Origin: a bacterium | GTDB lineage: Bacteria > Patescibacteriota > Andersenbacteria > UBA10190 > CAIZMI01 | Length of the DNA stretch: 64,000 nucleotides | Direction of reading: 5' to 3' | Assembly: GCA_030647555.1 (NCBI GenBank) | Contig: JAUSJG010000027.1 | Coordinates: forward strand, 15,532-79,531 | Part shown: piece by piece, positions 1-64,000 of the stretch | Layout of the letters: each line of letters opens with the position of its first letter | Numbering within the stretch: position 1 is the first letter of the stretch | Notes under the pieces: generated by a model | Told to the model about the DNA's origin: nothing | What the model saw: the letters and a program-made list of their open reading frames with translations, nothing else | Database searches by the model: none | Translations under genes and position numbers: made by a program

Positions 1-73
1 GAGCGACGGGGGATATTCATTGTCGGCCAATCAGGGTCCGACCCTGTTCTGCAGGGACGGACCCTGCTCGCCC
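1..73. repeat. REP-like GC-rich hairpin cluster with GGTCCGACC / GGACGGACC arms; the first 20 nt (agcgacgggggata) recur at 60262-60285
   Basis: Small inverted repeats cagggtc-c-gaccctg and caggg-acgga-ccctg read directly. Same arm motif family as 12437-12610 and 55076-55178. Confidence 0.5.
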
Positions 74-2635
74 CTACACGGTGACTTTTTGTTTTTGTTC
101 TTTTTTTATTTCTATGGGTTCGATTTTGGTTTTACCTTCAGACCAAACGACATTGAATTTGTTTCCTTCCGGAAGGGAACCTTCGATGATGCCTTGCGCG
201 ACCGGATCTTCGATTAATTCTTGGACAAACTGGCGAATTGGGCGCGCGCCTTCACCGCTATTAAAGGCGCGTTCGGCGATTTGGTCGCGGACTTCGTTGG
301 AAATTGAAGCTTCCAGGCGTTGCTTGCGGAGACGTTCCTTTAGTTCTTCTAAGTTTAGGGCGGTGATGCGACGCAGTTCCGGTAGGCCTAATGGTCGAAA
401 CACGACGATTTGATCGATACGGGAAAGTAGTTCCGGGGCCATTTCTTCGCGTAGATTACCCATCACGCGCCGTTTTACTTCATCGTAGCGTTCTTGGGAT
501 TCTTTTTTCGCGGTTTCGTCGGTGATGCCAAAACCCATCTTGGCTTCTTTGGCAAGCTCGGCTGATCCGATATTGGAAGTGAGAATGATAATTGTGTTGC
601 GGAAGTTAGCCTTTTTACCGTGCGTGTCGGTAAGTTCTCCTTCTTCCATGATTTGCAGAAGAATGTTGAAAACGTCGTGGTGGGCTTTTTCGATTTCATC
701 GAACAGAACGATAGAGTAGGGGCGACGACGAATTTTTTCTGTCAGTTTGCCACCATCTTCATAGCCGACATAGCCGGCGGGGGCGCCAATGAGACGCGAC
801 ACGGCGTGTGCTTCCATAAATTCGGACATATCCACGCGGATCAACGCATCTTCATCTTCATAGATTTCGCGCGCCAAAACTTTAGCCAGTTCGGTTTTTC
901 CAACGCCAGTTGGGCCCAAGAAAATAAACGAGCCGACCGGACGGTTTGGATTGGCGATGCCGGAACGGGAACGACGGATAAAGCGAGCCACGTTATTAAT
1001 TGCTTCTTTTTGGCCGACAATGCGACTGCCCATGGTGCGTTCGAGGTGTAGCAATTTCTTTTCTTCGGCTTTCAGGAGGCGCGTGGTGGGAATACCGGTC
1101 ATTTCGGCGATAACGGCCGCGATATCTTCACGCGTAATCGAATGGACGTGATTTTTTTCTTTTGGCATTGTGTGCAACAAATGAATTTTTTCTTCCAGAC
1201 GTTTTTCTTCTTTTTTCAAAACCAATGCTTCTTCATAGCGTTCTTCTTCAATCGCGTGATTTTTTTGCGATTGTATTTCTTGTAGTTCTTCTTTGGTTTC
1301 TTGTAGTTCGCTGGTATCGGTTTTGGATTCTGTGCCGAGTTTTAAGCGGGCAAGGGAAGCGGCTTCATCAAGTAAATCCAAAGCCTTATCCGGCAAAAAA
1401 CGCTCGGTGATGTAGCGCGTAGAAAGGGTGACGGCGGCTTCAATAGCGTCATCGGTAACTTCCAGGCCGTGATGTGTTTCATAGGCTTCGCGAACACCTT
1501 TTAAAATAGTAATTGATTCTTCTTCGGTTGATTCGCGTACTACGATTGGTTGGAAACGTCTTTCCAGGGCGGCGTCTTTTTCGATGTGTTTGCGGTATTC
1601 GTCCAGTGTTGTGGCGCCGACTACTTGTAATTCGCCGTTTGACAGAGCAGGTTTGAGGATATTGGCCGCGTCGAGTGAACCGCCGGCAGAACCGGCACCA
1701 ACAATCGTGTGCAGTTCATCAATGAAGAGTAAAACATTTGGTGTTTCTTTAACTTCGCGAAGAATTTCTTTTAAGCGTTCTTCAAATTCGCCACGGAATG
1801 TGGTGCCGGCCAAAATGGCCGCTAAATCCAAGGAAAGAATGCGTTTTTCGGCGAGATTTCCCGGCACTTTTCCACTGGCGATGCGTTGCGCGAGGCCGAT
1901 GGCAATGGCGGTTTTGCCAACGCCGGGATCGCCAATTAAGACAGGATTGTTTTTTGATTTGCGCGAAAGAATACTCATCATACGCATAATTTCTTTGTCG
2001 CGACCAATTACCGGGTCAAACTTTTTTTGCCTCGCTTGTTCCGTAAAATCGGTGCTGAAATAATCCAAACCCGGTGTTTTGGATTTAGATTTTTTTATTT
2101 GCGGTTCGGTGCCTTTGGGCATCTGGATTGGCATATTGGGCAAGCTGTTCATTCCGGAAAGGAAATTGGAGAGGTCGGGGAAATGGGCGGTGTTTTGCAA
2201 GACTGTTTTTACTTGGCGTAAGAGGGCCTTTATATCTGCCGGAGAACGTTCTAAAATGTGATAAGCGGTATTATCTTTTTGCGAAATGATGCCAAAAAGT
2301 AAATGTTCCGTGCCGATATAGCGGTGTTGGTGCTCGAAAGCTATACGCGCGGCTTTTTCAAACGCTTTTTCCGCTTGGTCGGATAATACCTCACGGAAAC
2401 CTGTTTTACGGGGGAGGGTTTCCAGTTCGGTTCTTATGTATTCCGGAGTAATATTGAATTTGCGCAAAATAGTGGCGGCAATGGAACCGGTTTCTTTGGT
2501 CATTCCGTAAAGCAGATGTTCGGTATCAATTTCTCCATGTTGAAGATCGTTCGATACTTGCGAGGCGGTCGCGAGAACATGTTTTAAACGAGTTGTAAGT
2601 TTGTCTTGGATTGGAAAATTTTTCATGTTGTGCAA
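74..2635 (-). CDS. clpC: ClpC/ClpB-family AAA+ chaperone/unfoldase (two Clp-N repeats, two nucleotide-binding domains, short coiled-coil middle domain, MGFG loop)
   Basis: 853 aa. Walker A motifs [11 protein letters not shown] and [13 protein letters not shown]-terminal Clp_N repeats ([10 protein letters not shown] / [10 protein letters not shown]). Linker of ~70 aa between NBD1 and NBD2 is ClpC-like rather than ClpB-like. MGFG tripeptide resembles the ClpP-docking loop. Confidence 0.85.
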
Positions 2636-2807
2636 AAGTCTTTTTAAAAGTGTAACATATGTGGGATGATAATTGCTACGAAGTTATTGTAGGGGCAATT
2701 CCAGCCGTCGCTACCCACTTCACTAAAGCTTCGAGGGTCAAGAAAGCTAAGGCCGGCAGGCATGAATTGCCCCAATAGTGACAGATAATACTTATTAATC
2801 TCGTTCA

Positions 2808-3302
2808 ATGACAAAAAATCCCATGAAAAAACGCGATAATTCTTGGTACGTGGCGACAATGCTTTTGGGTGTGCGACCGCGCTCGGTGGCGGAATTATTT
2901 GGACGGTTATCGGATAAAGGGTTTCCTCTGGACGAGGTGCAAAGAACGGTAGATAAGTGCCGAGAATTGGGTTATCTCAATGATAGGGAATTTGCCGTTG
3001 GTGTCTGTGACCAGTTGTTGGCGCGTAAAACCATGGGAAAAAAGAAGCTGTATGTGAAGTTGCGCTGGTTTGGTTTGAAGGAAGATTTAATTTCGGAAAT
3101 TATGGCGGAAAAATTGCCACCGGAAAAAGAATTAGAGATGGCGCAATATGCGGGAAATAAAAAGAAACAGCAACTGATTAAGCGAGGAACACCGAAAGAA
3201 AAATGGTACCAAAAGATCAGTCAATACTTACTTGGTCGCGGATTTTCAGGGGAAGTAGTTGGAACAACTGTGAGCGGTTTATTAAAAATGAATGATGATT
3301 GA
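2808..3302 (+). CDS. recX: RecX-like regulatory protein
   Basis: 164 aa. Pattern R..SV.EL..RL..KG...D....I.....ELGYLNDREFA and three-repeat helical layout resemble RecX. Assignment by eye only. Confidence 0.5.
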   Translation: MTKNPMKKRDNSWYVATMLLGVRPRSVAELFGRLSDKGFPLDEVQRTVDKCRELGYLNDREFAVGVCDQLLARKTMGKKKLYVKLRWFGLKEDLISEIMAEKLPPEKELEMAQYAGNKKKQQLIKRGTPKEKWYQKISQYLLGRGFSGEVVGTTVSGLLKMNDD

Positions 3303-3620
3303 TGATTTATGAACTAGAACAAATGCGGCGTCGTTCCTCCTCATCATTCATAAATCATTATTCATCATTCCATCACGCGTAATCGCTCACAGGTTAAGGA
3401 AATAGCCATAGCGATCGCTTCGGCGTTGTCAATCCGTGTTTGCGCTAACCAACACCGATCACGGAACGGAGCAACCTTGCTCCGTTCCGTGATCGGACGC
3501 GATGGTTATTCCTTAACCTGTGAGCGCGTACCATCACGCTGTTTGACAGCGTGATTCGTGTGTTTTATTATGCAGTGTTCCTGTGTTTCGTGTTCCTTTT
3601 ATCATGAAAGCGAGTAGTTT

Positions 3621-4292
3621 ATGTTTGAACGTTTCACTGATCAGGCACGGAAGGTTATGCAACTGGCCAACAGGCATGCACAACGGATGAATCTCGAATA
3701 CGTCGGCACCGAGCATATTTTACTCGGTTTGATTGAAGAAGGTTGGGGGTTGGCGGCTGTCGTGTTGAAGAATTTCGGCGTCGATTTGGGTAGGACTCGA
3801 TTGGAGGTGGAGAAGTTGGTCAAATCCGGACCCGAGATGGTCACCATTGGAAAACTGCCCCAGACGCCCAGCGCCAAGAAGGTGATCGAGTACGCGATGG
3901 AAGAGGCTCGCAATCTGAACCACAATTACATTGGCACCGAGCATATCCTGTTGGGATTGTTGCGGGAAAACGAGGGAGTTGCTGCCCAGGTGCTAATGAA
4001 CCTGGGGGTGAAGATTGGGGATGTTCGCGCGGAGGTTCTCAATGTGCTTGGACATGGCCCGGAAATCAAGAAAGAATTCCAAAAAGATTCCGCTCCCGAC
4101 GCGAATACTGTTTTGGAAGAACTCCTTGTTGCCGCCGGTAAGAAGCGCGAGGACTTGCCCGCTTTGTTGAGGGGGTTAGACAACAAAGAAAGCGATATTA
4201 GGGCTTTCATTACTTTTGTTCTGAAGCTAAGTGTCTTCAAGGAGTCTGAAATTAAAAAAGAAAATTCGGCCTCGGTTTCGGAGCAAAAGTGA
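3621..4292 (+). CDS. Stand-alone Clp N-terminal-domain protein (two Clp_N repeats, no ATPase domain)
   Basis: 223 aa. VGTEHILLGLIEEG and IGTEHILLGLLREN repeats match Clp_N. No Walker motifs. Strong hairpin plus T-run terminator immediately downstream. Confidence 0.6.
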   Translation: MFERFTDQARKVMQLANRHAQRMNLEYVGTEHILLGLIEEGWGLAAVVLKNFGVDLGRTRLEVEKLVKSGPEMVTIGKLPQTPSAKKVIEYAMEEARNLNHNYIGTEHILLGLLRENEGVAAQVLMNLGVKIGDVRAEVLNVLGHGPEIKKEFQKDSAPDANTVLEELLVAAGKKREDLPALLRGLDNKESDIRAFITFVLKLSVFKESEIKKENSASVSEQK

Positions 4293-4314
4293 TCAATTCG
4301 GGTAACCACCCCAC

Positions 4315-4343
4315 CCAGGCTTTGCAGAGCCTGGTTTTTTTTG
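4315..4343 (+). terminator. Rho-independent terminator of the Clp_N gene
   Basis: ccaggctttgcagagcctgg followed by tttttttt. Confidence 0.6.
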
Positions 4344-4371
4344 TTTTATTTTGCCGAAGCAAAATAAAACA

Positions 4372-4403
4372 ATCCCCCGTAGCTCATCAGAGCGAAGGGG
4401 GAT
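4372..4403 (-). terminator. Rho-independent terminator of htpX (minus strand)
   Basis: Hairpin atccccc-ttcgctctgatgagctac-gggggat followed on the minus strand by TTGTTTTATTTT. Confidence 0.5.
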
Positions 4404-4415
4404 GATGTGTCTTTC

Positions 4416-5303
4416 TCACCCCATTTTTTCGAGCACCGAGATGCGTTCTTCGATTGGTGGATGCGTGGAAAAAAGTTTACTGACCATTCTCCCTGAAAGG
4501 GGGTTTGTTAGGTAAAGATGAGCGGTGGCGGTATTGGCCTGGGTGACCGGCAACTGTTCTTGTTGGATTTTGCGAAAGGCGGAAATTAAGCCTTCCGGGT
4601 AGCGGGTGAGCAAGACACCCGATGCATCTGCCAGAAATTCCCGGCGTCTAGAAACGGCGAGTTGGATTAGTTGGGCGATAACAGGGGAGAGCAAGATTAG
4701 AACGACGCCGATTATTGCGAGAATTGCGCCGGCGTTGCCTTCGTTGTTATTACTGCGACGGCCACCAAATAGACGGGCGCGTAAAAATAAATCGGAAACC
4801 AAGGCGATTGTGCCCACGAAAATTGCCACAACCGTCAATAAACGAATGTCGTAATTGCCGATATGGGAAAATTCGTGGGCCAAAACTCCTTCCAACTCTT
4901 GCTTGTCCAGTTTGGCGAGCATTCCTTCGGTTACGGCGATTGATGCGTGTTTGGGATCACGTCCGGTGGCAAAGGCGTTTATTGCCGGCGAAGGGATAAT
5001 ATAGACGGCAGGAGTGGGGATTCCGGCTGTGATCGCGAGGTTTTCTACAATACGATAGAGTTCCGGCGAATCACTTTTGTTAATTTGCACGGCGGAATTG
5101 GCGGATAAGGCAATTTTGTCCCCGGCGTAGTAGCCGGTAAGAGAAGAAATGATTGAAATAATAATGGCAATTGGGAAAATTGCTGTTCCGCCTCCCTGGG
5201 TTTGATCAATGATGAAACCGAGGAGAAGGATGAACACTATAAAAAAGATAATCAATACCGCTGATCGGCGTTTATTGGAAGAGATGGAAGTGTAAACTGT
5301 CAT
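4416..5303 (-). CDS. htpX: HtpX-family M48 zinc metalloprotease, membrane-bound
   Basis: 295 aa. HEFSHI (HExxH) zinc motif. N-terminal TM helices. Classic lemA-htpX pairing. Confidence 0.8.
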   Translation of the reverse strand: MTVYTSISSNKRRSAVLIIFFIVFILLLGFIIDQTQGGGTAIFPIAIIISIISSLTGYYAGDKIALSANSAVQINKSDSPELYRIVENLAITAGIPTPAVYIIPSPAINAFATGRDPKHASIAVTEGMLAKLDKQELEGVLAHEFSHIGNYDIRLLTVVAIFVGTIALVSDLFLRARLFGGRRSNNNEGNAGAILAIIGVVLILLSPVIAQLIQLAVSRRREFLADASGVLLTRYPEGLISAFRKIQQEQLPVTQANTATAHLYLTNPLSGRMVSKLFSTHPPIEERISVLEKMG

Positions 5304-5317
5304 AATAGTTATTAATT

Positions 5318-5450
5318 TTCAATTATCAATTCCCAATTTTCAAACAATTATCAATTATTTAATTGTCAAAAGTTGCGCGTTTTGGAAAATTGAAATTTGA
5401 AAATTAATTGATAATTGGTCATTGAAAATTGATAATTTTAAATTTTAAAA
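5318..5450. promoter_or_regulatory. AT-rich upstream element of htpX; shares ~30-nt blocks (ttcaattatcaatt..., aattggtcattgaaaattga.aatttt) with the region upstream of the dsbA-like gene at 37456-37600
   Basis: Direct sequence comparison of the two intergenic regions. Both lie immediately 5' of minus-strand envelope-quality-control genes. Confidence 0.45.
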
Positions 5451-5461
5451 TCCTGTGGATT

Positions 5462-6013
5462 TTAAAATTTAACTTGTGGTACCTCTTTTTCCGCCACGTC
5501 GTCTAATTCAAAGAAAGCACGCTGTTTGAAATTGAAAGTGGAGGCGATAAAATTGCCTGGAAATACTTGCATTGCGGAGTTCATATCGCGTACATTGCCA
5601 TTGTAGAAACGACGGGAGGCTTGGATTTTGTTTTCCGTGTCGGAAAGTTCGCGCTGTAGCTCAAGAAAATTCGTATTGGCTTTCAGGTCCGGGTAGTTTT
5701 CCGCAACGGCAAAAAGCGATTTTAGGGTACCGGTTAGGGCGTTTTCCGCTTTTGCTTGGTCTTCCTGGCTTCCACTTTGCATAGCCTTTGTTCTGGCTTC
5801 AGTAACGGCCGTGAGAACACCGCTTTCGTGCGCCACGTAGCCCTTGACGGTTTCAATCAGATTGGGAATAAGATCGTGGCGACGTTTCAGTTGAACGTCA
5901 ATATCCGACCAGGCTTCGTCGGTGTTGTTTTTAAGACGGATAAAACCGTTATAGGTTATTACAACCCAAAGAACGATAGCGACGACGATTACCAGGAGGA
6001 TTAGCAACAACAT
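5462..6013 (-). CDS. lemA: LemA-family membrane protein
   Basis: 183 aa. N-terminal TM helix, then IRLKNNTDEAWSDIDVQLKRRHDLIPNLIETVKGYVAHE, typical of LemA. Confidence 0.8.
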   Translation of the reverse strand: MLLLILLVIVVAIVLWVVITYNGFIRLKNNTDEAWSDIDVQLKRRHDLIPNLIETVKGYVAHESGVLTAVTEARTKAMQSGSQEDQAKAENALTGTLKSLFAVAENYPDLKANTNFLELQRELSDTENKIQASRRFYNGNVRDMNSAMQVFPGNFIASTFNFKQRAFFELDDVAEKEVPQVKF

Positions 6014-6228
6014 ATGTTTGTATAAGGATAATGTCTATAATGTATACCGTTTTTGCAAAGGAGCAAGGAGTTGCTAATTTCTAATTTGCAATTTCTAATT
6101 TTTTCGGCATTGGGGACTGACGTAAATAACCTGTTCATATTTTGTTTAAGTACGCTTAAGAATAAGATTACTATGATTGAACAACGTAAAGTTGCGTGAC
6201 CACGTGGTTTTACGCGATGGTCGTCTAA

Positions 6229-6273
6229 AGGTATCAGGTACTTTTTTACCGGATAAAAAAGTACCTGATACCT
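6229..6273. promoter_or_regulatory. Perfect 19-bp-stem inverted repeat in the leader of the giant-protein gene
   Basis: aggtatcaggtactttttt-accggat-aaaaaagtacctgatacct, 40 bp upstream of the ATG at 6312. Also the palindrome gtgaccacgtggt at 6196-6208. Confidence 0.4.
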
Positions 6274-6311
6274 TTCGTTCTGTGCTACAATAATCCAGAA
6301 TACAAATACGT

Positions 6312-9300
6312 ATGTTAAGAACTTTTAAATCGGTCTTCCCTGGTATCCTGACTGTTGTTTTATTTATGGGTTGGTTTAGTCTTGCCACGCCGAAGCTTTT
6401 TGCGGAGGAGGGGGTTGCTTCATCACAAGAGACCAGTACCACTCCCGAAGTGGACCCGTTGGCCACTTCGGGAGTGGTACTGGGTGAAGCAACTCCCGCT
6501 TCAACACCGACACCCACTTCTGATCCAACACCAACACCAAATTCAACACCGCTACCCACTCCCGATCCCACGCCCGCTGTCACTCCCCCAATTACCCCTG
6601 TTCCTAATCCCAGTCCCACGGCTACACCGGAGGGAACTGATCCCGAGAACGAAAAACCAAATATCACCAAGACGGAAGAAGATACGGATACGGGGAAACT
6701 AGTCACTCTTTCCGCGCCGGACGAGACGGTAAATAATCAAAACGTCGTCACCGGCACCGAGATCCCCGAGATCTACAAAGTCGGTCAAGAAGGAAGAATC
6801 CAAATCAAGTGGAAAAACAACAACGATCAGGCAATGCAATTCAAGGCCGAAGATAAAAACAACAACGGCAAGCTTGATTACGTCGAGTGGACCGTTCCTC
6901 ATCTCTCCACCCAAGTCTTTGAAATCATCTACATCAGCAAAGCCTTCCAATTAGACGAGAACAAAGAAATAATCAGTGACATCTACGATAAGGTAAAGAC
7001 CCAAGATAACAACTGGGCAACAGTAAAAGATGGCCAATCTGTCCGTGTAACCTTCCAACAAGTATTGGATAATACGAAAGATATCACGATTCACGCCAGA
7101 CCAAAACAGAATCCTTTACTTTCTCTTTTTCAAGCCAAACCAAAAATCGAAGTTTATCCTGTTTATTCCACCACCCCTGAGACATCGGGGGTCCAAGCGT
7201 CCGAACCAATCGCCACGTTTCAAAGTATCGACAAAGAAAACACTTATCAAATCCTTCTCAAAGACTTAAAGACCCCTACCGATCAGTTTGATCTAAGAGT
7301 TATCAATGGCGACATTGATTTTGATTACATCGTAGATCCAGTAGGCTGGCTGACAAACTGGACTCACAGAAAGAAGATCACCATTGCCAACACCAATGTG
7401 GATGCGGATTTAACGGATTTTCCGGCACTGGTGAGCATTACTGCTGATGCGGATTTGGCAACCGCACTGGCAACTGGCTACGACATCAGGTTCACGGATT
7501 CCGGCGGAAGCACTTTGCTTTCCTACGAACGAGAATCTTGGTCAGGAGGCGCAGGCGCCAGCGCCACAGGAATCTTCTGGGTCAAAGTGCCAACCATCGA
7601 CGACACCGTGGACACCGACATTTATGTGTACTACGGCAAAAGTGACGCCGTCGACGGCCAATCGGCCGTCAATGTGTGGGATAGCAATTACAAAGGCGTG
7701 TGGCACATGGACGACGGGGCAGACACAAGCCACATTAACGATTCGACTTCCAATGGAAAAACCGGAACAAAGGAGGGGGCAGCAACACCTTCGCAAACAA
7801 CAGGATTGATCGGAAAGGCACAAAGCTTTGCCGCGCAACAAATCTCCACATCGAATATCGGGGTTTCTACGGTCGCTGGCGATAAAACAACGGTAGATTT
7901 TTGGATGAAGTGGGACGGAACGGACGAAGTGATGCCGTTCGGATTCGCGGCCTACGACCTGTATATGCATTTATCCGGCATAGGATTCAATTCCGCGCAA
8001 GGCGATGTATATGGCATCCCGACGACCGGATTCTCCGGGAACTGGAAGCACATAACGGCTGTGTTTTTTAACGGAGCATACACGGGGAATACGAAGATCT
8101 ATGTCAACGGAGTCTCCCAAACACTGACGCAGCTGTTTGGAGGCGCAGGAAGCGCGACCGTCAGCGTCAATCCTATGATCAGTGGCTGGGGATATAATTC
8201 GGGGTATAAATTTTCCGGATTATTGGATGACGTGAGAATATCGAATCTTGAGCGCTCTGCGGAGTGGATTAAGTTTGAATATTATAATCAAAGCTCGGCA
8301 AATGCAGAACTTACTTTTGCAAGCCAAGAAAACAATGTAAGCTGGTTGGCTGGCTGGAGCAATAGAAAGAAAATCACTATTGATCATACTAAAGTTGGTG
8401 GAGGCACTGAAACCCAAACCAACTTCCCGGTTCTTATTTCCCTCACAGGCTTATCCGGCATCAATGCCAATGGCACCGACATCAGATTCACTGCTGATGA
8501 TGGTGGAACATATCTTGCCCGCGAAATTGAAAGTTATTCCGCCGGCGCCCTTACCGCCTGGGTGAAAATTCCAACATTATCCCACACCGCAGACACCGTG
8601 ATTTATATGTACTATGGCAATAGTAGCGCTACCGAGCCCGCCGCCAATTCCACGTATGGAAGCCAAAATGTGTGGGACAGCAGTTTTAAAGGCGTGTGGC
8701 ATTTGAAGGAAGCAACAGGAGTAAACAATGCCGACTCAACCAGCAACGCCAACACAGGAACGCCAACGAATGGTCCAGTGCAAGCCACAGGGAAAGTTGA
8801 TGGCTCATTGAGCTTTGATGGGGGGGATGATTATGTAAATGTAGGAACTATTATTAATGTCGGCAACACGTTTAGCGTCGATGCTTGGTTCAACGCCAAT
8901 GAAGTAAAGACAGCCGGTTTAGTTTCAGTAATTGATTCAGGTGGGGACGGTCACTATGGCATTTGGACGAGAAACGACGGCACTGTTGAACTAATACTAG
9001 ACTGGTCGACTGGATGGACAAGTGTATCAACCACATATAGCACAAACAATTGGATACATATTATTGGCACATTTGATGGTACAACACTTCGTCTTTACAA
9101 AAATGGAATACTAGCGATTTCAAATACACCATCTGGTACTCCGATAAATGCTTCCAACAACTTAGTAATTGGAGCGATAACGGCAGCGAGCTTTCCATTC
9201 AACGGTCTCCTCGATGACACTCGCGTTTCCTCCACCGCTCGCTCCGCAGGTTGGATTGCTACCGAGTATGCCAACCAAAACTCTCCGGGGACTTTTTATG

Positions 9301-12300
9301 CAACCGATGATACCGGCGGAACCAGCAACAACATTGTTTGGACAGATGGTTCGGGAGACAACTTGTGGAGCACCGCCGGCAACTGGCAAGGCGGAGTAGT
9401 CCCAACCGCCAGTGACACCGCGGTGTTTAATTCCTCTGCCACCGGAAACGTCACCATAGACACAAATGCCAGCGTCAAAGGCATCAACATTGCCAGCGGT
9501 TACACCGGAACTATCACGCAATCTGCAAGTTACACCGTCACTATAGGAACCAGCGGTTTTACCCAAGCCGACGGCGTGTTTTCCGCCGGAGCCGGAGCCT
9601 TCACCGTGTCCGGCAATTGGGCGCACTCCGCAGGAACATTTACCGCCAACTCCGGCACGGTCACGCTCAATGGCACCGCTCAAACCATCTCCGGCAGCAC
9701 CACTTTCTACAACCTCACCAAGTCCGTAGCCTCTGCCGACACCCTCACATTTACCGCAGGAACAACACAGACAATTACCAACACCCTCACTCTCAACGGC
9801 GCCAGCGGACAACTGCTCTCGCTTCGTTCTTCCTCAACGCCAACGCAATGGAGCATCGATCCCCAAGGCACGAAATCATTCTCCTACCTGGATATCCAAG
9901 ACTCCAATAATATTAACGCCGTCAAAGCCAACGCTGGTTCCACCTCCATCTCTTCCGGTAACAATACCAACTGGTTCTTTGATGACACACTTCCGACAAT
10001 CCAATCCGTCTCTTCCGATAAAGCCAATAACACATACACGACCGGTACCGTCATCGATATCGACCTCACGTTCTCCGAACCCGTTACCTTAACCGGTACC
10101 GGCACGATCACCCTCGAAACAGGGACAACAGATCAAACCTGCGATTTTCAAGTTACCGACTCCGCTACAACAACCTGCAACTATACCGTGCAAACAGGAG
10201 ACACCAGCAGTGATCTCACTGTTAAAACAGTGGAAGGAACAATCAAAGATTCAGCAGAGAATCAAATGACCAATTTTGTGCCCGCCTCCAACCTCGCCGT
10301 AAACAAACAAATTGTAATCGATACTTTCCCCACCGCACCCTCTAATCTAACCGCCACCGTTCTTTCTTCTTCTTCCATTAAGTGGGACTGGACGGATAAC
10401 AGCAGTAACGAAGCCGGTTTTAAGTTGTACTCCTCCACAGGGACGCTTCTTGCGACCGTTTCTACAGGGGTAACCACATATACCGAGACAACGCTCACGG
10501 AAAACACCACATACAATCGCAAAGTCGTTTCATACAACAACGCCGGCAATTCTGCTTATTCTTCCACCGTTTCCGCGCTCACCAAACTAAACGCGCCATC
10601 GCTACTTTCCGGTCTCGCCATCTCTTCTACCAGTATTACCTGGAGCTGGACAGACAACAGTGGTGATGAAACAGGGTTCAAATTGTATGATGAAAATAAT
10701 GATTTGGTTGCTACGATTTCGACAGTCAATCGAACATACTACACCGAAACAAGTCTCACCAAAGGAACCAGTTACACCCGCAAGGTTGCTTCCTATAACG
10801 ATGATGGCACGTCAAGTTATTCCAACACCGTCACCGTCCAAACCCTCGCCCTCGCTCCCGCTTCACCAAAGCTTTTCACACCTGTTCCCGGCGCAGAGTT
10901 GGACACGCTCACGCCGACCTTCTCCTTTGGCCGTGTCTCCACCCTAGACGGCATCAAGTCGTACACCCTGCTAATCTACACAGAAGGAAGCACAACTAAG
11001 TCATACACGATTACTGATCTCCCTGATGGTTCCGTCGTCAACAACTCCGACTACACCGCCGAAGGTAATCAAGATTCCATAACCATCACCCTGAAAACAG
11101 AAGCCGGTCTTGTCAAAGGTCCCCACACATGGAAGGTGCGGGCCACGGACAACAACAACGCAACGGGAGACTCCGACTTCGCTTCCTTCACCATTGTCCT
11201 TACCGAAACCACCGCCGTCATCTCTCAACCCACTCCCACCGCGACCAGCAGTCCCGCTCCGTTGGAAGAACTGGCCGTTAAACCTCTTACTCCCGCCGAA
11301 GTAACCAAGCAGTACCAAGCAGGGAAGACTCCCTCCCGTACCAGTCCCTCACTCTGGCTTGATAACCTGGAGAAACAAGCGCAGATCAGAGCGGATAAGC
11401 AAACGGAGAATATGGATCAGCTGTTAAGCAAGTTTATTCCATTTGAGAAGATCCAAGCTTTTAATAACCGCCTGCAAGCCTTTATGCAAAGTCTCCAACA
11501 AAAATTAGCCAGTTTCTTTAATACAATGAAGAATCAAATAATCGCCTTCTTCACTAACACAACGCCTTCCAGTGTTCAACGTTTCTTCGCTTTCCTTTCT
11601 TCCTTCTTCCAAAACACAAGCAATTGGTGGGCGGAGCTGATGCAACAGGGCCGAGCGAACAGACTGGCGCTCGCGGAACAGGGAACAAACATCTTTGTCG
11701 TTTCGTTTAATCCCGTGAACAAAGTGGTGTCAAGTATGCAAGCGGGTGTGTTTAACATTATTGAGAAGTTCCAAGGCATCAACACGCCCAAAGATGCCAT
11801 CCTTGCCGATATCACGGCCAACCAGACCGCGCTTAAGCAATCTACCAATCGTCTGGTCGAAGGTACCGTCGATTTCTTCGGCCGACAGTTTAACGCGACG
11901 AAGAAAATCGCCATCTCCCTCTTCGCGGGGGCGCACACCACGTTCCGTTATAAGGTTTTGGCGGGAACGGGCGTAATTATAAGGAATACCGGTACTTGGC
12001 TTCACAATCTAATGAGTCAAGGCCGAGAGAACCGATTGGCGCTGGCGGGGAGTGGAACGAAGGTAGTAAACACCATCATTGATCCTGTACAGAGAGTGAG
12101 AAAAGCCGCCTGGCTTGGTTCCATTCAAGCATTGGAAGTTCTGGAAGGCAAAGACCAACTGAAACTCGCCATCGCCGACGTCCATCTTTCTGAGATACTA
12201 AACAACGAAGCCACGCTTAATTGGTCCACCAATCGTGTGACTTACGCCAAAGTCAACTACGGCGAATCCCTGATGTATGGCGAAGAAGTATTTATCAACG

Positions 12301-12434
12301 ACTATCAAAATAAACAAACAATAAAGTTGCCAAACCTAAAACCCAACACGAAGTATTATTTCGAGATTATTGTTACCGATCTGCAAAAAGAACAAGCGTA
12401 CGACGCGTATTATAGTTTTGTGACGAAAGAGTAG
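6312..12434 (+). CDS. Giant (2040-aa) secreted/anchored surface protein: signal anchor, Pro/Thr linker, two tandem DUF2341-like + LamG/ConA-like modules, beta-helix-like Thr/Gly-rich region, Ig-like and two FN3-like domains, duplicated C-terminal helical region, terminal FN3-like domain
   Basis: N-terminal hydrophobic segment, then TPTPTSDPTPTP linker. Two copies of W..RKKITI...FP.L....G..DIRFT module. Each copy followed by LLDDVRISN..RSAEWI / LLDDTRVSSTARSAGWI (LamG signature). Two FN3-like repeats (W.WTDNS..E.GFKLY...Y.R.V.SYN..G.S.YS). Internal duplicate QGRxNRLALAxxGT. Domain names assigned by motif recognition only. Confidence 0.75.
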   Translation: MLRTFKSVFPGILTVVLFMGWFSLATPKLFAEEGVASSQETSTTPEVDPLATSGVVLGEATPASTPTPTSDPTPTPNSTPLPTPDPTPAVTPPITPVPNPSPTATPEGTDPENEKPNITKTEEDTDTGKLVTLSAPDETVNNQNVVTGTEIPEIYKVGQEGRIQIKWKNNNDQAMQFKAEDKNNNGKLDYVEWTVPHLSTQVFEIIYISKAFQLDENKEIISDIYDKVKTQDNNWATVKDGQSVRVTFQQVLDNTKDITIHARPKQNPLLSLFQAKPKIEVYPVYSTTPETSGVQASEPIATFQSIDKENTYQILLKDLKTPTDQFDLRVINGDIDFDYIVDPVGWLTNWTHRKKITIANTNVDADLTDFPALVSITADADLATALATGYDIRFTDSGGSTLLSYERESWSGGAGASATGIFWVKVPTIDDTVDTDIYVYYGKSDAVDGQSAVNVWDSNYKGVWHMDDGADTSHINDSTSNGKTGTKEGAATPSQTTGLIGKAQSFAAQQISTSNIGVSTVAGDKTTVDFWMKWDGTDEVMPFGFAAYDLYMHLSGIGFNSAQGDVYGIPTTGFSGNWKHITAVFFNGAYTGNTKIYVNGVSQTLTQLFGGAGSATVSVNPMISGWGYNSGYKFSGLLDDVRISNLERSAEWIKFEYYNQSSANAELTFASQENNVSWLAGWSNRKKITIDHTKVGGGTETQTNFPVLISLTGLSGINANGTDIRFTADDGGTYLAREIESYSAGALTAWVKIPTLSHTADTVIYMYYGNSSATEPAANSTYGSQNVWDSSFKGVWHLKEATGVNNADSTSNANTGTPTNGPVQATGKVDGSLSFDGGDDYVNVGTIINVGNTFSVDAWFNANEVKTAGLVSVIDSGGDGHYGIWTRNDGTVELILDWSTGWTSVSTTYSTNNWIHIIGTFDGTTLRLYKNGILAISNTPSGTPINASNNLVIGAITAASFPFNGLLDDTRVSSTARSAGWIATEYANQNSPGTFYATDDTGGTSNNIVWTDGSGDNLWSTAGNWQGGVVPTASDTAVFNSSATGNVTIDTNASVKGINIASGYTGTITQSASYTVTIGTSGFTQADGVFSAGAGAFTVSGNWAHSAGTFTANSGTVTLNGTAQTISGSTTFYNLTKSVASADTLTFTAGTTQTITNTLTLNGASGQLLSLRSSSTPTQWSIDPQGTKSFSYLDIQDSNNINAVKANAGSTSISSGNNTNWFFDDTLPTIQSVSSDKANNTYTTGTVIDIDLTFSEPVTLTGTGTITLETGTTDQTCDFQVTDSATTTCNYTVQTGDTSSDLTVKTVEGTIKDSAENQMTNFVPASNLAVNKQIVIDTFPTAPSNLTATVLSSSSIKWDWTDNSSNEAGFKLYSSTGTLLATVSTGVTTYTETTLTENTTYNRKVVSYNNAGNSAYSSTVSALTKLNAPSLLSGLAISSTSITWSWTDNSGDETGFKLYDENNDLVATISTVNRTYYTETSLTKGTSYTRKVASYNDDGTSSYSNTVTVQTLALAPASPKLFTPVPGAELDTLTPTFSFGRVSTLDGIKSYTLLIYTEGSTTKSYTITDLPDGSVVNNSDYTAEGNQDSITITLKTEAGLVKGPHTWKVRATDNNNATGDSDFASFTIVLTETTAVISQPTPTATSSPAPLEELAVKPLTPAEVTKQYQAGKTPSRTSPSLWLDNLEKQAQIRADKQTENMDQLLSKFIPFEKIQAFNNRLQAFMQSLQQKLASFFNTMKNQIIAFFTNTTPSSVQRFFAFLSSFFQNTSNWWAELMQQGRANRLALAEQGTNIFVVSFNPVNKVVSSMQAGVFNIIEKFQGINTPKDAILADITANQTALKQSTNRLVEGTVDFFGRQFNATKKIAISLFAGAHTTFRYKVLAGTGVIIRNTGTWLHNLMSQGRENRLALAGSGTKVVNTIIDPVQRVRKAAWLGSIQALEVLEGKDQLKLAIADVHLSEILNNEATLNWSTNRVTYAKVNYGESLMYGEEVFINDYQNKQTIKLPNLKPNTKYYFEIIVTDLQKEQAYDAYYSFVTKE

Positions 12435-12436
12435 AC

Positions 12437-12610
12437 GGACTGCCAGGGTCGGATATCGGGTCGGACTGCTGTAGCGGTCCGACCCGCATTGGTCGGCGAC
12501 ACGTTGCCGCCAATCAAGGTCGGACCGCTCGGCAGTCCGACCTTACGCAGACGGGTCCGACCCTGAACCCAACGTGGTTCAGGGGTCCGACCTTAATGCG
12601 TCGTCTAATT
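12437..12610. repeat. REP-like cluster of at least four hairpins with GGTCGGAC/GTCCGACC arms
   Basis: ggtcggac-tgctgtagcg-gtccgacc; ggtcggac-cgctcggca-gtccgacc; gggtccgaccctgaacc-caacg-tggttcaggggtccgacc. Same family at 1-73 and 55076-55178. Confidence 0.6.
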
Positions 12611-12742
12611 CAGTCCCCTAAATGACGATTTTAGAAATTAGATATTAGTAATTGGAAATTTTTAAAACGATATGATTTTGTCATATCTGCTATTTAGCGT
12701 TATACTATCTTTATCAAAAAACAAACTAACATTTCGTAACAC

Positions 12743-13960
12743 ATGTCCCTATTTTCCAGAAAAGAATCTTATATCGGTTTAGATATTGGTACGTCTTCAA
12801 TAAAGATTGTTGAATTGAAGCGAGAGGGGAAGGATCAAATAAGATTAGTTACCTATGCGTCCGCGAAGAGCGCGGAGTCTTTGGCGAGTGATCAAAACAA
12901 TTCAGCCGTCGCGCATGTTGCGACAATCGCGCACGAGATATTACGGCGCGCGGGGGTGACTTCTTCGGAAGTGGTAGCCGCGCTTCCCAGTTTGTCTGTT
13001 TTTTCTGCTGTACTTTCTCTCCCTGATATGAGTGAACGTGATTTGGAAAAGGCGGTTGTTTTGGCGGCCAAAAATTATGTACCATCGCCATTAAAGGATG
13101 TTGTTTTGGGTTGGACGGTGATGAAGGAGGGTATTTCGTCAAAACCGGCATTGCCTGTGGATAAATCCAATAATCAGATGCAGTCGGTTGTAGGTGCCGT
13201 GGGAAAATTTGTTGATTTGAAAAAAAATGAAAATTCGGGCCAAGAGAAGCAAATTGTTCCGGTTGTTCCCGAAGATAGCGCCGAATTGAAAGTGCGTCGC
13301 CCTCTTGCGAAGAAAAACTCGGAAATATTTTTGACGGCTGCTCCCAAGGAATTGGTGCAACGCTATTCGGCGGTGATTGATCGATTGAATTTGAGCTTGG
13401 TTGCGTTGGAAGTCGAATCTTTTCCACTTTCACGTTCTCTTTTGGGGAACGCGAAGGAACCGGCGTTATTGGTGGATATTGGCGATTTGGCGACAAATTT
13501 TTCGATTGTGGATAACGGTTATTTGCGCATCAACCAGAGTGTCGATATTGGCGGAGCCGTATTAACCAAGGCTGTTGTCTCAAAATTTGGTGTTTCGTTG
13601 GAAGTGGCGGAAGCGCGCAAGTTTTCCTTTGGTTTAACTTCGGAAAAAGATAATGAAAGTACGGCAATGGCTTTAAAACCGGTAGTAAAAGATATTATTG
13701 ATCGAAGTATTAATCTAAAACGTATTTTTGAAAGAAAAAGCAATAAGGTTGTTGGTCGCGTGGTATTGATTGGCGGGGGGGCGAACCTAAAAGGTCTTGC
13801 GCAATTTTGGCAAGAAACATCGGGGATGTTTACCGAGGTGGGAAATCCATGGAAAGGCGTGCGGGTTCCGCTCACTTTAACTAATAAGTTAATTGCAAAC
13901 GGGCCTTCTTTCGCGGTGGCGGTTGGTTTGGCATTGCGCGAATTGGAACTTGGGGACTGA
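12743..13960 (+). CDS. pilM: Type IV pilus assembly protein PilM (actin-like ATPase fold)
   Basis: 405 aa. N-terminal YIGLDIGTSSIKIVEL actin-fold phosphate-1 motif. C-terminal VVLIGGGANLKGL. Sits at the head of the pilN/O/B cluster. Confidence 0.85.
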   Translation: MSLFSRKESYIGLDIGTSSIKIVELKREGKDQIRLVTYASAKSAESLASDQNNSAVAHVATIAHEILRRAGVTSSEVVAALPSLSVFSAVLSLPDMSERDLEKAVVLAAKNYVPSPLKDVVLGWTVMKEGISSKPALPVDKSNNQMQSVVGAVGKFVDLKKNENSGQEKQIVPVVPEDSAELKVRRPLAKKNSEIFLTAAPKELVQRYSAVIDRLNLSLVALEVESFPLSRSLLGNAKEPALLVDIGDLATNFSIVDNGYLRINQSVDIGGAVLTKAVVSKFGVSLEVAEARKFSFGLTSEKDNESTAMALKPVVKDIIDRSINLKRIFERKSNKVVGRVVLIGGGANLKGLAQFWQETSGMFTEVGNPWKGVRVPLTLTNKLIANGPSFAVAVGLALRELELGD

Positions 13961-14129
13961 CGTAAATAAACTATCCATCTTATGTCCACTACATCTCTGA
14001 CTACAATTACTACTCAATCACAAAATCTCTCACCGTACTTACAGTACGCCTCAAGATTTTGTTCAATCGTAGTAACCGTATTCAGAGCGTATTGAACAGA
14101 ATATGGACAGGTTATTTACGTCAGTCCCC
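13952..14129. repeat. 178-bp element bounded by 27-bp terminal inverted repeats (ggggactgacgtaaataaactatccat ... atggacaggttatttacgtcagtcccc); left TIR overlaps the pilM stop codon; a third TIR copy at 6102-6128
   Basis: Inverted repeats read directly. Reverse complement of the right arm is ggggactgacgtaaataacctgtccat. Near-identical 27-mer at 6102-6128. Confidence 0.55.
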
Positions 14130-14192
14130 AAAGCGAGTAAAATAGAATAAGTTATTCACAGGAGAGATATACACACTAAACAAAACACTACA

Positions 14193-14843
14193 ATGCCGAA
14201 AATAAATCTAGCTCAAGAAACAATGCGAAACCAAGCCATTGCGCGACGACGCAAGGTTGTGTATTTATTTTCGATTGTCGTCTTGGTGATTGTTGGTGCG
14301 TTTTATTTTGGCGTTTTGTTGCTAACAAAAAATTCTGAGGGAAAAGTGGCCGAAGTTGATAAACGTATCAAGGGTTTGGAACAACAAATTAAATCGCGCG
14401 AAGTCTCGGCAAAACAGATCAAGGCGTTTAGTATGCGTTTAGTTAATGTGGAGAGTCTTCTGAAAAACCATACGCGCTGGTCAACGACTTTGAGTGAGCT
14501 GGAGCGCCTAGTTTTGCCATCTGTTAGCATCCTTGGATTAAATGGCGGTGCGGATACCAAAGAGATCACGATGGATGTTTCGGCGCCAACAATCGAAACC
14601 GCGGCCGATCTTGTCGTGTCGCTAGAATCGGAGGCAAAAAATAATGAAACATTTTTCAGTAACGTTATTGCGTCATCATTGGGTTCGAGTAGTTCGAGCA
14701 GTTCAACGCCTAACGCAAGTACTGTTTTTGCTACAAAGCTTAAGTTTATAGTTAAACCGGAAGGGTTTCTTGATAAGAACATTTCCGTTTCTTCAGCCGA
14801 GTCTCCGGCTGTGGCGACGCCCGTTAATCCATTAATTCCCTAA
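14193..14843 (+). CDS. pilN: PilN-like type IV pilus inner-membrane assembly protein
   Basis: 216 aa. Single N-terminal TM helix then coiled-coil. Positioned after pilM. Confidence 0.55.
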   Translation: MPKINLAQETMRNQAIARRRKVVYLFSIVVLVIVGAFYFGVLLLTKNSEGKVAEVDKRIKGLEQQIKSREVSAKQIKAFSMRLVNVESLLKNHTRWSTTLSELERLVLPSVSILGLNGGADTKEITMDVSAPTIETAADLVVSLESEAKNNETFFSNVIASSLGSSSSSSSTPNASTVFATKLKFIVKPEGFLDKNISVSSAESPAVATPVNPLIP

Positions 14844-14847
14844 TCTT

Positions 14848-15495
14848 ATGGCACGCGCAACAACTGGTCTTTCTTACCTAACATTTGGTGTTGTAGTTTT
14901 GGGCTCATTAGTCTTTGGTGTTTTCGTCTTAATTCCGCAATTTGGACAATACAATTCGGCAAACGCGCAATTGGCACAGGCGTTAACGCAAGAACAAAAT
15001 AACCAAGCCTTCTTGGATAATTTGGATCTGCGAACTGAAGAGTTGAAAAAATATAGTGCTGATGCGAAAGCGCTTAGTGTGGTTTTGCCGGATAGATTTA
15101 TGCAGAGCAGTTTTTGGGTAAATATTAATGATTTGGCCATAAAGGCGGGAGTAGTGGTAAACACGATAAGTGATTCAAAAAAAGAAGCTGTTCCGCAAAG
15201 TAATACAAATCAACCAGTGGTGACCGCAAAATCCGTGTTGGCGAGTGACGGCACTCCGGTTGTTCAGGAAAATATTGTTTCGTCTCCAACCTCGAGATTG
15301 GAAAAATGGGTGACGTCTATTCAGGTTAAAGGTAACTATTCGCAGATTAGGGCGTTTATCAAGAATTTAGAGAGTTCTCTTATTCTTTCGGATTTGAAGG
15401 AGCTTAAGTTGTCTCCGGGAGCGTCTTCCGATAAAAGTACCGTAGTGGATATGCTTTCGGCCGACATGACGATTCGAACATATGTTCAACCTTAG
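14848..15495 (+). CDS. pilO: PilO-like type IV pilus assembly protein
   Basis: 215 aa. N-terminal TM then coiled-coil (AQLAQALTQEQNNQAFLDNLDLRTEELKK). Gene order pilMNO. Confidence 0.5.
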   Translation: MARATTGLSYLTFGVVVLGSLVFGVFVLIPQFGQYNSANAQLAQALTQEQNNQAFLDNLDLRTEELKKYSADAKALSVVLPDRFMQSSFWVNINDLAIKAGVVVNTISDSKKEAVPQSNTNQPVVTAKSVLASDGTPVVQENIVSSPTSRLEKWVTSIQVKGNYSQIRAFIKNLESSLILSDLKELKLSPGASSDKSTVVDMLSADMTIRTYVQP

Positions 15496-15512
15496 TTCAT
15501 AATACCGATACC

Positions 15513-15806
15513 ATGAATTCACAAAATATCAGAGTTGTCGCTTATAGTGCAGTGGGGGTATTAGTATTAGTGCTTGTTGGTATTGTTAGTTACATTTATT
15601 TATCCGGCCGACAGCCGGCGGGTTTACAGCAGGTTGCGCGTTTAAATGTGGGCGGTGTTTCGTCGAATGAGGCTAATAGTCCCTTTAATGTCGCGGTGTT
15701 AAACAGTGGTGCGTATAAAGCGCTGGATAAGTCCTTGCTTGATGCGGATAAGTTGCCCGTAAAAGTGCCGGAAAACAGAGGTAAAGCCAATCTTTTTGGA
15801 ATATAG
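15513..15806 (+). CDS. Small single-TM protein; possible PilP-like component
   Basis: 97 aa. One TM helix. Position between pilO and pilB only. Confidence 0.3.
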   Translation: MNSQNIRVVAYSAVGVLVLVLVGIVSYIYLSGRQPAGLQQVARLNVGGVSSNEANSPFNVAVLNSGAYKALDKSLLDADKLPVKVPENRGKANLFGI

Positions 15807-15853
15807 TTTTAATGAGAGGAGAATGAGTGAAGAAATATTCAGGGCGGTAACGC

Positions 15854-17626
15854 TTGAGTAATTTGCGATTTTTAAAAAATATGGCTCAATATAATCAAGG
15901 TTCAATCGAAGATGTCTTAGAAGAATGGGGTTTTCTTGCGACTGATCAAAAAGAAACACTTAGGGATACGGCGATTAAAAGTGGTCGCACGATCGATGAG
16001 ATTTTGTTGAGTGAAAGAGTTGTTCCCGAAGAGCAGTTTTATCGTGCCAAAGGAAAAGTACTTGGTATTCCATACATCAATTTGGCAGATTTAGAGATAC
16101 AACCGGACGCCGTTTCAGTTATTGCCGCGGATGTGGCAAAGAATTATAATTTTTTAGCTTTTGCTAAAGACGGGACGACATTGCATGTGGCAATGGCCCA
16201 ACCGGACGACTTTCAGGCGTTGGAAGCATTAAAATTTCTAACAAAAAATACGGGCTTAAAAACGGAAATTCATATCGCTTCGGCCACATCTGTTTTGGAC
16301 GCGCTTTCAAAGATTTCCGGTGGCTTGACCGGGGAAGTGCAGAGCGCGATCAGAGAGTTTAATGAGGAATTGGAAGATGTTCGAAAGGATGTAAGGGGCG
16401 GTGACAGAGATGTGGAAAAAATAGTCGGCGAAGCGCCCGTTACAAAAGCGGTGGCGGTTATTTTACGCCACGGCATTGAAGGAAAGGCGTCGGATGTACA
16501 CATTGAACCAAGCGCGGAAAATTTGCGCGTCAGATTTCGTGTTGATGGGTTGCTATATACGAGCCTTCTTTTGCCGTTAAAACTGCATAATCCGTTAACA
16601 TCGCGTATTAAAATTTTAAGTAATTTAAAAATAGACGAACAGAGATTGCCACAAGACGGTCGGTTTTCCACAAGCGCCGGTGGGCATGAATATGACATCC
16701 GTGTCTCTATTTTGCCAACGGTCTACGGTGAAAAAATTGTTTTACGTATTTTGGACAAATCGCAAGGGGCGGTACCGTTTGAAAAACTTGGTTATACCGG
16801 TGTGCGCTTGGAACACTTCAAAGCATCTTTAGCTAAGCCACACGGATTAATATTGATCACCGGCCCAACCGGTTCTGGAAAATCAACAACGTTATACACA
16901 GCTATTGATAGCATCTGTGATTCAACTCTTAATGTTGTTACTCTCGAAGATCCTGTTGAATATCGTATCGCGGGCACCAATCAGTCACAAATTAATTCGG
17001 ATATTAATTTTTCTTTTGCTAATGGTTTACGAAGTATTTTGCGTCAAGATCCCGATATAATTATGGTTGGAGAAATTCGTGACAAAGAAACGGCCGAATT
17101 GGCGGTACATGCCGCGTTAACCGGTCATTTGGTGTTGTCTACGTTGCATACCAATGACGCAATCGGCGCAATTCCGCGCTTGATCGACATGGGACTTGAA
17201 CCGTTTTTGTTGGCTGCCGTGTTTCGCGTGGTTGGCGCGCAACGTTTGGTTAGACGTCTTTGTGAAGCGTGTAAAAAAGAAGTTCCCATTCCAATGGAAT
17301 TTCGTGATATAATAACCAATGTAATCGCAACTGTTCCTGATTCAGAAAAAACGGAAGCAAATCAGAAAGATCCTAAGGTTCTTTATGAAGCCGAGGGATG
17401 TAAGGATTGTGGTGGCAAGGGCACGAGCGGGCGTATCGCTGTCGTGGAAGTTATCCCAATTACAGAGGATTTAAGGCAGGCGATGATGTTGCGTAAATCG
17501 CAAGCGGATATGTATAAGATTGTTGTAAAGGAAAGAATTCTTTCAATGCGTCAAGACGGTTTTCTTAAAGCGTTACTCGGAGTAGTATCATTAAGAGAGG
17601 TTCTCGAAGTTACGTCAGAGGATTAG
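15854..17626 (+). CDS. pilB: Type IV pilus assembly ATPase PilB (GspE family)
   Basis: 590 aa. N-terminal GSPII_E N-domain. Walker A GPTGSGKSTTLY. Asp box and His box. Tetracysteine CEACKK...CKDCGGKG zinc motif. Confidence 0.9.
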   Translation: MSNLRFLKNMAQYNQGSIEDVLEEWGFLATDQKETLRDTAIKSGRTIDEILLSERVVPEEQFYRAKGKVLGIPYINLADLEIQPDAVSVIAADVAKNYNFLAFAKDGTTLHVAMAQPDDFQALEALKFLTKNTGLKTEIHIASATSVLDALSKISGGLTGEVQSAIREFNEELEDVRKDVRGGDRDVEKIVGEAPVTKAVAVILRHGIEGKASDVHIEPSAENLRVRFRVDGLLYTSLLLPLKLHNPLTSRIKILSNLKIDEQRLPQDGRFSTSAGGHEYDIRVSILPTVYGEKIVLRILDKSQGAVPFEKLGYTGVRLEHFKASLAKPHGLILITGPTGSGKSTTLYTAIDSICDSTLNVVTLEDPVEYRIAGTNQSQINSDINFSFANGLRSILRQDPDIIMVGEIRDKETAELAVHAALTGHLVLSTLHTNDAIGAIPRLIDMGLEPFLLAAVFRVVGAQRLVRRLCEACKKEVPIPMEFRDIITNVIATVPDSEKTEANQKDPKVLYEAEGCKDCGGKGTSGRIAVVEVIPITEDLRQAMMLRKSQADMYKIVVKERILSMRQDGFLKALLGVVSLREVLEVTSED

Positions 17627-17665
17627 TAAGTGTAAAATTTTTTATCATTAGCAAACCATCTGATT

Positions 17666-18055
17666 ATGGATCCAGCCAAAGCAAAAATATTACTAGTTGA
17701 AGATGATACGTTCATTTCGGGCATGTACCAAACAAAACTTTCGATGCTTGGCTATTCAGTGCGGGTTGCTTCTGACGGTGAAGCAGGGTGGGCAGAGTTG
17801 CAAAAAGAGGCACCGAATATTGTTTTGCTGGATATTGTTCTTCCCAAAAAAGATGGCTTTGAGATTCTTAGTGAAATCAGAGCAAGCGCGACTTTAAAGA
17901 ATTTGCCGGTAATTTTATTAACAAACCTTGGTCAAAAACCGGACGTTCAGAAAGGTTTGGAATTAGGCGCCGATGACTATATTATTAAGGCGCATTTCAC
18001 GCCAACTGAAGTTGTGGAAAAGATTGAAAAAATGTTAGCCAAAAAAATAGCCTGA
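17666..18055 (+). CDS. Stand-alone CheY-like response-regulator receiver domain (PilH-like)
   Basis: 129 aa. ILLVEDD ... LLDIVLPKKDG ... K residues of the receiver fold. No output domain. Confidence 0.8.
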   Translation: MDPAKAKILLVEDDTFISGMYQTKLSMLGYSVRVASDGEAGWAELQKEAPNIVLLDIVLPKKDGFEILSEIRASATLKNLPVILLTNLGQKPDVQKGLELGADDYIIKAHFTPTEVVEKIEKMLAKKIA

Positions 18056-18084
18056 AGTAGTAGCAGATTTAATAACATAAAAAA

Positions 18085-19182
18085 ATGATCGGACGAACAC
18101 CGGAAAATCTTCTTAAAGACCTTTTCGAGCATGTAATTAGTCGTAATGCGTCTGATTTGCACTTGTCGGTGGGGAGACCGCCCGTAATTCGTATCGATGG
18201 GAAACTTTTTTCGGTTCCGGAGGTTGGTGTGTTAACAAAAATTGATTTAAATGAGGTGTTTAAGGCGATTGGTGGAGAAGAAAGGGCCAAGAAATTTGAT
18301 CAAGGTCAACAAGAGGTGGATTTTGCCTTTGCGCATGAAAGCGGTTTCCGCTTCCGTGTTAATGTCTATTTAACTTCTCAGGCGATAACAATCGCCATGC
18401 GGACAATTCCTCGCGACATTCGTACCTTGGATGAATTAAGTCTTCCGCACGAATTAGAGCAGTTTGCAAAACCGTCGCAAGGTTTTGTTTTAATTACCGG
18501 CCCAACTGGACACGGAAAAACAACTACCATGACGGCGATTGTGAATATAATTAATCGATCGAAAGTTGCTCATGTTATTACTATTGAAGATCCTGTGGAA
18601 TATGTTTACGTGGAAGATAAATGCCTGATTCATCAACGGGAAATTGGTCGTGATACCGAATCATTCTCGCAGGCGCTGAAAATGGCTTTTCGTGAAGACC
18701 CGAATGTCGTAGTGGTTGGTGAAATGCGTGATTTGGATAGCATTGCTACGGCTTTAACTATCGCGGAAACCGGTCACATGGTGTTTGCCACTTTGCACAC
18801 CAACAATTCCGCGCAAACCATCGACCGTATCGTTGATGTTTTTCCTGTCGGGCAACAGGCCCAAATTAGAACGCAGTTGGCGGGAACATTAACAGGGATT
18901 GTTTCACAGCGGTTAGTGCCGGCCAAGAACGGTGGTCGCTTACCGGCAGTTGAATTGCTTTTGGCCACACCAGCCGTTCGAAACTTAATTCGTGAGGGTG
19001 AAACGGCGCAAATTCCAGGGGTAATTCAAACTAGCGCCTCCCAAGGGATGATTCCTTTGGAAAGATCACTTAAATCGTTGGTTGATCAGAACCTTGTAAC
19101 AGTAGAGGAAGCAATGGTTTTTGCTTCCGACCCGTCGCTTCTTGGGTATAGCGATTTTGCGATGGGCAGTTCTATGGTATAA
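18085..19182 (+). CDS. pilT: Twitching-motility/retraction ATPase PilT
   Basis: 365 aa. Walker A GPTGHGKTTT. PilT-type His box. No N-terminal GSPII_E_N extension. Confidence 0.9.
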   Translation: MIGRTPENLLKDLFEHVISRNASDLHLSVGRPPVIRIDGKLFSVPEVGVLTKIDLNEVFKAIGGEERAKKFDQGQQEVDFAFAHESGFRFRVNVYLTSQAITIAMRTIPRDIRTLDELSLPHELEQFAKPSQGFVLITGPTGHGKTTTMTAIVNIINRSKVAHVITIEDPVEYVYVEDKCLIHQREIGRDTESFSQALKMAFREDPNVVVVGEMRDLDSIATALTIAETGHMVFATLHTNNSAQTIDRIVDVFPVGQQAQIRTQLAGTLTGIVSQRLVPAKNGGRLPAVELLLATPAVRNLIREGETAQIPGVIQTSASQGMIPLERSLKSLVDQNLVTVEEAMVFASDPSLLGYSDFAMGSSMV

Positions 19183-19205
19183 TTTAGTCACACAAATAAA
19201 CACAC

Positions 19206-20414
19206 ATGGCGGACTATCAATATCGCGTACGTAATCGGCAGGGAAACATTTCACGGGGTGTTATTAAAGCATCATCGGAAGAAGAGGCTGTTGAGATGTT
19301 GGGACAACACGGGCTCGTGCCGATTGAAATCCGTGATTCTAAAGATACATCTTTTTTCAGCAAAGAATTAACACTCAAAAACGTATCGGTGCGCGATCGC
19401 GCGATATTCTCGCGTCAATTGGCGACGATGATTTCTTCCGGTATTCCTATTTTACAGGCCCTGCGTATTCTGGTTTCTCAAACGGAAAATTCCAAGCTCG
19501 CCGATATTTTGAGAGAAGCTACATACGATATTGAAGGCGGGGAATCGTTGAGCAATGCGTTAGAAAAATATCCGCACCAATTTTCTGAATTCTTTATTAG
19601 TATGGTACGCAGTGGCGAGCAAAGTGGACGCGTGGCGGAGGCGTTGGAACGATTGGCAGACAACGAGGAAAGGAACTATTCCCTTATTAGCAAAGTGAGA
19701 GGCGCTCTGATTTATCCCGCCTTCGTTATTTCCGCCATGCTGGTAATGGGTCTATTGATGGTGGTGTTTGTTATTCCGCAATTAACGGGGCTGTTTGATC
19801 AGTCGGATGTTGAATTGCCGTTTATCACAAAAGTATTGATGGGAAGTTCCACGGTCATTGGGACTTATTGGTGGTTTATTCTGCTTTTTATAATCGTTGC
19901 AGGTGTTTTAATTTCGTTCTATGTGCGTACAACGGAGGGTAGGTATAATATGCACGCGATAATGTTGCGATTGCCAATTGCCGGTCGGTTACTTCAGAAA
20001 ATGTACCTCGCGCAGTTTACCGGAGCGATGGAAGTGCTGGTGAAAAGTGAAATTCCCGTGGTGCAGGCCTTGATGGTGGCGCGTGATATCATGGGTAATA
20101 AAATTTATCGTCAAATCATTGACGAAACGGCCGAAGAGGTTAAAAACGGTTCAACCATTTCTTCTGCTTTTGAAAAATATCCGGAAATTCCAATGATGGT
20201 TTCGCAGATGATCAGTGTTGGTGAGCGTAGCGGTGAATTGGGCAAGTCTTTAAGTTCCGTGAATCGTTTTTATCAAAGAGAAGTGAACGATGCTGTGCAA
20301 AACATAACGCAATTAATTGAACCGGTTGTTATCGTAGTTCTTGGTGTTGGTGTGGCCGTAATGATTATGGCGGTGTTGATGCCAATTTATCAGTTGGTAA
20401 ATGTGATACAATGA
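19206..20414 (+). CDS. pilC: Type IV pilus platform protein PilC (two T2SS-F domains)
   Basis: 402 aa. Duplicated T2SSF-type helical domains, three TM segments. Confidence 0.85.
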   Translation: MADYQYRVRNRQGNISRGVIKASSEEEAVEMLGQHGLVPIEIRDSKDTSFFSKELTLKNVSVRDRAIFSRQLATMISSGIPILQALRILVSQTENSKLADILREATYDIEGGESLSNALEKYPHQFSEFFISMVRSGEQSGRVAEALERLADNEERNYSLISKVRGALIYPAFVISAMLVMGLLMVVFVIPQLTGLFDQSDVELPFITKVLMGSSTVIGTYWWFILLFIIVAGVLISFYVRTTEGRYNMHAIMLRLPIAGRLLQKMYLAQFTGAMEVLVKSEIPVVQALMVARDIMGNKIYRQIIDETAEEVKNGSTISSAFEKYPEIPMMVSQMISVGERSGELGKSLSSVNRFYQREVNDAVQNITQLIEPVVIVVLGVGVAVMIMAVLMPIYQLVNVIQ

Positions 20415-20507
20415 GGGTAGCTTTTAGGTTAATTTTGAACTTAGAAGCAAGATGGGCCTTGAAGAATAACTGGTTTATTTACGCCCAAAATTACCAATGT
20501 CCAATTA

Positions 20508-20541
20508 CCAATTTCCAATGAAATTTCAAATTCCAAAAACG
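20508..20541. promoter_or_regulatory. CCAATTTCCAA...CCAATGAAAT motif upstream of the pilin gene (also at 48612-48637 and 59351-59394)
   Basis: Three copies, each in the 5' region of a plus-strand gene. Confidence 0.35.
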
Positions 20542-20645
20542 TCGTCTTTGCGCCTGCCGGCCGTAGCTTTAGCGAAGGCTGGAGCCAATCTCCTGAACTT
20601 TCGTATTGAAAACATTACTATTTTATCGAGAGGAGGTGATCGCGT

Positions 20646-21056
20646 GTGAAAAAGTTAAATAACAAAGGTTTTACCCTCATCGAATTGTTGGTTGTTATTG
20701 CGATCATCGGATTGCTAGCATCAATGGTTTTGGTGGCGGTATCAACAGCAAGAGCAAAGGCGAAGGATGCCCGCGTTAAAGCTGATGTTCAACAAATTAG
20801 GGTTCTTGCGGAAGCTTCGGCGAGTGATTCTGGTTCTTACTCAGACACGACTAGTTGGCCTACAGCAGCACAAACATCTTACGGAACACTTTCTGGTGAT
20901 ATTGGATCTCAAGGAGGTACGGTTACAAAAAATGTTAATGGAACAACCTCGTTCTGTATTAGTTCAACTTTGCCATCTGATAGTACTAAGAGTTTTTGTT
21001 TGGCGACTACAGGCAAAACTGGTACCGTTGCGTGTGGAACAGGAGATTGTCCGTAA
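20646..21056 (+). CDS. pilA: Type IV (major) pilin, class-III signal peptide (GTG start)
   Basis: 136 aa. KG|FTLIELLVVIAIIGLLA prepilin cleavage/N-methylation motif. AGGAGG Shine-Dalgarno 8 nt upstream. Confidence 0.85.
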   Translation: MKKLNNKGFTLIELLVVIAIIGLLASMVLVAVSTARAKAKDARVKADVQQIRVLAEASASDSGSYSDTTSWPTAAQTSYGTLSGDIGSQGGTVTKNVNGTTSFCISSTLPSDSTKSFCLATTGKTGTVACGTGDCP

Positions 21057-21060
21057 AGAT

Positions 21061-21145
21061 ACAAATGGAAAAAAACAACGCGGAAAATCCCGCGTTGTTT
21101 TGTATTGTAGTTTTCCCCGACTTCGTGCCTACTCTCTGTTTAGTT
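21061..21145. repeat. 85-bp module containing a bidirectional rho-independent terminator (copy 1, terminates pilin gene)
   Basis: aaaaaaacaacgcggaaaatcccgcgttgtttt hairpin with flanking A-run and T-run. Identical 85-mer at 21432-21516. Confidence 0.65.
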
Positions 21146-21431
21146 CCCGACTTCGGAGGTGTTTGACATAACAATAAAATATGATTTATTAATCAGCTTG
21201 CATTGGCCAATTATGTGATTTTCAACATATGAAAAAACGCACTAACGCGACGTTTTTTTCACTTTTTTGTCTTTGACAAATTCTAAAATATTTAACTTAA
21301 TAATTAGCTTATACTAGCTAATTATTTTTGATTTACACCAGTAAAAAACTTTTTTCAAAGGATTGCAAAAAATTGTTTTATTTTCGTACATGAGTGTTTA
21401 TAAAGAAACGCACTAAACCTCCGAACTCAGG

Positions 21432-21516
21432 ACAAATGGAAAAAAACAACGCGGAAAATCCCGCGTTGTTTTGTATTGTAGTTTTCCCCGACTTCGTGCC
21501 TACTCTCTGTTTAGTT
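21432..21516. repeat. Second identical copy of the 85-bp terminator module, abutting the stop codon of the minus-strand GT-C gene
   Basis: Exact 85/85 identity with 21061-21145. Confidence 0.65.
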
Positions 21517-22739
21517 TATAGGTGGGTTTGTGTTGATTTTTTTTCTAGTGATGCCGTAACAAATATTAAGACGATAATGTAAAAGATAATTATTCGGGAG
21601 AACCATAGCGCAAGGTTGCTAAACGATGGGACAAACAGCGCAAGTAATTGTAATGGCAGGATTGTAAATAACGCGAGATAAAAAATTTGTCGGGCATATA
21701 AATTAAATTTGATAAACAATTTTTCATACAAAATATCCATCGTAAACAGCGAAAGAAAGATGTGCAGAATAAAAATTATTTGATAAAAGAACCGTAAATT
21801 ATTCATTGATGATTTTAAGAGCAAGACCGTTGTTACACTTATGGTTAAAAATAAGGCCATTAGAAACAGTCTTGGAATTGTTAATTTATGCTTTAAGGTA
21901 ATGAGGAAAGAAAGAGAAATAAACGCGATAAAGGTAAGCGGTGCGTCTAAAATGAAACTGCTAAAAGTCACTTCTCGAAAATAGTAGGCGGGTATAATGT
22001 TTGTAGCGATATCGGTATCGATTAAGCTTGTAGTTCCCAAAAGTGATGAGCTCAAGAACGAAAAAGGGGAGTGCCAAAGATAGGGATCGGTTAGAAAAAA
22101 TACAGCAATAGCAATTATTGCTAGAATAATCATGTTTTTGAATGAGTGATAATACCAGATCAGAACGGGTATAAATACGGCCAGCATTAGGGTCATATGG
22201 ATTCTCGAAGCAAGTGCTAGCCCAATGCAAACACCAATGAATAAGGTGTCTAATGGGAGTGTTTTTCTTTCTTTAACGTGATAAAGCGTGATAATCCAGG
22301 CTAATCCAAGCAATTTAGCGGTGATTATATCGGAAGGGTTGGTGAAAAGCGCATAGTCGCTACCCAGTAAAATTGCAATCCAAACAAGCCACCAGAGATT
22401 GTTTCTGTATATTTTAAAAACATAGAAAAGGATAAAAAACGTCGCAAAAGAGTCTATAATTACACACGCTAAGCGAATACTGCGCAGTGGTGAAAACAGA
22501 TTTGAAGGAAAAAGATTTGATACCAACAAAGGAAATGTTCCCGGGTGCGTGGAATGGATACTCGGATTAAAGTCGAAACTATGCGTCCGCAGGTCGTTTA
22601 CTAGTTGGATTTTCTTTCCAACCCAGTAGCCCCCGTCAGCAATACCTGCGGTATTCCAAAGAAAAAGAGAAATTAAAAATATAGCCAGAAAGATGATGGG
22701 AAAGCAACGAATGGGGTTTATTTGGCTAATTTTGTACAT
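21516..22739 (-). CDS. Polytopic membrane protein, GT-C-fold glycosyltransferase-like (ArnT/PMT/O-antigen-ligase-like); candidate pilin glycosyltransferase
   Basis: 407 aa, at least 10 predicted TM helices. Periplasmic loops with Asp-rich motif near the N-terminus. Function inferred from topology and location between the two pilin genes. Confidence 0.45.
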   Translation of the reverse strand: MYKISQINPIRCFPIIFLAIFLISLFLWNTAGIADGGYWVGKKIQLVNDLRTHSFDFNPSIHSTHPGTFPLLVSNLFPSNLFSPLRSIRLACVIIDSFATFFILFYVFKIYRNNLWWLVWIAILLGSDYALFTNPSDIITAKLLGLAWIITLYHVKERKTLPLDTLFIGVCIGLALASRIHMTLMLAVFIPVLIWYYHSFKNMIILAIIAIAVFFLTDPYLWHSPFSFLSSSLLGTTSLIDTDIATNIIPAYYFREVTFSSFILDAPLTFIAFISLSFLITLKHKLTIPRLFLMALFLTISVTTVLLLKSSMNNLRFFYQIIFILHIFLSLFTMDILYEKLFIKFNLYARQIFYLALFTILPLQLLALFVPSFSNLALWFSRIIIFYIIVLIFVTASLEKKSTQTHL

Positions 22740-22886
22740 TAGGGCTTATTTTGTGGATTTATTATTTTATTTAGCTAGTAAAGTGTAAGGTACAGATTTT
22801 GGTTATGAACCGCAACTATAGGTTGTATTGTGTGCTATAATTAAAAAAGTGATTAATGGGGGGATAATTCTTATTAGCGAATCTAA

Positions 22887-23324
22887 ATGAAAATAAATAC
22901 ACAGAAAAACAAAAAAGGGTTTACGATGATAGAGTTGTTGGTTGTAATATCGGTGATTGCTTTACTTGTCGCCCTCGTGCTTGTTGCAGTCTCAATGGCT
23001 AGGGTGAAGGCAAATAATTCTCGGATTAAGGGCGATATGGACCAGTTGCGGAAGCAAGCAGAAGTGATATACGTAGCAAATGGAATGACAACATATTGTA
23101 AGGGCGTAGTTGCGGGGGATTGTTTTAGTAATGGTCAGAACCCTCAGGTAATTTTGCTTCGTGATGATATTGTGAAAAGAAGTTATGCTGCAGCTTATCC
23201 AAATCTGATCGCAAATGATATTGGATATTGCATTTCATCAAAAATGGCAAATAATAATAGGCTTTGTTATGATTCTTCGGGCAAACAAACGACGGGTATG
23301 TGTTCGGGCATCGTGTGCCAATAA
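22887..23324 (+). CDS. Second type IV pilin (class-III signal peptide)
   Basis: 145 aa. KKG|FTMIELLVVISVIALLVALV. C-terminal cysteines (CYDSSGKQTTGMCSGIVC) suggest a disulfide-bonded loop. Confidence 0.85.
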   Translation: MKINTQKNKKGFTMIELLVVISVIALLVALVLVAVSMARVKANNSRIKGDMDQLRKQAEVIYVANGMTTYCKGVVAGDCFSNGQNPQVILLRDDIVKRSYAAAYPNLIANDIGYCISSKMANNNRLCYDSSGKQTTGMCSGIVCQ

Positions 23325-24079
23325 TGTTGGTAGTAATTGTTGGGGTTGCCCTTATCATTGGTAGTTTTTTGACGGTCGCTTCGGAAGACCCGGATGGGTT
23401 TGATTGGTTGACGCGAAAACGGTCGAAATGCATGGAATGTGGGCATGTTTTGGATTTTTATGATCTTTTTCCGGTTTTTAGTTACTTGTGGTTGAAGGGA
23501 AAATGTCGCTATTGTGGAAAACTTATTGCTCCATATCATTTGATCACCGAATTAACGACTGTTTTCGTTTTTGTATTAGCTTATTTAGTTACTCCGAAAC
23601 CGCTACAAATAGGTTTTGTTTTTTTGTTAGTGATGCTGACACTATTATTGGTGCTTACTTTAACAGATCTGAAGTTTTGGACGCTACCGGATATCTTCGT
23701 CGGTCTATTGGCGCTTGTTGGTATTATTCGCGCCATAGTTATACACAGGCCGGATATAAAAGACTGTCTGGCGGGTGCGGTTGTGGGTTTTTTGTTGCTC
23801 GGTGGTATTCACTATTTTTCAAAAGGGAAGGCAATGGGCTTTGGGGACGTAAAACTGGCCGCCGCCATGGGGGTTGTACTGGGACTAGGACAAGTTGTTC
23901 TGGCCTTAATGATTGCTTTTGTCTTGGGAGGCATTGTTGGCGCTGTGCTTATGGCTCTAAAGAAGGCAACCGCAAAAAGCATGGTGCCGTTTGGGCCGTT
24001 TCTCACAATTGCAACGGCACTATTGTTGTTATTTCCACAGTTATATGGACGTATTCTTCTTTTTTACGGTCTGATGTAA
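23300..24079 (+). CDS. pilD: Prepilin peptidase PilD (A24 family); likely true start at the ATG at 23324 overlapping the pilin stop (TAATG)
   Basis: 259 aa. CMECGHVL...CRYCGK tetracysteine zinc motif. Multiple TM helices. Conserved catalytic Asp residues context. Confidence 0.85.
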   Translation: MFGHRVPIMLVVIVGVALIIGSFLTVASEDPDGFDWLTRKRSKCMECGHVLDFYDLFPVFSYLWLKGKCRYCGKLIAPYHLITELTTVFVFVLAYLVTPKPLQIGFVFLLVMLTLLLVLTLTDLKFWTLPDIFVGLLALVGIIRAIVIHRPDIKDCLAGAVVGFLLLGGIHYFSKGKAMGFGDVKLAAAMGVVLGLGQVVLALMIAFVLGGIVGAVLMALKKATAKSMVPFGPFLTIATALLLLFPQLYGRILLFYGLM

Positions 24080-24094
24080 GATATAGACAGACAC

Positions 24095-24715
24095 ATGTTA
24101 CGGCAAAAACAAACAATAACTAAAAATTCCGGCTTTACGCTGATTGAAGCCATTGTGACGATAATAATAATGTTGTTATTAATGGGTATTCTTTTATCCG
24201 GTTATAGTCAGGCCAAACAGCGTTTCTTGGTACGTGATTCAGCTCAACAGTTTGCCGATGTAATTAGGCAGACAATCGCTGACACAAAAAACGGCATAAG
24301 GGTTGTACCCGTTGCACCCATTACTTGTGTGCCTGACACCTCAAACCCTGCTACCGCAGATTATCGTCAATGTTCTAATTATAAAATAAGAGCCACCTCA
24401 GTGGATGACGCAGGTGTTACATTTAATAAATATGATAAATATGTAATAGGTACGGGAGTAAAGTACGCAAATGATCCAATGAATCATCCGTTGCTGGTTG
24501 GGACGGCTTTTTTGGGGGAATTAAATCTTGATTTTACTTATTCTACCGGGACATTTCCGCTTGTATCTATTGGTATGACGGGTAATGGTGGTAGTGTTAC
24601 GTCGAACGAGACAATTCAGCTGACGATAATAAGCTTGAGCGATGGAAATATAAAAACTAATATTTGTATTATGAAGTCAGGTTCTGTGTTGGTTCAAGCA
24701 GATCCTTGTAACTAG
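24095..24715 (+). CDS. Minor pilin / pseudopilin with prepilin-type N-terminus
   Basis: 206 aa. NSG|FTLIEAIVTIIIMLLL. Confidence 0.75.
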   Translation: MLRQKQTITKNSGFTLIEAIVTIIIMLLLMGILLSGYSQAKQRFLVRDSAQQFADVIRQTIADTKNGIRVVPVAPITCVPDTSNPATADYRQCSNYKIRATSVDDAGVTFNKYDKYVIGTGVKYANDPMNHPLLVGTAFLGELNLDFTYSTGTFPLVSIGMTGNGGSVTSNETIQLTIISLSDGNIKTNICIMKSGSVLVQADPCN

Positions 24716-24723
24716 AAAAATTT

Positions 24724-25440
24724 ATGAAAAAATATAAATTTTTAAAATCAAACATAAAACAGAGAGGGTTTTCCTTGGTTGGTGTTTTGGTGGCGGCATT
24801 TATCGCGCTCCTTGTTCTTACGGCGCTTCTTTCAATGCTTTCGCAAATTTTAGCACTGGGAAGGGTTTCTAAAAACAAGTTCGTGGCCGTCAATCTGGCA
24901 AAAGAAGGGATTGAGCTGGTTCGCAATATGCGAGACAGTAACTGGTTGTATTATCCAGTCGTGAGTGGGACATCGGTACAAGCGATGCAATGGCGGGGAT
25001 GTCAAGGTGGTGGTACTGCTACAGATTGCGTGAAATTAAAAAGTTTGTGCAATGGGGGGCCATATACAGTCGATGCTTTGGATGATGACCTTATTTTGAA
25101 AAGTGCCCCCAACCTCACCGATAGAGAGTTGAAACAGGTTACTTATGGAGGGGCAAAAGTGTTTACACATCAAGCAGGTGGCACTACTAACCCCATCTTT
25201 AGTCGGTCAATAACAATTGGTTCGGCGGACATAGAACCCTCTGAATTGTCTGAAGATTATTTACCAGTCTTGCTTGGTTGTGGCGAAACGGCTGATTTCT
25301 CGAGCACTAATTCTTTAAAAATAAAACCAAGAGGTATTGTTGTTACTTCGAGGGTTGAGTGGCTTGAACCGGGGACTGGCACACCTAAGAATGTCGAGTT
25401 GACGGGAATTTTATATGATTGGTTAACACAAAGGCCATGA
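24724..25440 (+). CDS. Minor pilin-like protein (PilV/PilW-like N-terminus)
   Basis: 238 aa. QRG|FSLVGVLVAAFIALLVL. Confidence 0.6.
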   Translation: MKKYKFLKSNIKQRGFSLVGVLVAAFIALLVLTALLSMLSQILALGRVSKNKFVAVNLAKEGIELVRNMRDSNWLYYPVVSGTSVQAMQWRGCQGGGTATDCVKLKSLCNGGPYTVDALDDDLILKSAPNLTDRELKQVTYGGAKVFTHQAGGTTNPIFSRSITIGSADIEPSELSEDYLPVLLGCGETADFSSTNSLKIKPRGIVVTSRVEWLEPGTGTPKNVELTGILYDWLTQRP

Positions 25441-26045
25441 GGTATCAAGAAAAAAATAGCGGTTTTTCGTTGATTGAATTAATGGTGGCCGGTTCAATCT
25501 TTATACTTGTCTTGGGCTTTGTGGGTGGAATATTTTCAATGTTTGTTAGTCGACAGAAGCAACAGGTTGATACACAGTTACTACAGCAGGAAGTGCAGAA
25601 CTTTTTGGAAGTTATCGAACGTGACGTTAGGACAGCGTACGGAGAAAAGTTTAATGATCCGAATGCATCATCAAATCAATCGATTTCATTTATGAATCAA
25701 GAGCAAAAGTTTACGCTCCCTGTTAGTGAGCGAGTTGAACATCAATATTCTTTAAAGACCGATATGGTCGAAAATTGGATAGGGCGAGTATATTATAATG
25801 ACGGCAGTGGATCATTATCTATGCCTATTCCTATTACATCCGATAAAATTAATGTAACAAACCTAGAGTTCAAATGGAATAAAGGGAAGTTCGCGACAGA
25901 CAGTAGTGGTAACCATTATCTAACCGGAGTTCCTTTACGGCTAACTATCGCGCTTGAGGTGTGTAGACGAGATGATCTAACCTCGTGCCTGCAAACTCAG
26001 GCCACGATTGCTTCTCGTCAAACTAAGCCGATAGATGAAAAATAA
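25437..26045 (+). CDS. Minor pilin with prepilin-type N-terminus (start chosen at ATG overlapping upstream stop, ATGA; longest ORF would start 25419)
   Basis: NSG|FSLIELMVAGSIFILVL. Confidence 0.7.
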   Translation: MRYQEKNSGFSLIELMVAGSIFILVLGFVGGIFSMFVSRQKQQVDTQLLQQEVQNFLEVIERDVRTAYGEKFNDPNASSNQSISFMNQEQKFTLPVSERVEHQYSLKTDMVENWIGRVYYNDGSGSLSMPIPITSDKINVTNLEFKWNKGKFATDSSGNHYLTGVPLRLTIALEVCRRDDLTSCLQTQATIASRQTKPIDEK

Positions 26046-26491
26046 TGCTTAAATATATTTTACAAAAAAACAACAATAAGGGGGAAGTGGCGCTAATTTA
26101 TGTTTTCATTATTTTGTCGATACTGATTGTAAGCGCATTTACTCTTTCCGCGATCGCTATAAGTACAATTAAGGGGTCCGGGACCGCCGAATATGTTGCC
26201 CGTGCTCAAGTCGCCTCCGACAGTTATCTTGAAAAAGCGATGTTTCAATTTCATTGGTCAAAACTCACAGACAGTCGATGCTTGAATACGGTAACACCCG
26301 TTGACGGTGATGGCACGAAGGTTACTGTAATGGTGGACAATGGTGAAAAAGGAGTGTGCCCATCGCTTGATGGTGTTGTTACAAAAAAAGATGAAAAGCT
26401 CTGTGTGTATTCATTTGCTGAAAATCACGGCGTTCAGAAAAAGGGATCGGCCGGAGCGGGTGACCCTACAAAGGGTTGCGAAGTGAGATAG
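26045..26491 (+). CDS. Pilus-associated hypothetical protein with N-terminal hydrophobic helix (PilX-like?)
   Basis: 148 aa. TAATG coupling to upstream gene. N-terminal membrane helix. Several cysteines. Confidence 0.4.
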   Translation: MLKYILQKNNNKGEVALIYVFIILSILIVSAFTLSAIAISTIKGSGTAEYVARAQVASDSYLEKAMFQFHWSKLTDSRCLNTVTPVDGDGTKVTVMVDNGEKGVCPSLDGVVTKKDEKLCVYSFAENHGVQKKGSAGAGDPTKGCEVR

Positions 26492-26528
26492 GATTTGAGA
26501 GATCTTAGCTACTGCTAAAAGGTCCAGC

Positions 26529-28541
26529 TTGCTTTATGATTCATCTATGGACAAAAGCAGTGCTAAAAAACGTATAATCAAACTTCGTGAGGAAATTGAG
26601 TATCATCGTCACCTTTATCATGTTTTAGATAAGCAGGAGATTTCGGATTCTGCGTTGGATTCGCTTAAGCACGAGCTTTACGGGCTAGAACAGCAGTTTC
26701 CTGACCTAATTACAAAAGACTCTCCAACACAGCGCGTGGGCGGGGAGCCGTTGAAAGAGTTTAAAGAAGTTCAGCATCAATCCCAAATGCTTTCTTTGGA
26801 GGATGTTTTTTTGGCGGAAGAATTGACCGACTGGGAAGAACGCAATCGTAAAATTTTTCCACAAGGTAAATACAATTATTATTGCGAATTGAAAATCGAC
26901 GGCTTGGCAATCGAATTACGATATCGTGACGGAGTATTGTTTGAAGCATCAACCAGAGGTGATGGAAAAACCGGTGAGAACGTTACGGAAAATATAAAGA
27001 CCATCGAAAGTATTCCTTTGAGAATTATTGGTAAGGCACCCAAAGAACTAACAGTGCGTGGCGAGGTGTATATGAATCAAGACCAGTTTGACGCGCTAAA
27101 CAAGGAACAGGAAAAACTTGGGAAACCGCTTTATGCTAATCCGCGTAACGTGGCGGCGGGCAGTATTCGTCAGTTGGATTCGAAAATTACCGCCAGCCGA
27201 AAATTGCATTGTGTGACATATGACATTGTTGATGATCAGTCGTTTGCAAAGCATCATGAAGAACATTTGGCATTGAAAAAATATGGTTTTCGGACAAGCG
27301 CGCAAACGGAAGAATGTGCTGATCTTGCGATCGTGGCCAAATATCACGCGAGGTGGCAACAAAAACGCGATTTATTACCGCACTGGATTGATGGGGTGGT
27401 GGTTTTCATTGATGACAATGAGACATTTCGTCGTCTGGGTGTGGCTGGAAAAACTCCACGCGGGGCAGTGGCATTTAAGTTCCCGGCCGAAGAAGCGACA
27501 ACGGTTGTGGAAGATATTCTCGTTCAGGTGGGTCGCACGGGTGCTCTTACTCCTGTTGCGGTTCTACGGCCTGTTTCTGTGGCAGGAACGACGGTCAGCA
27601 GGGCAACACTACATAACGAAGATGAAATTCATCGAAAAGATGTACGCGTGGGTGATACTGTTGTGATTCACAAAGCCGGCGATATTATTCCGGAAGTGGT
27701 ACGCGTTTTGCCAAAGTTGCGTCCGAACAAGACTAAGGAGTTTAGAATGCCCGTCAAGTGTCCAATTTGTGATGCTAGGGTGGAAAAAGAAAAGGATGGT
27801 GCGATTTCGCGTTGTACAAACAAACAGTGTTCCGCCCAGCAACTTGAGGGACTCATTCATTTTGTCTCGAGAACAGCAACAGACATGGAAGGTGTTGGTC
27901 CGAAATTGATTGAAAAATTGGTGGAGATTGGATTAGTGCGTGATTCTGCGGATTTGTACGGATTAAAAAAAACGGATGTGGTTAGTCTTGAACGTTTCGC
28001 GGAGAAATCAGCCGACAATGTGATTGAATCTATTCAGGGCCGGAAAAATCTTTCGCTGGGAAGATTCATTTATGCGCTTGGGATACAGCATGTAGGTAAT
28101 GTTACGGCCGTAGCATTGGCGGAGAAGTTTTCAACTCTGACAAATATTCAAAAAGCGTCCGAAGAAGAATTGTCTGCCGTGGATGGCGTGGGTGACGTGG
28201 TGGGAAAAAGTATTTATGAATTTTTTCAGTCGAAGCACGCCGGGGAATTATTGAAAAAATTTGAGAAAAATGGAGTGGTGGTAGAAAAAGCAGTGGTAAT
28301 AAAGAGAACAGGCATTTTTTCAGGAAAAACAGTTGTGGTAACAGGCAGTTTAGGTGATTTAACACGCGATGAAGTATGGGAAGAAATTCGCAAGCGTGGA
28401 GGAAAAATCACGGAAACAGTTTCTAAAAAAACCGGCTTATTGATAGTGGGGGAAGAACCGGGATCAAAGGTGGTAAAAGCGCAGAAGTTGGGAGTAGAGA
28501 TAATGGACGCGAAAGAATTTTTGAAAAAAATAAAAGAATGA
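26529..28541 (+). CDS. ligA: NAD+-dependent DNA ligase
   Basis: 670 aa. Adenylation motif ELKIDGLAIEL (KxDG). Zn-finger CPICDARVEKEKDGAISRCTNKQC. HhH and C-terminal BRCT. Confidence 0.95.
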   Translation: MLYDSSMDKSSAKKRIIKLREEIEYHRHLYHVLDKQEISDSALDSLKHELYGLEQQFPDLITKDSPTQRVGGEPLKEFKEVQHQSQMLSLEDVFLAEELTDWEERNRKIFPQGKYNYYCELKIDGLAIELRYRDGVLFEASTRGDGKTGENVTENIKTIESIPLRIIGKAPKELTVRGEVYMNQDQFDALNKEQEKLGKPLYANPRNVAAGSIRQLDSKITASRKLHCVTYDIVDDQSFAKHHEEHLALKKYGFRTSAQTEECADLAIVAKYHARWQQKRDLLPHWIDGVVVFIDDNETFRRLGVAGKTPRGAVAFKFPAEEATTVVEDILVQVGRTGALTPVAVLRPVSVAGTTVSRATLHNEDEIHRKDVRVGDTVVIHKAGDIIPEVVRVLPKLRPNKTKEFRMPVKCPICDARVEKEKDGAISRCTNKQCSAQQLEGLIHFVSRTATDMEGVGPKLIEKLVEIGLVRDSADLYGLKKTDVVSLERFAEKSADNVIESIQGRKNLSLGRFIYALGIQHVGNVTAVALAEKFSTLTNIQKASEEELSAVDGVGDVVGKSIYEFFQSKHAGELLKKFEKNGVVVEKAVVIKRTGIFSGKTVVVTGSLGDLTRDEVWEEIRKRGGKITETVSKKTGLLIVGEEPGSKVVKAQKLGVEIMDAKEFLKKIKE

Positions 28542-28547
28542 TTACCT

Positions 28548-28601
28548 GCACCACATTCCAAGTGGAGCAAGCTTGCTCCACTTGGAATGTGGTGCAGGCT
28601 T
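28548..28601. terminator. 54-bp perfect palindrome downstream of ligA (cctgcaccacattccaagtggagcaagc|gcttgctccacttggaatgtggtgcagg)
   Basis: Read directly. No T-run, so function as terminator is uncertain. Confidence 0.4.
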
Positions 28602-28640
28602 AAGGTTGCGCAGGATCCCAAAAATCGCTAGGGTATAGGA

Positions 28641-28931
28641 ATGGAAGAAGTGCAAAAAGAAACTATTGTTCCTCATTTGGCTGATTTGGCGCGTATTGAG
28701 CTCACGGCAGAAGAACAGGTTCGTTATGAACGAGATATTACCGAGATCATCGAATTTGTCGGCAAAATTGCCAATGTCAAAGTATCGTCGCAACCGTTAA
28801 CAACAACAATTTCTGGTGTCAGTCAGGTGATGCGGGCGGATCAGGTGGAGCAATCTGATTTAGCAGATAGTCTTTTGGCGCAAGCGCCGAAAACGCGTAA
28901 TCGGTTAGTTTTGGTTCCAAAAATTCTATAA
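28641..28931 (+). CDS. gatC: Glu-tRNA(Gln)/Asp-tRNA(Asn) amidotransferase subunit C
   Basis: 96 aa. LADLARIELTAEEQVRYERDITEIIEFV typical of GatC. Immediately upstream of gatA. Confidence 0.8.
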   Translation: MEEVQKETIVPHLADLARIELTAEEQVRYERDITEIIEFVGKIANVKVSSQPLTTTISGVSQVMRADQVEQSDLADSLLAQAPKTRNRLVLVPKIL

Positions 28932-28932
28932 T

Positions 28933-30354
28933 ATGCAATCGGAAATAAAAAACCTTGCGGAAAAATTGCAATCCGGTGAAACAACCGCCGTTCGATTATT
29001 GGATTCGGCTTACAAAATAATTGAAGAAAAAGAACCCAAAATCAATGCTTTTATCAGTCTTATGAAAGAACAGGCGCAAAGACAAGCGGAAGAGATTGAT
29101 GGGCGGCGAAAAGCCGGTGAAAAATTATCGGTATTGGCTGGAATTCCTTGCGCGATTAAAGACATGATTTGTATTGCCGAAACAAAAACTACTGCCGCTT
29201 CAAAGATGCTGGAAAATTTTGTGCCACCCTATGACGCGGAAGTAATTACGCGTTTGCGAAATAATGGCGCTGTTTTTGTTGGAAAAACCAATTTGGATGA
29301 ATTCGCGATGGGATCCTCCACTGAATTTTCGATTGTCGGACCGACGCATAATCCACTGGATAATCGTCTGGTGGCTGGTGGTAGTTCCGGTGGTAGCGCG
29401 GCGGCCGTTGCATCCGGAATGGTGCCATACGCGCTAGGAACAGATACCGGCGGGTCGATTCGCGAGCCGGCGAGTTTTTGCGGGATAGTGGGTTTTAAAC
29501 CGACGTATGGCAGAATTAGTCGCTCCGGTGTGATTGCTTACGCTTCTTCTTTTGATCAAGTTGGGCCTCTGGCACGGACGGTGGAAGATACAGCCTTGGT
29601 TTATGAAGCGATTGCGGGGCCAGATCCAAAAGATTCGACGACGCTTCCGGCGTCAGTGCCGTCGGTTTTGCCGACGATGCGTGATGGCGTAAAAGGTCTG
29701 CGTATTGGTGTGCCGAAAGAGTTTTTTAGCGAAGGTGTGGATAAAGAAGTAGCCACTACTGTAAAAAAGGCAATTGATGAACTGCAAGAAAAAGGTGCAA
29801 TTATTACCGAAGTTTCCTTGCCGTTAACCGATGTGGCGCTTGCCGTTTATCTTATTCTTACTCGCGCGGAGGCGTCGACAAATTTGGCACGATATGATGG
29901 AGTTCGTTTCGGATTGCGTTCCGACGGAAAAACAATGGAAGAAATTTACCGCAAAACACGGGGCGCGGGGTTTGGGGTGGAAGTGAAACAGCGTATTATG
30001 TTGGGTACGTTTGCGCTTTCTTCCGGTTATGCCGATAAGTATTACCGACAAGCGACGGCGGTGCGTAGAGAAATTGCGTTGGAATATGCCAGGATTTTTG
30101 AACAAGTTGATGTTTTGGTTGGTCCCGCGACGCCAGAGGTCGCGTTTCCAATCGGTTCGAAAACCAATGATCCATTGCGAATGTACGCGGCGGACGTTCT
30201 GACTGTTCCGGTAAACGTGGCCGGTGTGCCGGCGATTGTTGTTCCGTGTGGCAAAGCGCATGATCTGCCAGTTGGTCTGCAGATTATTGCCGCGCAAGGT
30301 AGGGAAGATTTATGTTTTCGTGTTGCCGCGTCAGCTGAAGCGTCCAATGGTTAA
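28933..30354 (+). CDS. gatA: Glu-tRNA(Gln) amidotransferase subunit A (amidase)
   Basis: 473 aa. Amidase signature GGSSGGSAAAVASG. Ser-cisSer-Lys triad context. Confidence 0.95.
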   Translation: MQSEIKNLAEKLQSGETTAVRLLDSAYKIIEEKEPKINAFISLMKEQAQRQAEEIDGRRKAGEKLSVLAGIPCAIKDMICIAETKTTAASKMLENFVPPYDAEVITRLRNNGAVFVGKTNLDEFAMGSSTEFSIVGPTHNPLDNRLVAGGSSGGSAAAVASGMVPYALGTDTGGSIREPASFCGIVGFKPTYGRISRSGVIAYASSFDQVGPLARTVEDTALVYEAIAGPDPKDSTTLPASVPSVLPTMRDGVKGLRIGVPKEFFSEGVDKEVATTVKKAIDELQEKGAIITEVSLPLTDVALAVYLILTRAEASTNLARYDGVRFGLRSDGKTMEEIYRKTRGAGFGVEVKQRIMLGTFALSSGYADKYYRQATAVRREIALEYARIFEQVDVLVGPATPEVAFPIGSKTNDPLRMYAADVLTVPVNVAGVPAIVVPCGKAHDLPVGLQIIAAQGREDLCFRVAASAEASNG

Positions 30355-32875
30355 GGCTAAGGAAATTGCAAAAAGAAAAGCGACAACGTTCGAATTTATT
30401 TCCGCAAAGTTTAACAAGGTCACAAGAGAGGCTCAATTTAACTATCGAGTTTGTTTTGAGAATTTAGAAGAACTAAATTTTGTTGAAACATTAATCTTTC
30501 CCCAGGAGCGAGATATTGTCATCGGGGATGATGATTTAATTCAGACAGCATTATCGGATTTACATCTAGTTTTGGGAGTCAGTTATTACAAACTTTATTG
30601 TCCGTCAGATGTTGTTTTGAAACGGAAACTCACGCTTGAGCAAGCTTCTTTTTGGACAAAACTATACACCGAAGGGATGGGGGAATTTTATTTTCGAAAT
30701 CAGTTAGATCCAAAAAAGTTTCAAGGTTTTAAGGGGGAGCCGGGATTGAAAGCAAAGAGTTGGTCTGTTAGTAGAAGTGCCAGGAGTTTGGTTGGTGTTG
30801 GTGGCGGTAAGGAGTCGGCTGTTGCCGTAGAGCTTATGAAAGAACACGCGCATGATGTGACCGCTTTTGTCCTGGAAGCCAGACCATCCACCATCGTGGA
30901 TGAATCGATTAGGGTGATGAGTGTTCCGTCATTGCGTGTTCAAAGGGTGTTAGATCCTAAATTGTTTGGGGGATTGAGCGATACATATAACGGTCATGTG
31001 CCCGTGTCGGCAATCATTGCGTTTGCCGGGTATTTTGCGGCGCTTCTGTATGGTTTTAGAGAAGTTGTTGTGGGCAATGAATTCAGTAGTAATTTTGGCA
31101 ATGTTGATTATAAAGGAATCGCGGTAAATCACCAATGGAGCAAATCGCAAGTTTTTGAGAGTGCGTTTCAAAAATATACGCGAGAAAATATCTCGCCGGA
31201 TGTAGAATATTTTTCTTTATTACGTCCGTTTTATGAAATCAGGATTGCGCAAATGTTTTCCAAATACAAACAATATTTTTCGGTATTTTCCAGTTGTAAT
31301 CGAAATTTCAAGATAAAAGAAACAACGGAAAAGAAGTGGTGTGGCGAGTGTGCAAAATGTGTGTTTGTTTTTACGTTGCTGTCCGCATTTCTCACAAAAA
31401 AAGAATTGGTTGGAATTTTTGGCGCGAATCTTTATGACAACAAAAAATTATTGCCGATCTTTCGCGATCTGTTAGGGATTGGAAGAATGAAGCCGTTTGA
31501 TTGCGTGGGAACATTTACAGAGACGCGAGTTGCTTTTGAAATGTCGGCAAAAAAATATGGTAAAACACCGGTGCAAAAAGCGTTGTTGGGAGAATTTAAG
31601 GTGACAGGTCAAGAGCGTAGTGAAGTAATGCAAATGCAAAAAACTGAACTACAACCGCCCTATTTGCTTTATGGTGTAAATAATATTCTTCTGGTTGGCT
31701 ATGCGCGTGAGGGTGTGGAGTCGGAAAAATTTCTCAAAAAACATTTTCCTAAAATAAAACTCGGTATTGCCGATAAAAAATTTGGCGATGATTATTTAGC
31801 TAAACAAAATGATTTTGATTTGGTAATTAAAACCGCAGGTATGCCGGGCCGTTTGATTAAAATTCCGTATACAACGGCTACAAATTTATTTTTTGCCAAC
31901 GTTGATCGCAGGAAAGTTATTGGTGTTACCGGCACAAAAGGAAAGAGTACAACAGCCACTTTAATTGCGTGGATTATTGAACAAAGTGGTCGACCGGTGC
32001 AGTTGCTGGGAAATATCGGCAAACCGATGTTGCATGCCCTCGACAAACCCTTGGTGGAAAATGAGCTGGTTGTTTTGGAATTATCCAGTTACCAACTGGA
32101 GGATCTGCAATTTTCACCGCACATTGCCGTCGTTACCAATCTTTTTCCGGAACATATGGATTATCACGGCGATGTTAAAAAATATTATCATGCTAAGAAA
32201 CAAATTATTACAACGCAAACAAGCGATGATTTGTTTGTTTACAATGCGGATGATGAGCGTTTGGTCGGGTGGGCGAAAAAGAGTAGGGCAAAAACGGAGA
32301 AGTTTGTCGTCAAACTACCACTAAAAGATAAGGAGATTCCGTTGCTTGGTGAGCATAATAAAAGAAATGTGCGAACGGCGGTAACCGTGGCTCGTCATCT
32401 TGGAATTAATGATGCTGTTATCGCACAAGCAATTAAAACATTTACTCCGCTTAAGCATCGCCTACAATTCGTGGGAGAATATCATGGTATTAAGTTTTAC
32501 GATGATGCTATTTCCACCACTCCGGAATCAACTATTCAGGCGTTGGAAACTTTAAAGAAAGTGGCAACAATCTTTTTGGGTGGCCAAGATCGCGGTTACG
32601 ATTTTTCAGAATTGCGAAAAAGCTTAAAAAAATATGGCGTAAAAAATGTTGTGTTGTTTCCTGACAGCGGGGAAAAAATTATCGATTCCGCGAAAGGTTT
32701 TGAAAACGTCCTGAAAACCTCAAGTATGAAAGAAGCGGTTAAATTCGCATATAAATTTACCAAGCCGGGTGAAATCTGTCTGTTGTCCTGTGCGTCACCC
32801 AGTTACAGTATCTGGAAAGACTTTGAAGAAAAGGGCGATTTGTTTCAGGAGGAAGTGAAAAAACAAGCGAAGTAG
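30347..32875 (+). CDS. murD: Fusion protein: N-terminal ~450-aa domain with PP-loop-like motif (VGGGKESAV) and CGECAKC cysteine cluster, fused to C-terminal MurD-like Mur ligase (UDP-MurNAc-L-Ala:D-Glu ligase family). Start set at the ATG overlapping the gatA stop (ATGGTTAA); longest ORF begins 30224.
   Basis: C-terminal half: GVTGTKGKSTTATLIAW (Mur ligase P-loop), MurD-like N-domain KTAGMP...IPYTTATNLFFANVD, C-terminal FLGGQDRGYDF. N-terminal half has no recognisable Mur motifs. Continuous reading frame, no stop. Confidence 0.6.
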   Translation: MVKAKEIAKRKATTFEFISAKFNKVTREAQFNYRVCFENLEELNFVETLIFPQERDIVIGDDDLIQTALSDLHLVLGVSYYKLYCPSDVVLKRKLTLEQASFWTKLYTEGMGEFYFRNQLDPKKFQGFKGEPGLKAKSWSVSRSARSLVGVGGGKESAVAVELMKEHAHDVTAFVLEARPSTIVDESIRVMSVPSLRVQRVLDPKLFGGLSDTYNGHVPVSAIIAFAGYFAALLYGFREVVVGNEFSSNFGNVDYKGIAVNHQWSKSQVFESAFQKYTRENISPDVEYFSLLRPFYEIRIAQMFSKYKQYFSVFSSCNRNFKIKETTEKKWCGECAKCVFVFTLLSAFLTKKELVGIFGANLYDNKKLLPIFRDLLGIGRMKPFDCVGTFTETRVAFEMSAKKYGKTPVQKALLGEFKVTGQERSEVMQMQKTELQPPYLLYGVNNILLVGYAREGVESEKFLKKHFPKIKLGIADKKFGDDYLAKQNDFDLVIKTAGMPGRLIKIPYTTATNLFFANVDRRKVIGVTGTKGKSTTATLIAWIIEQSGRPVQLLGNIGKPMLHALDKPLVENELVVLELSSYQLEDLQFSPHIAVVTNLFPEHMDYHGDVKKYYHAKKQIITTQTSDDLFVYNADDERLVGWAKKSRAKTEKFVVKLPLKDKEIPLLGEHNKRNVRTAVTVARHLGINDAVIAQAIKTFTPLKHRLQFVGEYHGIKFYDDAISTTPESTIQALETLKKVATIFLGGQDRGYDFSELRKSLKKYGVKNVVLFPDSGEKIIDSAKGFENVLKTSSMKEAVKFAYKFTKPGEICLLSCASPSYSIWKDFEEKGDLFQEEVKKQAK

Positions 32876-32879
32876 CGAT

Positions 32880-32915
32880 ACCCTCCCTTATTCAAGGGAG
32901 GGCGAGGGTGGGTTT
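32880..32915. repeat. Hairpin-family repeat ccctcccttattcaagggagggcgagggtggg (partial copy of the CCTCCCTTT..AAAGGGAGG family)
   Basis: Read directly. Related copies at 44255, 48726, 53100 and 61237. Confidence 0.5.
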
Positions 32916-33111
32916 TGTGTGTGTATATTTTATTTTTGGTAAACGGTATAGGTATTTAGGCTTGTTCATCATAGCTTCGTCTTCGTTTGTATCGATATAT
33001 CGATACAAGGTTTTGGAAATTTTGAATTTCATTAGAAATTAGATATTAGTAATTAGTCATTTTGGGCGTCGATAAAACAGTATTAGCAGAGTTAAACAAG
33101 ATGTTTATATT

Positions 33112-34707
33112 TTAGACCAAACTGCGCAATATACTCATCGCTGTCATTTGCGGGGGTTGTGGAATTTGCATTATTTCCAAGACTGTTGGCCCGATGTCGG
33201 CCAGGCAACCAATTGGGGTGGAGAGCACTTGCATTACCATTTCTTCTTCCTTTGGGGGGTCTTGTTTGTTGTTGGCGGTTATATAAATAACAGGCACAGG
33301 GTTGGCGGTGTGGTCTTTCGAGATTTGGTGTGTGGTTGGATTCAACATCTCCTCGGCATTTCCATGATCGGCGGTGATAAGTACCGCGCCGTCTTTGGCT
33401 ATTGTGACATCAATTATTTTTTTCATTTCCTTATCCAGAAACTGCAATGATTCAACCGTGGCATCGTATTCTCCCGTATGACCAATCATGTCGGGGTTGG
33501 CAAAGTTCATTATGATGAGGTCGTATTTGTCTTTATTGATTTCTTTTACAACATGGTCGGCGATCACCTTCGCGCTCATTTCGGGAGTATCGGAATAATT
33601 TTTAACATTCGGTGAGGGGACCATGACGCGGTCTTCGCCTGGAAAAGATATTTCACGTCCACTGTTAAAATAATATGTGACGTGCGCGTATTTTTCTGTT
33701 TCGGCAATACGGAGCTGTGTTTTTCCGGCATCGGAAACAACACGGCCGGTGGGAAATTCTGCTTGTTCTTCGGGGAAGGCGACTGTAACCGGTAAATCCT
33801 TTTGGTATTCGGACATGGTGACAAATTCCAGGTCCGTCCAGTTTTGCACGGGGAAATCGTTAAAGCCTTTTGTTGTAAAAGCATAAGTCAGTTGGCGAGC
33901 GCGGTCCGGGCGAAAGTTAAAGAAGATAACAGTATCGCCATCTTGGATTTTACGTAACGGTTCGCCGTGTTTGGTAATTACGTAGGCCGTGACAGTTTCG
34001 TCGGTTTCTTTTTTCTCATAAGCGCTTTCGAGCGCATCTTTCCAACTGTCGGTATGTTCGCCAATTCCGTCGGTCAGTAAATCGTATGCGACCTTCGTGC
34101 GGTCCCAATTATTGTTACGGTCCATTGCAAAGTAGCGACCAACGAGAGAAGCGATTCCACCACTTTTTGTGTGATCGATGGCTTCTTGTACTTTTTTCAG
34201 ATACGATCCGGCGCTTATAGCGGGAGTATCACGGCCGTCCAAAAACGCGTGGACAAATGTTCTATTGCTCACTCCTTCTTTTTTTGCGAGTTGTAATATG
34301 GCAAGAAGGTGGTCGACGTGACTGTGTACTCCGCCGTCGCTAACACAACCAATCAGGTGTAACGCGGAATTGGGACGTTCTTTGACGTGATTCGTGGCTG
34401 CTACAAATGCGGGGTTTTTGAAAAAGGATTTATTTTCGATGGACATCGTAATCTGAGGGAGAGGTTGGTAAATGATGCGTCCCGAACCCATGTTTTTGTG
34501 ACCAACCTCGGAATTTCCCGATTCGCCCCACGGTAAACCAACTTCAATCCCTGAAGCTTTTATTACAGCGGATGGATACTCACGTACCCAACGTTCAAAA
34601 TTTTCCATTTTAGCGGCATAAATCGCGTTGCCTTCCTGCAGGAAGGAGATACCAAACCCATCGAGAATCATTAAAACTAACGGTCGAGGAATTTTTATAT
34701 CGGACAT
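33112..34707 (-). CDS. gpmI: 2,3-bisphosphoglycerate-independent phosphoglycerate mutase
   Basis: 531 aa. LVLMILDGFGI N-terminus, metal-binding Asp/His/Ser context, alkaline-phosphatase-like core. Confidence 0.95.
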   Translation of the reverse strand: MSDIKIPRPLVLMILDGFGISFLQEGNAIYAAKMENFERWVREYPSAVIKASGIEVGLPWGESGNSEVGHKNMGSGRIIYQPLPQITMSIENKSFFKNPAFVAATNHVKERPNSALHLIGCVSDGGVHSHVDHLLAILQLAKKEGVSNRTFVHAFLDGRDTPAISAGSYLKKVQEAIDHTKSGGIASLVGRYFAMDRNNNWDRTKVAYDLLTDGIGEHTDSWKDALESAYEKKETDETVTAYVITKHGEPLRKIQDGDTVIFFNFRPDRARQLTYAFTTKGFNDFPVQNWTDLEFVTMSEYQKDLPVTVAFPEEQAEFPTGRVVSDAGKTQLRIAETEKYAHVTYYFNSGREISFPGEDRVMVPSPNVKNYSDTPEMSAKVIADHVVKEINKDKYDLIIMNFANPDMIGHTGEYDATVESLQFLDKEMKKIIDVTIAKDGAVLITADHGNAEEMLNPTTHQISKDHTANPVPVIYITANNKQDPPKEEEMVMQVLSTPIGCLADIGPTVLEIMQIPQPPQMTAMSILRSLV

Positions 34708-34819
34708 GAGTAATAGTATACACTGGGATGGGGGAAGCAGGAATGAAGAGTTTTTACGTTTGACTAACAGTGTCGTTGAGAGTAATCTATTTTCAGCTGA
34801 ATAAGTTCAGCTTTAATGA

Positions 34820-34893
34820 CGCGGGGAAGAGCAGCCCGGTCGCTCGCATGGCTCATAACCATGAGGTCGCAGGTTCGAATCCTGCCCCCGCTA
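34820..34893 (+). tRNA. tRNA(CAU), initiator-like (C1/U72 mismatch, A11:U24)
   Basis: Cloverleaf folded by hand: acceptor cgcgggg/ccccgct, D-stem gagc/gctc, anticodon stem catgg/ccatg with loop ctCATaa, T-arm gcagg-ttcgaat-cctgc, discriminator A. No encoded CCA. Confidence 0.7.
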
Positions 34894-34935
34894 CTATTAC
34901 TAAAAAGACCCCTGTGGGGTCTTTTTAGTAATAGA
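34894..34935. terminator. Perfect hairpin after the tRNA (ctattactaaaaagacccc-tgt-ggggtctttttagtaatag)
   Basis: 19-bp stem read directly. Similar aaaatacccctgtggggtatttt hairpin at 35044-35066. Confidence 0.45.
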
Positions 34936-34940
34936 ATGTG

Positions 34941-35375
34941 TGCAGGATTCGAACGGTTCATATTTTCGTCGCACGAAAACATGAACCGGTGGCCAGAATT
35001 ATGCAATATCAATTGCATAATTCGAGGCCAAATCCTGCCCACAAAATACCCCTGTGGGGTATTTTTATTGTTATGATCGAGTGCAGGATTTGAACGGTAT
35101 CGTTGTTTCGTAAAACAACGATACCGGTGGCCAGAATTATGCAATATCAATTGCATAATTCGAGGCCAAATCCTGCCCCCTGCGTGGCTCGTGTTTTATT
35201 TATAAAATTTCGCAAAGCGAAATGACAATAATGACGAGCGATATCTTCGAACCAATACTATTGGTTCGAAGATATCGCTCGGATTTGAACGCCGGAGCAT
35301 ATTTTGCGAAGCAAAATGCGAGGCGGTGGCCAGAAACTTTCGTGTCAACGAAAGTTTCGAGGCCAAATCCTGCCC
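34941..35375. repeat. Three tandem ~95-100-nt structured elements (34941-35040, 35083-35178, 35281-35375). Conserved scaffold: gcaggatTYgaac-[hairpin1]-ggtggccaga-[hairpin2]-tcgaggccaaatcctgccc. Candidate structured ncRNAs or tRNA-end-derived miniature elements.
   Basis: Scaffold termini pair (gcaggatt/aatcctgc). tggcc/ggcca encloses hairpin 2. Hairpin 1 differs completely in sequence among the three units yet keeps a 13-14-bp stem. Hairpin 2 is aattatgcaat-atca-attgcataatt in units 1-2 but aaactttcg-tgtcaa-cgaaagttt in unit 3 (compensatory changes). The 3' end aatcctgccc equals the 3' T-arm/acceptor of the adjacent tRNA. Confidence 0.6.
35262..35306. repeat. Perfect inverted repeat gagcgatatcttcgaacc-aatactatt-ggttcgaagatatcgctc between structured units 2 and 3
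   Basis: 18-bp stem read directly. Confidence 0.45.
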
Positions 35376-35518
35376 AGCGCGTAAATCAGAAATCGGGAGT
35401 GGAAATCGGAGATGACGTCTTGTCCATTTACAAATGCAAAAAATTTAGTAGTATTACTCTAGTTTGGGAAGTCGGATGGATCCGACCACCGACTATCTGA
35501 TTTCCGATTTCCGCGTTT

Positions 35519-35591
35519 GGCTGGATAGCTCAGCGGTTAGAGCAATGGCATCATAAGCCATGGGTCGCAGGTTCGAATCCTGCTCCAGCTA
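35519..35591 (+). tRNA. tRNA(CAU), elongator-type (Met or Ile2/lysidine)
   Basis: Acceptor ggctgga/tccagct (G1-U72). D-stem gctc/gagc. Anticodon stem atggc/gccat with loop atCATaa. T-arm gcagg-ttcgaat-cctgc identical to the first tRNA. Discriminator A. Confidence 0.75.
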
Positions 35592-35617
35592 CAAATTATT
35601 CGTAGGGTATTTGTACA

Positions 35618-36583
35618 TTGTTCGCAAAACGTACGGATACGGTATATAATAGTAGCATGAGAGCAAAAGTTGTGGAAAAGTCGCGGGCAATTCAATTGCG
35701 TAAAAACGGTTTAAGTGTGAAACAGATTGCTCAAAAATTAAGCGTCAGCAAGGGTAGTGTCAGTCCTTGGGTGAAGCTGGTTGTTGTTCCGAAAGAAAAG
35801 AGAAAAAAGATCCGCGAAAGAATGTTAATGGGCGGAGAGAAGGGGAGAAAGAAAATTTTGCGAGGTTGGGATGAATATCGAATATTGCATCCAAAACCGC
35901 CACCATATGTTAAACCAGTCCGTTTAATTGACACTTTTTTTGACAAGTGGTCGCCCGAAATGGCGTATGTGCTGGGCTATTTTGCAGCGGACGGCTGTAT
36001 GTTTCGAAACAAGCGTGGGTCTTATTATATCGAATTTACCTCCACAGACATTGAGTTGATTGCATGTGTAAAAAGTATTTTGGAATCAACAAACAAACTT
36101 GAACGATACAAGCTTAAAAACCCAAAATATAAAATCAGGTATAATATTCAGCTTGGGAGTAAAAGTGCTTTCTTGTCGCTTAATAAACTTGGTTTAACAC
36201 CAAATAAGAGTTTAATAATCAAGTTTCCAGCTGTGCCTGATGAGTATTTGGGGCATTTTTTGCGTGGTAACCTTGATGGCGACGGCTGTGTTACTTTCAC
36301 AAATTATTTTCGAAAAGACAGGGGAAAAAGATATTTGAGTTTAATGATCCGTTTCACCAGTGGAAGTAGAGTGTTTTTAGTCGGGATGAAAAATAGGATT
36401 GAACAAAAAATACCGAATATCGGTGGAAGTTTGATATTATACACTCCAAGGCACCATGTTTTGGCGTATTGCACGTCAAGTGCTAGACAACTGTATAAGA
36501 TAATGTATCCTAATAAATTAGTGCCCTGTCTAAAGCGTAAACGTGACATTTTTCTTAGGGCATTTGAGATTTTGGACCCGTAG
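35618..36583 (+). CDS. Free-standing double-motif LAGLIDADG homing endonuclease with N-terminal helix-turn-helix domain
   Basis: 321 aa. Motif 1 MAYVLGYFAADGCMF and motif 2 LGHFLRGNLDGDGCV (LAGLIDADG consensus). N-terminal LSVKQIAQKLSVSKGSVSPW HTH-like. Last two codons plus stop overlap the 5' acceptor of tRNA-Asp. Confidence 0.85.
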   Translation: MFAKRTDTVYNSSMRAKVVEKSRAIQLRKNGLSVKQIAQKLSVSKGSVSPWVKLVVVPKEKRKKIRERMLMGGEKGRKKILRGWDEYRILHPKPPPYVKPVRLIDTFFDKWSPEMAYVLGYFAADGCMFRNKRGSYYIEFTSTDIELIACVKSILESTNKLERYKLKNPKYKIRYNIQLGSKSAFLSLNKLGLTPNKSLIIKFPAVPDEYLGHFLRGNLDGDGCVTFTNYFRKDRGKRYLSLMIRFTSGSRVFLVGMKNRIEQKIPNIGGSLILYTPRHHVLAYCTSSARQLYKIMYPNKLVPCLKRKRDIFLRAFEILDP

Positions 36584-36648
36584 TTTAATCGGTAAAACAC
36601 CTGCTTGTCACGCAGGAGACAGCGAGTTCGATCCTCGTCGGGTCCGCC
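36574..36648 (+). tRNA. tRNA-Asp(GUC) with encoded CCA
   Basis: Acceptor ggacccg/cgggtcc. D-stem gttt/aaac. Anticodon stem cctgc/gcagg with loop ttGTCac. T-arm gcgag-ttcgatc-ctcgt. Discriminator G then CCA. Confidence 0.8.
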
Positions 36649-36677
36649 AAAAAATACGCCTTTCGGCGTATTTTTCG
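36649..36677. terminator. Bidirectional rho-independent terminator (aaaaaatacgcc-tttc-ggcgtattttt) serving tRNA-Asp and the convergent dsbA-like gene
   Basis: Symmetric hairpin flanked by A-run and T-run. Confidence 0.6.
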
Positions 36678-36694
36678 ATGTTCTACGAAATCTG

Positions 36695-37384
36695 TTACTT
36701 AACCGAATTGACCACTTTTGCCAACTGGTCGGCACCAACAGCGCCCCTTATCGGTGTTGCACCTTTTGGTCCGATAATAATCGAAGTTGGCGTGCCGGTG
36801 ATTTTTGCAACGCGGGCGGCGTCAAGATAGATTTGGGTTTTCGATCCGTATTTGTCCGAGCTTAAACATTGAGAGAACACTGTTCCGTCTAAACCTAAAT
36901 CTGTGCCGATTTTTGCTAAACGGGCCGGATCGATAATGTTTTCCGTGTCGGTGGAAGTATAAATTGCGTCAAGATATTCCCAGTATTTTCCTTGGTCATT
37001 TGCGCAATCCATCGCTTTTTCTTCCACTTGTCCTGTGGGCTTAAACGGAGTTGGACGATAAACAAGACGGACATCCGGGTTTTCGGATAGAACCTTTTTT
37101 AACTCCGGGTAGAAAACACGGCAATATGGACATTGAGTATCCGAATAGAGAACAATTGTTGTGGTCGCTGTCGCAGAACCTTTAATGTAGTCTTGGGCTG
37201 ATACAGCGGGAATAGAGGCTGGATCGAATGGTGGTTCTGTTGGCGCGCTACCGGCTTGTTGAACAGCTGGCTTTGTTGCTGGTGGCACTTTTGCTTTAGT
37301 AAGCAAAAAACCCACGACAACCACAATAACAACTAAAACGATGATTGCCGGTAATGTTGATTTGTTTGATATGTTTTCTTCCAT
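36695..37384 (-). CDS. dsbA: DsbA-family thioredoxin-fold thiol:disulfide oxidoreductase, membrane-anchored
   Basis: 229 aa. N-terminal TM helix. CPYC active-site motif (DTQCPYCRVF). Confidence 0.8.
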   Translation of the reverse strand: MEENISNKSTLPAIIVLVVIVVVVGFLLTKAKVPPATKPAVQQAGSAPTEPPFDPASIPAVSAQDYIKGSATATTTIVLYSDTQCPYCRVFYPELKKVLSENPDVRLVYRPTPFKPTGQVEEKAMDCANDQGKYWEYLDAIYTSTDTENIIDPARLAKIGTDLGLDGTVFSQCLSSDKYGSKTQIYLDAARVAKITGTPTSIIIGPKGATPIRGAVGADQLAKVVNSVK

Positions 37385-37455
37385 AATGATTGATTGAAGT
37401 GTTAGATCTATATGATGAGCATATAGAAAGGATGGAGGAGAAGCAAGCGCAAATT

Positions 37456-37600
37456 TTCAATTATCAATTTTGCAATTTTCAAATAATTTTCAATGATTTA
37501 ATTATTTGATAGCGTCACCATCTTTGAGAATTAGAAGAATTGATAATTATTTGAAAATTGGTCATTGAAAATTGAAAATTTTGTATAATTATTCATATAA
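37456..37600. promoter_or_regulatory. AT-rich divergent promoter region sharing conserved blocks with the htpX upstream region (5318-5450)
   Basis: ttcaattatcaatt...ttttcaa and aaaattggtcattgaaaattgaaaatttt present in both. Confidence 0.45.
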
Positions 37601-37657
37601 ATTCTATATTGGAGATTATGGCTTTTATTTACTGGGATTTTTCTCTATAATGTTCCC

Positions 37658-38167
37658 ATGGGCTTACATGAACAACGAATCGAAAACTTAACACGGGAGA
37701 TATTACTCGTTTTAGACGAGCTGGTGTCGAAAGGCGCGGGCATTCCACGGCCGATTATCGGTCTAAGTAAAGAAATGCCTTTTTTCTTGCCGGTGCAACA
37801 GCGTTGCGTGGCGAAATTAAGGAAGATAGCGCAAGACAATAAGGCGGAATTTCATCCGGCAGTCATTATGATGACGGTGCATCCATATCAGGATCCATCA
37901 AGCAAACGTGTTGCTCAAGTAGCTTTTCCGTATAACGAATTGGTTACGGGTGACGTTATTGATCGTTTGGATGATGAGTCAGAGGTTAAGCTGGCAAAAA
38001 TTGTTATGAAAGACGTGCCGAAGGATTGGGAAAGCGAGCGCGTACTCGATTTACGTATGCAGGCAATCAGTAAGCACGTTCGTTATGGGGAAGTAATGGC
38101 AACAGCAAAAAATGTAAACTTACGCGTTCCGCGAGTAGCGATTCCAGGCAAAGAGTCCGGGGTTTAG
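37658..38167 (+). CDS. Hypothetical protein
   Basis: 169-aa ORF, good coding appearance, no recognisable motif. Confidence 0.4.
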   Translation: MGLHEQRIENLTREILLVLDELVSKGAGIPRPIIGLSKEMPFFLPVQQRCVAKLRKIAQDNKAEFHPAVIMMTVHPYQDPSSKRVAQVAFPYNELVTGDVIDRLDDESEVKLAKIVMKDVPKDWESERVLDLRMQAISKHVRYGEVMATAKNVNLRVPRVAIPGKESGV

Positions 38168-38178
38168 AAGCTATTTGA

Positions 38179-38562
38179 ATGACACTACGCAGTTCACTGG
38201 TAATATTTGGAATTTGGACGGCGTTAGCGCTGGCAACGCTTGTTTTTGTGATTACGTCGGTAGCGCCGGGGGCTAATGGGCTTTATGCGGAAGCCTTTTT
38301 CTTTGGGGCGCTCTTTTTGGCGACAACTGGTGCTATAACAATATTGGGTGTATTTGGTCGTTTGCGTAATTCAACAGAACTTCCGGCAAATCAGCTGGCC
38401 CCCGCATTTAGGCAGGGGATATTGATTGCTATTGCACTTGTGACCGTATTGCTTTTGCAGAGATTTAGAATTTTGCAATGGTGGAACATCCTTTTGCTGG
38501 GAATAATTCTGGTTTTGATCGATTTGGTGTTCGCGAGCACAAAGAGGAGGTCTAAGGTTTAG
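38179..38562 (+). CDS. Hypothetical small membrane protein (four predicted TM helices)
   Basis: 127 aa, hydrophobic segments throughout. Confidence 0.45.
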   Translation: MTLRSSLVIFGIWTALALATLVFVITSVAPGANGLYAEAFFFGALFLATTGAITILGVFGRLRNSTELPANQLAPAFRQGILIAIALVTVLLLQRFRILQWWNILLLGIILVLIDLVFASTKRRSKV

Positions 38563-38605
38563 ATTGCGCGTTGTGGTTTTTTTGTTTTTAGCATAAAATT
38601 GGGCG

Positions 38606-39616
38606 GTGATGACATTAAACGAAGAGCTCTACAAAATCGAACAGGATGCGCAGAAAGCGCTGGAAGAAGCCAAGACAACTGAATATTTGGAGGCCTTCAA
38701 ATTGGAATATCTTAGTCGTCATGGTGTTTTGTCGACTTTTTTAAGGGGAATTAAGGATGCTTCGATTGATGAAAAGCGTACTGTAGGAAGTCGTGCGAAT
38801 ACACTGCGCGCGGAATTGGAACAAAAATATGAATCAAAATTGTCTGTATTAAACAAAGGTTCGGTCAGAAAAATCGATGTCACAGTTCCCGGGAAACGTC
38901 CGGCACAAGGACACTTGCACCCGCTCACGATCGTGCGCCGTGAAATTGAAGATATTTTTTTGAGTATGGGTTTTGAAATTGCTGATACGCCGGAAGTGGA
39001 AGAAGCAAAATTTAATTTCGACTTGGTTAATATGCCGAAAGATCATCCCGCCCGGGATTTGATGGATACTTTTTGGTTAGCAGATGGACGTTTATTGCGT
39101 GCTCATACTTCCGCTGGACAGGGAAGAGTGATGACGGGAAGAAAACCGCCACTTCGTATACTTATTCCTGGACGCGTTTTTCGTAATGAAGCGACAGATG
39201 CTTCGCACGAGTCCACTTTTCATCAATTCGAAGGAATGATGGTTGATAAGGATATTTCCATGGCCGATTTGAAGGGTGTTATTGAGGTAGTGTTAAAGAA
39301 GATATTAAATCGTGATGATGCCAAGCTTCGATTTCGTCCAACGTACTTTCCATTTGTTGAACCGGGCATTGAAACACACGTCTCCTGTTTGTTTTGCAAG
39401 TCTGGTTGTGCGACATGTAAATATTCCGGTTGGATAGAAATTTTGCCGGCTGGGATGATCCATCCCAATGTTTTGCGCAATGTGGGTATTGATTCCACAA
39501 AATATCGCGGTTTTGCCTTTGGTGGCAGTATCGATCGCCTGGCGATGTTGAGGTTTGGTATTAGCGATATTCGCTTGCTTTGGAGTGGAGATCCGTCTTT
39601 CTTAAAACAATTTTAA
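38606..39616 (+). CDS. pheS: Phenylalanine--tRNA ligase alpha subunit
   Basis: 336 aa. Class II motifs. FRPTYFPFVEPG motif 2/3 context. Confidence 0.95.
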   Translation: MMTLNEELYKIEQDAQKALEEAKTTEYLEAFKLEYLSRHGVLSTFLRGIKDASIDEKRTVGSRANTLRAELEQKYESKLSVLNKGSVRKIDVTVPGKRPAQGHLHPLTIVRREIEDIFLSMGFEIADTPEVEEAKFNFDLVNMPKDHPARDLMDTFWLADGRLLRAHTSAGQGRVMTGRKPPLRILIPGRVFRNEATDASHESTFHQFEGMMVDKDISMADLKGVIEVVLKKILNRDDAKLRFRPTYFPFVEPGIETHVSCLFCKSGCATCKYSGWIEILPAGMIHPNVLRNVGIDSTKYRGFAFGGSIDRLAMLRFGISDIRLLWSGDPSFLKQF

Positions 39617-39694
39617 TGGAAATTGTTTTAGGGATTTTCCTTTCGCAGGAGAATCCCTAAAACGGGAGCTTATTGAATAGACTATAAAAATATT

Positions 39695-42037
39695 ATGAAA
39701 ATATCCTATAACTGGCTAAAAGAATACGTAGATTTACCCGTTAATCCGGAGGAAATTGCACGTCTTCTGACCGAACATTCGTATGAAGCGTCGGTTGTTG
39801 GTAACGGGCCTTTAGTTGATTTAAAGCGGATCGTTGTCGGTGAAGTCGTAGAAACCGCGAAACACCCAAACGCCGATCGATTGTCTTTAACAAGAACAAA
39901 AGTCGGTAACAAAGTTTATGAAATCATTTGTGGTGCATCCAACGTGAGAACTGGATTAAAGGTGGCCGTCGCGTTTCCGGGTGTGCAAGTTTTGGATAAA
40001 GAGGGGAATTTGGCAACTTTGGAAAAGGCGGTAATTCGCGGAATCGCCAGTGAAGGAATGTTGTGTTCTGAACGCGAGTTGGGACTTGGGGACAGTCACA
40101 GTGGAATCATGGAATTGCCGGTCGAAACAAAGAATGGCTTAACACTGGACAAATTGTTTGCGCCAAATGTTGTTTTGGATATCGATTTGCTTCCCGATCG
40201 GGCGCCAGATAGCTCATCATATTTTGGTGTTGCGCGTGAAGTTGGCGCCTTGCTACAAAAAAAGACAAAACTACCAAAGGTTTCATTGAAACTTTCAAAA
40301 AAGAATTCTTCCGCGATCAAATTAAATATCGAGAACAAGAATCATTGTCTTCGTTATATAGCGATGGAAATCGACGGAATCAAAAATGGTCCTTCGCCGG
40401 AATGGCTTCAGGATGATCTGCGTTCGCAAGGTATCAAGCCACAAAATCTTATCGTGGACGTTACGAATTTTGTGTTGTGGGAATTGGGTCAACCAACACA
40501 TGCGTTTGATGCGACGGCCATAAACGGACAAATTGGTGTGCGTCAAAGCAAAGCCGGCGAAAAATTGGTTACGTTGGATGACGTGGAACGAGTTTTGCCT
40601 AAAGGCACGTTAATTATTACTTCTAATGATTTGCCGGTGGCAATTGCCGGTGTAATGGGCGGTAAGGCAAGTGCGGTAAAACCTGATACAAGTAAAATTG
40701 TTTTAGAGGCAGCTATTTTCGCGCAACCGATTATCAGACAATTTGTAAATAAAACAAATGTTCGCACTGATGCATCCGATCGGTTTACGCGCGGATTAAC
40801 ACTTGATCATGCCGCTGCTGGAGCAAATCGCGTGATCGAGTTACTTGTTAAGTACGGTGGCGGAAAAGTGGTTGCACAGCAGGAATTTTCCGTAAAGCAA
40901 GAAAAGACAAAATCCGTCACTGTTACGCACCAACAAATAGAAGATGTTTTGGGCACAAAAGTTAAACCGTCTGAAGTTATAAGTATTTTAAAAAGATTGC
41001 AGTTTTCTGTTTCGGAAAAAGCAAAAAAATATGTCGTGAAAGCGCCCTTATTCCGTCGTGATATCGAAATTCCCGAAGATGTAATTGAAGAAGTGGGAAG
41101 AGTACTTGGATACAATAATCTTCCAAGCAGACTTCCGGAAGCACCACTTACACCAACACAGTTGCCCCAGTTAGCAAAAGATATTCGCGTTCTGCAAAAC
41201 GTTCTGCGTGGCGCCGGTTTTCTTGAGGCTTATTTCTATTCAGTCGTTAAAGATAATATTGCGAACATTCTTGAGGTAAACGTCGACGAAAGTTTGGTTG
41301 TGGTTAATCCACTTCGCAGTGATGAAAAATTACTGCGTCAAAGTTTATTGCCGAATATCTTGGGTGCTTCGGAAAATATCGTAAAAAAAGAACTATTGAC
41401 AAGGATTTTCGAAATCGGGCATGTCTATGCGAAGGACTCCTCGGAAAAAAGTTTCTTGGCCGGCGCGATTGTGCGTCGCGGAACAGCAGAAACACAAGAT
41501 TTTTTTGAATTGAAGGGAATTGTTGAATACCTATTGGAACAGTTGGATTTACCGGAGATTACGTTCAAACCACTTGCATCTTGGAATCTTGGTACGGCTG
41601 GTGCATCCATTTCTGTTGGAAAAACAGTGGTAGGAGCAATTGGATTAATCGACCAAGAAATTTTAGGTAAGCTCAAGGTGCGGGGTGGTATCGTGGCATT
41701 TGAAATAGATTTGTCATTAGTCGAAAAATTACAGCGTGAACAAACGACGTATAATCCGCCCTTGCCATATCCAACCGTCGAGCGCGATATAACACTTGTC
41801 TTTCCGGAACAGGTTTTGGTGGATGCGGTGCAAACAATGATTATGACAGCTGGTGGTAAAAATGTTCAGGATGTGGATTTTGTCGATCAGTATGATGATG
41901 AAAAACAGCGTAGCGTGACATTGCGAATCCTATACGGATCATCTGAAAAAACGCTGACCGATGGGGAAGTAAATAGTCTTCAAAAAAATATTTTGTCCGA
42001 ACTGGCAGAAAAACTTGGTGTAAAAGAAAAAGGATAG
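39695..42037 (+). CDS. pheT: Phenylalanine--tRNA ligase beta subunit
   Basis: 780 aa. N-terminal tRNA-binding (EMAP-like) domain with HPNADRLSL. B3/B4 and C-terminal anticodon-binding domains. Confidence 0.9.
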   Translation: MKISYNWLKEYVDLPVNPEEIARLLTEHSYEASVVGNGPLVDLKRIVVGEVVETAKHPNADRLSLTRTKVGNKVYEIICGASNVRTGLKVAVAFPGVQVLDKEGNLATLEKAVIRGIASEGMLCSERELGLGDSHSGIMELPVETKNGLTLDKLFAPNVVLDIDLLPDRAPDSSSYFGVAREVGALLQKKTKLPKVSLKLSKKNSSAIKLNIENKNHCLRYIAMEIDGIKNGPSPEWLQDDLRSQGIKPQNLIVDVTNFVLWELGQPTHAFDATAINGQIGVRQSKAGEKLVTLDDVERVLPKGTLIITSNDLPVAIAGVMGGKASAVKPDTSKIVLEAAIFAQPIIRQFVNKTNVRTDASDRFTRGLTLDHAAAGANRVIELLVKYGGGKVVAQQEFSVKQEKTKSVTVTHQQIEDVLGTKVKPSEVISILKRLQFSVSEKAKKYVVKAPLFRRDIEIPEDVIEEVGRVLGYNNLPSRLPEAPLTPTQLPQLAKDIRVLQNVLRGAGFLEAYFYSVVKDNIANILEVNVDESLVVVNPLRSDEKLLRQSLLPNILGASENIVKKELLTRIFEIGHVYAKDSSEKSFLAGAIVRRGTAETQDFFELKGIVEYLLEQLDLPEITFKPLASWNLGTAGASISVGKTVVGAIGLIDQEILGKLKVRGGIVAFEIDLSLVEKLQREQTTYNPPLPYPTVERDITLVFPEQVLVDAVQTMIMTAGGKNVQDVDFVDQYDDEKQRSVTLRILYGSSEKTLTDGEVNSLQKNILSELAEKLGVKEKG

Positions 42038-42060
42038 GGCAAGAAAACAGGATACAGGAT

Positions 42061-44202
<2,142 letters not shown>

Positions 44203-44212
44203 AGGTTTTTGT

Positions 44213-44405
44213 GGATCACACGCGATAATGGGTCATTTGAGGTAGGCGTAGCGATTCCTCCCTTTTTCAAAGGTTGCACACGCATCGGCGGTGTTACCCT
44301 GATGGGTTAAAGGCGGGGAGGGATTGTGAAGATAAGCACAGTCTAAGCTTCTTATCTTAATCCACCCTCGCCCTCCTTTAAATAAAGGAGGGAAACGACG
44401 GCGTC
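44213..44405. repeat. Composite ~190-bp structured element E1 (left hairpin cctcccttt...aaagg interrupted by a 37-bp segment, middle arms ggcggggagggatt/aatccaccctcgccc, right hairpin ccctcctttaaataaaggaggg)
   Basis: Near-identical modules to E2 at 53056-53246. The 37-bp segment ttgcacacgcatcggcggtgttaccctgatgggttaa (44274-44310) is present in E2 as its reverse complement at 53181-53217. Confidence 0.6.
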
Positions 44406-44517
44406 TTCTTTTTTAATTTGACGTAATTCTGCGTGTACTGCTATCCCGCTATTGCGTGTGATCCGTTTTTGTGTTGTTTATCGTAAAAACTTTGTTTTGT
44501 TGTGTTATCATATACGG

Positions 44518-46263
44518 ATGAATGACCAACAAGATAAAAATCTAATAAGTGAACCTATTAAACCGCCAGTTGTGAATAATCCTATTCCTCAAACAAAGGT
44601 AGTTTCTGACATTATTCCGGAAGTTGATAAAAGTCTTTTGATAAAACCGAATGACCAGCTTTTGAATATAGATCTTCAGTCCAAAGAAAAGATTGCGGAA
44701 GTGAAGCAAAAAAACGACTTTAAAGTGCTAACAGCTGTGCCATTGGTTGTCGATAATAATGCCAGCTCGATACTACTGGGGATTGAAGAGAAAAAACCGT
44801 TTAATCGGTTGTTTATCATTACTCCTTTTTTTCTATTGGTACTTGCCGGTTTTGCCGTGGCTTTCTATAGCGGAGTTCTGCCGTTGCCATTTTGGGGTTT
44901 GACGCATGAACAAGTCATAGAAAAAATGTTTGACGCTATCCCCAATATTCGTTCCGGTCGTTTTGGGATGGAAATCAATTTTAAATCCTCGGCAAGACAA
45001 GCGGGAATGCAAGGATATGATTTATCTCCAATGTTGGGTGGGGCGGGAAACGGCGCGTCGGTTGATGGTGCCGGCGAAAGAGATCGTGTACGGCTTAACG
45101 CAACTAGTGATATTGCGACCGCCTTGGAAGCTTATAAAAAACAGAATGGTAAATATCCGCAATTTCTTAATGATATAAAAATCGTCACTCCTGATATTAT
45201 CCTTGATCCGGCTTCAAAAAACCAATTTGGTTATCGACAAGAAAAGGGCGGAATGGATTTCACACTGCATATACAGATGGAGACCGATCAAGGAATCAAT
45301 AATTTTCGAAATGCCGTGTTGGTAATTCCTTCCGCATCTCTGCAAACTGTCGAGGATAAGTTGGCGGTGGTGCATGCTGATACGCCAAAACTTAAGAAAC
45401 AAAACGTATCGTCTGTTTCAGCAAATACAACACCGGCATATGACCCAACGGTTGTTCTTCAAAATTTACCGTCCGAAATTGACGCAAATCTTCGTTTTTC
45501 CGGTTTAGCTAAACAAGGTATCGCTGGTAGTGACGCGCTTTTGAATATTGACGGTAGTTTAAAATTGAGTGGAATGAGTTTTTCCGCCGGTTTGGGATTG
45601 ATAAAAAAAGGCGATATTGTTTATGGGAAAGTTAAAGAGGTTCCAACGTTGGGTTTCTTTGATCTTGCTGTGCTTAGAGATAAATGGGTCAAGTTGGAGA
45701 AGGCCGATTTAAGCAAATTAGGGTTTAAAGACGCGGATCAGCAGTTACAACAGGAAAATATGGCAAAGTATCTTGTGTTGGCGAAAACATACTTGCAAAT
45801 TCTAAAAGAAGAAAAAGTCTTTTCAGTTGTTAAAGAGTTGCCGAAGACGAAAGATAAAAATGACACTTATTATCATTACGCGGTGAATATTAATAGTGAT
45901 AAAATAGCGGTTATTTACGAAAGATTAAACGCCGAAATAAAGAAGCAATTTGGCGGTAAAGGTGACTATATCAGCGCTGATTTGATCGCTTATCTTCGTG
46001 GTTCGGAATACGCCAAAATCAATAAAATTTCTCAACAAAACACGCAAATAGAGATCTGGATCGATACAAAGAATTTTTGGCCGCATAAATTCACTTCAAA
46101 CTCGGTCTTTGTACCACCGGATAATATTCAAAAATTGAAAGACAAACAGTACCTTGCGCAGGTGACCTTTGATCTATTTGACGTAAATAAGCCAATTGTT
46201 GTCGACGCGCCCACAGAATTTATTTCTCTCGATGATGCGCAGAAACTGGTGACGGGGAAATAG
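44518..46263 (+). CDS. Membrane-anchored hypothetical protein with a pilin-fold-like segment (ATALEAYKKQNGKYP)
   Basis: 582 aa from the ATG at 44518. One TM helix at ~aa 100-125. Motif resembling the conserved alpha-beta loop region of type IV pilins and pseudopilins. Confidence 0.45.
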   Translation: MNDQQDKNLISEPIKPPVVNNPIPQTKVVSDIIPEVDKSLLIKPNDQLLNIDLQSKEKIAEVKQKNDFKVLTAVPLVVDNNASSILLGIEEKKPFNRLFIITPFFLLVLAGFAVAFYSGVLPLPFWGLTHEQVIEKMFDAIPNIRSGRFGMEINFKSSARQAGMQGYDLSPMLGGAGNGASVDGAGERDRVRLNATSDIATALEAYKKQNGKYPQFLNDIKIVTPDIILDPASKNQFGYRQEKGGMDFTLHIQMETDQGINNFRNAVLVIPSASLQTVEDKLAVVHADTPKLKKQNVSSVSANTTPAYDPTVVLQNLPSEIDANLRFSGLAKQGIAGSDALLNIDGSLKLSGMSFSAGLGLIKKGDIVYGKVKEVPTLGFFDLAVLRDKWVKLEKADLSKLGFKDADQQLQQENMAKYLVLAKTYLQILKEEKVFSVVKELPKTKDKNDTYYHYAVNINSDKIAVIYERLNAEIKKQFGGKGDYISADLIAYLRGSEYAKINKISQQNTQIEIWIDTKNFWPHKFTSNSVFVPPDNIQKLKDKQYLAQVTFDLFDVNKPIVVDAPTEFISLDDAQKLVTGK

Positions 46264-46467
46264 GGTGGTAGATCAGTTGTTGAAGTCTTGATTAGCCCTC
46301 TTCGTTATTGATTTTATTTTTTGATCCAGATTTGTATATAGTATTTGGTATGTTGTATATGGGGAAGATGGGCTTGCTACGCTCCATATACTATATACCA
46401 TATACTATATACAAAAGGTCATATCATTTTGGGGTGGGTTACAAGAAAAGGTTCTAAATGCGTGTTG

Positions 46468-46496
46468 ACACCATAAGATATGCCTGTTATTATCCT
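46468..46496 (+). promoter_or_regulatory. Sigma70-like promoter (TTGACA-17 bp-TATTAT) for the secE-nusG-rplK-rplA cluster
   Basis: ttgacaccataagatatgcctgttattat read directly, ~55 bp upstream of the secE ATG. Confidence 0.5.
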
Positions 46497-46552
46497 CATG
46501 AGGTCTCACCGACGCGCAATGCTAATTTTTACCCCGGTGAGCCGAGCACACT

Positions 46553-46768
46553 ATGAATTACATATCCAATATCACCAAACTCCCCCAAGGAGTTGTGTCC
46601 TATATTCGTGATTCACGAACGGAATTAAAGAACGTCCAATGGCCCACTAGGGCCGAGACGATTCGTTATACGATCCTGATTTTGGCTGTTTCGCTGGCTG
46701 TGGCTATTGCCACTGGTGCAGTTGATGCCGGTCTCACCTATGTTATCCAAAAATTCGTCCTTAAATAA
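46553..46768 (+). CDS. secE: Preprotein translocase subunit SecE
   Basis: 71 aa. Single C-terminal TM helix preceded by the NVQWPTRAET-like motif. Confidence 0.85.
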   Translation: MNYISNITKLPQGVVSYIRDSRTELKNVQWPTRAETIRYTILILAVSLAVAIATGAVDAGLTYVIQKFVLK

Positions 46769-46774
46769 CAAACG

Positions 46775-47320
46775 ATGCCTAAACAGATATCTAGCGGAGA
46801 AAAATCTTGGTTCGTCCTTCACACCTATTCAGGTTACGAAGATAATGTTGCGCGCAATTTAAAGCAACGTATTGAGTCGATGGGAATGGAAGATAAGATT
46901 TTCAATGTTTTGGTGCCACGCGAAAAGAAAATCAAGATCAAGAACGGCAAACGTCGCACGGTTGAGGAACGTCTTTTCCCCGGTTATGTGATGGTCGAAA
47001 TGATTGTGACGGACGATTCTTGGTATGTTGTGCGCAATACGCCAAATGTCACCGGTTTCGTTGGTTCCGGTACCACGCCGACTCCCGTTTCTGAAGACGA
47101 AATGAAGCATTTAATGGAGCGAATGGGCCAAGACGAACCGAAGTACACGATGGACATCAAGATTGGCGAAACCGTCAAAATTATTGATGGGCACTTCAAA
47201 GAATTCGATGGTAAAATCTCCGAAGTTAACGAGCAAAAGGGCAAAATCAAGGTTTTGATCAATATGTTTGGTCGCGAAACGCCACTAGAATTGGACTTTT
47301 TGCAGGTTAAGAAAGTATGA
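46775..47320 (+). CDS. nusG: Transcription termination/antitermination factor NusG
   Basis: 181 aa. NGN domain (WFVLHTYSGYE) and C-terminal KOW (GETVKIIDGHFKEFDGKI). Confidence 0.95.
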   Translation: MPKQISSGEKSWFVLHTYSGYEDNVARNLKQRIESMGMEDKIFNVLVPREKKIKIKNGKRRTVEERLFPGYVMVEMIVTDDSWYVVRNTPNVTGFVGSGTTPTPVSEDEMKHLMERMGQDEPKYTMDIKIGETVKIIDGHFKEFDGKISEVNEQKGKIKVLINMFGRETPLELDFLQVKKV

Positions 47321-47459
47321 GATAGTAGTCTTTGCGAGGCACATCAGTGCCGACCCTGCGAGGGTTACCGATAAAGCAATCTCCTTTCTAGTAAAGCCAC
47401 TCGCAATGACGGTCGACATTGGACAAAATTAAGCAAATAATATATCTTTTAAACTCATC

Positions 47460-47882
47460 ATGGCTAAAGAAATAATAAAAAATATAAAGTTGCAAATTCC
47501 CGGTGGTCGGGCAAACCCGGCTCCACCTGTGGCTACTGCGCTCGGGCCCCACGGTATTAATATGCAGGATTTCTGCGCGAAGTTTAACGAGAAGACAAAG
47601 GAAAAGAATGGGGAAGTAACGCCTGTTATCGTTACTATTTATAAAGATCGTACTTTCACTTTTGTTCTTAAATCGCCACCGGCTGCGGAACTTTTAAAGA
47701 AGGCCGCTAGGGTTGAAAAAGGTTCCAGTGAACCTAATAAGAATAAGGTTGGTACAGTCACAAAAGAACAAATTCGTGCCATTGCCGAACAAAAAATGGA
47801 AGACTTGAATGCTTTCGATGTTGATCAAGCAATGAAAATGGTGGAAGGAACAGCACGCTCAATGGGAATTTTAGTTAAATAA
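47460..47882 (+). CDS. rplK: 50S ribosomal protein L11
   Basis: 140 aa. [27 protein letters not shown]. Confidence 0.95.
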
Positions 47883-47898
47883 TTTTTGAATCAATCTT

Positions 47899-48576
47899 AT
47901 GACAGGAAAGCGAACAGCGGAAATTGAAAAGACTAAACCGGCGACAACTGTTTCTATTAAAGAAGCGGCGGCGTTTGTAAAAGAACACGCCAAAGCCAAG
48001 TTTGACGAAACGGTAGAAATTCATATGCACCTCGGTGTTGATCCAAAGCAATCCGATCAAACAGTCCGTGGCACGGTTTCGTTGCCACATGGTTCACCTC
48101 GATCAATTAAGGTTGCTGTTTTTACTGACAATACCGCCTTACAAGAAAAAGCTAAAGAAGCTGGCGCCGACATTGTTGGTGGTGTTGAATTGGTCAATGA
48201 AATTGCGGCTAAGAAATCTTTTGCCGCCGACGTTGCAGTGACTACTCCGGACATGATGAAGGAATTGGCGAAGATTGCGAAAGTATTAGGTCCACGCGGA
48301 TTAATGCCAAATCCAAAGACCAGCACAATTGGTCCTGATCCGGCTGTCCTCGTAAAATCATTAAAGGCCGGCAAAGTGAGCTTCAAAATGGACGAATCCG
48401 CCAACATTCACGTTGGTGTGGCCAAAGCGTCTTGGGACGCGGATAAAATTGCCGATAACGCACGCGCAGTAGTAGATGCCGTCCGCCAGGCCCGCCCGCA
48501 AACAGCGAAAGGGGAATATATTTTGTCAGGGACTCTTACTTCAACTATGGGAGTAGGTCTGAAAGTCCAACTGTAA
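47899..48576 (+). CDS. rplA: 50S ribosomal protein L1
   Basis: 225 aa. Typical L1 motifs (KFDETVEIHMHLGVDPK, LGPRGLMPNPK). Confidence 0.95.
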   Translation: MTGKRTAEIEKTKPATTVSIKEAAAFVKEHAKAKFDETVEIHMHLGVDPKQSDQTVRGTVSLPHGSPRSIKVAVFTDNTALQEKAKEAGADIVGGVELVNEIAAKKSFAADVAVTTPDMMKELAKIAKVLGPRGLMPNPKTSTIGPDPAVLVKSLKAGKVSFKMDESANIHVGVAKASWDADKIADNARAVVDAVRQARPQTAKGEYILSGTLTSTMGVGLKVQL

Positions 48577-48579
48577 CGG

Positions 48580-48975
48580 TATTTGAAACTTGGGCGACAG
48601 AATGCCCAATACCCAATTTCCAATAACCAATGAAATGTTCGAATGTTCAATTCGGGCATTTTTGTAAAGGAGGGCAGTCTTTGCGAGCCATCGCTCGAAG
48701 CGAGGCGAAGCAATCTCTCGCGTTTCCTCCCTTTATTCAAAGGGAGGAGGGGAGGGATTTTAGGCGAGTGTAAGGCAAAAACAACCAACACATATATTAT
48801 AGTAAGCGCTCACAGGTTGAGGAAATAGCCGTAGTGGCCACATCGAAGGTGGTGCTTCAGCACTTCCTCGGGAGTGGATGCAGGTTAGCGACGAACGAAC
48901 CCACACCACCTTCGAGGAAGCCGTGAGCGGCCACCTCGAAGGTGGTCACTTATCAAAATATTTTGTAACATAAAC
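48580..48975. repeat. Repeat-rich structured intergenic region combining members of several families (CCAATTTCCAA motif, cctccctttattcaaagggagg hairpin, cgctcacaggttRaggaaatagccRtag motif, ccaccttcgagg/cctcgaaggtgg palindromes)
   Basis: Motifs read directly. The cgctcacaggtt...aggaaatagcc 29-mer also occurs at 3396-3424. Confidence 0.5.
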
Positions 48976-48977
48976 TC

Positions 48978-49700
48978 ATGCATAAAGGTCTACTCCTCGT
49001 CAACGAAGGTCCGGATGGTTCCGGCAAAGAAACGCAGACACGACTACTTTGCGACTATTTGGAAGGAGAAGGGTATAATCTCGTAAAATTTTCGTTTCCT
49101 ACATACAAGCAAGATCCGGTGGCGGACTTGATTCGGTTTATGTTGCACGAGGCCAAGGATGATTGGAACACACGCGATTGGCGTTCTAAAGCGGTTTTAT
49201 ATGCATCGAACAGGTTACGCTTCGCGCCAGAGATGCGCGCAGCATTAGAAGTTCCGGGGAACGTTGTTATATGTGATCGGTTTGTTTCCAGTAACCAAGG
49301 CCATATGGGCGCGTTGGCGGAAGATCCGACCGAGCGCTTACAACGCTACGCCTGGATTGATCATTTGGAATTTGAAATGATGGGCCTGCCAAGACCGGAC
49401 GTTGTTTTATTACACACGATGCCGAGTGAAATGCGGGCTCAGCTTCTAATGAAACGCGAAAACGGAAATCCGGACGCGCACGAAGGAAATTCCGCATATC
49501 TAGACCTTGTCGAACAAAGTTACTACGAACTGATGGATTTTTACCCGGAAGTTTGGCGACACATTCCGGCGGACATGGACGGAAGGTTGCAGACGCCGGA
49601 TGAAGTGCACGGACGTGTGAAGCAAGCACTTCTGGGACATCAAAATTGGATTGAATTTGTAGAACAACGAGAGCCGGCTGGCATTCAATTTGAAATTTGA
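48978..49700 (+). CDS. tmk: Thymidylate kinase-family protein (dTMP kinase)
   Basis: 240 aa. P-loop EGPDGSGKETQ. DRF motif (CDRFVSSNQGHMGA). Lid region. Confidence 0.75.
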   Translation: MHKGLLLVNEGPDGSGKETQTRLLCDYLEGEGYNLVKFSFPTYKQDPVADLIRFMLHEAKDDWNTRDWRSKAVLYASNRLRFAPEMRAALEVPGNVVICDRFVSSNQGHMGALAEDPTERLQRYAWIDHLEFEMMGLPRPDVVLLHTMPSEMRAQLLMKRENGNPDAHEGNSAYLDLVEQSYYELMDFYPEVWRHIPADMDGRLQTPDEVHGRVKQALLGHQNWIEFVEQREPAGIQFEI

Positions 49701-49868
49701 AATTTTTAATTTGAAATCAATTTTTAATATTTAAATTTGAAATAACGACGCGCGGTTTTCAAATTAAGATATTTAACTATTTCAAATTGATTAAAAATTT
49801 CAAATTTCAAATTAAAAATTGGCAGTCAACTAGGTGACAAACCACACGTTTTCTTTTAATCTGAGCTT

Positions 49869-51353
49869 ATGGAACTAGAACCAGTAATAGGCTTAGAGAT
49901 CCACGTTCATCTCAACACCCAATCGAAAATGTTCTGCGGGTGTAAAAACGTATCTGAAGCAGAAGAACCCAACCGTTTTGTCTGTCCGATCTGTATGGGT
50001 TTTCCGGGGCAGCTGCCCGTTTTGAATGCCAAGGCGGTGGAGTGGGCAATCAAAGTTGGCTTGGCTCTAAACTGCAAAATTGCCTCGCATACGACATTTT
50101 CCCGCAAAAGCTACTTCTATCCCGATTTGCCAAAGGGTTATCAGATTTCGCAATACGACGAACCGATTTGTTATGAAGGAAAAGTAAAAGTATTCGTAAA
50201 TAACGAAGAAAAAGAAATTGGAATTACACGTGCGCACATGGAAGAAGACGCTGCAAAAAACATTCATGACGGTGGAACGCTTGTTGATTACACCCGTTCA
50301 GGGACTCCACTGGTAGAAATTGTGACCGAGCCGGACATCAAAACTCCACAAGAGGCCAAGATATTTTTGGAAGATTTACAGCGCACGATTCGCTACATTG
50401 GCGTATCTAATGCGGATATGGAAAATGGCGACTTGCGGGTTGATGCCAATATTTCGATGCGCGAAAAAGGTGGCAAATTAAATCCAAAAACGGAATGTAA
50501 AAATCTGAATTCATTCAAAGCCGTGGAACGCGCACTGACTTATGAAATTGCACGTCAGACAGAACTCTGGAAACAGGGCAATCCGCCAATGAAACAAAGC
50601 ACGCGTGGTTGGAATGATGCAACCCAAGAAACAGTTGAACAGCGTGTGAAAGAAGATGAAGCGGATTATCGTTATTTTCCGGAACCGGATGTACCGCCAC
50701 TAAGAATTGATGAAGAGTTGATTCAACGGATGCGTGAGGCATTGCCGGAATTACCTCATGACAAAGAAGCTCGTTTCATTAGTCAGTTTCAACTTCCTGA
50801 TGAGCAGGTGCGGATTATGGTGGAAGATCGAATGTTGGCCGCTTATACCGAGGATGTATTCTCAGAGATTTTGGCATGGAACGAACAACGTTCAGACGTT
50901 GAAAAGAGAGACAGTGTCCGCTTGTATAAATTGGCATCAAACTATTTACTCGGTGATTTTCGTAATATTCTTGCCGAAGAAAAAACGGATTTTAGTCATA
51001 CAAAAGTAAGTCCGGAGAATTTTGCCGAATTGATTGTAATGTTGCATCGCGAGGAAGTGAATCGCAACGCGATGCCGGAAGTTTTGCGAATTATGCAACA
51101 AACAGGCGGTGACCCATCAAACATCGTTGCCGATAAAGGATTGGGGCAGGTGAGTGATGATGATCAGTTGCGTCGGATTGTTCAAGACATGTTGAACGCT
51201 AATCCTGCCGAGGTGGATAAGGCGCGAGCCGGAAAAGTCCAAGTAATTCAATTCTTGATGGGCAAAGTAATGGCAGAAACGAAAGGTCGTGCCAATCCGC
51301 AAAAAGTGCAGGAGATGATTCGCGATGAATTAGGATTGACGAATAATGAATGA
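49869..51353 (+). CDS. gatB: Asp-tRNA(Asn)/Glu-tRNA(Gln) amidotransferase subunit B
   Basis: 494 aa. IGLEIHVHLNTQSKMFCGC N-terminus. C-terminal YqeY-like domain. Confidence 0.95.
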   Translation: MELEPVIGLEIHVHLNTQSKMFCGCKNVSEAEEPNRFVCPICMGFPGQLPVLNAKAVEWAIKVGLALNCKIASHTTFSRKSYFYPDLPKGYQISQYDEPICYEGKVKVFVNNEEKEIGITRAHMEEDAAKNIHDGGTLVDYTRSGTPLVEIVTEPDIKTPQEAKIFLEDLQRTIRYIGVSNADMENGDLRVDANISMREKGGKLNPKTECKNLNSFKAVERALTYEIARQTELWKQGNPPMKQSTRGWNDATQETVEQRVKEDEADYRYFPEPDVPPLRIDEELIQRMREALPELPHDKEARFISQFQLPDEQVRIMVEDRMLAAYTEDVFSEILAWNEQRSDVEKRDSVRLYKLASNYLLGDFRNILAEEKTDFSHTKVSPENFAELIVMLHREEVNRNAMPEVLRIMQQTGGDPSNIVADKGLGQVSDDDQLRRIVQDMLNANPAEVDKARAGKVQVIQFLMGKVMAETKGRANPQKVQEMIRDELGLTNNE

Positions 51354-51388
51354 TGAATCGACTACGCGATACGTTCATTATTCATTAA

Positions 51389-52384
51389 TCATAAATCATT
51401 ATTCATGTCCTGAATCCAATTAAGGACTTTAGTAGTAGCGTCTTCTTCACTATCAACCCAAACCACATTTGGCTCCTTCCGTAGCCACGTCAGTTGTCGT
51501 CTTGAGTATTGCCAGTTGGCGTTGATAATTTTTTGTCGTTCCTCTTCAAGAGATTCTTCACCTCTAAGAAACGGAAACAGTTCTCGATAAGCAATTGCTT
51601 GAAGGCCCGGCGCCTGTTCGCCGTATTTTTTGATCAACTCTCGGACTTCTTCGATGAGGCCTTGTTGAAGTTGTTTATCAACACGCTTAGTGATCAATTC
51701 GCGCAAATTGTCCGGTTGCCGGCGAATGGCGAGTTTGAGAATGTTGTAATTATTTGTATTCGCAACACGTTCGTCTTTGCGAGGTGCTTCAGCGCCGAAA
51801 CAATTTCCGTTCGGCAACGACGGGAGATTGCTTCGCTTTGCTCGCAATGACTCGGCGATTTCTAGTGCCCGAATGACCCGTCTTGGATTTTTCAAATCAA
51901 CACGCGTGGCTAACACGGGATCTTTTTTTAATAAATCATTGGCTAAAATTTCCACCGGTTGTTGGTCTGCCCAATCACGAAATGCAAAATCCGGTGGAAC
52001 TGACGCAAAATTTTTCTTTTCGGTTAACGCACGAATGTAAAATCCGGTACCGCCAATTACAATCGGCAAATGATTGTTCTCATGAATTTTTGTAATTACT
52101 TTTGTAGCGTCGTTTACGAAGTCTGCTGCTGAATAGGGTTGGTTCGGAGTAATTGTGTCGATTAGGTAGTGGGGAATTGAATTGTATTTAATCGACTCAA
52201 GTGGTGAATCTGCAATTTTTTTTCGCGAAACGATTTTATCCGTGCCAATATTCATACCAAAATAAACCTGGCGGGAATCGGCAGAGATAATTTCTCCGTT
52301 AAATTGCTTTGCCAATTTTAACGACAATTGAGTCTTTCCCGAGGCGGTGGGGCCCATGATGGCGAGGAGGGGGTTGGAAGGCAT
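51389..52384 (-). CDS. miaA: tRNA dimethylallyltransferase (start trimmed to MPSNPLL; longer ORF overlaps a repeat)
   Basis: P-loop GPTASGKT. DSRQVYFGMNIGTDK. Confidence 0.85.
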   Translation of the reverse strand: MPSNPLLAIMGPTASGKTQLSLKLAKQFNGEIISADSRQVYFGMNIGTDKIVSRKKIADSPLESIKYNSIPHYLIDTITPNQPYSAADFVNDATKVITKIHENNHLPIVIGGTGFYIRALTEKKNFASVPPDFAFRDWADQQPVEILANDLLKKDPVLATRVDLKNPRRVIRALEIAESLRAKRSNLPSLPNGNCFGAEAPRKDERVANTNNYNILKLAIRRQPDNLRELITKRVDKQLQQGLIEEVRELIKKYGEQAPGLQAIAYRELFPFLRGEESLEEERQKIINANWQYSRRQLTWLRKEPNVVWVDSEEDATTKVLNWIQDMNNDL

Positions 52385-52404
52385 AATGAAATTTTGGTTT
52401 ATCT

Positions 52405-52435
52405 GTGACCGACCCTGGCGTACAGGGACGGTCCC
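52405..52435. repeat. 31-nt element GTGACCGACCCTGGCGTACAGGGACGGTCCC in the miaA/52471 divergent region; inverted near-identical copy at 59414-59444
   Basis: 30/31 identity after reverse-complementing. Both copies sit in divergent promoter regions. Confidence 0.55.
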
Positions 52436-52470
52436 AGATATAAAGTAATTGATGTGATAGAATATGCAAT

Positions 52471-53040
52471 ATGAGGATAATTCGTTTGTTGATGTCACTT
52501 GTTGTTCTGTTTTTCCTTGTTTGGGTCATGCTTATTTGGGGGTTGCCTACGATAGTGGCCAATAGCACCTTTTTTTGTGAGCGGTGGAAAATGACCACTG
52601 GCATTTGTGCTCCTGACGCATTAAGTAAGGCGCAAGGAATAAGCAATTGGACAAAGAAGAATGTGCCACTATCGACGGATAATTTTGCGGGGAAAACTTT
52701 GAGTGATGCCTATGTCGGTTTGAATGTATTGGAGAATGCGGCACGTGACAAGCTAGGCAATGATAAAGTTAATCTGGCCTTGGATAATGTGGACAAAGGA
52801 ATTAAAAGCACGGAAATTGTGTTAAATAAACAGGGCTTTGGCAGTAAACTGCAAGATATTCCAAAAAACGCGCAAAATTTACTGACTGAAGCGCGCAAGG
52901 CACTTGAGCAACTGCGCGGTATATTTGATAAAACACAACGTCGCACCGAGGATGTTACGAATGCGGTAAATAATACCAAGAAAGCACTGGATGCTTTGTC
53001 GAGTGTTTTGCCGAGCGTGGTGCCGAGTCCGGGGAAGTAG
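52471..53040 (+). CDS. Hypothetical membrane-anchored/secreted protein
   Basis: 189 aa, N-terminal TM helix, no recognisable motif. Confidence 0.45.
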   Translation: MRIIRLLMSLVVLFFLVWVMLIWGLPTIVANSTFFCERWKMTTGICAPDALSKAQGISNWTKKNVPLSTDNFAGKTLSDAYVGLNVLENAARDKLGNDKVNLALDNVDKGIKSTEIVLNKQGFGSKLQDIPKNAQNLLTEARKALEQLRGIFDKTQRRTEDVTNAVNNTKKALDALSSVLPSVVPSPGK

Positions 53041-53055
53041 AGTACGGAAGATAAT

Positions 53056-53246
53056 GGATCACACGCAATAGTGGGTCATTTGTAGAAACCGCAACGTTTC
53101 CTCCCTTTTTCAAAGGGAGGCGGGGAGGGATTGTGATTATAAGGACATCGTAGCTTCTTAATTTAATCCACCCTCGCCCTTTAGCCCATCAGGGCAACAC
53201 CGCCGAAGCGTGTGCAACTTTGAATAAAGGAGGGTAACGGGGCGTC
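53056..53246. repeat. Composite structured element E2 (paralog of 44213-44405) with the 37-bp segment inverted and located in the right-hand hairpin
   Basis: See E1. Shared blocks ggatcacacgcRataRtgggtcatttg, ttcctccctttttcaaagg, ggcggggagggattgtga, agcttctta.tttaatccaccctcgccc, aataaaggaggg.aacgRcgRcgtc. Confidence 0.6.
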
Positions 53247-53259
53247 ATTTATTTATCGG

Positions 53260-55038
53260 TTACTCAAACGTGATTTTCTTCTCGGCGATATTTTTGGAAA
53301 GCAGAGAAATTGTATCTTCGATCGATAACACTCCGCCGTCTTTTTTGCCGTGCATGCGTAGGGCGATTGTTTTGGCTTGCATTTCGCGGTCACCGACCAC
53401 GGCAATCACCGGAACTTTTTTCATTTCATTGTCGCGAATTTTCTTGCCGATTTTTTCGTTACGTTCGTCGACCTGGGAGCGAATTCCTTGTTTTTTTAAT
53501 TCAACAGCCACTTGTTTTGCGTAATCCAATTGTGCTTCACCGATTGGAAGAACTGAAACTTGTACCGGGGCGAGCCAGAGAGGGAAATTACCGGCCAAAT
53601 GTTCGATGAGAATGGAAAGGAAACGCTCAATCGATCCCATGATCGCGGCATGAATCATGACGATACGTTCTTCTTTGCCCTCTTCGTTGTGGCAGAAAAG
53701 ATTAAAGCGTTCCGGCATATTAAGATCTAATTGGATTGTTGCTACTTGCCATTGGCGTCCCAAAGAATCCTGGGCCATGAAGTCTAATTTTGGTCCATAA
53801 AAAGCGGCTTCGCCCAAACCCTCAAACCAGTCTATTTTTTTCTCGGTGACGATTTCACGTAAAACCGTTTCGGCATATTCCCAGCGCTTTGCATCGCCAA
53901 GGTATTTTTCGGGATGTTTTGGATCATGAATGGAAAGACGGACACGTAGGTCAAAACCGAAGACGCCGTAAAATTCATGAACGATGTCCCAAATCTTGAG
54001 AAATTCCTCTTTGGCTTGCGATGAGCGACAGAAAACGTGCGCATCGTCTTGAGTAAAACTGCGGGCACGGGAAAGACCGGAAAGTTCGCCGGATTGTTCG
54101 TCGCGATAGCACATTGTGGTATTGGCGTAACGCTGTGGCAGTTCGCGGTAGCTCCAGGCCTTGCGAGCGTAGATTTGTGTGTGGTGCGGGCAGTTCATCG
54201 GCTTCATCGCAAACTCGTGTCCTTCACGCGTGGTAATGCGAAAAAGTTCGTCCTTGAATTTATCCCAGTGACCGCTCACTTCGTACAATTCTTTTTTGGT
54301 AATGTGGGGGATTTCTACTTTTTCATATCCGCGCGCGTCGCGCAACTTCCAAACGAAATTATCAAGGAGAGTGCGTACCATCATGCCGTTTGGTGTCCAG
54401 AGGGGTAGACCACTCCCAACCAAATCGGAGAAAACAAACAAGTCCAATTCACGGCCAAGTTTTTTATGGTCGCGTTTTTCCGCTTCTTCGAGCATCGTCA
54501 AGTACGTGTCCAATTCTTCTTTTGTTGCAAAAGCCACGCCGTAAATACGCGTGAGCATTTTATTCTTTTCATCACCGCGCCAATATGCGCCGGCGGTCTT
54601 AAGTAGTTTGAACGCGTCGGGATTGATTTCCTTGGTGGATTTTACGTGTGGACCACCACAAAGATTATCAAATGTACCGGAAAGATAGAAACTGACATTT
54701 TTTTCACCTTTTTCTTTTAATCCATTGATGAGCTCTGTTTTGTACGGATCGTTTTTGTAAGCTTTTAGTGCTTCATCAAATTCGACGTTGTGTTGTTTGA
54801 ATTCAATGTTTTCCGCGATCATTTCGCGCATTCTTTTTTCCAGTTTTGGAAAAATGTCTTGATTAATTGTTTCAGGAAGGTCGTAGTCTTGATAAAAACC
54901 GTTTTCGATTACAGGGCCAACACCCAAACCGACGGTTGGGTAAAGCTCTTGCACTGCCATGCTCATCAAGTGAGAGAGGGAGTGGCGAATAGGTTCGATT
55001 GGATTGGTTTCGTTTGGGTTGGATTGTTTGGAAGACAT
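53260..55038 (-). CDS. thrS: Threonine--tRNA ligase lacking the N-terminal TGS domain
   Basis: 592 aa. Begins at the editing-domain motif HSLSHLMSMAV. Class II core and C-terminal anticodon-binding domain. Confidence 0.9.
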   Translation of the reverse strand: MSSKQSNPNETNPIEPIRHSLSHLMSMAVQELYPTVGLGVGPVIENGFYQDYDLPETINQDIFPKLEKRMREMIAENIEFKQHNVEFDEALKAYKNDPYKTELINGLKEKGEKNVSFYLSGTFDNLCGGPHVKSTKEINPDAFKLLKTAGAYWRGDEKNKMLTRIYGVAFATKEELDTYLTMLEEAEKRDHKKLGRELDLFVFSDLVGSGLPLWTPNGMMVRTLLDNFVWKLRDARGYEKVEIPHITKKELYEVSGHWDKFKDELFRITTREGHEFAMKPMNCPHHTQIYARKAWSYRELPQRYANTTMCYRDEQSGELSGLSRARSFTQDDAHVFCRSSQAKEEFLKIWDIVHEFYGVFGFDLRVRLSIHDPKHPEKYLGDAKRWEYAETVLREIVTEKKIDWFEGLGEAAFYGPKLDFMAQDSLGRQWQVATIQLDLNMPERFNLFCHNEEGKEERIVMIHAAIMGSIERFLSILIEHLAGNFPLWLAPVQVSVLPIGEAQLDYAKQVAVELKKQGIRSQVDERNEKIGKKIRDNEMKKVPVIAVVGDREMQAKTIALRMHGKKDGGVLSIEDTISLLSKNIAEKKITFE

Positions 55039-55075
55039 ATAGGAGACTATAGCAAGTGGGAGACGATTAGAAAAG

Positions 55076-55178
55076 ACGGACGGGTAAGGTCGGACTGCCG
55101 GGCGGTCCGACCTTAACTGGTCGCGTCGCCGTCCAATGAGGGTCGGACCCCTCGAGGAGTCCGACCCTTTCTAGACAA
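55076..55178. repeat. REP-like hairpin cluster (GGTCGGAC arms)
   Basis: taaggtcggac-tgccgggcg-gtccgacctta and gagggtcggaccc-ctcgaggag-tccgaccct. Confidence 0.55.
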
Positions 55179-55249
55179 AATATCGTTTTGGGGGTACAAA
55201 GTGGGGTGGCGTTGGTTCTTTTCTGAAACTTTTACTTACAGGGTGACTT

Positions 55250-55555
55250 ATGGAAACGGACAACGATTTGTGCGAGTGGCGTGAGGAGGGATTGGGACAG
55301 AACAGACGAAACGGAACGAATCGTCGTGTGGTGTTGTGGGGACTAACGGCGGTCGGGCTTAAGAACCTAGTCTGTTACGTGTTTTTGGTCGCTCTCGCCC
55401 TTTCAAGTGTGTTTGCTACCATTGCTGTGAGCAAGATGCCCTCGTCCGATTTTTGCGAAAGAGTTACGAGCGTTTTGTGTGTTGTTGGTCTAGGGCAATT
55501 TGTTTTGTCCCTACTGTCCATTATTGCTGTATTCCATTTACCAACAAGGCGTTAG
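55250..55555 (+). CDS. Hypothetical small membrane protein
   Basis: 101-aa ORF with two hydrophobic segments. Weak. Confidence 0.3.
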   Translation: METDNDLCEWREEGLGQNRRNGTNRRVVLWGLTAVGLKNLVCYVFLVALALSSVFATIAVSKMPSSDFCERVTSVLCVVGLGQFVLSLLSIIAVFHLPTRR

Positions 55556-55714
55556 TACCGCCGCTCGTCGTCTGACGCGCGGTTTTTTTTAATTCATTTT
55601 TCTTGAAAGAAAAATGAATTAATCCCTCGAAGCTCGTCTCGCGAGACGAGCGAAGTGGGATATCTCCAACTTTAAGGGTCACCCCTAAAGTAAGCGCTAC
55701 TTTAGGGGTGACCC

Positions 55715-58700
55715 TTAAAGTTCTTCCTGTGCGGGTTCAAACTTGTGTTGAATTACCGGTTTCGCTTCTTCGACTTTGATGCAATTTGGTCCGAGAATGT
55801 TGCCAAATAGATTTTGCAGGAATGGCGTGTAAGTAATTAAATAGGATGTTTTGACGAGATCTTTTTGATTTTCCTTCTGGATTTCCAAGAAGACTGCGGT
55901 GCGGCCCTTGCCGACCTTTTCCAGAATTGCTTTCAAATCCATGAAGGTGCGTTTCGTCGCATTTACCGGAACACTGATTGTGATGCTAATCGGAGGTTTT
56001 TCGTCAAAAATAGCTTTGTTTTTTAGGGCCTTTGGTGGATTGGCCGGGTCGTATTCCGACGCGGAGTCGGCTAAAATTTTCGGTACGCCGTCCTTGTCGC
56101 TGACGCGTCCTTCAATAATTAAGACTTTATCTTCCAGCCACAGGTTTTGGGTGGTTTCCAGCAATTTTGCGAACACTAAAACCTCCAACGAACCGGAGCG
56201 GTCTTCAACAGTGGCGAAGGCCATGGCTTTTTGTGTGCGAGTGATAATTTTTTTGATGGTGGTAATTATACCGCCGATTTTCACTTTTTCGTTCGCATTA
56301 TGAATGGTGATGTCGGCAATTGGGGTTGTGGCTTCCGCGAGCGCTGGGGCGATATCCATCAATGGATGACCGGAAATAAATAATCCCAACAATTCTTTTT
56401 CCCAACTAAGGCGTTGCTTTTGCGTGGCCGGTTCAACGGCTTTTAGGGTTACTTTTGGTCGCGCCACTTCGGCGGGCATCATACCAAAAAGATTGGCCTG
56501 ATTAGTTAGCAATTGTTTGCCAATATCGCGGTTGAAATTCAAAAGTGTGTCGGTGTTTTCCAAAATTTGGTTGCGTTCGGCAAGTGTGTCAAAAGCGCCG
56601 GCCTTAGCTAGACTTTCGACAGACTTTTTATTCAGATCACGCGAATGCACGCGGGAGAAGAAATCTATGAGATCTTTGGACGAGCCGGCCTTCTCGCGTT
56701 CAGCGATAATTGCTTCTACAATATGTTCGCCGACATTTTTTACCGTGTGCAGTCCAAAACGGATTTCGTCTTTCGGAATTGAATCATTGGCTTTCAAGAC
56801 TGTAAAACCTTTATGTGAAAAATTTACATCCGGCGGTAACACGGGAATTTCCATCCGTTTACATTCGTTGATGATGATGGCAATTTTTTCGATATCGCCG
56901 GATTCGGCGGAAAGGACGGCGCACATATACTCGGCAGGGAAGTTGGCCTTCATGTAGGCAGTTTGGTAGGCAACACGTCCGTAACACGCGGCGTGTGCTT
57001 TGTTGAAACCGTAACCTTGGAAGGGTTCGAACAAATTCCAAATCGCTTCGGCTTGGTCTTTGGTTAAGTTGCTGTTTTTTTGACACCCATCAACGAAAAT
57101 AATATGTTGCTTTGCCATTTCTGCCGGAATCTTTTTTCCGATGGCTTTTCTAAACTTATCGACTGTTTCCCAGTTGTAGCCGGCTAGTTCCAGAGCGGTA
57201 AACATTAGGTCATCTTGATAAACTAAAATACCATAAGATTTGGCCAAGAAATTTTGTGCCTTCGGGTGGAAATATTTGATTGGACTGCGTCCAAGTTTAC
57301 GTGCGATATATTCCGGAATGTTATTCATTGGTCCCGGGCGATAGAGGGCCACCATGGCGTTGATGTCATGTATCGTAGTTGGCTTCAGATCCATTAAATG
57401 TTTTGTCATACCTTCGCCGTTTAGTTGAAACAATCCTTCCGTTTCGCCATTCGCCAACATTTCAAAAGTTTTTTTGTCATCGAACGGAATCCGTTCGATG
57501 TCTATTTTAATATTGTGGTGAAGTTTCACTAGGCGCACCGCGTCTTCCAGTATGGCCAAATTACGGATCCCTAAAAAGTCGAGTTTGGTTAGGCCGACGC
57601 CATCTTCGCCAACGGTGTACATGTCGTACTGGGTAATGCGTCGGTTGCCGTCTTTCGGATCAAGCTGAATTGGGACGTAATTAACAAGTGGTTGGGGAGC
57701 AATAACTACGCCGGCCGCGTGCACCGAAACATGGCGCATCGTGCCCTCCAGTTTGCGAGAAATATCCAGAATGTGTTTTATTTCCGGGTCAGTGTCATAT
57801 ATTTTTTTCAATTCCGGTTCAATTTCCATGGCGTGGTCGATAGTCATCGGAAAGCCTTGCGAGCCCATTGGGATCAGTTTGGCCACGCGGTCACCCAGTT
57901 CATATGGTTTATTTAACGCTCTGGCCACGTCACGCACCGCACCACGCGCCATCATCGTACCGAATGTGCCGATCTGGGCCACTTTATCATCGCCGTATTT
58001 TAGTTTGGCATAGTCAATTACTTCGCCTCGGCGATTATCCGCAAAATCCATATCGATATCGGGCGCGGACGGGCGGAAAGGATTTAAGAACCGTTCAAAA
58101 GGAAGTTGGAATTCGATTGGATTAACATTTGTGATTCCGGAAAGATAAGCAACCAGTGATCCGGCGGCGGATCCACGCACGGTGGTGTAAATATCCGATT
58201 TACGGGCGAAGCGTAATAAGTCGGCAACCACTAGAAAATAGGGGGCGTAGTTTTTTTGTTTGATAACATCCAGTTCGTATTTGCGTCTTTCTTCGGAAAC
58301 CTTATCTTCCGTTAGGCCATGGAAGTTCATCCCTTTTTGCGTAAGTTCGTCGAGCATTTGATCGGCGGTTTTTCCTTCTTCTAGCGCAAAGTCGGGGAAG
58401 ATAAATTTGCCTAGAGTCAGTTCGATGTTGCAACGATCCGCAATAACTTTTGTATTAGTGACAGCCTCGGGAATATCGGAAAACCATTCCATCGCTTCCT
58501 CGGTGGAAATAAAATGGTATTGGCCGGTGCCGGCAAAAATGCCGGTGTCGCCCACGTCGGTGTTGGTGGAAATGGCAACGAGTGTTTTGTGCGCTTCCGC
58601 ATCGTCGGGGCGCAAGTAATGAGAGTCTTGGGTGGCGACTAGCGGGATATTCAGTTCGCGCGAAAGTTCGATCAACATAAAGCGCCACTTTTCAAAATTG

Positions 58701-59245
58701 TCGACGTCCGGGTGGTGCATTATTTCCAGGTAATAATTTTCGGCGCCGAAAATGTCTTGATATTCACGGATGACTTCAATCGCTTTTTCTTTGCCACTGC
58801 CGGTGATGGCGCGCCCCACTTCACTTCCGATACAACCGGATAAAGCAATGATGCCCTCGTGATTTTCACGAAGCAGTTCTTTGTCGACGCGCGGTTTATA
58901 GTAATAACCTTCGAGGTGAGCCGAGGTGATTAATTTAATTAAATTTTTATAACCGGTCATGTTTTTGGCCAGTAGCGTTAGGTGGTAACGGCGATTATCA
59001 ATACCGGTTTCTTTTTGTTTGTGACTACGAACGGCGACATAAGTTTCTACACCAATTATCGGCTTAATCCCGTTTTTTTTGCAGGCGGAATAAAAATCAA
59101 TGATGCCGTACATCGCGCCGTGGTCGGTGAGACCGATGGCGGACATATTAAGTTCCTTGGCGCGTTTAACCATGTCGTCCACTTTCGAAAGACCATCCAG
59201 GAGGGAATAGTGGGAGTGGGTATGGAGGTGGATGAATTCTGCCAT
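55715..59245 (-). CDS. dnaE: DNA polymerase III alpha subunit (start trimmed to MAEFIHLHTHS)
   Basis: PHP domain HLHTHSHYSLLDG. Polymerase core (fingers GYGFNKAHAACY). OB-fold near the C-terminus. Confidence 0.95.
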   Translation of the reverse strand: MAEFIHLHTHSHYSLLDGLSKVDDMVKRAKELNMSAIGLTDHGAMYGIIDFYSACKKNGIKPIIGVETYVAVRSHKQKETGIDNRRYHLTLLAKNMTGYKNLIKLITSAHLEGYYYKPRVDKELLRENHEGIIALSGCIGSEVGRAITGSGKEKAIEVIREYQDIFGAENYYLEIMHHPDVDNFEKWRFMLIELSRELNIPLVATQDSHYLRPDDAEAHKTLVAISTNTDVGDTGIFAGTGQYHFISTEEAMEWFSDIPEAVTNTKVIADRCNIELTLGKFIFPDFALEEGKTADQMLDELTQKGMNFHGLTEDKVSEERRKYELDVIKQKNYAPYFLVVADLLRFARKSDIYTTVRGSAAGSLVAYLSGITNVNPIEFQLPFERFLNPFRPSAPDIDMDFADNRRGEVIDYAKLKYGDDKVAQIGTFGTMMARGAVRDVARALNKPYELGDRVAKLIPMGSQGFPMTIDHAMEIEPELKKIYDTDPEIKHILDISRKLEGTMRHVSVHAAGVVIAPQPLVNYVPIQLDPKDGNRRITQYDMYTVGEDGVGLTKLDFLGIRNLAILEDAVRLVKLHHNIKIDIERIPFDDKKTFEMLANGETEGLFQLNGEGMTKHLMDLKPTTIHDINAMVALYRPGPMNNIPEYIARKLGRSPIKYFHPKAQNFLAKSYGILVYQDDLMFTALELAGYNWETVDKFRKAIGKKIPAEMAKQHIIFVDGCQKNSNLTKDQAEAIWNLFEPFQGYGFNKAHAACYGRVAYQTAYMKANFPAEYMCAVLSAESGDIEKIAIIINECKRMEIPVLPPDVNFSHKGFTVLKANDSIPKDEIRFGLHTVKNVGEHIVEAIIAEREKAGSSKDLIDFFSRVHSRDLNKKSVESLAKAGAFDTLAERNQILENTDTLLNFNRDIGKQLLTNQANLFGMMPAEVARPKVTLKAVEPATQKQRLSWEKELLGLFISGHPLMDIAPALAEATTPIADITIHNANEKVKIGGIITTIKKIITRTQKAMAFATVEDRSGSLEVLVFAKLLETTQNLWLEDKVLIIEGRVSDKDGVPKILADSASEYDPANPPKALKNKAIFDEKPPISITISVPVNATKRTFMDLKAILEKVGKGRTAVFLEIQKENQKDLVKTSYLITYTPFLQNLFGNILGPNCIKVEEAKPVIQHKFEPAQEEL

Positions 59246-59306
59246 GGTCAGTAGATAGAAAATATATTTTGAAAAACAGTGTTCTGTGAAATCAATCGAC
59301 ACCACA

Positions 59307-59336
59307 AAATCCCAAATCCCAAATCCCAAATCCCAA
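59307..59336. repeat. Tandem heptamer (aaatccc) x4
   Basis: Read directly. Confidence 0.6.
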
Positions 59337-59413
59337 ATAATGCTCTAAATCCCAATTTCCAAAACGACACTTCGGTAATTAGTCCAATGAAATGTCGAAA
59401 TGACAAAAGATCA

Positions 59414-59444
59414 GGGACCGTCCCTGCACGCCAGGGTCGGTCAC
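59414..59444. repeat. Inverted copy of the 31-nt GTGACCGACCC... element
   Basis: See 52405-52435. Confidence 0.55.
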
Positions 59445-59601
59445 TGATAGTAGTGTTTTTTTGTTGGTTTCTCATGAATTTTCATCTTACCAAGCCACCC
59501 AAAAATGCACTATTGACAATTTGGGTGGTTTGGAGTATAATTATGGGTTGTTCTTGGAAAACTTGTGCGTTCTGTGGTCGCTTTTTGTGAAGGAGAATGT
59601 C

Positions 59602-60141
59602 ATGCAAGTTCGATTGTTGCAGGTTGTGATCGTGGTTCTGTGTCTGATTTCTCTTAGTCTTTGTGTTCTCAATCATAATTCGTCTGTTGCTCGCAAGAAA
59701 CAGGAACAGGCGCGGCATGTTGTTGGGGTCACCAAAGAACGTATTTTGCGTGAAAACCTCGGACTCGTGACGGATCTCACTCAAAAATATGCCTCGCGAG
59801 GCGAGTATGAGTGTTTGACTTCCGAACGAGATCTTGCTCGCGATGATGTAGACTGCGCGATCGTCTATCGGGAGTGCTTGCGGATTATTTCCGACGTCAA
59901 CAAGGGACCGGCGACGGACGCGAAGTACGGAGCCTTGAGACAGGAGAACAAAGATTTTGGTTTTTGCTTCAGCGTCCTTGAAGTTAAGAAAGATTTGGAA
60001 AATTTCTTGGACGGCTTGGACGAAGGTTCTCTCAGCGCCGATTTTGTCCTGAAGCATGCCGACAAGATTGAGGTGTCAATTCGCGTCAAAGCGACGGAAC
60101 TCAGGAAGGGGTTTTACGAGAGTCCGTTTGATCGACCGTAA
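59602..60141 (+). CDS. Hypothetical exported protein (start at ATG preceded by AAGGAG; longer ORF from 59461 runs through repeats)
   Basis: 179 aa, N-terminal signal/TM helix. SD aaggag 6 nt upstream. Strong terminator downstream. Confidence 0.45.
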   Translation: MQVRLLQVVIVVLCLISLSLCVLNHNSSVARKKQEQARHVVGVTKERILRENLGLVTDLTQKYASRGEYECLTSERDLARDDVDCAIVYRECLRIISDVNKGPATDAKYGALRQENKDFGFCFSVLEVKKDLENFLDGLDEGSLSADFVLKHADKIEVSIRVKATELRKGFYESPFDRP

Positions 60142-60174
60142 CAAAATAGAGTTCGTCATTCGGTAAACTGAATG

Positions 60175-60216
60175 GCCACCCACCCGGGCAACGTGTCGCG
60201 GGTGGTTTTTTAATTT
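60175..60216 (+). terminator. Rho-independent terminator (ccacccgggcaacgtgtcgcgggtgg + T6)
   Basis: Read directly. Confidence 0.6.
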
Positions 60217-60389
60217 TCTTCGCAAAGAAAATTATCCCCCATAGCTCCGCCAGCTGGCGGAAGCGACGGGGGATACTGTTTCCATATATTGAAACAAAAA
60301 CGACTTGTGTGGTGACACACAATCGGTGACCGACCCCGGCGTCCCCACTTCGCTAAAGCTACGCGGGGCAGGTCGGGGACGGTCCCCGA

Positions 60390-61229
60390 TTGCAGTGCAA
60401 GTTCATCTTTCCCCCAATATTTGCTAAGCTGTATCTAATGCTTCTCAAACACCGCACAGTAAAACAAATAGTCATCGCTTGTATCTTTTTTGGTTTCTGG
60501 ATTTCGCTGGGCGGTCTTATTTATTGGGCGACCTACACTCCACCGGACGCATTACCACCACCACCGAAAACCGCTTTGCCTTTGCAAGTGATTGCGACAA
60601 AAATTATTGCCACTACTCCCGGAAAAGGAGATTTGGTTGGAACACTGCGTAACCCAAATCCGAATGCCGGCGCGGTGCGCTTTAAATACAAGTTCACAAT
60701 TTCTGCTACTAATCAAAATCCGCAAGTTGTAACGGGTGAGTCGTTTGTTTTGCCGAGTGACCAAAAATATCTGACGGCGTTCAATAATGATATTCCGACA
60801 GGTGCAACGGCAAGTTTGGAAATAAGTAGTACGGAGTGGGCGTTTGTGGATAGCGGTTTCGCACCGCCGGAAATTGTGTTGATCAACAAGCCGACGAATA
60901 TTATTTCGGGTCCGACGATCGATACTTTTCAGTTGAAGGGTCTGCTCGCTAATCAAAGTAATGTTGACTATACACGTGTAGAAGTAACGGTGGTCGGCTT
61001 GGATGCGCAGGGCGAAATGATTGGTGTGAGTAAGACTTTTATGGGCTCATTCTTGTCGGCGGAACGGCGCGAGTTTACCGCGCAGTGGCCGTTGAATAAG
61101 GGCGAAATTGTTTCTGATTTCAAAGTTGTACCGGAGGTGAATGTGTTTTTGCCGGACGCGATTCAGCGGAGGCAGGGGATTCAGGATATTCGCGATTTGC
61201 AGTCGGTCGCAACACCGGCGGGGAATTAA
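60390..61229 (+). CDS. Hypothetical membrane-anchored protein (alternative start at 60438)
   Basis: 279 aa, one N-terminal TM helix. Beta-rich extracellular region. Confidence 0.45.
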   Translation: MQCKFIFPPIFAKLYLMLLKHRTVKQIVIACIFFGFWISLGGLIYWATYTPPDALPPPPKTALPLQVIATKIIATTPGKGDLVGTLRNPNPNAGAVRFKYKFTISATNQNPQVVTGESFVLPSDQKYLTAFNNDIPTGATASLEISSTEWAFVDSGFAPPEIVLINKPTNIISGPTIDTFQLKGLLANQSNVDYTRVEVTVVGLDAQGEMIGVSKTFMGSFLSAERREFTAQWPLNKGEIVSDFKVVPEVNVFLPDAIQRRQGIQDIRDLQSVATPAGN

Positions 61230-61236
61230 TAGCATT

Positions 61237-61343
61237 CCTCCCTTTATTTAAAGGGAGGCGGGGAGGGATTAAGTCAATAATCCTTTGATTGCCCAATAGA
61301 CATAACCCATCCCCGCCTTCCCTTGAATAAGGGAAGGAATGCG
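61237..61343. repeat. Compact (insert-free) copy of the composite element: cctccctttatttaaagggagg + ggcggggagggatt...aacccatccccgcc + ccttcccttgaataagggaagg
   Basis: Same three-module architecture as E1/E2. Confidence 0.5.
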
Positions 61344-61429
61344 ACGTCCGCGACCCTGACGTCCTGTTCCCTGTACCCTGATTTCTTTCGCGGTTGGTCA
61401 CAACCAAATTTGTGCGCTATTAATAGGGA

Positions 61430-62560
61430 GTGATTATTAGAGATGTTTTTCGACGAAGTGACCCCGTACTTTGGGGGAGCGCGTTACTTTTGGTGGTAAT
61501 TAGTTTGGTTCTATTGGGAACGGGAAGTGATTCCGCCAATCTTGGCTATTTTATGCGCCAGGGGGTGGCAGCCGGGTTAGGAATTTTGGTTATGTTTATT
61601 ATTGCGCGCACGCATTATACTTTTGCGCGTTCGTTTTCTTCCGTATTGTTTGTTGTGCTGATTTTCTTACTTTTGATTGTTTTGCAAGCAAGGATTATCA
61701 GAGGCGCCGCGTCGTGGTTGGTTTTTGGCGGGTTTCATCTACAGCCGGGCGAATTAGCAAAAGCAATTTTGGTTGTGGTATTGGCAAAAATTTTAGGTGA
61801 GAGTAAACAAGGCGTGGCATTAACACGGGTACTGTTTCGCACAATTCTCTATGCCGGTATTCCAATTATCTTGGTGATTTTACAGCCGGATTTCGGTACG
61901 GCGATGCTTTTGACGGCAATTTGGTTTGGTATGATTGCGGTGGCTGGGCTTACGCGCAAGCAGTTTTTGAGTTTGGCCGTGATTGCTGTTGTAGTTTTCG
62001 CCAGCGGTTGGGTATTTTTTCTTAAGCCTTACCAAAAGGATCGTGTCTTGGTTTTTTTAAATCCCGGTTCCGATCCGTTGGGACGTGGTTACACTGTTCT
62101 GCAGTCGGTCACGGCTTTTGGTTCCGGTGGTTTTTGGGGAAGAGGTCTTGGTTATGGTCCGCAGAGTCGTTTAAATTTTTTGCCGGAAAATAGGACCGAT
62201 TTTATCTTTGCCCGTATTGGCGAGGAATTGGGGTTGGTGGGTGTTTTGGGTGTGTTGTCTTTGTACGGGGTAATTCTTTGGCGCACATTGGTCGCAGCGT
62301 CAAAGACGACGGATTCGTTTGGACGGGCGATTGCGGTTGGGGCATTTGTGGCCTTGCTAAGTGGGATTGTAGTTAACGCGGGTATGAATATCGGTCTTTT
62401 GCCTGTCACCGGCGTGCCCTTACCATTCATTTCATACGGCGGGAGTAGCCTTTTGACAATGTTTATCATCATTGGTTTGGTGGAGAGTGTGATTATTCAC
62501 GGCGAAGCGTGGGAAGTTGATGATACAAGTGATGTAACGACGTTGTCGTTGGGAGGGTGA
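61430..62560 (+). CDS. ftsW: FtsW/RodA/SpoVE-family peptidoglycan glycosyltransferase (SEDS)
   Basis: 376 aa, about 10 TM helices. Conserved NFLPENRTDFIFARIGEELG and GLLPVTGVPLPFISYGGSS motifs. Confidence 0.9.
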   Translation: MIIRDVFRRSDPVLWGSALLLVVISLVLLGTGSDSANLGYFMRQGVAAGLGILVMFIIARTHYTFARSFSSVLFVVLIFLLLIVLQARIIRGAASWLVFGGFHLQPGELAKAILVVVLAKILGESKQGVALTRVLFRTILYAGIPIILVILQPDFGTAMLLTAIWFGMIAVAGLTRKQFLSLAVIAVVVFASGWVFFLKPYQKDRVLVFLNPGSDPLGRGYTVLQSVTAFGSGGFWGRGLGYGPQSRLNFLPENRTDFIFARIGEELGLVGVLGVLSLYGVILWRTLVAASKTTDSFGRAIAVGAFVALLSGIVVNAGMNIGLLPVTGVPLPFISYGGSSLLTMFIIIGLVESVIIHGEAWEVDDTSDVTTLSLGG

Positions 62561-62777
62561 GGAAGTGTGTGGGGAAGCACAAGCAATTTTTCACTTTCAA
62601 GCGTACACTCCGGTTAATGGCGAACTGCGCCATTAACCTCGCTCTGCACGCTTTTTGTTGCGACAAAAAGTCGTGAGGCCGCTTGAAAGCGAAAAATTAC
62701 TTGTGCTTCCGGTGGTAGAATAGTGCCGTTTGACAAAAAGCCACCTCTTAATTATTATCTACTCATAAACAAAGAAT

Positions 62778-63113
62778 ATGTTTGACGAAGCGAATCAATT
62801 AATCTCCCGTTGTCCGTTATGTAACGCGGGCTATCGGGTTGAGGACGCGCAAATCATCGAAACTACCGATGAATCTTCTAGCGTTTATGTAGAATGTCCG
62901 CGTTGCAAAAGTTCAATTATGGCCGTTGTGGCCATGAGTGGTATGGGTATGATTTCTCTCGGTATGGTAACGGATATGACCAGAGAAGATATAGAAAAGT
63001 TTCGCCTTACTCCAAGCGTGAGCGGAAATGAATTATTGGAGATGATCCAACTGTTGAAGCGTCAAGATAGATCCGTTGTTCGAGAATTAACTAAAGAAAC
63101 CGATGTCTACTAA
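62778..63113 (+). CDS. Hypothetical zinc-ribbon protein (CPLC...CPRC)
   Basis: 111 aa. Two CxxC pairs. Confidence 0.4.
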   Translation: MFDEANQLISRCPLCNAGYRVEDAQIIETTDESSSVYVECPRCKSSIMAVVAMSGMGMISLGMVTDMTREDIEKFRLTPSVSGNELLEMIQLLKRQDRSVVRELTKETDVY

Positions 63114-63855
63114 CAAAATCCATCAAATCGAAGCGCAACCCCGTGTCAAAGCGGGGCGTAAAGCAAAAAATGTCCGCATTGGCGGAGCTATTCCCGGTAT
63201 TCTTTATGGCAACGGCGTTGCCAATGTTCAAATTGCAATTAATCAAAAAGCGTTCGAAAAGATATTACCGGAGTTGACGCATAGCACGCTTATTAATCTT
63301 GTTATTGAAGGTGAAAAAGACGGTCGAGCGGTTTTGGTTTCGGAAGTACAACGCAACCCAATGACCGGCTTGCCACAACATATTGATTTTCATCAAGTTA
63401 ACTTGAAAGAAGAAATTGAAGCAACCGTGCCGTTGGTTTTTCATGGGGAATCATTCGCGGTGAAAGATTTGGCCGGAACTTTGGTCAAGAGTTTGAGCAA
63501 TATCAAAGTGCAAGCATTACCGCAAGATTTGCCGGAAAACATTATTGTTGATATTGGTGCGTTGAAAGATTTTGAAGCCCGTATCACAATTGCCGACTTG
63601 AATATCTCCGATAAAGTTAAAGTTTTGGATAATATGGAAGAAATTGTCGCGGTTGTCACGCCTCCTCGCTCGGAAGCCGAAATGGAAGAATTGAATAAGG
63701 AAGTGGAAGAAAATGCCGGTGAAGTAAAGACCGAAGCGGACGAAAAGAAAGCCGCCAAGGAAGCCGAAGCGGTTGCGGAAGGTACGCCGGCTGAAGGAGA
63801 GAAGGGCGAGAAGAAGGAAGTCAAGAAAGAAACGAAGAAAGAAGAGAAGAAATAA
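63103..63855 (+). CDS. rplY: 50S ribosomal protein L25 / general stress protein Ctc form with Lys/Glu-rich C-terminal tail
   Basis: 250 aa. N-terminal L25 beta-barrel motifs (RVKAGRKAKNVRIGGAIPGILYG). C-terminal extension typical of Ctc. Confidence 0.9.
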   Translation: MSTNKIHQIEAQPRVKAGRKAKNVRIGGAIPGILYGNGVANVQIAINQKAFEKILPELTHSTLINLVIEGEKDGRAVLVSEVQRNPMTGLPQHIDFHQVNLKEEIEATVPLVFHGESFAVKDLAGTLVKSLSNIKVQALPQDLPENIIVDIGALKDFEARITIADLNISDKVKVLDNMEEIVAVVTPPRSEAEMEELNKEVEENAGEVKTEADEKKAAKEAEAVAEGTPAEGEKGEKKEVKKETKKEEKK

Positions 63856-64000
63856 TAGTTTTACCGAAATATTGAACCAATTAATCCCCGCATAAGCGGG
63901 GATTTTGGTAAAGAAAAAACCAATCTTGGGTCGGTTGGGTTTAATCTCTGGAGTGGAACTAGTTTGCAACCAGGGACGGCCCCTTTTTCGGGGCCGTCCC

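Follow-up and report, generated by a model that had tools for sequence, protein, structure and literature searches.

Within a complete type IV pilus operon, two pilin genes enclose gene X (21516..22739, minus strand), for whose 407-aa polytopic membrane product a GT-C glycosyltransferase fold is predicted with high confidence. The product, X, is probably a sugar-adding enzyme for the pilus. The fuller reading favoured here, which is judged as apt to be right as wrong, is that X would be a glycosyltransferase dependent on a lipid-phosphate sugar, acting on pilin and belonging to a fast-evolving, dispensable cassette.

The operon occupies the plus strand of the window, the whole 64-kb stretch of DNA that was analysed. 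The pilus machinery upstream of gene X comprises PilM (12743-13960; Pfam PilM_2), a PilN-like protein (14193-14843), PilO (14848-15495; Pfam PilO), PilB (15854-17626), a response regulator (17666-18055), PilT (18085-19182) and PilC (19206-20414). Orthologous genes of the related loci L002, L018 and L019 carry T2SSE, Response_reg and T2SSF, and T2SSF is found in PilC homologues. On the other side lie the PilD prepilin peptidase (23300-24079; Peptidase_A24 in the L002, L004, L018 and L019 orthologues) and four minor-pilin-like genes (24095-24715, 24724-25440, 25419-26045 and 26045-26491) with GFTLIE- or GFSLIE-type N-termini. Both genes flanking gene X match the prepilin N-terminal methylation motif, so gene X is sandwiched between pilins in the opposite orientation, as an earlier note on this DNA had described for a 407-aa ORF. 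Pilin 1 (20646..21056, plus strand) encodes 136 aa (PF07963 at 8.5e-10, TIGR02532; leader MKKLNNKG followed by FTLIE), and pilin 2 (22887..23324, plus strand), which is divergent from gene X, encodes 145 aa (PF07963 at 9.7e-7, TIGR02532). The head of pilin 1 contains 4 Cys and is 39% Ser+Thr, compared with 13% in the long ORFs of the window, in agreement with the Ser/Thr richness first noticed, and the strings quoted at that time are present. Pilin 2 has 6 Cys and a head of 14% Ser+Thr. Pilin 1, with orthologues of 54-67% identity in L010, L002 and L004, is probably the major pilin and the most likely candidate acceptor.

On sequence grounds the ATG-started ORF of gene X is a real gene, because a homologue is full length (57-62% identity, E 6e-132) and has the identical start MYKISQINP. 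The GC content drops to 0.34-0.38 around gene X, which had raised the idea of horizontal acquisition. This was rejected given that GC3 of gene X is normal (0.39, within the range of its neighbours); the dip sits in codon position 1 of a gene with a Phe/Ile/Leu/Asn-rich composition, and so stems from the amino acids encoded and does not point to foreign DNA.

Hydropathy, the positive-inside rule and AF2 secondary structure together predict about 12 TM helices in X in an N-in/C-in arrangement, consistent with the earlier count of at least 10. The AF2 model has an overall fold like that of solved GT-C enzymes, and the GT-C fold is a well supported prediction. There is no soluble domain, the longest loops being 56 and 41 residues, and the C-terminus extends 9 residues past the last TM helix. 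TM1-7 are located at residues 9-217 and TM8-12 within residues 259-406, with an outer loop of residues 218-258 between them. The GT-C(A) class is defined by a conserved 7-TM module in which the first luminal loop forms two helices, the first with the catalytic base, and this N-terminal module precedes a variable C-terminal one (PMC13503287). ALG3, with 7 conserved and 5 variable TM helices (PMC13503287), shares the 7+5 layout of X. The first outer loop of X (residues 31-86) is modelled with helices at 36-52 and 68-74, and by this two-helix loop and the 7+5 layout X is predicted to be a compact, all-membrane member of the GT-C(A) class.

Asp35 forms the N-cap directly before helix 36-52, in the context I-A-D35-G-G. 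It is invariant in 55 sequences and conserved in 96% of 132 family members, with D-x-x-x-W as the surrounding family consensus, and its position in the model makes it the candidate catalytic residue. Conservation across the same 132 members is also high for W39 (98%), P66 (98%), R179 (95%) and R316 (86%). The conserved outer-face motifs of X consist of H65-P66-G67, P135, S178-R179, P219..W222..P225 and R316-F-F, their placement on the outer side following from the bias in Lys/Arg, of which 16 fall in the loops and termini predicted to be cytoplasmic, against 3 in short outer loops. The outer-face residues Arg179 and Arg316 could accommodate a phosphate, and the donor would be an isoprenoid-phosphate-linked sugar. 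Three residues of the family consensus, P320, W325 and E326, have been lost from X and are replaced by Q, L and H, respectively.

Clustered at 50%, the family of X comes to at least 143 representatives, with a median length of 366 aa. None of the 143 has a functional name in the sources checked, and the family is considered a previously unannotated GT-C family. X matched 0 families in Pfam and NCBIfam (E up to 1) and gave no match in PHROGs or PDB (phmmer), and the family profile returned only noise from PDB sequences. A word-indexed homologue search with X recovered itself and one relative only, and with the 55-sequence profile it recovered 3 proteins, hydrophobic words swamping the index; a profile-based locus search returned 1 genome locus and 3 metagenome loci, from lineages all already known. 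Neighbour-joining of 132 members places the five pilin-adjacent ones in an exclusive clade. The sister branch (P0006 and P0007) is located on a short contig and at a contig edge, making its neighbourhoods uninformative. Distant members adjoin a GT4-methyltransferase fusion, asparagine synthase or iPGM rather than pilins, and some members are tandem paralogues.

The order PilC-pilin-X-pilin-PilD is kept in the window and in L010/L001, L002/L003 and L004, a positive outcome for the conservation of the arrangement that the earlier note had proposed to look for. L005 differs in context, with X-Maf-pilin-pilin in a different neighbourhood. The identity of X to that of the window is 57-62% in L010/L001, 36% in L002/L003, where the gene is inverted relative to the window and lies on the pilins' own strand, 34% in L004 and 32% in L005. 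Four of the five pilin-linked loci share their synteny by descent, so that only about two independent associations are represented. Compared with L010, PilB, PilT and PilC are 91-95% identical (88-95% with PilD and LigA included), whereas pilin 1, X and pilin 2 are 54%, 56% and 57% identical; compared with L002, PilC is 83% and X 37% identical. X evolves as fast as the pilins, and its divergence tracks the pilins and not housekeeping genes.

A presence/absence polymorphism of X is seen in L018 and L019 (PilC 80% and 75% identical), which are syntenic and in which, X being absent, pilin 2 comes immediately after pilin 1. The pilins of both loci are diverged from those of the window, so the combination that the earlier note regarded as damaging, X missing beside identical pilins, is not what these loci present. 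Ser/Thr richness of pilin 1 as a tracker of X presence was rejected, as the Ser+Thr fractions of the pilin 1 heads overlap between loci with X (0.29-0.39) and without X (0.20 and 0.30) and are not cleanly separated. The L005 pilins are not rich in these residues (0.18 and 0.13), and L004 has an additional pilin immediately next to X, this pilin terminating in a Pro/Thr repeat of approximately 55 residues.

The long ORFs (at least 120 aa) scanned in the window, which were all but a few, yielded neither a GT2 polyprenyl-phosphate sugar synthase nor a GtrA-type flippase. The same scan of the 64 kb contained no DprE1/DprE2, PRPP transferase or GtrA-like protein of the D-Araf pathway and no oligosaccharide assembly genes, and a GtrB-like GT2 synthase and GtrA-like flippase are absent from the pilus loci of relatives. 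Of the pilin glycosyltransferase originally proposed, the GT-C fold has held up, while pilin as the acceptor is suggested by gene linkage, Ser/Thr content being non-discriminating and these scans having yielded no donor genes.

In the mechanism proposed, the active site of X would face the outside of the cytoplasmic membrane, and a polyprenyl-phosphate-linked donor, synthesized by enzymes encoded at another site in the genome, would supply the sugar, with Asp35 as the catalytic base and Arg179 and Arg316 holding the donor phosphate. The sugar would then be passed to Ser/Thr hydroxyls of pilin, likeliest pilin 1, at a stage when the N-terminal helix still holds the pilin in the membrane and before it is polymerised. 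Pilin 1, X and pilin 2 would constitute a fast-evolving, dispensable cassette within the conserved pilus operon, which may introduce variety into the pilus surface, perhaps as a protection from phage or for the recognition of partner cells.

The best reading is that X is analogous to TfpW, the pilin D-arabinofuranosyltransferase of P. aeruginosa group IV, yet is no member of the TfpW, PMT or PglL/TfpO enzymes. TfpW is a GT-C enzyme encoded beside pilA that O-glycosylates pilin Ser/Thr and depends on the DprE1/DprE2 arabinose pathway; its 646 aa include 11 TM helices and a large C-terminal TPR domain in the periplasm, and its first periplasmic loop bears a DDX motif (10.1101/2020.04.19.049825). 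Both TfpW and X are polytopic GT-C-type proteins encoded beside a pilin gene, the pilin allele and accessory gene form a variable cassette in both, and the modification proposed for X is likewise O-linked to Ser/Thr. Judged by the features described for TfpW, X differs in having 407 aa, no TPR or soluble domain, and a single Asp (ADGG) rather than DDX. The PMT family (GT39; Pmt4, Pmt1/2 and bacterial PMT) is characterized by Asp-Glu as its loop-1 motif and by a MIR domain on the luminal side. X has Ala-Asp in loop 1 instead, is without MIR or any other luminal domain and is about half the size, and it gave no PMT or PMT_2 profile match; PMT_2 was matched by only 3 of 55 relatives (best E 3e-7). 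TfpO and PglL, which have a Wzy_C/O-antigen-ligase fold and use a diphosphate-linked oligosaccharide donor, would be functional analogues of X if pilin is the acceptor. The tfpO gene is found immediately downstream of pilA, whereas in Neisseria pglL and pilE are unlinked (10.1101/2020.04.19.049825), contrary to the initial statement that PglL is encoded beside its pilin. The likeness to PglL and TfpO drawn at that time also falls away, these being Wzy_C-type enzymes and X having neither a Wzy_C domain nor a WaaL- or PglL-type structural match.

Known protein-acting GT-C enzymes (PMT, OST and TfpW) usually possess a soluble acceptor-binding domain, and in size X most resembles lipid- and glycan-acting enzymes such as ALG3 and PimE. 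A rather unlikely, though substantial, alternative is that X is a genuine GT-C enzyme with a lipid-linked or cell-envelope glycan, not pilin, as its acceptor, and that it sits in the operon through synteny passed down by descent or by hitch-hiking within a region of variable surface structures. ALG3, PimE, AftA, ArnT, the LTA enzyme YfhO and serotype-converting Gtr enzymes are precedents. Among these, ALG3 (GT58), like ALG9/ALG12 (GT22), is a eukaryotic ER-lumenal Dol-P-Man mannosyltransferase with a lipid-linked oligosaccharide acceptor; X is 7-11% identical in sequence to ALG3, ALG9 and ALG12 and has no Pfam GT22 or GT58 match. Multi-component wall-decorating GT-C systems are common in monoderms (PMC11127046, PMC5836110 and PMC8035078), and Gtr-type systems transfer single sugars from a polyprenyl-phosphate donor onto a surface structure outside the membrane (PMC11127046). 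The Gtr (GtrA/GtrB/serotype-specific Gtr) and CsbB/GtcA/YfhO systems share with X a small, fast-diverging, dispensable and strain-variable GT-C enzyme. However, their acceptor is O-antigen or teichoic acid and a GT2 synthase and flippase are usually adjacent, whereas the neighbours of X are pilins, and other glycan-synthesis genes were not found near the pilus loci. The non-pilus contexts of the bulk of the family, including the GT4-methyltransferase fusion and the tandem paralogues, are consistent with a glycan acceptor, but the exclusive clade formed by the pilin-adjacent members argues against it. Similarly, relatives run the pilus operon without X, yet where X is present its position between the pilins is kept despite the inversion in L002, linkage recurs in the unrelated neighbourhood of L005, and X diverges in step with the pilins.

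Transfer of a polyprenyl-diphosphate oligosaccharide en bloc to pilin, by an oligosaccharyltransferase like TfpO/PglL (O-linked) or PglB/AglB (N-linked), is improbable given the missing ligase domain and the lack of oligosaccharide assembly genes among the scanned ORFs. In PglB/AglB the WWDYG motif is carried by a C-terminal extracytoplasmic domain, and such an OST-type domain is absent from X, which ends 9 residues after its last TM helix. The non-catalytic GT-C-fold protein PIG-U/GAB1 of GPI transamidase and the pilin accessories TfpY/TfpZ offer comparisons for X as a GT-C-fold protein whose transferase activity was lost or never existed, and the loss of P320, W325 and E326 would fit such a role. 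A pilin-specific assembly accessory or membrane chaperone of this kind is nonetheless given very little weight, even with P. aeruginosa pilin alleles reportedly travelling with non-enzymatic accessory genes (PMC11841053).

A more ambitious form of the favoured pilin-modifying reading, held tentatively and at somewhat below an even chance, is that X is a minimal GT-C enzyme with no soluble domain that recognises membrane-embedded prepilin via its TM helix and O-glycosylates it, making with the two pilins a swappable, hypervariable cassette akin to a serotype switch, which would determine the surface chemistry of type IV pili in Patescibacteria. X would then be the first dedicated pilin glycosylation enzyme identified in the superphylum, and its family a new one within GT-C. 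With pilin as its acceptor, X would also show that GT-C enzymes can act on proteins without needing a soluble recognition domain. Cultivated Patescibacteria use type IV pili to attach to their host bacteria. For glycosylation of pilins in the group there have so far been sequence-based predictions only, with no enzyme assigned (PMC11623550), and X is a concrete, testable candidate. A similar picture, in which the machine is conserved and a dispensable, fast-evolving cassette brings together pilin and modifying enzyme, is seen in the pilin groups of P. aeruginosa, where glycosylation reportedly blocks pilus-specific phages (10.1101/150227).

The divergent intergenic region from the start of gene X to that of pilin 2 (22740..22886, 147 bp) contains weak sigma-70-like matches on both strands at chance frequency. 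Rfam at a relaxed threshold gave sub-threshold matches only across 20400-23000, and promoter- and terminator-like counts around gene X were at chance level with the exception of a conserved hairpin. This GC-rich, bidirectional-terminator-like hairpin with a 13-bp stem lies in the convergent intergenic region between pilin 1 and gene X (21061..21516) and is present at 21072-21101 and again at 21443-21472. In the assembled sequence each hairpin lies in one of two identical 85-nt direct repeats (21061-21145 and 21432-21516), between which is a 286-nt AT-rich insert. The hairpin is found as a single copy in the gap between pilin 1 and gene X of L010, L001 and L004, and after pilin 1 in L018.

The ORF at 21516..22739 (−), here called X, is ATG-started, comprises 407 codons and lies between two pilin genes on the + strand, as the earlier note had described. 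In both pilin 1 (20646-21056, +; 136 aa) and pilin 2 (22887-23324, +; 145 aa) a class III signal peptide is present, and PF07963, the prepilin N-terminal methylation motif, is matched at 8.5e-10 and 9.7e-7, respectively, alongside several NCBIfam pilin/pseudopilin models. X is a real gene, since a full-length homologue with 57-62% identity opens with the identical first nine residues. GC content around X falls to 0.34-0.38 from ~0.44; this dip is attributable to the amino-acid composition of X, given a GC1 of 0.37 and a GC3 (0.39) inside the range of its neighbours (0.31-0.50). Hydropathy analysis indicated ~12 hydrophobic segments, consistent with the polytopic membrane protein first proposed, and the distribution of Lys and Arg residues (16 in predicted cytoplasmic loops and termini versus 3 in short outer loops) supports an N-in/C-in topology.

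The product of X is titled 'MAG: hypothetical protein Q7S57_05540 [bacterium]' at NCBI. No family in Pfam or NCBIfam was matched at E up to 1, PHROGs gave no matches, and searches of PDB sequences returned only noise, both as a single query and as a family profile. A word-indexed protein search recovered X itself and one relative only. An exhaustive HMMER search of 1.84 billion representatives returned 143 proteins at E up to 1e-3 (41 below 1e-10), nearly all of 310-436 aa, and no functional name is attached to any of them in the sources consulted. Weak matches to Pfam PMT_2 (best 3e-7) occur in three of 55 aligned family members, and a match to the Alg9-like family Glyco_transf_22 in one.

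AlphaFold prediction of X with two sequences gave a pLDDT of 39.9, and with a 55-sequence alignment a mean pLDDT of 87.2 and a pTM of 0.87. Structure comparison of the model placed PMT and ALG enzymes closest, although X reaches no family profile threshold, with scores for Pmt4 (20.5), ALG12 (19.2), AftA (18.9), ALG9 (18.5), Pmt2 (18.0), ArnT 5f15 (16.9), AglB (16.7), ALG3 (16.0), Pmt1 (15.6), STT3B (14.8), GPI-MT-I (14.6), AftD (14.4), AftB (14.3) and PglB (13.1). Foldseek agreed, its best 12 matches all being GT-C structures (TMq 0.42-0.53), and no WaaL-, PglL- or RodA-type structure scored against the model. In the model, TM1 (residues 9-30) leads into an outer loop (31-86) with helices at 36-52 and 68-74. 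TM2-TM7 then extend to residue 217 and are separated from the last five TM helices, which end at residue 406, by an outer loop of 41 residues (218-258) that contains short helices and has the lowest confidence; a soluble domain is absent. GT-C(A) enzymes consist of a conserved 7-TM module and a variable module, with a first luminal loop of two helices, the first of which bears the catalytic base (PMC13503287). The 7+5 TM layout of X is that described for ALG3 (PMC13503287), and the predicted GT-C(A) fold is well supported.

Asp35, directly before helix 36-52, is invariant in the 55-sequence alignment and conserved in 96% of 132 family members, in which Trp39 (98%) and Arg179 (95%) are also retained. 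The predicted fold thus places an Asp at the canonical catalytic position, together with conserved basic residues on the outer face. Further conserved positions are His65-Pro66-Gly67, Trp116-Trp117, Pro135, Gly173, Ser/Thr178-Arg179, Pro219..Trp222..Pro225 and Arg316-Tyr/Phe317-Phe318. All polar conserved positions fall in predicted outer-face loops, as would be expected of an active site binding a lipid-phosphate sugar at the outer leaflet. At three positions X differs from the consensus of the family, with Gln, Leu and His in place of Pro320, Trp325 and Glu326.

Conservation of the pilin-GT-pilin arrangement in relatives had been proposed as a check, and the order PilC-pilin-X-pilin-PilD was found in three further lineages. 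In L001/L010 X is 57-62% identical, in L002/L003 it is 36% identical and lies on the pilin strand, and in L004 it is 34% identical, is encoded on the opposite strand and adjoins a third pilin. In a different neighbourhood, L005 (32% identity) has the order Band7-X-Maf-pilin-pilin, and a transposase lies nearby on L006. Here (L006 3612-4676 and L005 733-4929) a GT-C gene of the P0005 type, Maf and two pilins sit on short contigs beside an rve-family transposase. A neighbour-joining tree with 132 family members groups the five pilin-linked members in an exclusive clade; the genomic contexts of its sister sequences, P0006 and P0007, are limited by a short contig in one case and a contig edge in the other. 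More distant members (median 366 aa) occur in non-pilus contexts, beside a GT4-methyltransferase fusion, beside asparagine synthase or iPGM (cofactor-independent phosphoglycerate mutase), or as tandem paralogues. One tandem pair from a distant lineage (L015 561-1661 and 1654-2838, overlapping by 8 bp) suggests sequential glycan-building roles in the main family branch. Two distant members (L016 1872-3496 and L017 114-2846) are directly upstream of iPGM; the window's own iPGM gene (33112-34707, −), ~10 kb from X, has no family member beside it.

Across the operon, identity to the window proteins in L010 and L002, respectively, is 91 and 84% for PilB, 95 and 90% for PilT, 92 and 83% for PilC, 88 and 55% for PilD and 89 and 70% for LigA. 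The values are 54 and 64% for pilin 1, 56 and 37% for X, 57 and 42% for pilin 2, and 65-69 and 33-48% for the minor pilins, which places X in the operon's hypervariable portion. Two fully syntenic operons, L018 (PilC 80% identical) and L019 (PilC 75%), lack X, with pilin 2 following pilin 1 after 103 and 83 bp, respectively, and no remnant of X was found by tblastn. X is therefore a dispensable accessory, as far as the operon is concerned, a copy elsewhere in the genome being possible. The earlier note had regarded loss of X beside identical pilins as evidence against its reading; in both operons the pilins have diverged, so this objection does not apply. Synteny covers LemA, the pil genes, LigA and GatCA (X-less regions at L018 8250-9234 and L019 8247-9262). 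L018 belongs to the same metagenome series (Ga02478xx) as L005 and L006, and its X-less operon and their P0005-type GT-C gene could derive from one genome.

The Ser/Thr-rich strings reported earlier are present in pilin 1, whose head is 39% Ser+Thr versus 13% in the long ORFs of the window. Heads of pilin 1 orthologues in loci with X contain 29-39% Ser+Thr and those of pilin 2 10-19%; pilin 1 contains 20 and 30% in the loci without X, and the L005 pilins 18 and 13%. With few loci compared, composition is suggestive at best of a pilin acceptor. The extra pilin paralogue adjoining the GT-C gene of L004 (5419-6000, −) has a C-terminal Pro/Thr repeat of ~55 residues (…PTPTPTETPTESPTPTTSPTPTPTATPTPTPT…), a mucin-like tail with no counterpart in the window's pilins. 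Pro/Thr-repeat tails are of the kind decorated by protein O-glycosyltransferases.

X is a new, compact, unannotated variant among GT-C glycosyltransferases within a hypervariable pilin cassette. Of the earlier reading as a GT-C pilin glycosyltransferase, the first part stands, X being very probably a GT-C glycosyltransferase; that it acts on pilin is plausible but unproven, an evenly balanced proposition drawing on clade-specific linkage to, and co-variation with, pilin genes. In the proposed route, a GT2 synthase would make a polyprenyl-phosphate sugar donor and a small flippase would flip it, both being encoded elsewhere, and X would draw the sugar from this donor, following a three-component logic of GT2 synthase, flippase and GT-C enzyme (PMC11127046). 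Among the ORFs of at least 120 aa in the 64-kb window, nearly all of which were scanned, no glycosylation gene was found, be it for a GT2, a GtrA-like protein or a sugar-nucleotide enzyme. Asp35 would then deprotonate the hydroxyl of a pilin Ser or Thr while the N-terminal helix still anchors that pilin in the membrane, and this anchoring could make a soluble recognition domain unnecessary. Entry of decorated pilin into the pilus would yield a variable pilus surface.

The main competitor, a rather unlikely one, is a GT-C enzyme whose acceptor would be a wall glycan or a lipid-linked one and whose position would reflect descent; a compact architecture like that of ALG3 and PimE would fit such a role, as would the mostly non-pilus settings of the family, but the L005 context, the exclusivity of the pilin-linked clade and an evolutionary rate of X resembling that of the pilins argue against it. 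En-bloc oligosaccharyltransferase activity is improbable, as X lacks a Wzy_C domain and a PglB-type C-terminal domain, and no glycan assembly genes were found among the scanned ORFs of the window. A pilin accessory protein that has the GT-C fold but no catalytic role is marginally less probable still, given retention of Asp35, Arg179 and Arg316.

For a pilin glycosyltransferase, TfpW of P. aeruginosa offers the closest functional precedent, being a GT-C enzyme of 646 aa encoded beside pilA, with a DDX motif, a C-terminal TPR domain and a linked arabinose pathway (10.1101/2020.04.19.049825). X differs in its size and in having neither that motif nor that domain, and no such pathway was found among the scanned ORFs of the window. 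The earlier note had also cited PglL as encoded next to its substrate, but pglL is unlinked to pilE in Neisseria (10.1101/2020.04.19.049825). A TfpO/PglL-type identity for X was rejected. In the literature searched, no dedicated pilin glycosyltransferase was found described for Patescibacteria; in a Saccharibacteria pilus study O-glycosylation sites were predicted only, and its authors call for confirmation (PMC11623550).

Between pilin 1 and X, an exact 85-nt direct repeat (21061-21145 and 21432-21516) brackets a 286-nt AT-rich segment whose edges form a 16-nt imperfect inverted repeat (21145-21160 and 21417-21432), and each 85-nt copy contains a GC-rich terminator-like hairpin. L010, L001 and L004 have one hairpin and a gap of ~55-60 bp at this place, indicating that the window carries a duplication or insertion of ~371 bp; either a MITE-like element or an artefact of assembly could account for it. 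The same hairpin is retained after pilin 1 in L018.

The complete type IV pilus operon runs PilM, a PilN-like gene, PilO, PilB, a response regulator, PilT, PilC, pilin 1, X, pilin 2, prepilin peptidase and four minor-pilin-like genes, followed by LigA, GatC/A and a MurL-type ligase; a secretin gene is absent from its members. The closest named PilC homologues are from the Parcubacteria group and other Patescibacteria. The regulator is a stand-alone receiver gene (17666-18055, +) between pilB and pilT, which keeps its position in L010, L002, L018 and L019 (87-88% identity in the two compared). Elsewhere in the window, Pfam (E up to 1e-5) gave no match for ORFs at 44452-46263 (+; 603 aa) and 60390-61229 (+; 279 aa). 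LAGLIDADG and HTH_23 domains are encoded by a 321-aa ORF (35618-36583) between tRNA-Met (35519-35592) and tRNA-Asp (36574-36649) and near a second tRNA-Met (34820-34894); it may be a homing-endonuclease-like gene within a tRNA cluster. A 2040-aa protein encoded just upstream of pilM (6312-12434, +) combines Laminin_G_3 and DUF2341 with fibronectin type III domains and resembles a giant surface protein adjoining the pilus operon.

Follow-up and report, generated by a model that had tools for sequence, protein, structure and literature searches.

The question raised by this locus is whether an open reading frame that joins a MurD-type Mur ligase to a long N-terminal half encodes a genuine two-domain enzyme, and what reaction the N-terminal half catalyses. 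In the 64-kb stretch of DNA analysed (64,000 nucleotides, here the window), the frame runs uninterrupted on the forward strand from the ATG at 30347 to the TAG at 32873-32875 (complete CDS 30347..32875, 842 codons plus stop). As judged by profile matches and specificity residues, the product is very probably a single bifunctional MurL-MurD2 enzyme of 842 residues, which would provide D-Glu for the stem peptide of peptidoglycan with no free D-Glu involved. It is most likely a fused, candidate-phyla-radiation example of the known MurD2/MurL pathway and not new chemistry.

The open reading frame list and the sequence bear out the single continuous frame and the 8-nt overlap with gatA described in the initial annotation, and its three motifs, VGGGKESAV, CGECAKC and GTKGKSTT, were each located in the protein. 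Since homologues begin 7-15 residues ahead of a conserved FxFxSY motif, the start was placed at the ATG at 30347 and not at a GTG at 30224 inside gatA. The 3' end of gatA reads ...AAT GGT TAA with the stop codon at 30352-30354, and hence the two genes share 8 nt (30347..30354, + strand, ATGGTTAA). This overlap suggests translational coupling in the same-strand run ligA-gatC-gatA-murL/D2, in which the neighbours were identified as LigA, GatC and GatA. A GC-rich hairpin, CCCTCCCTT-ATTC-AAGGGAGGG, followed by T-rich sequence, lies 6 nt past the stop codon, between the fusion gene and the convergent gpmI (32881..32902, + strand). It is a possible terminator, a tentative call because it was missed in the scan for consensus terminators; hits in that scan and in the one for consensus promoters were no more numerous than background. 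No dcw cluster surrounds the fusion gene within the 64-kb window.

No Mur ligase model matched within residues 1-480, in agreement with the initial annotation, which had found no Mur motifs in this half. Residues 10-402 (30374..31552, + strand) align with positions 4-395 of the 447 positions of the NCBIfam MurL profile NF041275, at 327.6 bits and E 9.1e-98, and precomputed Pfam matches for the identical protein comprise MurL_N and MurL_epimerase_C. The score is below the equivalog cut-off of 700 bits; the model is named MurL_Xanthmoales, i.e. it was built for one order, and as it covers Xanthomonadales only, the low score bears on divergence more than on function. A local Pfam-A scan of residues 1-480 returned nothing significant, with a faint match to the PP-loop-type tRNA_Me_trans at E 0.12; the Pfam MurL families are evidently newer than the copy scanned. 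A PDB sequence search found no solved relative of this half. By its profile matches, the N-terminal ~400-residue region is the known MurL epimerase family and not an unknown domain, although the PP-loop resemblance that had been noted in it proved apt at the level of the predicted fold.

Published accounts describe MurL as having no recognisable domain (Dairi-group reviews PMC8788868, PMC5808125). An adenine-nucleotide alpha-hydrolase fold is present in the predicted structure of the MurL half, its QueC-like PP-loop core spanning residues ~144-346 (30776..31384, + strand). VGGGKESAV corresponds to residues 151-159 (nt 30797-30823), and the GGGKES variant within it (residues 152-157, 30800..30817, + strand), which directly follows a strand at residues 144-150, is the predicted ATP pyrophosphate-binding loop on the basis of conservation and hhalign. 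Across 51 MurL domains, G153, G154, K155 and S157 never vary, and conservation of G152 and D/E156 is 90% or more. In an hhalign comparison of the MurL alignment with the single E. coli QueC sequence, GGGKES fell on SGGQDS, but this match is statistically weak (E 0.0045, probability 8%), and the assignment to the PP-loop superfamily therefore rests mainly on the predicted fold. The GGGKES loop would form the adenylation site of MurL.

Compared with QueC and the QueC-like Cap9, MurL is only ~11% identical and has GGGK[DE]S in place of SGGxDS, the first Ser being replaced by Gly. MurL differs further from QueC in an added N-terminal beta/alpha module of ~140 aa and an added C-terminal helical module with an invariant KPFDCVGT, and the outcome of the reaction is epimerisation, whereas QueC-type enzymes form an amide or nitrile. 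KPFDCVGT occupies residues 382-389 (31490..31513, + strand); K382, P383, C386, V387 and G388 are invariant in the 51 homologues, and Cys386 is a candidate general base/acid for inversion at C-alpha. Four further cysteines, Cys317 and the three of WCGECAKC (residues 331-338, nt 31337-31360; Cys332, Cys335 and Cys338), form a C-x14-C-x2-C-x2-C cluster (31295..31360, + strand) that is likewise invariant in the 51 homologues. In the fused homologue P0246, all four are lost together and the PP-loop and Cys386 are kept. The cluster is predicted to be a structural metal (Zn) site of the QueC type. Both features singled out in the initial annotation, the PP-loop-like motif and the Cys cluster, are thus borne out by conservation. 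A QueC-like fold would provide a concrete adenylation site with few residues to mutate, and with it a testable epimerase mechanism.

The C-terminal half, residues 446-842 (31682..32872, + strand), comprises a Rossmann-like N-domain, an ATP-binding middle domain and a C-terminal domain, and its earlier description as a MurD-type ligase holds. It matches TIGR01087 (murD) at 283.6 bits (cut-off 211.95, E 3e-84) as well as Pfam Mur_ligase_M and Mur_ligase_C, and a PDB sequence search aligned solved MurD chains with it at E down to 9e-50. The E-values of the MurL and murD profiles, 1e-84 to 1e-98, are much too low for chance matches. GVTGTKGKSTT corresponds to residues 526-536 (nt 31922-31954) and includes the Mur ligase P-loop GTKGKST (residues 529-535, 31931..31951, + strand), which falls in invariant alignment columns; the P-loop Lys is present in 73 of 73 MurL-linked ligases. 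K533, H603 and K617 align with K115, H183 and K198 of E. coli MurD.

The glutamate specificity of this half was judged by alignment to E. coli MurD and by comparison with the residues quoted in a review for Xanthomonas MurD2, namely E197, R358, P433 and F435 (PMC8788868). In the segment FPEHMDYHG (32144..32170, + strand), E602 stands at the position of E. coli D182 and H603 at that of H183. I722 in DDAISTT (32501..32521, + strand) takes the place of the Lys in canonical NDSK (E. coli K319), and R749 in LGGQDRGYDF (32576..32605, + strand) is a MurD2-type Arg at the K348 position. P818 and Y820 in LLSCASPSYSIWK (32780..32818, + strand) occupy the A414 and L416 positions; P818 matches P433 of MurD2, and Y820 is aromatic but not Phe as in F435. 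The ligase half thus has E, I and R where the canonical D-Glu-site residues are D182, K319 and K348. The complete E-I-R-P-Y pattern is common to 54 of the 73 MurL-linked ligases; 13 of the 73 carry Asp at the 182 position, and Glu is therefore not obligatory there.

In the displayed alignments of the canonical solved MurDs 3lk7, 7sir and 4buc, the His is preceded by T or D, the NDSK motif is present and position 414 is Ala. The NDSK Lys is kept in all three and Asp182 and Lys348 in two, the S. agalactiae enzyme (3lk7) having Thr at 182 and Arg at 348. The double mutant E197D/R358K of MurD2 is a D-Glu ligase, E. coli MurD K319T accepts L-Glu, and mutation of the Pro/Phe pair at the E. coli 414/416 positions left specificity unaltered (PMC8788868). 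As judged by the alignment, the ligase half carries the L-Glu specificity residues of MurD2, E602 and R749, and not those of a D-Glu-adding MurD. Addition of D-Glu had been proposed initially; the residues point to addition of L-Glu followed by L-to-D epimerisation.

These assignments bear on the reading put forward in the initial annotation, that a canonical D-Glu MurD is joined to an enzyme of the PP-loop type whose action on the stem peptide is amidation, after the fashion of AsnB, or some other modification. The MurT/GatD and AsnB-type systems are comparable in that a Mur-ligase-like or PP-loop protein drives an ATP-dependent modification of the stem-peptide Glu, but they depend on a partner glutaminase, and their targets are lipid II or mDAP. 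Pfam and NCBIfam scans of the whole protein at E up to 1 returned no glutaminase or amidotransferase model, and MurT models matched only weakly (E 4e-5 to 1e-3) and on the Mur-ligase half. The end-to-end match of the N-terminal half to MurL (E 9e-98, with the Pfam MurL domains) and the E, R, P, Y and I signature of a ligase that has no D182, K319 or K348 argue against amidation, and characterised MurL forms no amide, its action being inversion at C-alpha only (PMC8788868, PMC5808125). Amidation is accordingly very improbable. What survives of the original proposal is its outline, a MurD step linked to a stem-peptide modification that forms AMP, with a MurL epimerase as the partner in place of an amidating enzyme.

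The second possible objection is that an indel near 31.6 kb, introduced in sequencing or assembly, joined separate murL and murD2 genes. The linker between the halves, residues ~429-445 (31631..31681, + strand), has no regular secondary structure in the full-length AF2 model (pLDDT 85.7, pTM 0.79), and its length differs among fused homologues. A MurL search identified at least 595 species-representative genomes that hold a relative, and the best 80 of these, almost all labelled Patescibacteria, were compared. The two genes are separate in 35 of the 80, and in 32 of those a murD-type gene directly follows murL on the same strand, often with an overlap of a few bases; a single indel could therefore mimic a fusion. 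However, the same continuous frame is present in 37 of the 80, species-level genomes from many studies, and the ~30 closest relatives of the window protein are all fused, the neighbour-joining tree placing it within a clade of 32 fused sequences. The identical 842-aa protein is also encoded, again in a continuous frame, on the separately assembled Logan contig SRR13727527_398277. Among cluster representatives, fused proteins of 829-914 aa occur commonly (21 of the 150 best have lengths of 795-914 aa), and fused homologues can be aligned in frame across the junction, from the linker into the N-domain of the ligase. Whether relatives share the fusion, as the initial annotation had asked, is answered by the occurrence of both forms, with the nearest clade entirely fused. 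The fusion of MurL and a MurD-type ligase is genuine, and an assembly artefact is extremely improbable. Both the amidation and the artefact readings were rejected, the former on the MurL match and the L-Glu signature and the latter on the conserved fusion.

A real fusion might still serve another role, in that the ligase takes both Glu enantiomers, or that MurL acts mainly on recycled or imported muropeptides in cells that also have murI. An active glutamate racemase has been reported for Saccharimonas aalborgensis, a member of the Patescibacteria, as cited in PMC11974145; the S. mutans MurD uses mostly D-Glu in spite of an Arg at the 348 position (PMC8788868); and the ligases with Asp at 182 would fit as well. 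On the other side, the complete E-I-R-P-Y signature is of the MurD2 type, and as a rule the ligase gene is strictly linked to that for MurL. A tblastn search with E. coli MurI, covering the 64-kb window and the 80 related loci, found no murI there, and the window has no second murD-type gene; both absences from the window are weak evidence in the same direction. Such a role is considered unlikely, and a MurL-MurD2 enzyme that supplies D-Glu is preferred.

In this bifunctional enzyme, the ligase half (~446-842) would join L-glutamate to UDP-MurNAc-L-Ala with conversion of ATP to ADP and Pi, as its specificity residues suggest. The MurL half (~10-402) would then bind the product of this ligation, and the alpha-carboxylate of the terminal L-Glu would be adenylated at the QueC-like PP-loop, with ATP used and AMP released. 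The reaction of X. oryzae MurL is dependent on ATP and Mg, converts ATP to AMP and proceeds one way from L to D (PMC8788868, PMC5808125). In the fusion the two enzymes would be present in a 1:1 ratio, and the L-Glu intermediate may move straight from one active site to the other. A broader proposal is offered tentatively, with somewhat less than even confidence: that MurD2/MurL, often fused, supplies most of the D-Glu for peptidoglycan in a large share of the Patescibacteria, that MurL adenylates at a QueC-like PP-loop, with Cys386 inverting the activated C-alpha and the four-Cys metal site being separable and structural only, and that in the fused form the L-Glu intermediate goes directly from ligase to epimerase.

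The pathway itself is known, and the window protein would be a new, fused member of it; the finding also corrects an annotation. The reviews describe a pathway confined to a rather small number of genera (PMC8788868, PMC5808125), and the published taxa are Xanthomonadales, a few Alphaproteobacteria and Micromonosporaceae, with Patescibacteria absent. A literature search for MurL/MurD2 with Patescibacteria/CPR or with fusion returned nothing beyond the two Dairi-group reviews. Here relatives occur in at least 595 species-representative genomes, of which the 80 best are nearly all Patescibacteria, and the MurL family spans ~3,570 clusters at 50% identity, a range wider than those few genera. In metabolic reconstructions of reduced genomes, absence of murI need not imply D-Glu auxotrophy. 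The wider range also bears on the proposal to target MurD2/MurL with narrow-spectrum drugs, and a natural fusion would be a handy single-protein reagent for both steps.

The closest known system is the alternative D-Glu route of Xanthomonas oryzae, formed by MurL (XOO_1319) and MurD2 (XOO_1320) (Feng et al. 2017; PMC8788868, PMC5808125). Both activities are predicted here, with the MurL model matched end to end, L-Glu specificity residues in the ligase and the two functions genetically linked. X. oryzae has two adjacent genes, whereas the window encodes one polypeptide with MurL N-terminal and the ligase C-terminal; its MurL is divergent from the Xanthomonas type (327.6 bits against the 700-bit cut-off), Tyr replaces Phe at 416, and the Patescibacteria-like host lies outside the published taxa. 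The ligase shares the three-domain Mur ligase fold, the P-loop and counterparts of His183 and Lys198 with the MurDs of E. coli and S. agalactiae (3lk7), and differs from the E. coli enzyme by D182 to E, K319 to I, K348 to R, A414 to P and L416 to Y, and by its fusion to MurL. Glutamate racemase MurI serves the same purpose, D-Glu for the stem peptide, but is cofactor-independent and reversible, acts on the free amino acid and has a fold unrelated to MurL. Fusion of consecutive cytoplasmic precursor enzymes has precedents in MurC-Ddl (NF011171) and MurE-MurF (NF008896; PDB 8f5d, 'multifunctional fusion protein'), both of which gave weak matches to the window protein in NCBIfam and PDB searches; these join other enzyme pairs and have no MurL domain.

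The fusion gene is a single continuous frame of 842 codons, running on the forward strand from an ATG at 30347 to a TAG at 32875, as the initial annotation had described. The motifs quoted there, VGGGKESAV (residues 151-159), the CGECAKC cluster (in WCGECAKC, residues 331-338) and GTKGKSTT (in GVTGTKGKSTT, residues 526-536), are all found in the translated sequence, and the gatA reading frame terminates AAT GGT TAA at 30354, confirming the 8-nt overlap with the fusion gene. In the mechanical ORF list, the fusion frame is open further upstream, to a GTG at 30224 within gatA. The N-termini of homologues lie only 7-15 residues ahead of a conserved FxFxSY motif, and the ATG at 30347 is therefore the sensible start.

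Upstream of the fusion gene are ligA, gatC and gatA, all on the same strand. Downstream, a perfect 9-bp GC-rich hairpin (CCCTCCCTT/AAGGGAGGG, 4-nt loop; 32881-32902) lies 6 nt past the fusion stop and is followed by GT- and T-rich sequence, and the next gene, gpmI, is in convergent orientation. The hairpin was not called by a consensus terminator scan, and is a possible bidirectional terminator between the two convergent genes. No further Mur ligase or glutamate racemase was found within the 64-kb window.

Immediately 5' of ligA, a series of short forward-strand ORFs with prepilin-type N-terminal methylation motifs (23300-26491), including a Pfam N_methyl match in 24724-25440 and 'GFSLIELMV' in 25419-26045, probably forms a cluster of pseudopilin or type IV pilin genes. 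A forward-strand ORF of 2040 aa (6312-12434) with Laminin_G_3 (ConA-like lectin), DUF2341 and fibronectin type III domains is likely to encode a giant surface protein. A further free-standing ORF on the forward strand (35618-36583), with HTH_23 and LAGLIDADG_3 domains (Pfam E 4e-10) and without an NCBIfam match, is surrounded by tRNAs at 34820-34894, 35519-35592 and 36574-36649. It sits between a second tRNA-Met(CAT) and tRNA-Asp(GTC), its final codons overlapping the start of the latter, and may represent a homing-endonuclease-like mobile gene within a tRNA cluster.

Residues 10-402 of the fusion protein match NCBIfam NF041275 (E 9.1e-98, profile positions 4-395 of 447), the UDP-N-acetyl-alpha-D-muramoyl-L-alanyl-L-glutamate epimerase MurL, and the stem-peptide amidation initially proposed for this half is hence unsupported. 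Residues 484-838 score 283.6 bits against TIGR01087 murD, exceeding the cut-off of 211.95. The local Pfam copy recognised only Mur_ligase_M and Mur_ligase_C, and the precomputed domains of an identical protein are PF26299 MurL_N, PF26298 MurL_epimerase_C, Mur_ligase_M and Mur_ligase_C. MurL and MurD2 were described from Xanthomonas oryzae, where MurL epimerises the terminal L-Glu to D-Glu in one direction, using one ATP and forming AMP (PMC8788868, PMC5808125).

The glutamate-site residues were compared in an alignment of E. coli MurD, the window protein and fused homologues, with the MurD2 residues taken from a review (PMC8788868). The catalytic residues K533, H603 and K617 correspond to K115, H183 and K198 of E. 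coli MurD. At E. coli positions 182, 348, 414 and 416, occupied by Asp, Lys, Ala and Leu, X. oryzae MurD2 has Glu197, Arg358, Pro433 and Phe435, and the window protein has E602, R749, P818 and Y820; at position 319 (Lys in E. coli, MurD2 residue not stated in PMC8788868) it has I722. An E197D/R358K double mutant of MurD2 becomes a D-Glu ligase, and a K319T substitution enables E. coli MurD to take L-Glu (PMC8788868). In the displayed alignments of three canonical MurDs of solved structure (3lk7, 7sir and 4buc), Thr or Asp precedes the His, the NDSK lysine is present and Ala is at 414. Among 73 MurL-linked ligases of related genomes, the five-position pattern E-I-R-P-Y is found in 54, Arg is at the 348 position in all 70 having a residue there, and 13 carry Asp in place of Glu at the 182 position. 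Judged by its glutamate-site residues and the pattern in MurL-linked ligases, the ligase half fits MurD2 as described in the review, and not canonical MurD. The addition of D-Glu by this half, as first suggested, is not supported, since E602, R749 and P818 are as in MurD2. Some of the listed homologues are named as the epimerase by JGI, and fused homologues are named D-glutamate ligase by NCBI. Given the MurD2 signature, the latter label on homologues P0002 and P0003 probably reflects a systematic annotation error in substrate chirality; it also leaves out the epimerase half.

No solved structure matching residues 1-450 was found by PDB sequence search. In the predicted model, GGGKES directly follows the first strand (residues 144-150) of the PP-loop core, which is the location of a PP-loop, and hhalign places it on SGGQDS of E. 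coli QueC, a weak match (E 0.0045). The predicted fold supports the earlier idea of a PP-loop, with QueC among its likenesses. No variation occurs at G153, G154, K155 or S157 across 51 homologues, and the modelled placement of GGGKES would fit the turnover of ATP to AMP by MurL. An adenylation step was proposed by the authors who described MurL, with the statement that it 'lacks known conserved domains' (PMC8788868, PMC5808125), and the PP-loop fold would provide a structural basis for this step.

In the same 51 homologues, C317, C332, C335 and C338 (C-x14-C-x2-C-x2-C), C386 in KPFDCVGT, H217, the NHQWSKS motif, R293 and E297 are also invariant. In P0246, a fused homologue of 840 aa, the equivalents of the four clustered cysteines are S, N, D and S, and the PP-loop and C386 are kept. 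QueC has a zinc site. As P0246 has lost all four cysteines at once, they may form one separable structural unit, probably metal-binding like the QueC site, and this homologue suggests that the module is dispensable. C386 would then be a better candidate than the clustered cysteines for the base that inverts C-alpha.

The predicted model of all 842 residues (pLDDT 85.7, pTM 0.79) has an unstructured 17-residue linker, residues ~429-445, connecting the two halves. The only low-confidence parts are the extreme N-terminus and two ligase active-site loops (600-605 and 816-829), which hold the specificity residues. Channelling between the two active sites is hypothesised.

An exhaustive profile search returned 3,574 cluster representatives at E <= 1e-3, of which 1,632 reach E <= 1e-30, and 21 of the best 150 were 795-914 aa long. 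Relatives of the MurL domain number in the thousands, the nearest being 49-53% identical; all named closest relatives are from Patescibacteria (CPR) metagenome bins, and include both stand-alone proteins (~445 aa) and fused MurL-Mur ligase proteins. Complete Patescibacteria chromosomes with the gene include OZ246396.1 and CP066689.1. When one genome per species was scanned, at least 595 had a relative, and gene order was counted at the best 80 of these loci. A continuous murL-murD ORF is present at 37 of the 80, so the fusion is shared with related genomes; the initial annotation's other possibility, two separate genes, holds at 35, in 32 of which the ligase starts at the murL stop or within a few dozen bases on the same strand. 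No ligase was seen at the remaining eight, the contig ending within ~0.5 kb in five. An indel artefact behind the fusion is very unlikely, because a separately assembled Logan contig yields exactly the same 842-aa product and repeats the order gatC-gatA-fusion. In a neighbour-joining tree built from MurL domains, three changes suffice for the fused state, and the window protein falls inside one clade of 32 fused sequences.

At a few loci, including L055, L066 and L076 from Gracilibacteria and Absconditabacterales bins, the table-11 MurL or ligase ORFs seem truncated or non-adjacent. UGA is a sense codon in these groups, table-11 calls are therefore unreliable, and the apparent breaks in adjacency may be translation-table artefacts. 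Ten loci (L013, L016, L027, L035, L039, L053, L056, L059, L071 and L073) are from MAGs titled 'uncultured Gammaproteobacteria', 'Weeksellaceae', 'Bacillota' or 'Thermoanaerobaculia'. Their murL or murL-murD genes are Patescibacteria-like; mislabelling or contamination of the bins is the probable explanation, and horizontal transfer a possible alternative.

The MurL family is already known to databases (Pfam MurL_N and MurL_epimerase_C). Published MurD2/MurL taxa are Xanthomonadales, a few Alphaproteobacteria and Micromonosporaceae, a distribution termed limited (PMC8788868, PMC5808125), and a literature search covering few subscription journals found neither MurL/MurD2 in Patescibacteria nor a fusion. 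By predicted function, the window protein represents the same pathway type as Xanthomonas MurD2/MurL. It differs in that the two enzymes are a single polypeptide with MurL first, in a MurL sequence divergent enough to score under the Xanthomonadales equivalog cut-off, and in its origin from a Patescibacteria-like genome. Precedent for the fusion of consecutive Mur enzymes is provided by MurC-Ddl and MurE-MurF, both of which are among the database matches of the window protein.

Follow-up and report, generated by a model that had tools for sequence, protein, structure and literature searches.

Three tandem units of about 100 nt each, all on the + strand, lie 3′ of an initiator-type tRNA(CAU) gene in a 64-kb stretch of DNA from a member of the Patescibacteria (hereafter the window). 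With a probability of roughly 60% we consider these units to be an uncatalogued structured RNA element of Patescibacteria that resides in tRNA 3′ trailers and resembles the RtT RNA of enterobacteria. They form a new family of a known kind, i.e., the family is new and its kind, RtT-like, is known.

The upstream tRNA(CAU) gene (34820-34894, + strand) is recognized by ARAGORN and by the Rfam tRNA model (55 bits). It is of the initiator type with a C1·A72 mismatch, the 1-72 pair being flagged as non-standard, and it supplied the sequences that were copied into the units. A 19-bp perfect hairpin follows at 34894-34934 as an inverted repeat without strand assignment; its core AAAAAGACCCC-TGT-GGGGTCTTTTT appears terminator-like by eye but is not called by the terminator scan. 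Before unit 1 this hairpin stands where the family has its upstream hairpin P0, and its homologues are found before unit 2 and in the relative L044. Unit 1 (34942-35038, + strand as are all parts of the three units) was delimited by inverted repeats, folding and our covariance model R1 (72.9 bits). It comprises helix P1 (34942-34949 with 35031-35038), the junction CGAA (34950-34953), the P3 hairpin (34954-34988) and P2 (34990-35030), which has the base TGGCC/GGCCA and a distal hairpin at 34996-35023. In the spacer between units 1 and 2 inverted and direct repeats outline a terminator-like hairpin on the + strand (35043-35067; 35043-35065 in the terminator scan). Unit 2 (35083-35176; repeats, folding, R1 75.2 bits) contains P1 (35083-35092 with 35167-35176), P3 (35095-35126) and P2 (35128-35168). 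A 23-bp perfect palindrome (35235-35281, inverted repeat, no strand) abuts unit 3 and is, with its sequence …CCAAT-loop-ATTGG…, the counterpart of the family P0 as compared with P0 of L008, L027, L033, L035 and L036. Unit 3 (35281-35370 with a tail to 35375) reaches the best R1 score among the window units (82 bits) and consists of a reduced P1 (35281-35287 with 35364-35370), P3 (35290-35326) and P2 (35327-35365). The array is bounded by a promoter-like site, TTTACA-16-TAGTAT (35427-35454, + strand, promoter/terminator scan), which lies in a sequence block conserved in L044 and belongs to the next tRNA, a second tRNA(CAU) found by ARAGORN and Rfam as a separate gene downstream (35519-35592, + strand). 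Neighbouring genes encode iPGM, a LAGLIDADG/HTH ORF, DsbA and PheRS. Pattern searches and model R1 reveal this single locus of the element within the window.

An earlier sequence-only reading had proposed three genuine units on a shared scaffold, and coordinates, a 19-mer count and folding all confirm it. GGATTYGAAC, CGGTGGCCAGAA and TTCGAGGCCAAATCCTGCCC are common to the three units, and the window contains exactly three occurrences of the 19-mer TCGAGGCCAAATCCTGCCC against an expectation of zero. For units 1 and 2 folding gives a three-way junction of −51 to −60 kcal/mol (z = −9.5 to −10.4; none of 200 shuffles was as stable), the values for unit 1 being z = −9.6 on the + strand and −10.4 on the − strand, and unit 3 adopts the same junction when trimmed to its ends. 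The shape is thus a three-way junction instead of the cloverleaf that had been suggested. An insert of about 85 nt with the hairpins P3 and P2 is located where the 7-nt T loop of a tRNA would be, and the sequence GGAUUYGAAC…GGUGGCCAG…CGAGGCCAAAUCC linking both hairpins is invariant. The proposed pairing of the scaffold ends holds in full for units 1 and 2 but only in part for unit 3, which starts with ctcGGATTTG and lacks the ‘gca’ of the closing helix, so that its P1 has only 7 bp. Similarly, the first hairpin (P3), claimed to be a 13-14-bp stem throughout, is a perfect 14-bp stem in unit 2 only; in unit 1 it comprises 16 bp with one A·C mismatch and in unit 3 it is an interrupted helix of 4 + 2 + 7 bp, which contains GGAGC/GCGAG, the conserved tandem G·A motif of the family. 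Units 1 and 2 are without this motif and their hairpins are perfect AU-rich palindromes. Their final 56 nt are identical (56/56) and their P3 sequences cannot be aligned, which looks like replacement of a segment rather than drift by point mutation. An extra hairpin precedes each unit, terminator-like before units 1 and 2 and palindromic before unit 3.

That the unit ends derive from a tRNA was already suspected and is supported in every relative, since these ends match the local tRNA each time. In the window the 5′ end GCAGGATTCGAAC is the reverse complement (13/13) of the T loop plus the 3′ strand of the T stem of the upstream tRNA, and the 3′ end AATCCTGCCC is a direct copy of the same segment. 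The 3′ strand of P1 thereby represents a direct tRNA copy beginning at the end of the T loop (T-stem 3′ strand); most relatives extend this copy through the whole acceptor 3′ strand, the discriminator and CCA. On its 5′ side P1 consists of the complement to the copied segment, which equals the T-stem 5′ strand plus 0-4 acceptor pairs; therefore P1 imitates the T-stem/acceptor stack of a tRNA. Both strands track local variants of the T loop, as in L049, where the unit behind a tRNA with the T loop TTCGATC has the inverted repeat CAGGGATCGAAG and the direct repeat GATCCCTGC. Like the known tRNA mimics (the YrlA/Y-RNA-like module, the tmRNA domain, minihelices) the units imitate with P1 and tail the T-stem/acceptor part of a specific tRNA, but they possess neither T loop nor D-arm mimic nor complete acceptor helix. 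Identity of the tail to the tRNA covers 19-25 nt through discriminator and CCA in six independent relatives (L008, L027, L033, L035, L036, L038). The copy is shorter in the window lineage (window, L039, L044) with 9-13 nt, and with 11-13 nt in the three window units, so the full tRNA 3′ end is not required there. Between the orthologues L019 and L038 the tail is conserved beyond neutral expectation (22/22 identical positions versus 52/62 in the trailer, 83/105 in the core and 37/44 in the downstream flank).

Such tails allow two further interpretations. The unit could be a guide-like RNA with the junction as protein-binding scaffold and the roughly 20-nt tRNA-identical tail as guide, by which a nuclease or recombinase encoded in trans would be led to tRNA genes, in homing or in defence. 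A scaffold followed by a variable 3′ segment, here with 19-25 nt identical to the adjacent DNA, recalls the layout of transposon-encoded guide RNAs, and the tail is constrained. However, there is no associated nuclease gene, the first 7-12 nt of the putative guide are sequestered in P1 and the window lineage retains a tail of only 9-13 nt. The hairpin arms, which might be taken for guides or spacers as well, have no meaningful match elsewhere in the window. Since the tail is just as long as the stretch that separates the T loop from the tRNA end, an explanation by guides is needless, and we rate it as highly improbable. The same low probability is given to scars of integrases at the tRNA gene, with the direct repeats as attL and attR and the core as the leftover arm of a deleted element. 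A direct repeat starting in the T loop and running to the tRNA 3′ end or a few nucleotides past it is the classic identity block of T-loop-class integrases; att copies can stack, which would fit the tandem arrays at one tRNA, and Salmonella RtT units lie between tRNA-Pro and apparent accessory genes. Nevertheless, no integrase is found nearby, no integrase or cargo gene separates the tRNA from the distal repeat (the units directly adjoin the tRNA, and the whole ‘element’ measures only 140-200 bp) and independent deletion to about 150-180 bp would be required at every locus. Moreover, the same core occurs beside many tRNA species while one element family cannot carry the correct 3′ ends of seven different tRNAs, and neither the upstream inverted copy nor the covarying, RNA-like three-way junction has a role in an att site.

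Relatives were sought in Patescibacteria genomes and metagenomes by exact-pattern scans, synteny walks and the covariance-model search that the sequence-only reading had recommended. Altogether 16 distinct members were found, in lineages annotated as Uhrbacteria or unclassified Patescibacteria and on unclassified metagenome contigs; in the genome scan 28 of 32 matches were chance hits inside coding regions. Wherever the flanks of a member are readable, a tRNA on the same strand precedes it by 30-75 nt; the species concerned are Arg, Ser(cga), Ser(gga), Lys, His, Tyr, fMet and Met. This position in a same-strand 3′ trailer applies to the window and to L008, L027, L033, L035, L036, L038, L042, L044 and L049. 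The core is of a variant type in L044 and L049. A second repeat with a different core follows tRNA-Ser(tga) in L008 and was discarded, as it gives no convincing fold (z = −1.4).

In the model-based family alignment 84.4% of the cells are paired versus 31-42% when the partners are slid by 1-3 columns, both sides have changed in 29 of 44 pairs, and none of 500 shuffles reached any of five covariation measures. For P1, a helix present in the minimum-energy folds, the share of paired cells is 88.9% and three of its nine pairs changed on both sides, in step with the tRNA. In P3 two compensatory pair swaps distinguish L038 from its close relative L041. The structure of the units is under selection, as had been assumed for the window copies. 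The proof of it comes from the relatives; the window copies by themselves are no such proof because perfect palindromes could arise by DNA-level processes as well. With this covariation and the invariant junction the units are not random debris of tRNA fragments. Hence it is scarcely credible that they are non-functional by-products in the trailer, made up of decaying tRNA fragments and stacked terminators or insulator hairpins. The hairpins between units are indeed terminator-like, P1 of unit 3 is damaged and degenerate remnants occur (L047, L049, the second unit of L039 and a half unit of L041). But the junction has an invariant sequence, covariation across lineages involves 29 pairs, P2 and P3 are without U tracts and neither ARAGORN nor the Rfam tRNA model detects a pseudo-tRNA, so this reading is already largely refuted.

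The product is likely an RNA made from the tRNA strand, as predicted from GNRA loops, tandem G·A, G·U pairs and folding energy, all of which favour this strand. The loops of the family are GGAA, AGAA or GGGA, the tandem G·A stays non-Watson-Crick in 15 of 15 sequences, and the + strand folds better than the − strand by 3.5-12 kcal/mol in all 11 non-window members; in most members G·U pairs prevail on the + strand (up to 5 versus 1 in L019). The window copies alone show no strandedness: tandem G·A is lost in units 1 and 2, the palindromes are perfect, and unit 1 folds better on the − strand by 4.6 kcal/mol, its sole non-Watson-Crick pair being A·C on the + strand and G·U on the − strand. Between tRNA and unit the window and roughly half of the relatives have a good hairpin of the intrinsic-terminator type, and the promoter/terminator scan gives no promoter-like site upstream of any unit; expression would therefore depend on read-through. 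The possibility of mere terminator arrays, raised earlier, does not apply. No U tract follows P2 or P3 in the terminator scan, in which only two hairpins qualify, 35043-35065 on the + strand and the palindrome preceding unit 3 on the − strand; terminators thus belong to the repeat period and not to the units.

It has to be considered whether the units are DNA elements, i.e., non-autonomous mobile or recombinogenic elements (MITE-like or folded-ssDNA integration sites) at the palindrome of the tRNA T arm, moved in trans by a host or phage recombinase or an HUH nuclease. The hairpins would then be DNA structures and the tRNA-end repeats footprints of insertion. In such terms one could understand why the same core is found beside at least seven tRNA species with ends matching each local tRNA, and why presence and copy number differ among close relatives. 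So L044 and L045 encode an identical iPGM protein next to three and two units, respectively, L051 and L052 have zero units, L047 and L049 have kept remnants, and the copy in L041 is truncated exactly after GGATTTGAAC. Also the wholesale replacement of P3 between units 1 and 2 with the other half identical, the perfect palindromes of the window lineage and the sequence GCGAAGC in unit 3 (a very stable DNA mini-hairpin) would fit. As in MITEs, REP/BIME and Correia-type elements, the units are small, hairpin-rich and intergenic, their copy number varies and P1 can be read as terminal inverted repeats of 8-13 bp. Those elements differ, however, as the Patescibacteria units occur strictly in tRNA trailers and in one orientation, and their ‘inverted repeats’ are copies of the neighbouring tRNA gene. 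Furthermore, no recombinase, integrase or transposase family is common to the neighbourhoods and none is present on the 5.5-kb L037 contig, where the raw ORF translations gave no evident integrase-like ORF. All-against-all BLAST of the neighbouring ORFs of 13 loci yielded no protein partner in cis but only synteny groups. A phage or plasmid origin was discarded, as the two-part pattern gave just two chance coding-sequence matches in viral contigs and phage genomes gave no BLAST match to a unit. Duplex or cruciform DNA has no need of GNRA loops, tandem G·A, G·U pairs or the one-strand advantage of 3.5-12 kcal/mol, all of which are signatures of the RNA type. In addition, the left boundary has no conserved terminus, the orthologous tails are conserved beyond neutral expectation and dispersed near-identical copies are missing in the window. 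Taken together, mobile DNA appears as an unlikely explanation.

Several known types of RNA were rejected. The units are not tRNAs, as already stated in the sequence-only reading: ARAGORN finds only three true tRNAs, none of them in the units, pseudogenes and permuted forms are not detected either, and the Rfam tRNA model has zero matches on the units even at E ≤ 10. A tRNA-like fold with the acceptor stem built from the unit 5′ end and the tail works only with CT-rich Ser tails and was dropped because it fails for Arg, Lys and His tails. tmRNA is not detected by ARAGORN or Rfam. YrlA yields a chance-level match (14 bits versus a threshold of 69 bits, E = 9.8) at 34837-34962, which is the tRNA gene plus the start of unit 1. 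The sX4 match in L008 is the tRNA-Ser of this relative. Curated Rfam models of self-cleaving ribozymes and riboswitches give no match, and by eye the hammerhead core, requiring CUGANGA / GAA / H, is not compatible with the strands YGAA / G / none of the units. Retrons, CRISPR and type III antitoxin arrays can be dismissed as the adjacent genes include no reverse transcriptase, cas gene or toxin, in agreement with the former remark that the units are not CRISPR-like. An Rfam match would have removed the novelty, and, the chance-level YrlA match aside, no Rfam family matches the units at E ≤ 10.

The arrangement itself, formerly thought to be undescribed, has a counterpart of the same architecture in the RtT RNA of E. 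coli and Salmonella (RF00391), located in the trailers of tyrT and tRNA-Pro. Both types are found in a tRNA trailer on the tRNA strand and end in a copy of the tRNA that starts in its T loop, comprising the last 18-19 nt in RtT. In both an upstream complement pairs with this copy and closes a multi-helix domain, the same closing helix being visible in the Rfam consensus structure of RtT. Tail and complement vary with the local tRNA around a constant core, the units form tandem arrays with terminator hairpins in between, and GA-rich helices include tandem G·A. The four units of the E. coli tyrT locus start with GGGGAAGGAU, the copy in the tyrT-tyrV spacer with GGGGAAGGGU; they end with AUCCUUCCCCCACCACCA, which represents the final 18 nt of tRNA-Tyr, whereas the end of the spacer copy comprises 19 nt (AAUCC…). 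These start and end segments are paired in Rfam, and in the annotation rttR has its end at the repeat's CCA. The RtT units behind tRNA-Pro in Salmonella share this core but have the inverted repeat GAGGAT and the tail ATCCTCTATCACCGACCA, with a terminator hairpin between units. The tandem G·A of RtT covaries (PMC7657543), and RtT members adjoin Asn and Lys tRNAs in Pasteurellaceae and are visible on Northern blots (PMC4986893). Release of E. coli RtT as a discrete RNA is cited in PMC3318445 and PMC4986893, and RtT is reported to modulate the stringent response.

Despite the common construction no similarity of sequence or profile between RtT and the Patescibacteria units is detectable. RF00391 (gathering threshold 45 bits) has zero matches at E ≤ 10 in positions 34700-35700 of the window and in ten Patescibacteria loci, with the four E. 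coli units as positive control reaching 133-138 bits; vice versa, model R1 gives no match on the E. coli and Salmonella RtT loci. Also the core folds are different. P1 of the Patescibacteria units opens straight into the three-way junction with its invariant sequence, whereas RtT has a long internal loop and a second helix before the junction, and only RtT retains the T-stem 5′ strand and UUCGA inside the unit. Besides the host phylum, the tail of the window lineage differs, having only 9-13 copied nucleotides instead of 18-19.

If the units are RtT-like RNAs, read-through from the tRNA promoter would transcribe them on the tRNA strand and the transcript would fold co-transcriptionally into the three-way junction. 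The enzymes of tRNA 3′-end maturation may then trim it to a discrete stable RNA, because a unit ends in the helix and 3′ tail of the tRNA itself; the annotated ends of E. coli rttR suggest likewise. Copy number varies among close relatives such as L044 and L045, and arrays like that of the window probably grow and shrink by unequal recombination between the tRNA-derived repeats and the terminator hairpins. It is rather doubtful, though conceivable, that RtT-type elements as a whole, i.e., the Patescibacteria family together with enterobacterial RtT, are protein-less selfish elements colonising tRNA genes. A structured core would insert or recombine at the conserved T loop of a duplicated tRNA 3′ segment, inverted and direct copies of the local sequence would be regenerated at each new tRNA, and the element RNA would ride on tRNA transcription and processing. 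The hypervariable perfect hairpins of the window lineage might then be by-products of a single-stranded or fold-back intermediate.

For annotation the RtT-like family explains the hairpin-rich spacers and spurious ORF calls in tRNA clusters of Patescibacteria. Its invariant junction and about 29 covarying pairs make it a clean target for structure determination, it offers a search for a protein or enzyme partner among the processing factors of tRNA ends, and it lets one ask by what route each unit acquires its copy of the local tRNA sequence. RtT RNA has been an orphan for decades, described for a few gamma-proteobacteria and filed in Rfam as cis-regulatory without an established mechanism. 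The occurrence of a second family, alike in construction but unrelated in sequence, in a distant phylum with reduced genomes suggests that grafting a structured RNA onto a duplicate of a tRNA's T stem and 3′ end is a general, recurrent solution beyond E. coli.

The array consists of three tandem units on the + strand that are flanked by two tRNA(CAU) genes, one of the initiator type with C1·A72 on the 5' side (34820-34894, +) and a second one on the 3' side (35519-35592). Unit 1 (34942-35038, +), unit 2 (35083-35176, +) and unit 3 (35281-35370, +) have GGATTYGAAC, CGGTGGCCAGAA and TTCGAGGCCAAATCCTGCCC in common, the last of which occurs three times in the 64-kb window with zero occurrences expected. 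The predicted fold of units 1 and 2 (z ~ -10) is a three-way junction in which helix P1 closes the unit and P3 and P2 are hairpins, P2 having a TGGCC/GGCCA base. After trimming, unit 3 gives the same junction fold, but its P1 has only 7 bp. Units 1 and 2 are identical over P2 and the 3' end (56/56) and unalignable in P3. The sequence-only reading had described these three + strand units essentially correctly, apart from three points: the “gca” that it placed at the start of unit 3 is absent there, the 13-14-bp stem assumed for hairpin 1 is an interrupted helix in unit 3, and the additional hairpin 5' of every unit had been missed. In front of units 1 and 2 this hairpin resembles a terminator; in front of unit 3 it is a perfect palindrome of 23 bp. 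Two open reading frames of the window (34764-35156, -; 35222-35500, +) overlap the array. Called “proteins” of 166-214 amino acids also span the arrays of two related loci (L044, 3364-4008; L045, 3508-4008; locus coordinates), and all those called over the array are almost certainly spurious reading frames generated by the repeats.

Relatives were searched with an exact two-part pattern in 185,579 species genomes. Among the 32 loci obtained four are true relatives, all on CPR-like contigs, with the labels Patescibacteria (two), Uhrbacteria (one) and Gammaproteobacteria (one, L008); the other 28 are chance matches inside coding sequence. A three-part pattern in metagenomes yielded eight further loci (8/8 true), and syntenic loci were obtained by walking outward from the adjacent iPGM gene. 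The covariance model R1, built from 14 sequences, recovered 18 copies (16 distinct) with E < 1e-11 and no match beyond these over ~150 kb. The L008 contig carries two perfect units, AT-rich tRNA spacers and a small zinc-ribbon ORF; since the latter two features look Patescibacteria-like, its bin label (“uncultured Gammaproteobacteria”) may be wrong.

All members with readable flanks lie 30-75 nt 3' of a same-strand tRNA gene, which specifies Arg, Ser(cga), Ser(gga), Lys, His, Tyr, fMet or Met. From the 3' strand of P1 onward the unit directly repeats the local tRNA, beginning with the final T-loop bases, and the P1 5' strand is complementary to the local T loop together with the 3' strand of the T stem. 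The tRNA at L049 has an unusual T loop, TTCGATC, and the unit behind it starts with CAGGGATCGAAG and ends with GATCCCTGC, so both copies track the local tRNA. The self-complementarity of T stems allows a second, equally valid reading of P1, namely the T stem of the tRNA itself extended by 0-4 acceptor pairs, with the P3-P2 insert in place of the T loop. In this sense P1 partially mimics the T-stem/acceptor stack of the tRNA. At six loci (L008, L027, L033, L035, L036 and L038) the identity between tail and tRNA comprises 19-25 nt and includes discriminator and CCA, sometimes with 4-5 nt more. Comparison of the orthologous loci L019 and L038 gives identities of 22/22 in the tail, 52/62 in the trailer, 83/105 in the core and 37/44 in the downstream flank. 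At ~82% identity a 22/22 tail has a probability of roughly 0.01, so the tail is under constraint in this lineage. The tRNA copy of the window lineage (window, L039, L044) stops after 9-13 nt and only the P1 part is retained. One unit with a tRNA-Ser-type tail (L037, 2250-2345) lacks an intact upstream tRNA; all that precedes it is a 42-nt repeat (CCGCCA plus terminator) and an apparent decayed tRNA 3' end.

In the model-based alignment standard pairs occupy 84.4% of the cells, as against 31-42% when the partners are slid by 1-3 columns; both-sided change is found at 29 of 44 pairs, and none of 500 shuffles reached any of five pairing measures. Interpretation as inert debris is poorly supported. 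Invariant positions are concentrated at the junction, P3 contains a tandem G·A (GGAGC…GCGAG) with two adjacent non-Watson-Crick pairs in 15/15 sequences, and distally P2 often consists of a GA-rich helix with a GGAA, AGAA or GGGA cap. The tRNA-carrying strand folds better than its complement by 3.5-12 kcal/mol in all 11 non-window members, in most of which G·U pairs are also commoner on this strand (at most 5 versus 1, in L019). This asymmetry in fold energy, the G·U excess, the GNRA loops and the tandem G·A argue for an RNA that is read in the direction of the tRNA. The strand evidence of the window copies is uninformative or contrary: their hairpins are perfect, and the sole mismatch, which lies in unit 1, reads A·C on the + and G·U on the - strand.

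The element is a conserved and covarying three-way junction fixed to tRNA trailers, with locally copied ends and variable copy number. Most probably it would be transcribed together with the tRNA on the tRNA strand, and the transcript would fold into the junction and, since the element terminates in a helix and tail taken from the tRNA itself, would be trimmed by the tRNA 3'-end maturation enzymes. The terminator-like hairpins between tRNA and unit, the lack of a promoter for the units and the short tails of the window lineage are weak points of this mechanism. Unequal recombination, in which the repeated tRNA-derived segments and the terminator hairpins would be the partners, probably alters the arrays.

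L044 and L045 encode an identical iPGM protein and have three versus two units. L052 (iPGM 79% identity) and L051 possess a tRNA-fMet without any unit downstream, L047 and L049 show unit remnants after tRNA-fMet, one copy in L041 ends abruptly exactly after GGATTTGAAC, and L008 has two identical units with a period of 179 bp. L039 shares its 3' flank with window unit 2, but its P2 and P3 helices are wholly different. Judged from these copy-number changes, from L039 and from P3 of units 1 and 2, the helices turn over fast while the junction stays fixed. Presence/absence and segment replacement of this kind, together with the spread over many tRNAs and the perfect palindromes, also fit the main rival explanation, a mobile or recombinogenic DNA-level element aimed at the T-arm palindrome, against which stand the RNA-type signatures, the strand asymmetry and the failure to find an enzyme gene nearby. 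Both readings are compatible and not mutually exclusive. No integrase was found near the units, and integrase scars are poorly supported; the same holds for guide RNAs, and no viral or phage match for the element was found. The neighbourhoods of the loci have no protein family in common.

Several observations concern the surroundings. At L052 (1988-2329) a tRNA-Met/tRNA-Asp pair is inverted relative to tRNA-fMet and units are absent, a sign that the array site has been rearranged. The window contains, between the second tRNA(CAU) and tRNA-Asp, a free-standing ORF with HTH_23 and LAGLIDADG_3 domains (35618-36583, +) that is also present in L044 and L045 and absent from L039 and L047, whose two tRNAs are ~50-140 nt apart; this pattern is an insertion polymorphism, as is typical for mobile homing-endonuclease genes. 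In L008 (1455-1640, +), 5' of tRNA-Arg(gcg), the promoter and the first 13 nt of the tRNA (GTGCCCGTAGCTC) recur as two partial copies. Behind each of them come a small hairpin, the D-loop-like motif AGCTGGA and an inverted copy (CTACGGGA), an arrangement that looks like a 5'-side counterpart of the 3'-side units. After tRNA-Ser(tga) of the same contig (630-764, +) there is a repeat of similar outline with a different core, comprising GGATTCGAAC 6 nt past the tRNA, GNRA-capped hairpins and GAAATCC with the full tRNA-Ser 3' end; with its weak fold signal (z = -1.4) it suggests that the unit design reaches beyond the GGTGGCC-core family. Finally, L035 (1589-1800, -) gives a T-box leader match of 71.6 bits (below the 93-bit threshold) that is cut by the contig end and lies directly 5' of tRNA-His (1472-1545), not of an aminoacyl-tRNA synthetase gene.

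Rfam models gave no match to the units at E <= 10, but the architecture is that of RtT RNA (RF00391). The tyrT-tyrV locus of E. coli K-12 has four RtT units that start with GGGGAAGGAU (the spacer copy with GGGGAAGGGU) and end with AUCCUUCCCCCACCACCA, i.e. the 3'-terminal 18 nt of tRNA-Tyr; the spacer copy has 19 nt (AAUCC…). Start and end segments are paired in the Rfam consensus, and the annotated 3' end of rttR is the CCA of the segment copied from tRNA-Tyr. In a Salmonella contig annotated RtT units with the E. coli core follow tRNA-Pro, with GAGGAT at one end, ATCCTCTATCACCGACCA, the end of tRNA-Pro, at the other and a terminator hairpin between units, exactly the layout of the window array. 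For RtT, published work reports an origin in a single repeat unit of the tyrT operon (PMC3318445), a tandem G·A that covaries (PMC7657543) and, in Pasteurellaceae, an occurrence beside Asn and Lys tRNAs together with signals on Northern blots (PMC4986893); its mode of action was described as still unknown (10.1101/2024.07.17.603846). Membership in RF00391 is ruled out because neither RF00391 nor R1 detects the other family and the core folds differ, and the Patescibacteria element is therefore a second family of the same kind. It is a genuine, selected, tRNA-derived and structured element that represents a new family absent from Rfam, of the known RtT-like tRNA-trailer type. This carries the design of a long-known orphan RNA into a distant phylum and provides a well-covarying target for follow-up work.

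Follow-up and report, generated by a model that had tools for sequence, protein, structure and literature searches.

What does a gene for a LAGLIDADG endonuclease do between two tRNA genes, with its last codons inside the second of them and no intron or intein around it? This question is raised by an ORF on the forward strand of the window, the whole 64,000-nucleotide stretch of patescibacterial DNA analyzed here. The evidence makes it probable that the ORF encodes an active LAGLIDADG homing endonuclease, free-standing and part of a cassette specific for the tRNA-Asp locus, with the reservation that the cleavage activity is inferred.

Fold and active site of the encoded protein

The homing endonuclease gene (HEG; 35657..36583, + strand) encodes 308 amino acids from an ATG codon. 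The deposited protein P0001, annotated as 'LAGLIDADG family homing endonuclease', is identical to this ATG form (100% over 308 aa), and the in-frame TTG at 35618, upstream of the ATG, is the mechanical start of the ORF. The protein begins with a helix-turn-helix (HTH; 35657..35821, +, residues ~1–55), followed by a long linker helix (residues 46–77). The HTH is matched by Pfam HTH_23 at 3e-6 (residues 16–53 of the TTG form) and contains helices 2–16, 21–28, and 32–39 in the AF2 model. It is optional in the family, since many relatives (205–235 aa) lack it and others carry a different N-terminal HTH. Two LAGLIDADG motifs were read from the sequence: motif 1, MAYVLGYFAADG, at 35960..35995 (+) with the catalytic residue D112, and motif 2, FLRGNLDGDG, at 36257..36286 (+) with the catalytic residue D209. 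Pfam LAGLIDADG_3 matched the protein at 4e-10 (40.2 bits against a cut-off of 22.5), and LAGLIDADG_WhiA gave only a weak match under the cut-off (0.004).

Comparison of 81 family members revealed a conserved active site. D112 and G113 in motif 1 and D207, G208, and D209 in motif 2 are invariant (81/81), G210 is present in 80/81, and further conserved residues are K184 (81/81) and Q165 (80/81). The dN/dS of the family is about 0.07–0.23, indicating strong purifying selection. The AF2 model (pLDDT 93.9) consists of two units, each formed by a helix and four strands, and Foldseek ranked I-Tsp061I (2dch) first, ahead of E-DreI, bI3 maturase, I-AniI, and I-DmoI. The top matches are all LAGLIDADG enzymes, and the Foldseek probability reaches 1.00 for I-Tsp061I, E-DreI, I-AniI, I-DmoI, and I-OnuI, at an identity to the solved structures of just 13–19%. 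The model and these matches together meet the description of the pseudo-dimeric alpha-beta-beta-alpha-beta-beta-alpha fold. A single-protein sequence search against the PDB returned weak HTH matches only, and a profile search matched I-Tsp061I at 3e-5. The two LAGLIDADG motifs and the N-terminal HTH noted in the preliminary description are thus supported by Pfam, the motif sequences, and AF2/Foldseek alike, and the comparison with known homing endonucleases that it had proposed led to I-Tsp061I as the best fold match, which the profile search hit as well. The protein is a single-chain, two-motif LAGLIDADG endonuclease with an N-terminal HTH; the nuclease activity itself is inferred, in the absence of a cleavage assay.

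Overlap of the gene with tRNA-Asp and its expression signals

Three tRNA genes lie on the + strand around the HEG. A tRNA-CAU of the initiator type (C1:A72 mismatch) is located at 34820–34894 and a tRNA(CAU) of the elongator Met or Ile2 type at 35519..35592, both by ARAGORN and Rfam, the latter being the left neighbor of the cassette. The intronless tRNA-Asp(GUC), with an encoded CCA, is located at 36574..36649 (ARAGORN; Rfam tRNA, 68.4 bits). The ORF overlaps the tRNA-Asp gene by 10 nt (36574..36583, +; tRNA positions 1–10, read from the sequence): a Leu codon supplies G1 of the tRNA with its third base, GAC CCG fill positions 2–7, and the stop codon TAG coincides with U8-A9-G10. The overlap had been noticed in the preliminary description but given as the first 7 nt; it spans 10 nt, of which GAC CCG TAG takes up positions 2–10.

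The same description regarded the two tRNA(CAU) genes as duplicates and as a sign of remodeling. One of them is an initiator (C1:A72) and the other of the elongator type, and the pair is found upstream of tRNA-Asp in many relatives. Being distinct types that are kept in relatives, the two genes give no evidence of endonuclease-driven remodeling, and this sign is ruled out. Its statement that the ORF is free-standing, outside any intron or intein and between two intact tRNA genes, is in accord with Rfam, Pfam, and ARAGORN. A degenerate intron around the ORF had been suggested as something to look for, and the Rfam intron models gave no match between 33000 and 38500 at E<=1, where Rfam found the three tRNAs only. 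No Hint/intein domain was found in the protein by Pfam or NCBIfam; the protein starts with the HTH and finishes inside the tRNA, without flanking splicing domains.

A promoter-like element, TTCGCA-18-TATAAT (35621..35650, +; 10 of 12 matches), ends 6 nt before the ATG. The promoter scan as a whole was not enriched over shuffles, and a TATAAT-like hexamer ending exactly 6 nt before the ATG, the modal offset, occurs in 10 of 76 family loci. This placement suggests a leaderless mRNA, an inference that rests on the offset peak only. Directly after tRNA-Asp, a hairpin with a T-run, AAAATACGCC-TTTC-GGCGTATTTT, was read at 36651..36676 (+). The consensus scan did not list this hairpin, which from its sequence and place is likely to be the terminator of a HEG-tRNA-Asp transcript. 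The putative leaderless transcript of the HEG would probably run on into tRNA-Asp, and the stop codon would then be lost from the HEG mRNA when RNase P processes the tRNA. Such coupling of the HEG to tRNA transcription and processing is an inference only.

Linkage to tRNA-Asp across the family

Analysis of the relatives indicated that the linkage to tRNA-Asp is a property of the whole family and that its site is fixed. tRNA-Asp lies directly downstream of the gene in 79 of 80 assessable relatives (76/77 assessable genome loci and 3/3 further homologues). In the 76 of 77 loci, its start lies anywhere from 86 nt before to 72 nt after the stop codon, mostly from -24 to +20, and the codon of the conserved K295 lies mostly 26–53 nt from tRNA +1. 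The gene ends near or inside the 5' end of tRNA-Asp with all three reading frames used across the family. A '-10' junction like that of the window was found in at least 22 of 80 loci, and the other two frames are represented by '-15' junctions (G-x-V-V/A-stop) and '-23/-24' junctions (..SSVG-stop). The C-terminal peptide corresponds to the translated tRNA-Asp 5' end in 123 of 241 family proteins versus 6 of 111 controls. The junction is therefore not a matter of chance, because it recurs in 79/80 loci and the C-terminal peptides agree.

The family comprises ~3,000 clusters at 50% identity (E<=1e-10), with relatives in at least 496 species-level genomes. The relatives assessed for the linkage are mostly from Patescibacteria MAGs and a few from MAGs labeled Omnitrophota, the latter with tRNA-Val upstream. 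The upstream neighbor varies across the family (tRNA-Met, tRNA-Val, PolX/LemA, or nothing). No decayed copies were seen and every assessable copy is intact, although the search for family members favors intact copies. Apparent internal stops in some copies proved to be an artefact of the tblastn match start, all complete ORFs being intact. As for the arrangement of the locus, an inverted tRNA-Asp occurs in L086 as well as in L108, L110, and L112, and the repeat copy number differs between otherwise identical strains.

Presence, absence, and exchange of the cassette

Comparison of syntenic loci revealed that the gene is polymorphic at its fixed site. The window and the loci L081–85 carry the gene, and the syntenic relatives L086–L092 lack it. 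A closer pair is formed by the filled loci L101/L102 and the empty locus L103, with PolX 94% identical and flanks 96–99% identical; L102 and L103 come from one and the same metagenome, Ga0209542. Between them, an exchanged block extends from the PolX start codon to the tRNA-Asp T-loop and takes in the first ~55 nt of tRNA-Asp, with very different D-arm and anticodon arm. The comparison gives no direction, so that gain and replacement are both possible. The presence or absence of the gene in related tRNA loci, whose examination the preliminary description had proposed, was found both in L086–L092 and in this near-identical pair. Universal presence without polymorphism, which it had named as grounds for refutation, does not apply, though purifying selection is strong. 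Presence/absence polymorphism at one fixed site, as demanded of a homing gene, is fulfilled.

Comparison of the window with the sister genome L081 also pointed to exchange. The flanking proteins are 78–94% identical and tRNA-fMet 100%, and the values for tRNA-Asp, tRNA-Met, and the endonuclease are 73%, 77%, and 61%. Within the endonuclease, the identity falls from 0.75–0.82 in the HTH and linker to 0.48 in the second nuclease domain. The window cassette looks recombinant on these alignments, its nuclease C-terminal domain, tRNA-Asp, and tRNA-Met being far more diverged than the surrounding genes. Remodeling of the locus, as surmised in the preliminary description, is upheld by the divergence of tRNA-Met and tRNA-Asp against tRNA-fMet, and only its basis in duplicated tRNA(CAU) genes falls. 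Co-conversion of flanking markers, a further mark of homing, is fulfilled by the L101/L103 block and by the divergence of the window tRNA-Asp and tRNA-Met from L081. The loci L081–L085 themselves were uninformative for mapping the boundaries, since they represent one strain, identical save for a 144-nt repeat indel.

These comparisons bear on the possibility that the gene is an ancient resident that has ceased to be mobile, derived from one insertion in front of tRNA-Asp in an early ancestor of the Patescibacteria and passed on by vertical descent with many losses. The intron link and the mosaic tRNAs would then stem from ordinary recombination, the tRNA being a hot spot, rather than from endonuclease-driven homing. 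The endonuclease tree coarsely follows host taxonomy, so that much of the distribution could indeed be vertical descent with loss; between-clade endonuclease identities are only 35–50%, and the inversions and repeat-number variation described above mark the locus as rearrangement-prone anyway. A non-functional relic, however, would not retain its active site in 81/81 copies at a dN/dS near 0.1. Furthermore, the gene stands before tRNA-Asp with differing upstream neighbors, also in the Omnitrophota-labeled MAGs with tRNA-Val upstream. The filled/empty pair with 96–99% identical flanks and an unrelated block ending inside the tRNA speaks for recent exchange and not for ancient loss, and we regard an origin by one old insertion alone as unlikely.

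Group I introns in the tRNA-Asp genes of relatives

An ORF-less group I intron occupies tRNA-Asp position 35/36 in 23 of 79 family loci (~29%). The 23 insertions are homologous and 196–243 nt long, the 5' exon ending in U and the intron in G; Rfam Intron_gpI scored four of these loci at or above the gathering score and two more at E<=1e-5. In position, size, and U/G boundary rules they equal the 35/36 introns of tRNA-Asp/tRNA-Asn in Patescibacteria described by Nakagawa et al. 2026, and self-splicing of such introns was demonstrated in vitro (PMC13011429). The window's own tRNA-Asp is intronless. Introns were counted in 21 of 76 HEG loci against a published base rate for tRNA-Asp of 3/95 (PMC13011429; odds ratio 11.7, p=4e-6), with the reservation that the published rate rests on another sampling frame and that the loci lack phylogenetic independence. 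Within the PolX synteny group, the intron is present in 5 of 8 loci with the HEG and in 0 of 11 without it (p=0.005). The tRNA-Asp of L104, with neither HEG nor intron, equals the spliced tRNA of the syntenic L009, which has both. An association of the HEG with an adjoining ORF-less intron is thereby observed for the family, though not for the window.

Nakagawa et al. 2026 sought HEGs only inside introns and concluded that the tRNA-Asp introns are without HEGs and that their horizontal transfer appears limited; an adjacent free-standing HEG goes unmentioned (PMC13011429). As these introns are ORF-less, they would be mobilized in trans ('collaborative homing'), and in relatives the endonuclease probably does mobilize them in this way, cutting at the intron site being inferred. 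The anticodon arms of intron-bearing exons, intronless alleles with the HEG, and HEG-less alleles, compared by column, showed no discriminating pattern, which leaves anticodon-loop cutting with escape changes in the intronless HEG-bearing alleles unsupported. A '912 nt intron' reported by the pattern finder in L068 was spurious, ARAGORN giving an intact tRNA-Asp.

The introns also bear on the idea of a domesticated LAGLIDADG protein with a host function linked to tRNA-Asp, host-selected and no longer mobile. Such a protein could serve the group I intron of tRNA-Asp as maturase or chaperone, or it could bind DNA as a regulator of the tRNA operon. Strong purifying selection on copies that are all intact where assessable, a position fixed throughout the whole phylum, the bI3 maturase and the bifunctional I-AniI among the fold neighbors, and the intron association would all suit such a role, as would the additional HTH, which recalls the regulator WhiA. 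WhiA is a bacterial transcription factor composed of LAGLIDADG and HTH domains, which carries its HTH at the C-terminus and has lost the catalytic residues. The protein described here shares the LAGLIDADG scaffold and the presence of an HTH, but its HTH is N-terminal and optional, most relatives being without it, and its active site is invariant. What is expected of a WhiA-like protein (lost catalytic residues, a C-terminal HTH, universal presence) is not fulfilled; the catalytic Asp pair and the active-site Gln and Lys, which WhiA-type proteins have lost, are invariant or nearly so. Moreover, a maturase would find no intron to act on in ~71% of the loci, the window among them, close syntenic relatives manage without the gene, and the gene has been exchanged along with a foreign tRNA segment. 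The introns also splice protein-free in vitro (PMC13011429), and domestication appears to us an improbable account. That the gene encodes an ordinary endonuclease of an intron or intein, with the element around it decayed or overlooked, would fit the typical residence of Pfam LAGLIDADG_3 relatives in introns or inteins and the word 'intein' in some database names, but it can practically be set aside, as no Rfam intron match at E<=1 surrounds the ORF, Pfam shows no Hint/intein domain, the ORF is external to the tRNA and flanked by two complete tRNA genes, and the relatives' introns (196–243 nt, ORF-less) are located downstream of the ORF, 35 nt into the tRNA.

Proposed mechanism of homing

For a homing cassette, the home site of the family would be the position directly 5' of the tRNA-Asp(GUC) gene, and the mobile unit would consist of the HEG and roughly the first two thirds of the adjoining tRNA-Asp. 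Since this unit includes the 5' part of the tRNA, the ORF enters the tRNA and takes its conserved UAG/UAA triplets as stop codons. In the proposed sequence of events, the enzyme would cut HEG-less tRNA-Asp loci of related cells, either inside the tRNA gene or at its 5' junction; the HEG-bearing copy would serve as template for repair of the break; and repair would bring in the HEG and co-convert the flanking tRNA sequence. The resident copy would be immune through disruption of the site by the insertion, through a diverged tRNA-Asp allele, or through an intron splitting the site, the last route being offered by the group I intron at anticodon position 35/36 in ~29% of relatives.

The position of the target is inferred only, and the data point two ways. 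The tRNA-Asp of L081, where the HEG is present, differs from that of HEG-less relatives by only 3 nt, and this near-identity favors a target at the 5' junction only; the exchange between L101 and L103, reaching tRNA position ~55, makes a target inside the tRNA equally possible. Immunity is likewise inferred. Most HEG-linked tRNA-Asp genes are intronless, and their anticodon arms do not differ systematically from HEG-less alleles or spliced exons, which counts against homing as proposed; together with the 3-nt difference of L081, this leaves the basis of self-immunity unresolved. The absence of decayed copies combined with strong purifying selection is, in addition, unusual for a purely selfish HEG.

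It is possible, but no more than a tentative suggestion, that these cassettes supply the missing means of movement for the ORF-less 35/36 introns in patescibacterial tRNA-Asp. The coexistence of empty sites, HEG alone, and HEG with intron would then represent the Bonocora-Shub stages before entry of the HEG into the intron, and the target would be the tRNA-Asp gene body, with immunity from a diverged allele or an intron. Under the same suggestion, transcription of the essential tRNA-Asp through the HEG would leave the host unable to silence the gene, and a stop codon inside the tRNA would mean that RNase P yields a non-stop mRNA, keeping the nuclease at a very low level.

Comparison with known systems and significance

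To our knowledge, free-standing homing endonucleases are known almost solely from phages and organelles. The literature searched contains no description of a large family of LAGLIDADG enzymes that, throughout a bacterial phylum, is bound to a single chromosomal tRNA gene. With the archaeal and organellar intron-encoded enzymes I-Tsp061I, I-DmoI, and I-AniI and the LAGLIDADG enzymes of Patescibacteria rRNA introns, the family has the fold, the motif helices, and the catalytic Asp in common; unlike I-Tsp061I, I-DmoI, and I-AniI, the gene here lies outside an intron and has an added N-terminal HTH, at 13–19% identity. SegB of phage T4, a homing endonuclease of the GIY-YIG type, is encoded by a free-standing gene within the T4 tRNA gene cluster; its recognition site lies in conserved tRNA sequence, and its homing takes flanking tRNA markers along (PMC2330249). 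Both are free-standing HEGs among tRNA genes that carry flanking tRNA with them, here the first ~55 nt of tRNA-Asp. SegB, by contrast, is a GIY-YIG and not a LAGLIDADG enzyme, belongs to a phage and not to a bacterial chromosome, has no tRNA overlap, is not bound to one tRNA species, and has no intron; cleavage is established for SegB and inferred for the enzyme here. Collaborative or trans homing is known for F-CphI beside the intron-bearing psbA of cyanophage S-PM2 and for T4 mobE with the I-TevIII intron (PMC6083498, PMC2790892). As in these cases, a free-standing HEG adjoins a gene with an ORF-less group I intron that is (almost) confined to loci with the HEG, which would explain the movement of HEG-less introns; in the present family, however, the intron sits in a tRNA gene of a cellular genome, the enzyme is LAGLIDADG, and the intron is optional, most HEG loci including the window being intronless.

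The overlap of ORF and tRNA accounts for odd C-termini and read-through 'proteins' in MAG annotations. The enzymes form a pool of natural meganucleases with a known neighborhood in which to search for the target. The published conclusion of limited transfer for the tRNA-Asp introns (PMC13011429) is affected, because an endonuclease gene may adjoin the tRNA. The compact gene/tRNA overlap suggests a coupling between the expression of a selfish gene and the processing of an essential tRNA, and the locus provides a natural series (empty, HEG alone, HEG with intron) for testing the origin of mobile group I introns.

An endonuclease gene overlapping tRNA-Asp

The open reading frame named in the preliminary description is present on the forward strand at 35618 (TTG) to 36583. 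The 308-aa form starting at ATG 35657 is identical to a deposited "LAGLIDADG family homing endonuclease", the homologue alignments begin at the same methionine, and this ATG is likely the start codon. On the same strand, both ARAGORN and Rfam identified two tRNA-CAU genes (34820–34894 and 35519–35592) upstream and tRNA-Asp(GUC) at 36574–36649. As had been described, the gene overlaps tRNA-Asp, with 10 nt in common, and its stop codon TAG corresponds to U8-A9-G10 of the tRNA. Its placement outside an intron or intein was borne out, with no intron match in Rfam (E ≤ 1, positions 33000–38500) and no intein domain in the protein by Pfam and a further domain search.

Both LAGLIDADG motifs are encoded on the forward strand (MAYVLGYFAADG at 35960–35995 and FLRGNLDGDG at 36257–36286), and Pfam detected LAGLIDADG_3 (4e-10, exceeding the cut-off) and HTH_23 (3e-6). 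In the AlphaFold2 model (input alignment of 37 homologues, pLDDT 93.9), three helices form an N-terminal bundle, and a long linker helix leads from it to two units, each of a helix plus four strands. The top Foldseek matches in the PDB were all LAGLIDADG enzymes, with I-Tsp061I as the best, followed by E-DreI, the bI3 maturase, I-AniI, I-SmaMI, I-OnuI, and I-DmoI, while the sequence profile matches I-MsoI (2e-5) and I-Tsp061I (3e-5). The two catalytic Asp residues and the active-site Lys do not vary among 81 family members, 80 of which also retain the active-site Gln; dN/dS is 0.07–0.23 in those pairs whose dS is not fully saturated. By every sequence criterion the protein is a working nuclease, its cleavage activity being inferred.

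Family-wide linkage to tRNA-Asp

Alignment of the homologues revealed unusual C-termini (..DP, ..GPVV, and ..GRSSVG), which represent the three frames of the tRNA-Asp 5' end (xxG GAC CCG TAG, GGA CCC GTA GTT TAA, and ACC CGT AGC TCA GTT GGT TAG). A genome scan with one genome per species yielded at least 496 relatives, mostly in Patescibacteria MAGs, and 80 loci were retained; the selection patterns were the two LAGLIDADG motifs and hence uninformed by downstream sequence. Among the loci not truncated by a contig end (n = 77), the start of tRNA-Asp(GUC) falls within a range from 86 nt before to 72 nt after the endonuclease stop codon in 76, mostly at −24 to +20. Three further homologues, looked up separately, show the same linkage, for a total of 79 of 80, with locus L044 as the exception. 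The conserved K295 codon mostly lies 26–53 nt from tRNA position +1, so that the final helix of the protein stops at the tRNA or shortly before it. When proteins were sampled more widely, a tRNA-Asp-derived C-terminal peptide was present in 123 of 241 family proteins versus 6 of 111 controls, and an exhaustive search (E ≤ 1e-10) returned 2,961 cluster representatives. In the endonuclease tree, short forms (205–235 aa, without HTH) are interspersed with long forms carrying two N-terminal HTH types.

The left neighbour differs among loci, being tRNA-Met (often just 3–26 nt from the endonuclease start codon), tRNA-Val, a divergent PolX or LemA gene, or none recognisable. In L040, L057, L070, L073, L076, and L077, the gene lies between tRNA-Val(UAC) and tRNA-Asp; these MAGs are labelled Omnitrophota or "Planctomycetia", and if the unverified labels hold, they suggest spread outside Patescibacteria. 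Some database "proteins" of the family (P0011, P0043, P0045, and those of L069 and L077) traverse the entire tRNA gene or begin within the upstream tRNA, and the ..AGSNPVGSA found in such entries is the translated T-arm. They are gene-calling artefacts, arising because the endonuclease gene overlaps the tRNA.

The main reading of the preliminary description, a free-standing LAGLIDADG endonuclease at tRNA-Asp, is thus correct, and the window gene, whose tRNA-Asp carries no intron, belongs to a large family of free-standing cassettes linked to this tRNA that has apparently gone undescribed.

Group I introns in the adjoining tRNA-Asp

ARAGORN missed tRNA-Asp in 21 of the 76 loci, where 196–243 nt are inserted after ..CUGU and separate anticodon position 35 from position 36; with the same interruption in two of the three extra loci, 23 insertions were obtained. 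They are homologous (pairwise identity 60–85%, cores conserved), with U as the last base of the 5' exon and G as the last base of the insertion. Rfam Intron_gpI reached the gathering score in L003, L004, L041, and L098, and E ≤ 1e-5 in L033 and L034. Matching group I introns, self-splicing in vitro, were described by Nakagawa et al. 2026 (PMC13011429), who, among 95 complete Patescibacteria genomes, found tRNA-Asp introns in just three, sought endonuclease genes solely within introns, reported most introns to lack them, and considered transfer to appear limited. An endonuclease gene adjoining tRNA-Asp is mentioned neither there nor elsewhere in the literature searched.

Introns are more frequent beside the endonuclease gene than in the published genomes (21/76 versus 3/95, odds ratio 11.7, p = 4e-6), a comparison in which sampling frames differ and ancestry is shared. 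A cleaner control is the synteny group with PolX divergent from tRNA-Asp, in which the intron occurs in five of eight endonuclease-bearing loci versus none of 11 distinct loci without the gene (p = 0.005). L104 has neither gene nor intron, and its tRNA-Asp is an exact match to the spliced tRNA of L009, a syntenic locus with both.

At the end of the open reading frame, four intron-bearing loci (L008 4856–4925, L009 4661–4697, L034 4730–4753, and L039 4679–4750) have a relic of the tRNA-Asp 5' end that runs from tRNA position 1 to about 9–26, followed by a 24–72 nt spacer and the full intron-containing tRNA-Asp. The relics look like the scar of imprecise repair or of the replacement of an older tRNA copy. 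Separately, two contigs of the MAG Daviesbacteria E14_metabat.bin.192 (L004 and L028) each carry an endonuclease gene beside an intron-bearing tRNA-Asp, with the endonucleases falling in different clades, which reflects either two copies per genome or a mixed bin. Other group I matches above the Rfam gathering score lie outside tRNA-Asp, in unidentified host genes (L022 3382–3594, reverse strand; L008 2658–2867 and L055 6173–6383, forward strand).

Presence, absence, and exchange of the cassette

Loci orthologous to the window share pheST, two small genes, a DsbA-like gene, the tRNA island, gpmI, and murL. The presence/absence polymorphism raised in the preliminary description was found among them: the gene is present in sister strains L081–L085 (DsbA 78% identical to that of the window) and absent from L086/L087, L088–L090, and L091/L092, in which tblastn detected no remnant.

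A closer comparison is that of L101 and L102, both with a family member of 232 aa, against L103, which has none (PolX protein 94% and flanking DNA 96–99% identical; L102 and L103 come from a common source metagenome). Between L101 and L103, identity is lost at the PolX start codon and regained in the tRNA-Asp T-loop, and the block between these breakpoints in L101 holds the 699-nt gene behind a 30-nt leader, together with part of tRNA-Asp. The acceptor stem is common to the two tRNAs, whose D-arms, anticodon arms, and variable loops bear no relation to one another (anticodon loop TTGTCAA in L101, CTGTCAC in L103). The breakpoints therefore indicate that the gene was swapped along with about 55 nt of tRNA-Asp, which, judged from the alignment, is co-conversion as homing predicts.

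The orientation of tRNA-Asp relative to conserved neighbours also flips among relatives (L086 5922–6173; L108, L110, L112, L114, L116, and L118): it is inverted beside tRNA-Met in L086, has tRNA-Gly as its partner in the PolX group, and is present only as a truncated copy in L111. The tRNA-Asp locus is a rearrangement hot spot with or without the endonuclease gene.

The coarse congruence of the endonuclease tree with taxonomy would suit an ancient resident that is now immobile, but active-site conservation and the recent L101/L103 exchange argue against it. Domestication, for example as a maturase or regulator, is countered by the intact active site, by the absence of introns from about 71% of loci, by their protein-free splicing in vitro, and by close relatives that manage without the gene. 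An enzyme left over from a decayed intron or intein host has no support. What we demonstrated is a LAGLIDADG protein competent as a nuclease, a home site fixed at the tRNA-Asp 5' end, presence/absence polymorphism, co-exchange of flanking tRNA sequence, and an association with tRNA-Asp introns that contain no open reading frame.

Probable remodelling of the window locus

By flanking proteins, L081 is the sister of the window (identity 0.78 for DsbA, 0.86 for gpmI, and 0.94 for a 169-aa neighbour). Their tRNA-fMet genes are 100% identical, their tRNA-Asp genes 73%, and their tRNA-Met genes 77%, and the L081 tRNA-Asp and tRNA-Met are 95–100% identical to the copies of relatives without the endonuclease gene. 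The DNA identity of the endonuclease genes drops in the 3' half, with protein identities of 0.75 (HTH), 0.82 (linker), 0.59 (nuclease domain 1), and 0.48 (nuclease domain 2). Given this divergence, the tRNA-proximal part of the window cassette has either been replaced or evolved very rapidly. This supports the proposed remodelling of the locus, but the "duplicated" tRNA-CAU genes cited for it do not: one has the C1:A72 initiator mismatch and the other is elongator-type, and many relatives have this pair conserved ahead of tRNA-Asp.

A structured unit of ~106 nt occurs three times on the forward strand in the interval from tRNA-fMet to tRNA-Met (34938–35045, 35079–35184, and 35276–35381; RNAfold z-scores −10.7, −9.7, and −3.8), with an equally good fold on the opposite strand and no Rfam match. 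Its closing stem, formed by inverted and direct copies of the tRNA T-arm/3' end (GCAGGAUU / AAUCCUGC), surrounds two long hairpins, whose sequences vary among copies with pairing kept. Relatives have comparable units in their tRNA islands (L086 and L088), and the last stretch of one such unit copies the tRNA-Asp 3' end. A 144-nt indel in the repeat zone that separates the two tRNA-CAU genes is the only difference between strains L081 (~7200–7260) and L082, and the number of repeats is therefore not stable.

Proposed mechanism and expression

We infer that the endonuclease would cut tRNA-Asp loci lacking its gene, and repair would then copy the cassette in; an intron, if present, would divide the target and co-travel by collaborative (trans) homing, of which F-CphI with psbA is a proposed case and MobE with I-TevIII a demonstrated one (PMC6083498, PMC2790892). 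The L081 tRNA-Asp differs from alleles without the gene by only 3 nt, favouring a putative cut site across the 5' junction that the insertion itself would break up. The L101/L103 tract, the relic tRNA copies, and the intron position are compatible with a break within the tRNA. Comparing the tRNA alleles column by column did not decide between the two.

The window has a TATAAT that stops 6 nt short of the ATG, a spacing that is the commonest one among family loci (10/76), and at other loci the ATG lies 3–19 nt after the upstream tRNA; both layouts suggest a leaderless mRNA, with expression itself inferred. The sole clear hairpin plus T-run, as read from the sequence, stands after tRNA-Asp. The endonuclease transcript would read through into tRNA-Asp, making tRNA supply dependent on endonuclease transcription, and RNase P cleavage at tRNA-Asp would strip the stop codon off the mRNA.

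Free-standing endonuclease genes, SegB inside a tRNA cluster, and collaborative homing are already known. New here are the strict link to a single chromosomal tRNA across a phylum, the overlap of the endonuclease reading frame with that tRNA, and the tie of the gene to introns believed to be endonuclease-free.
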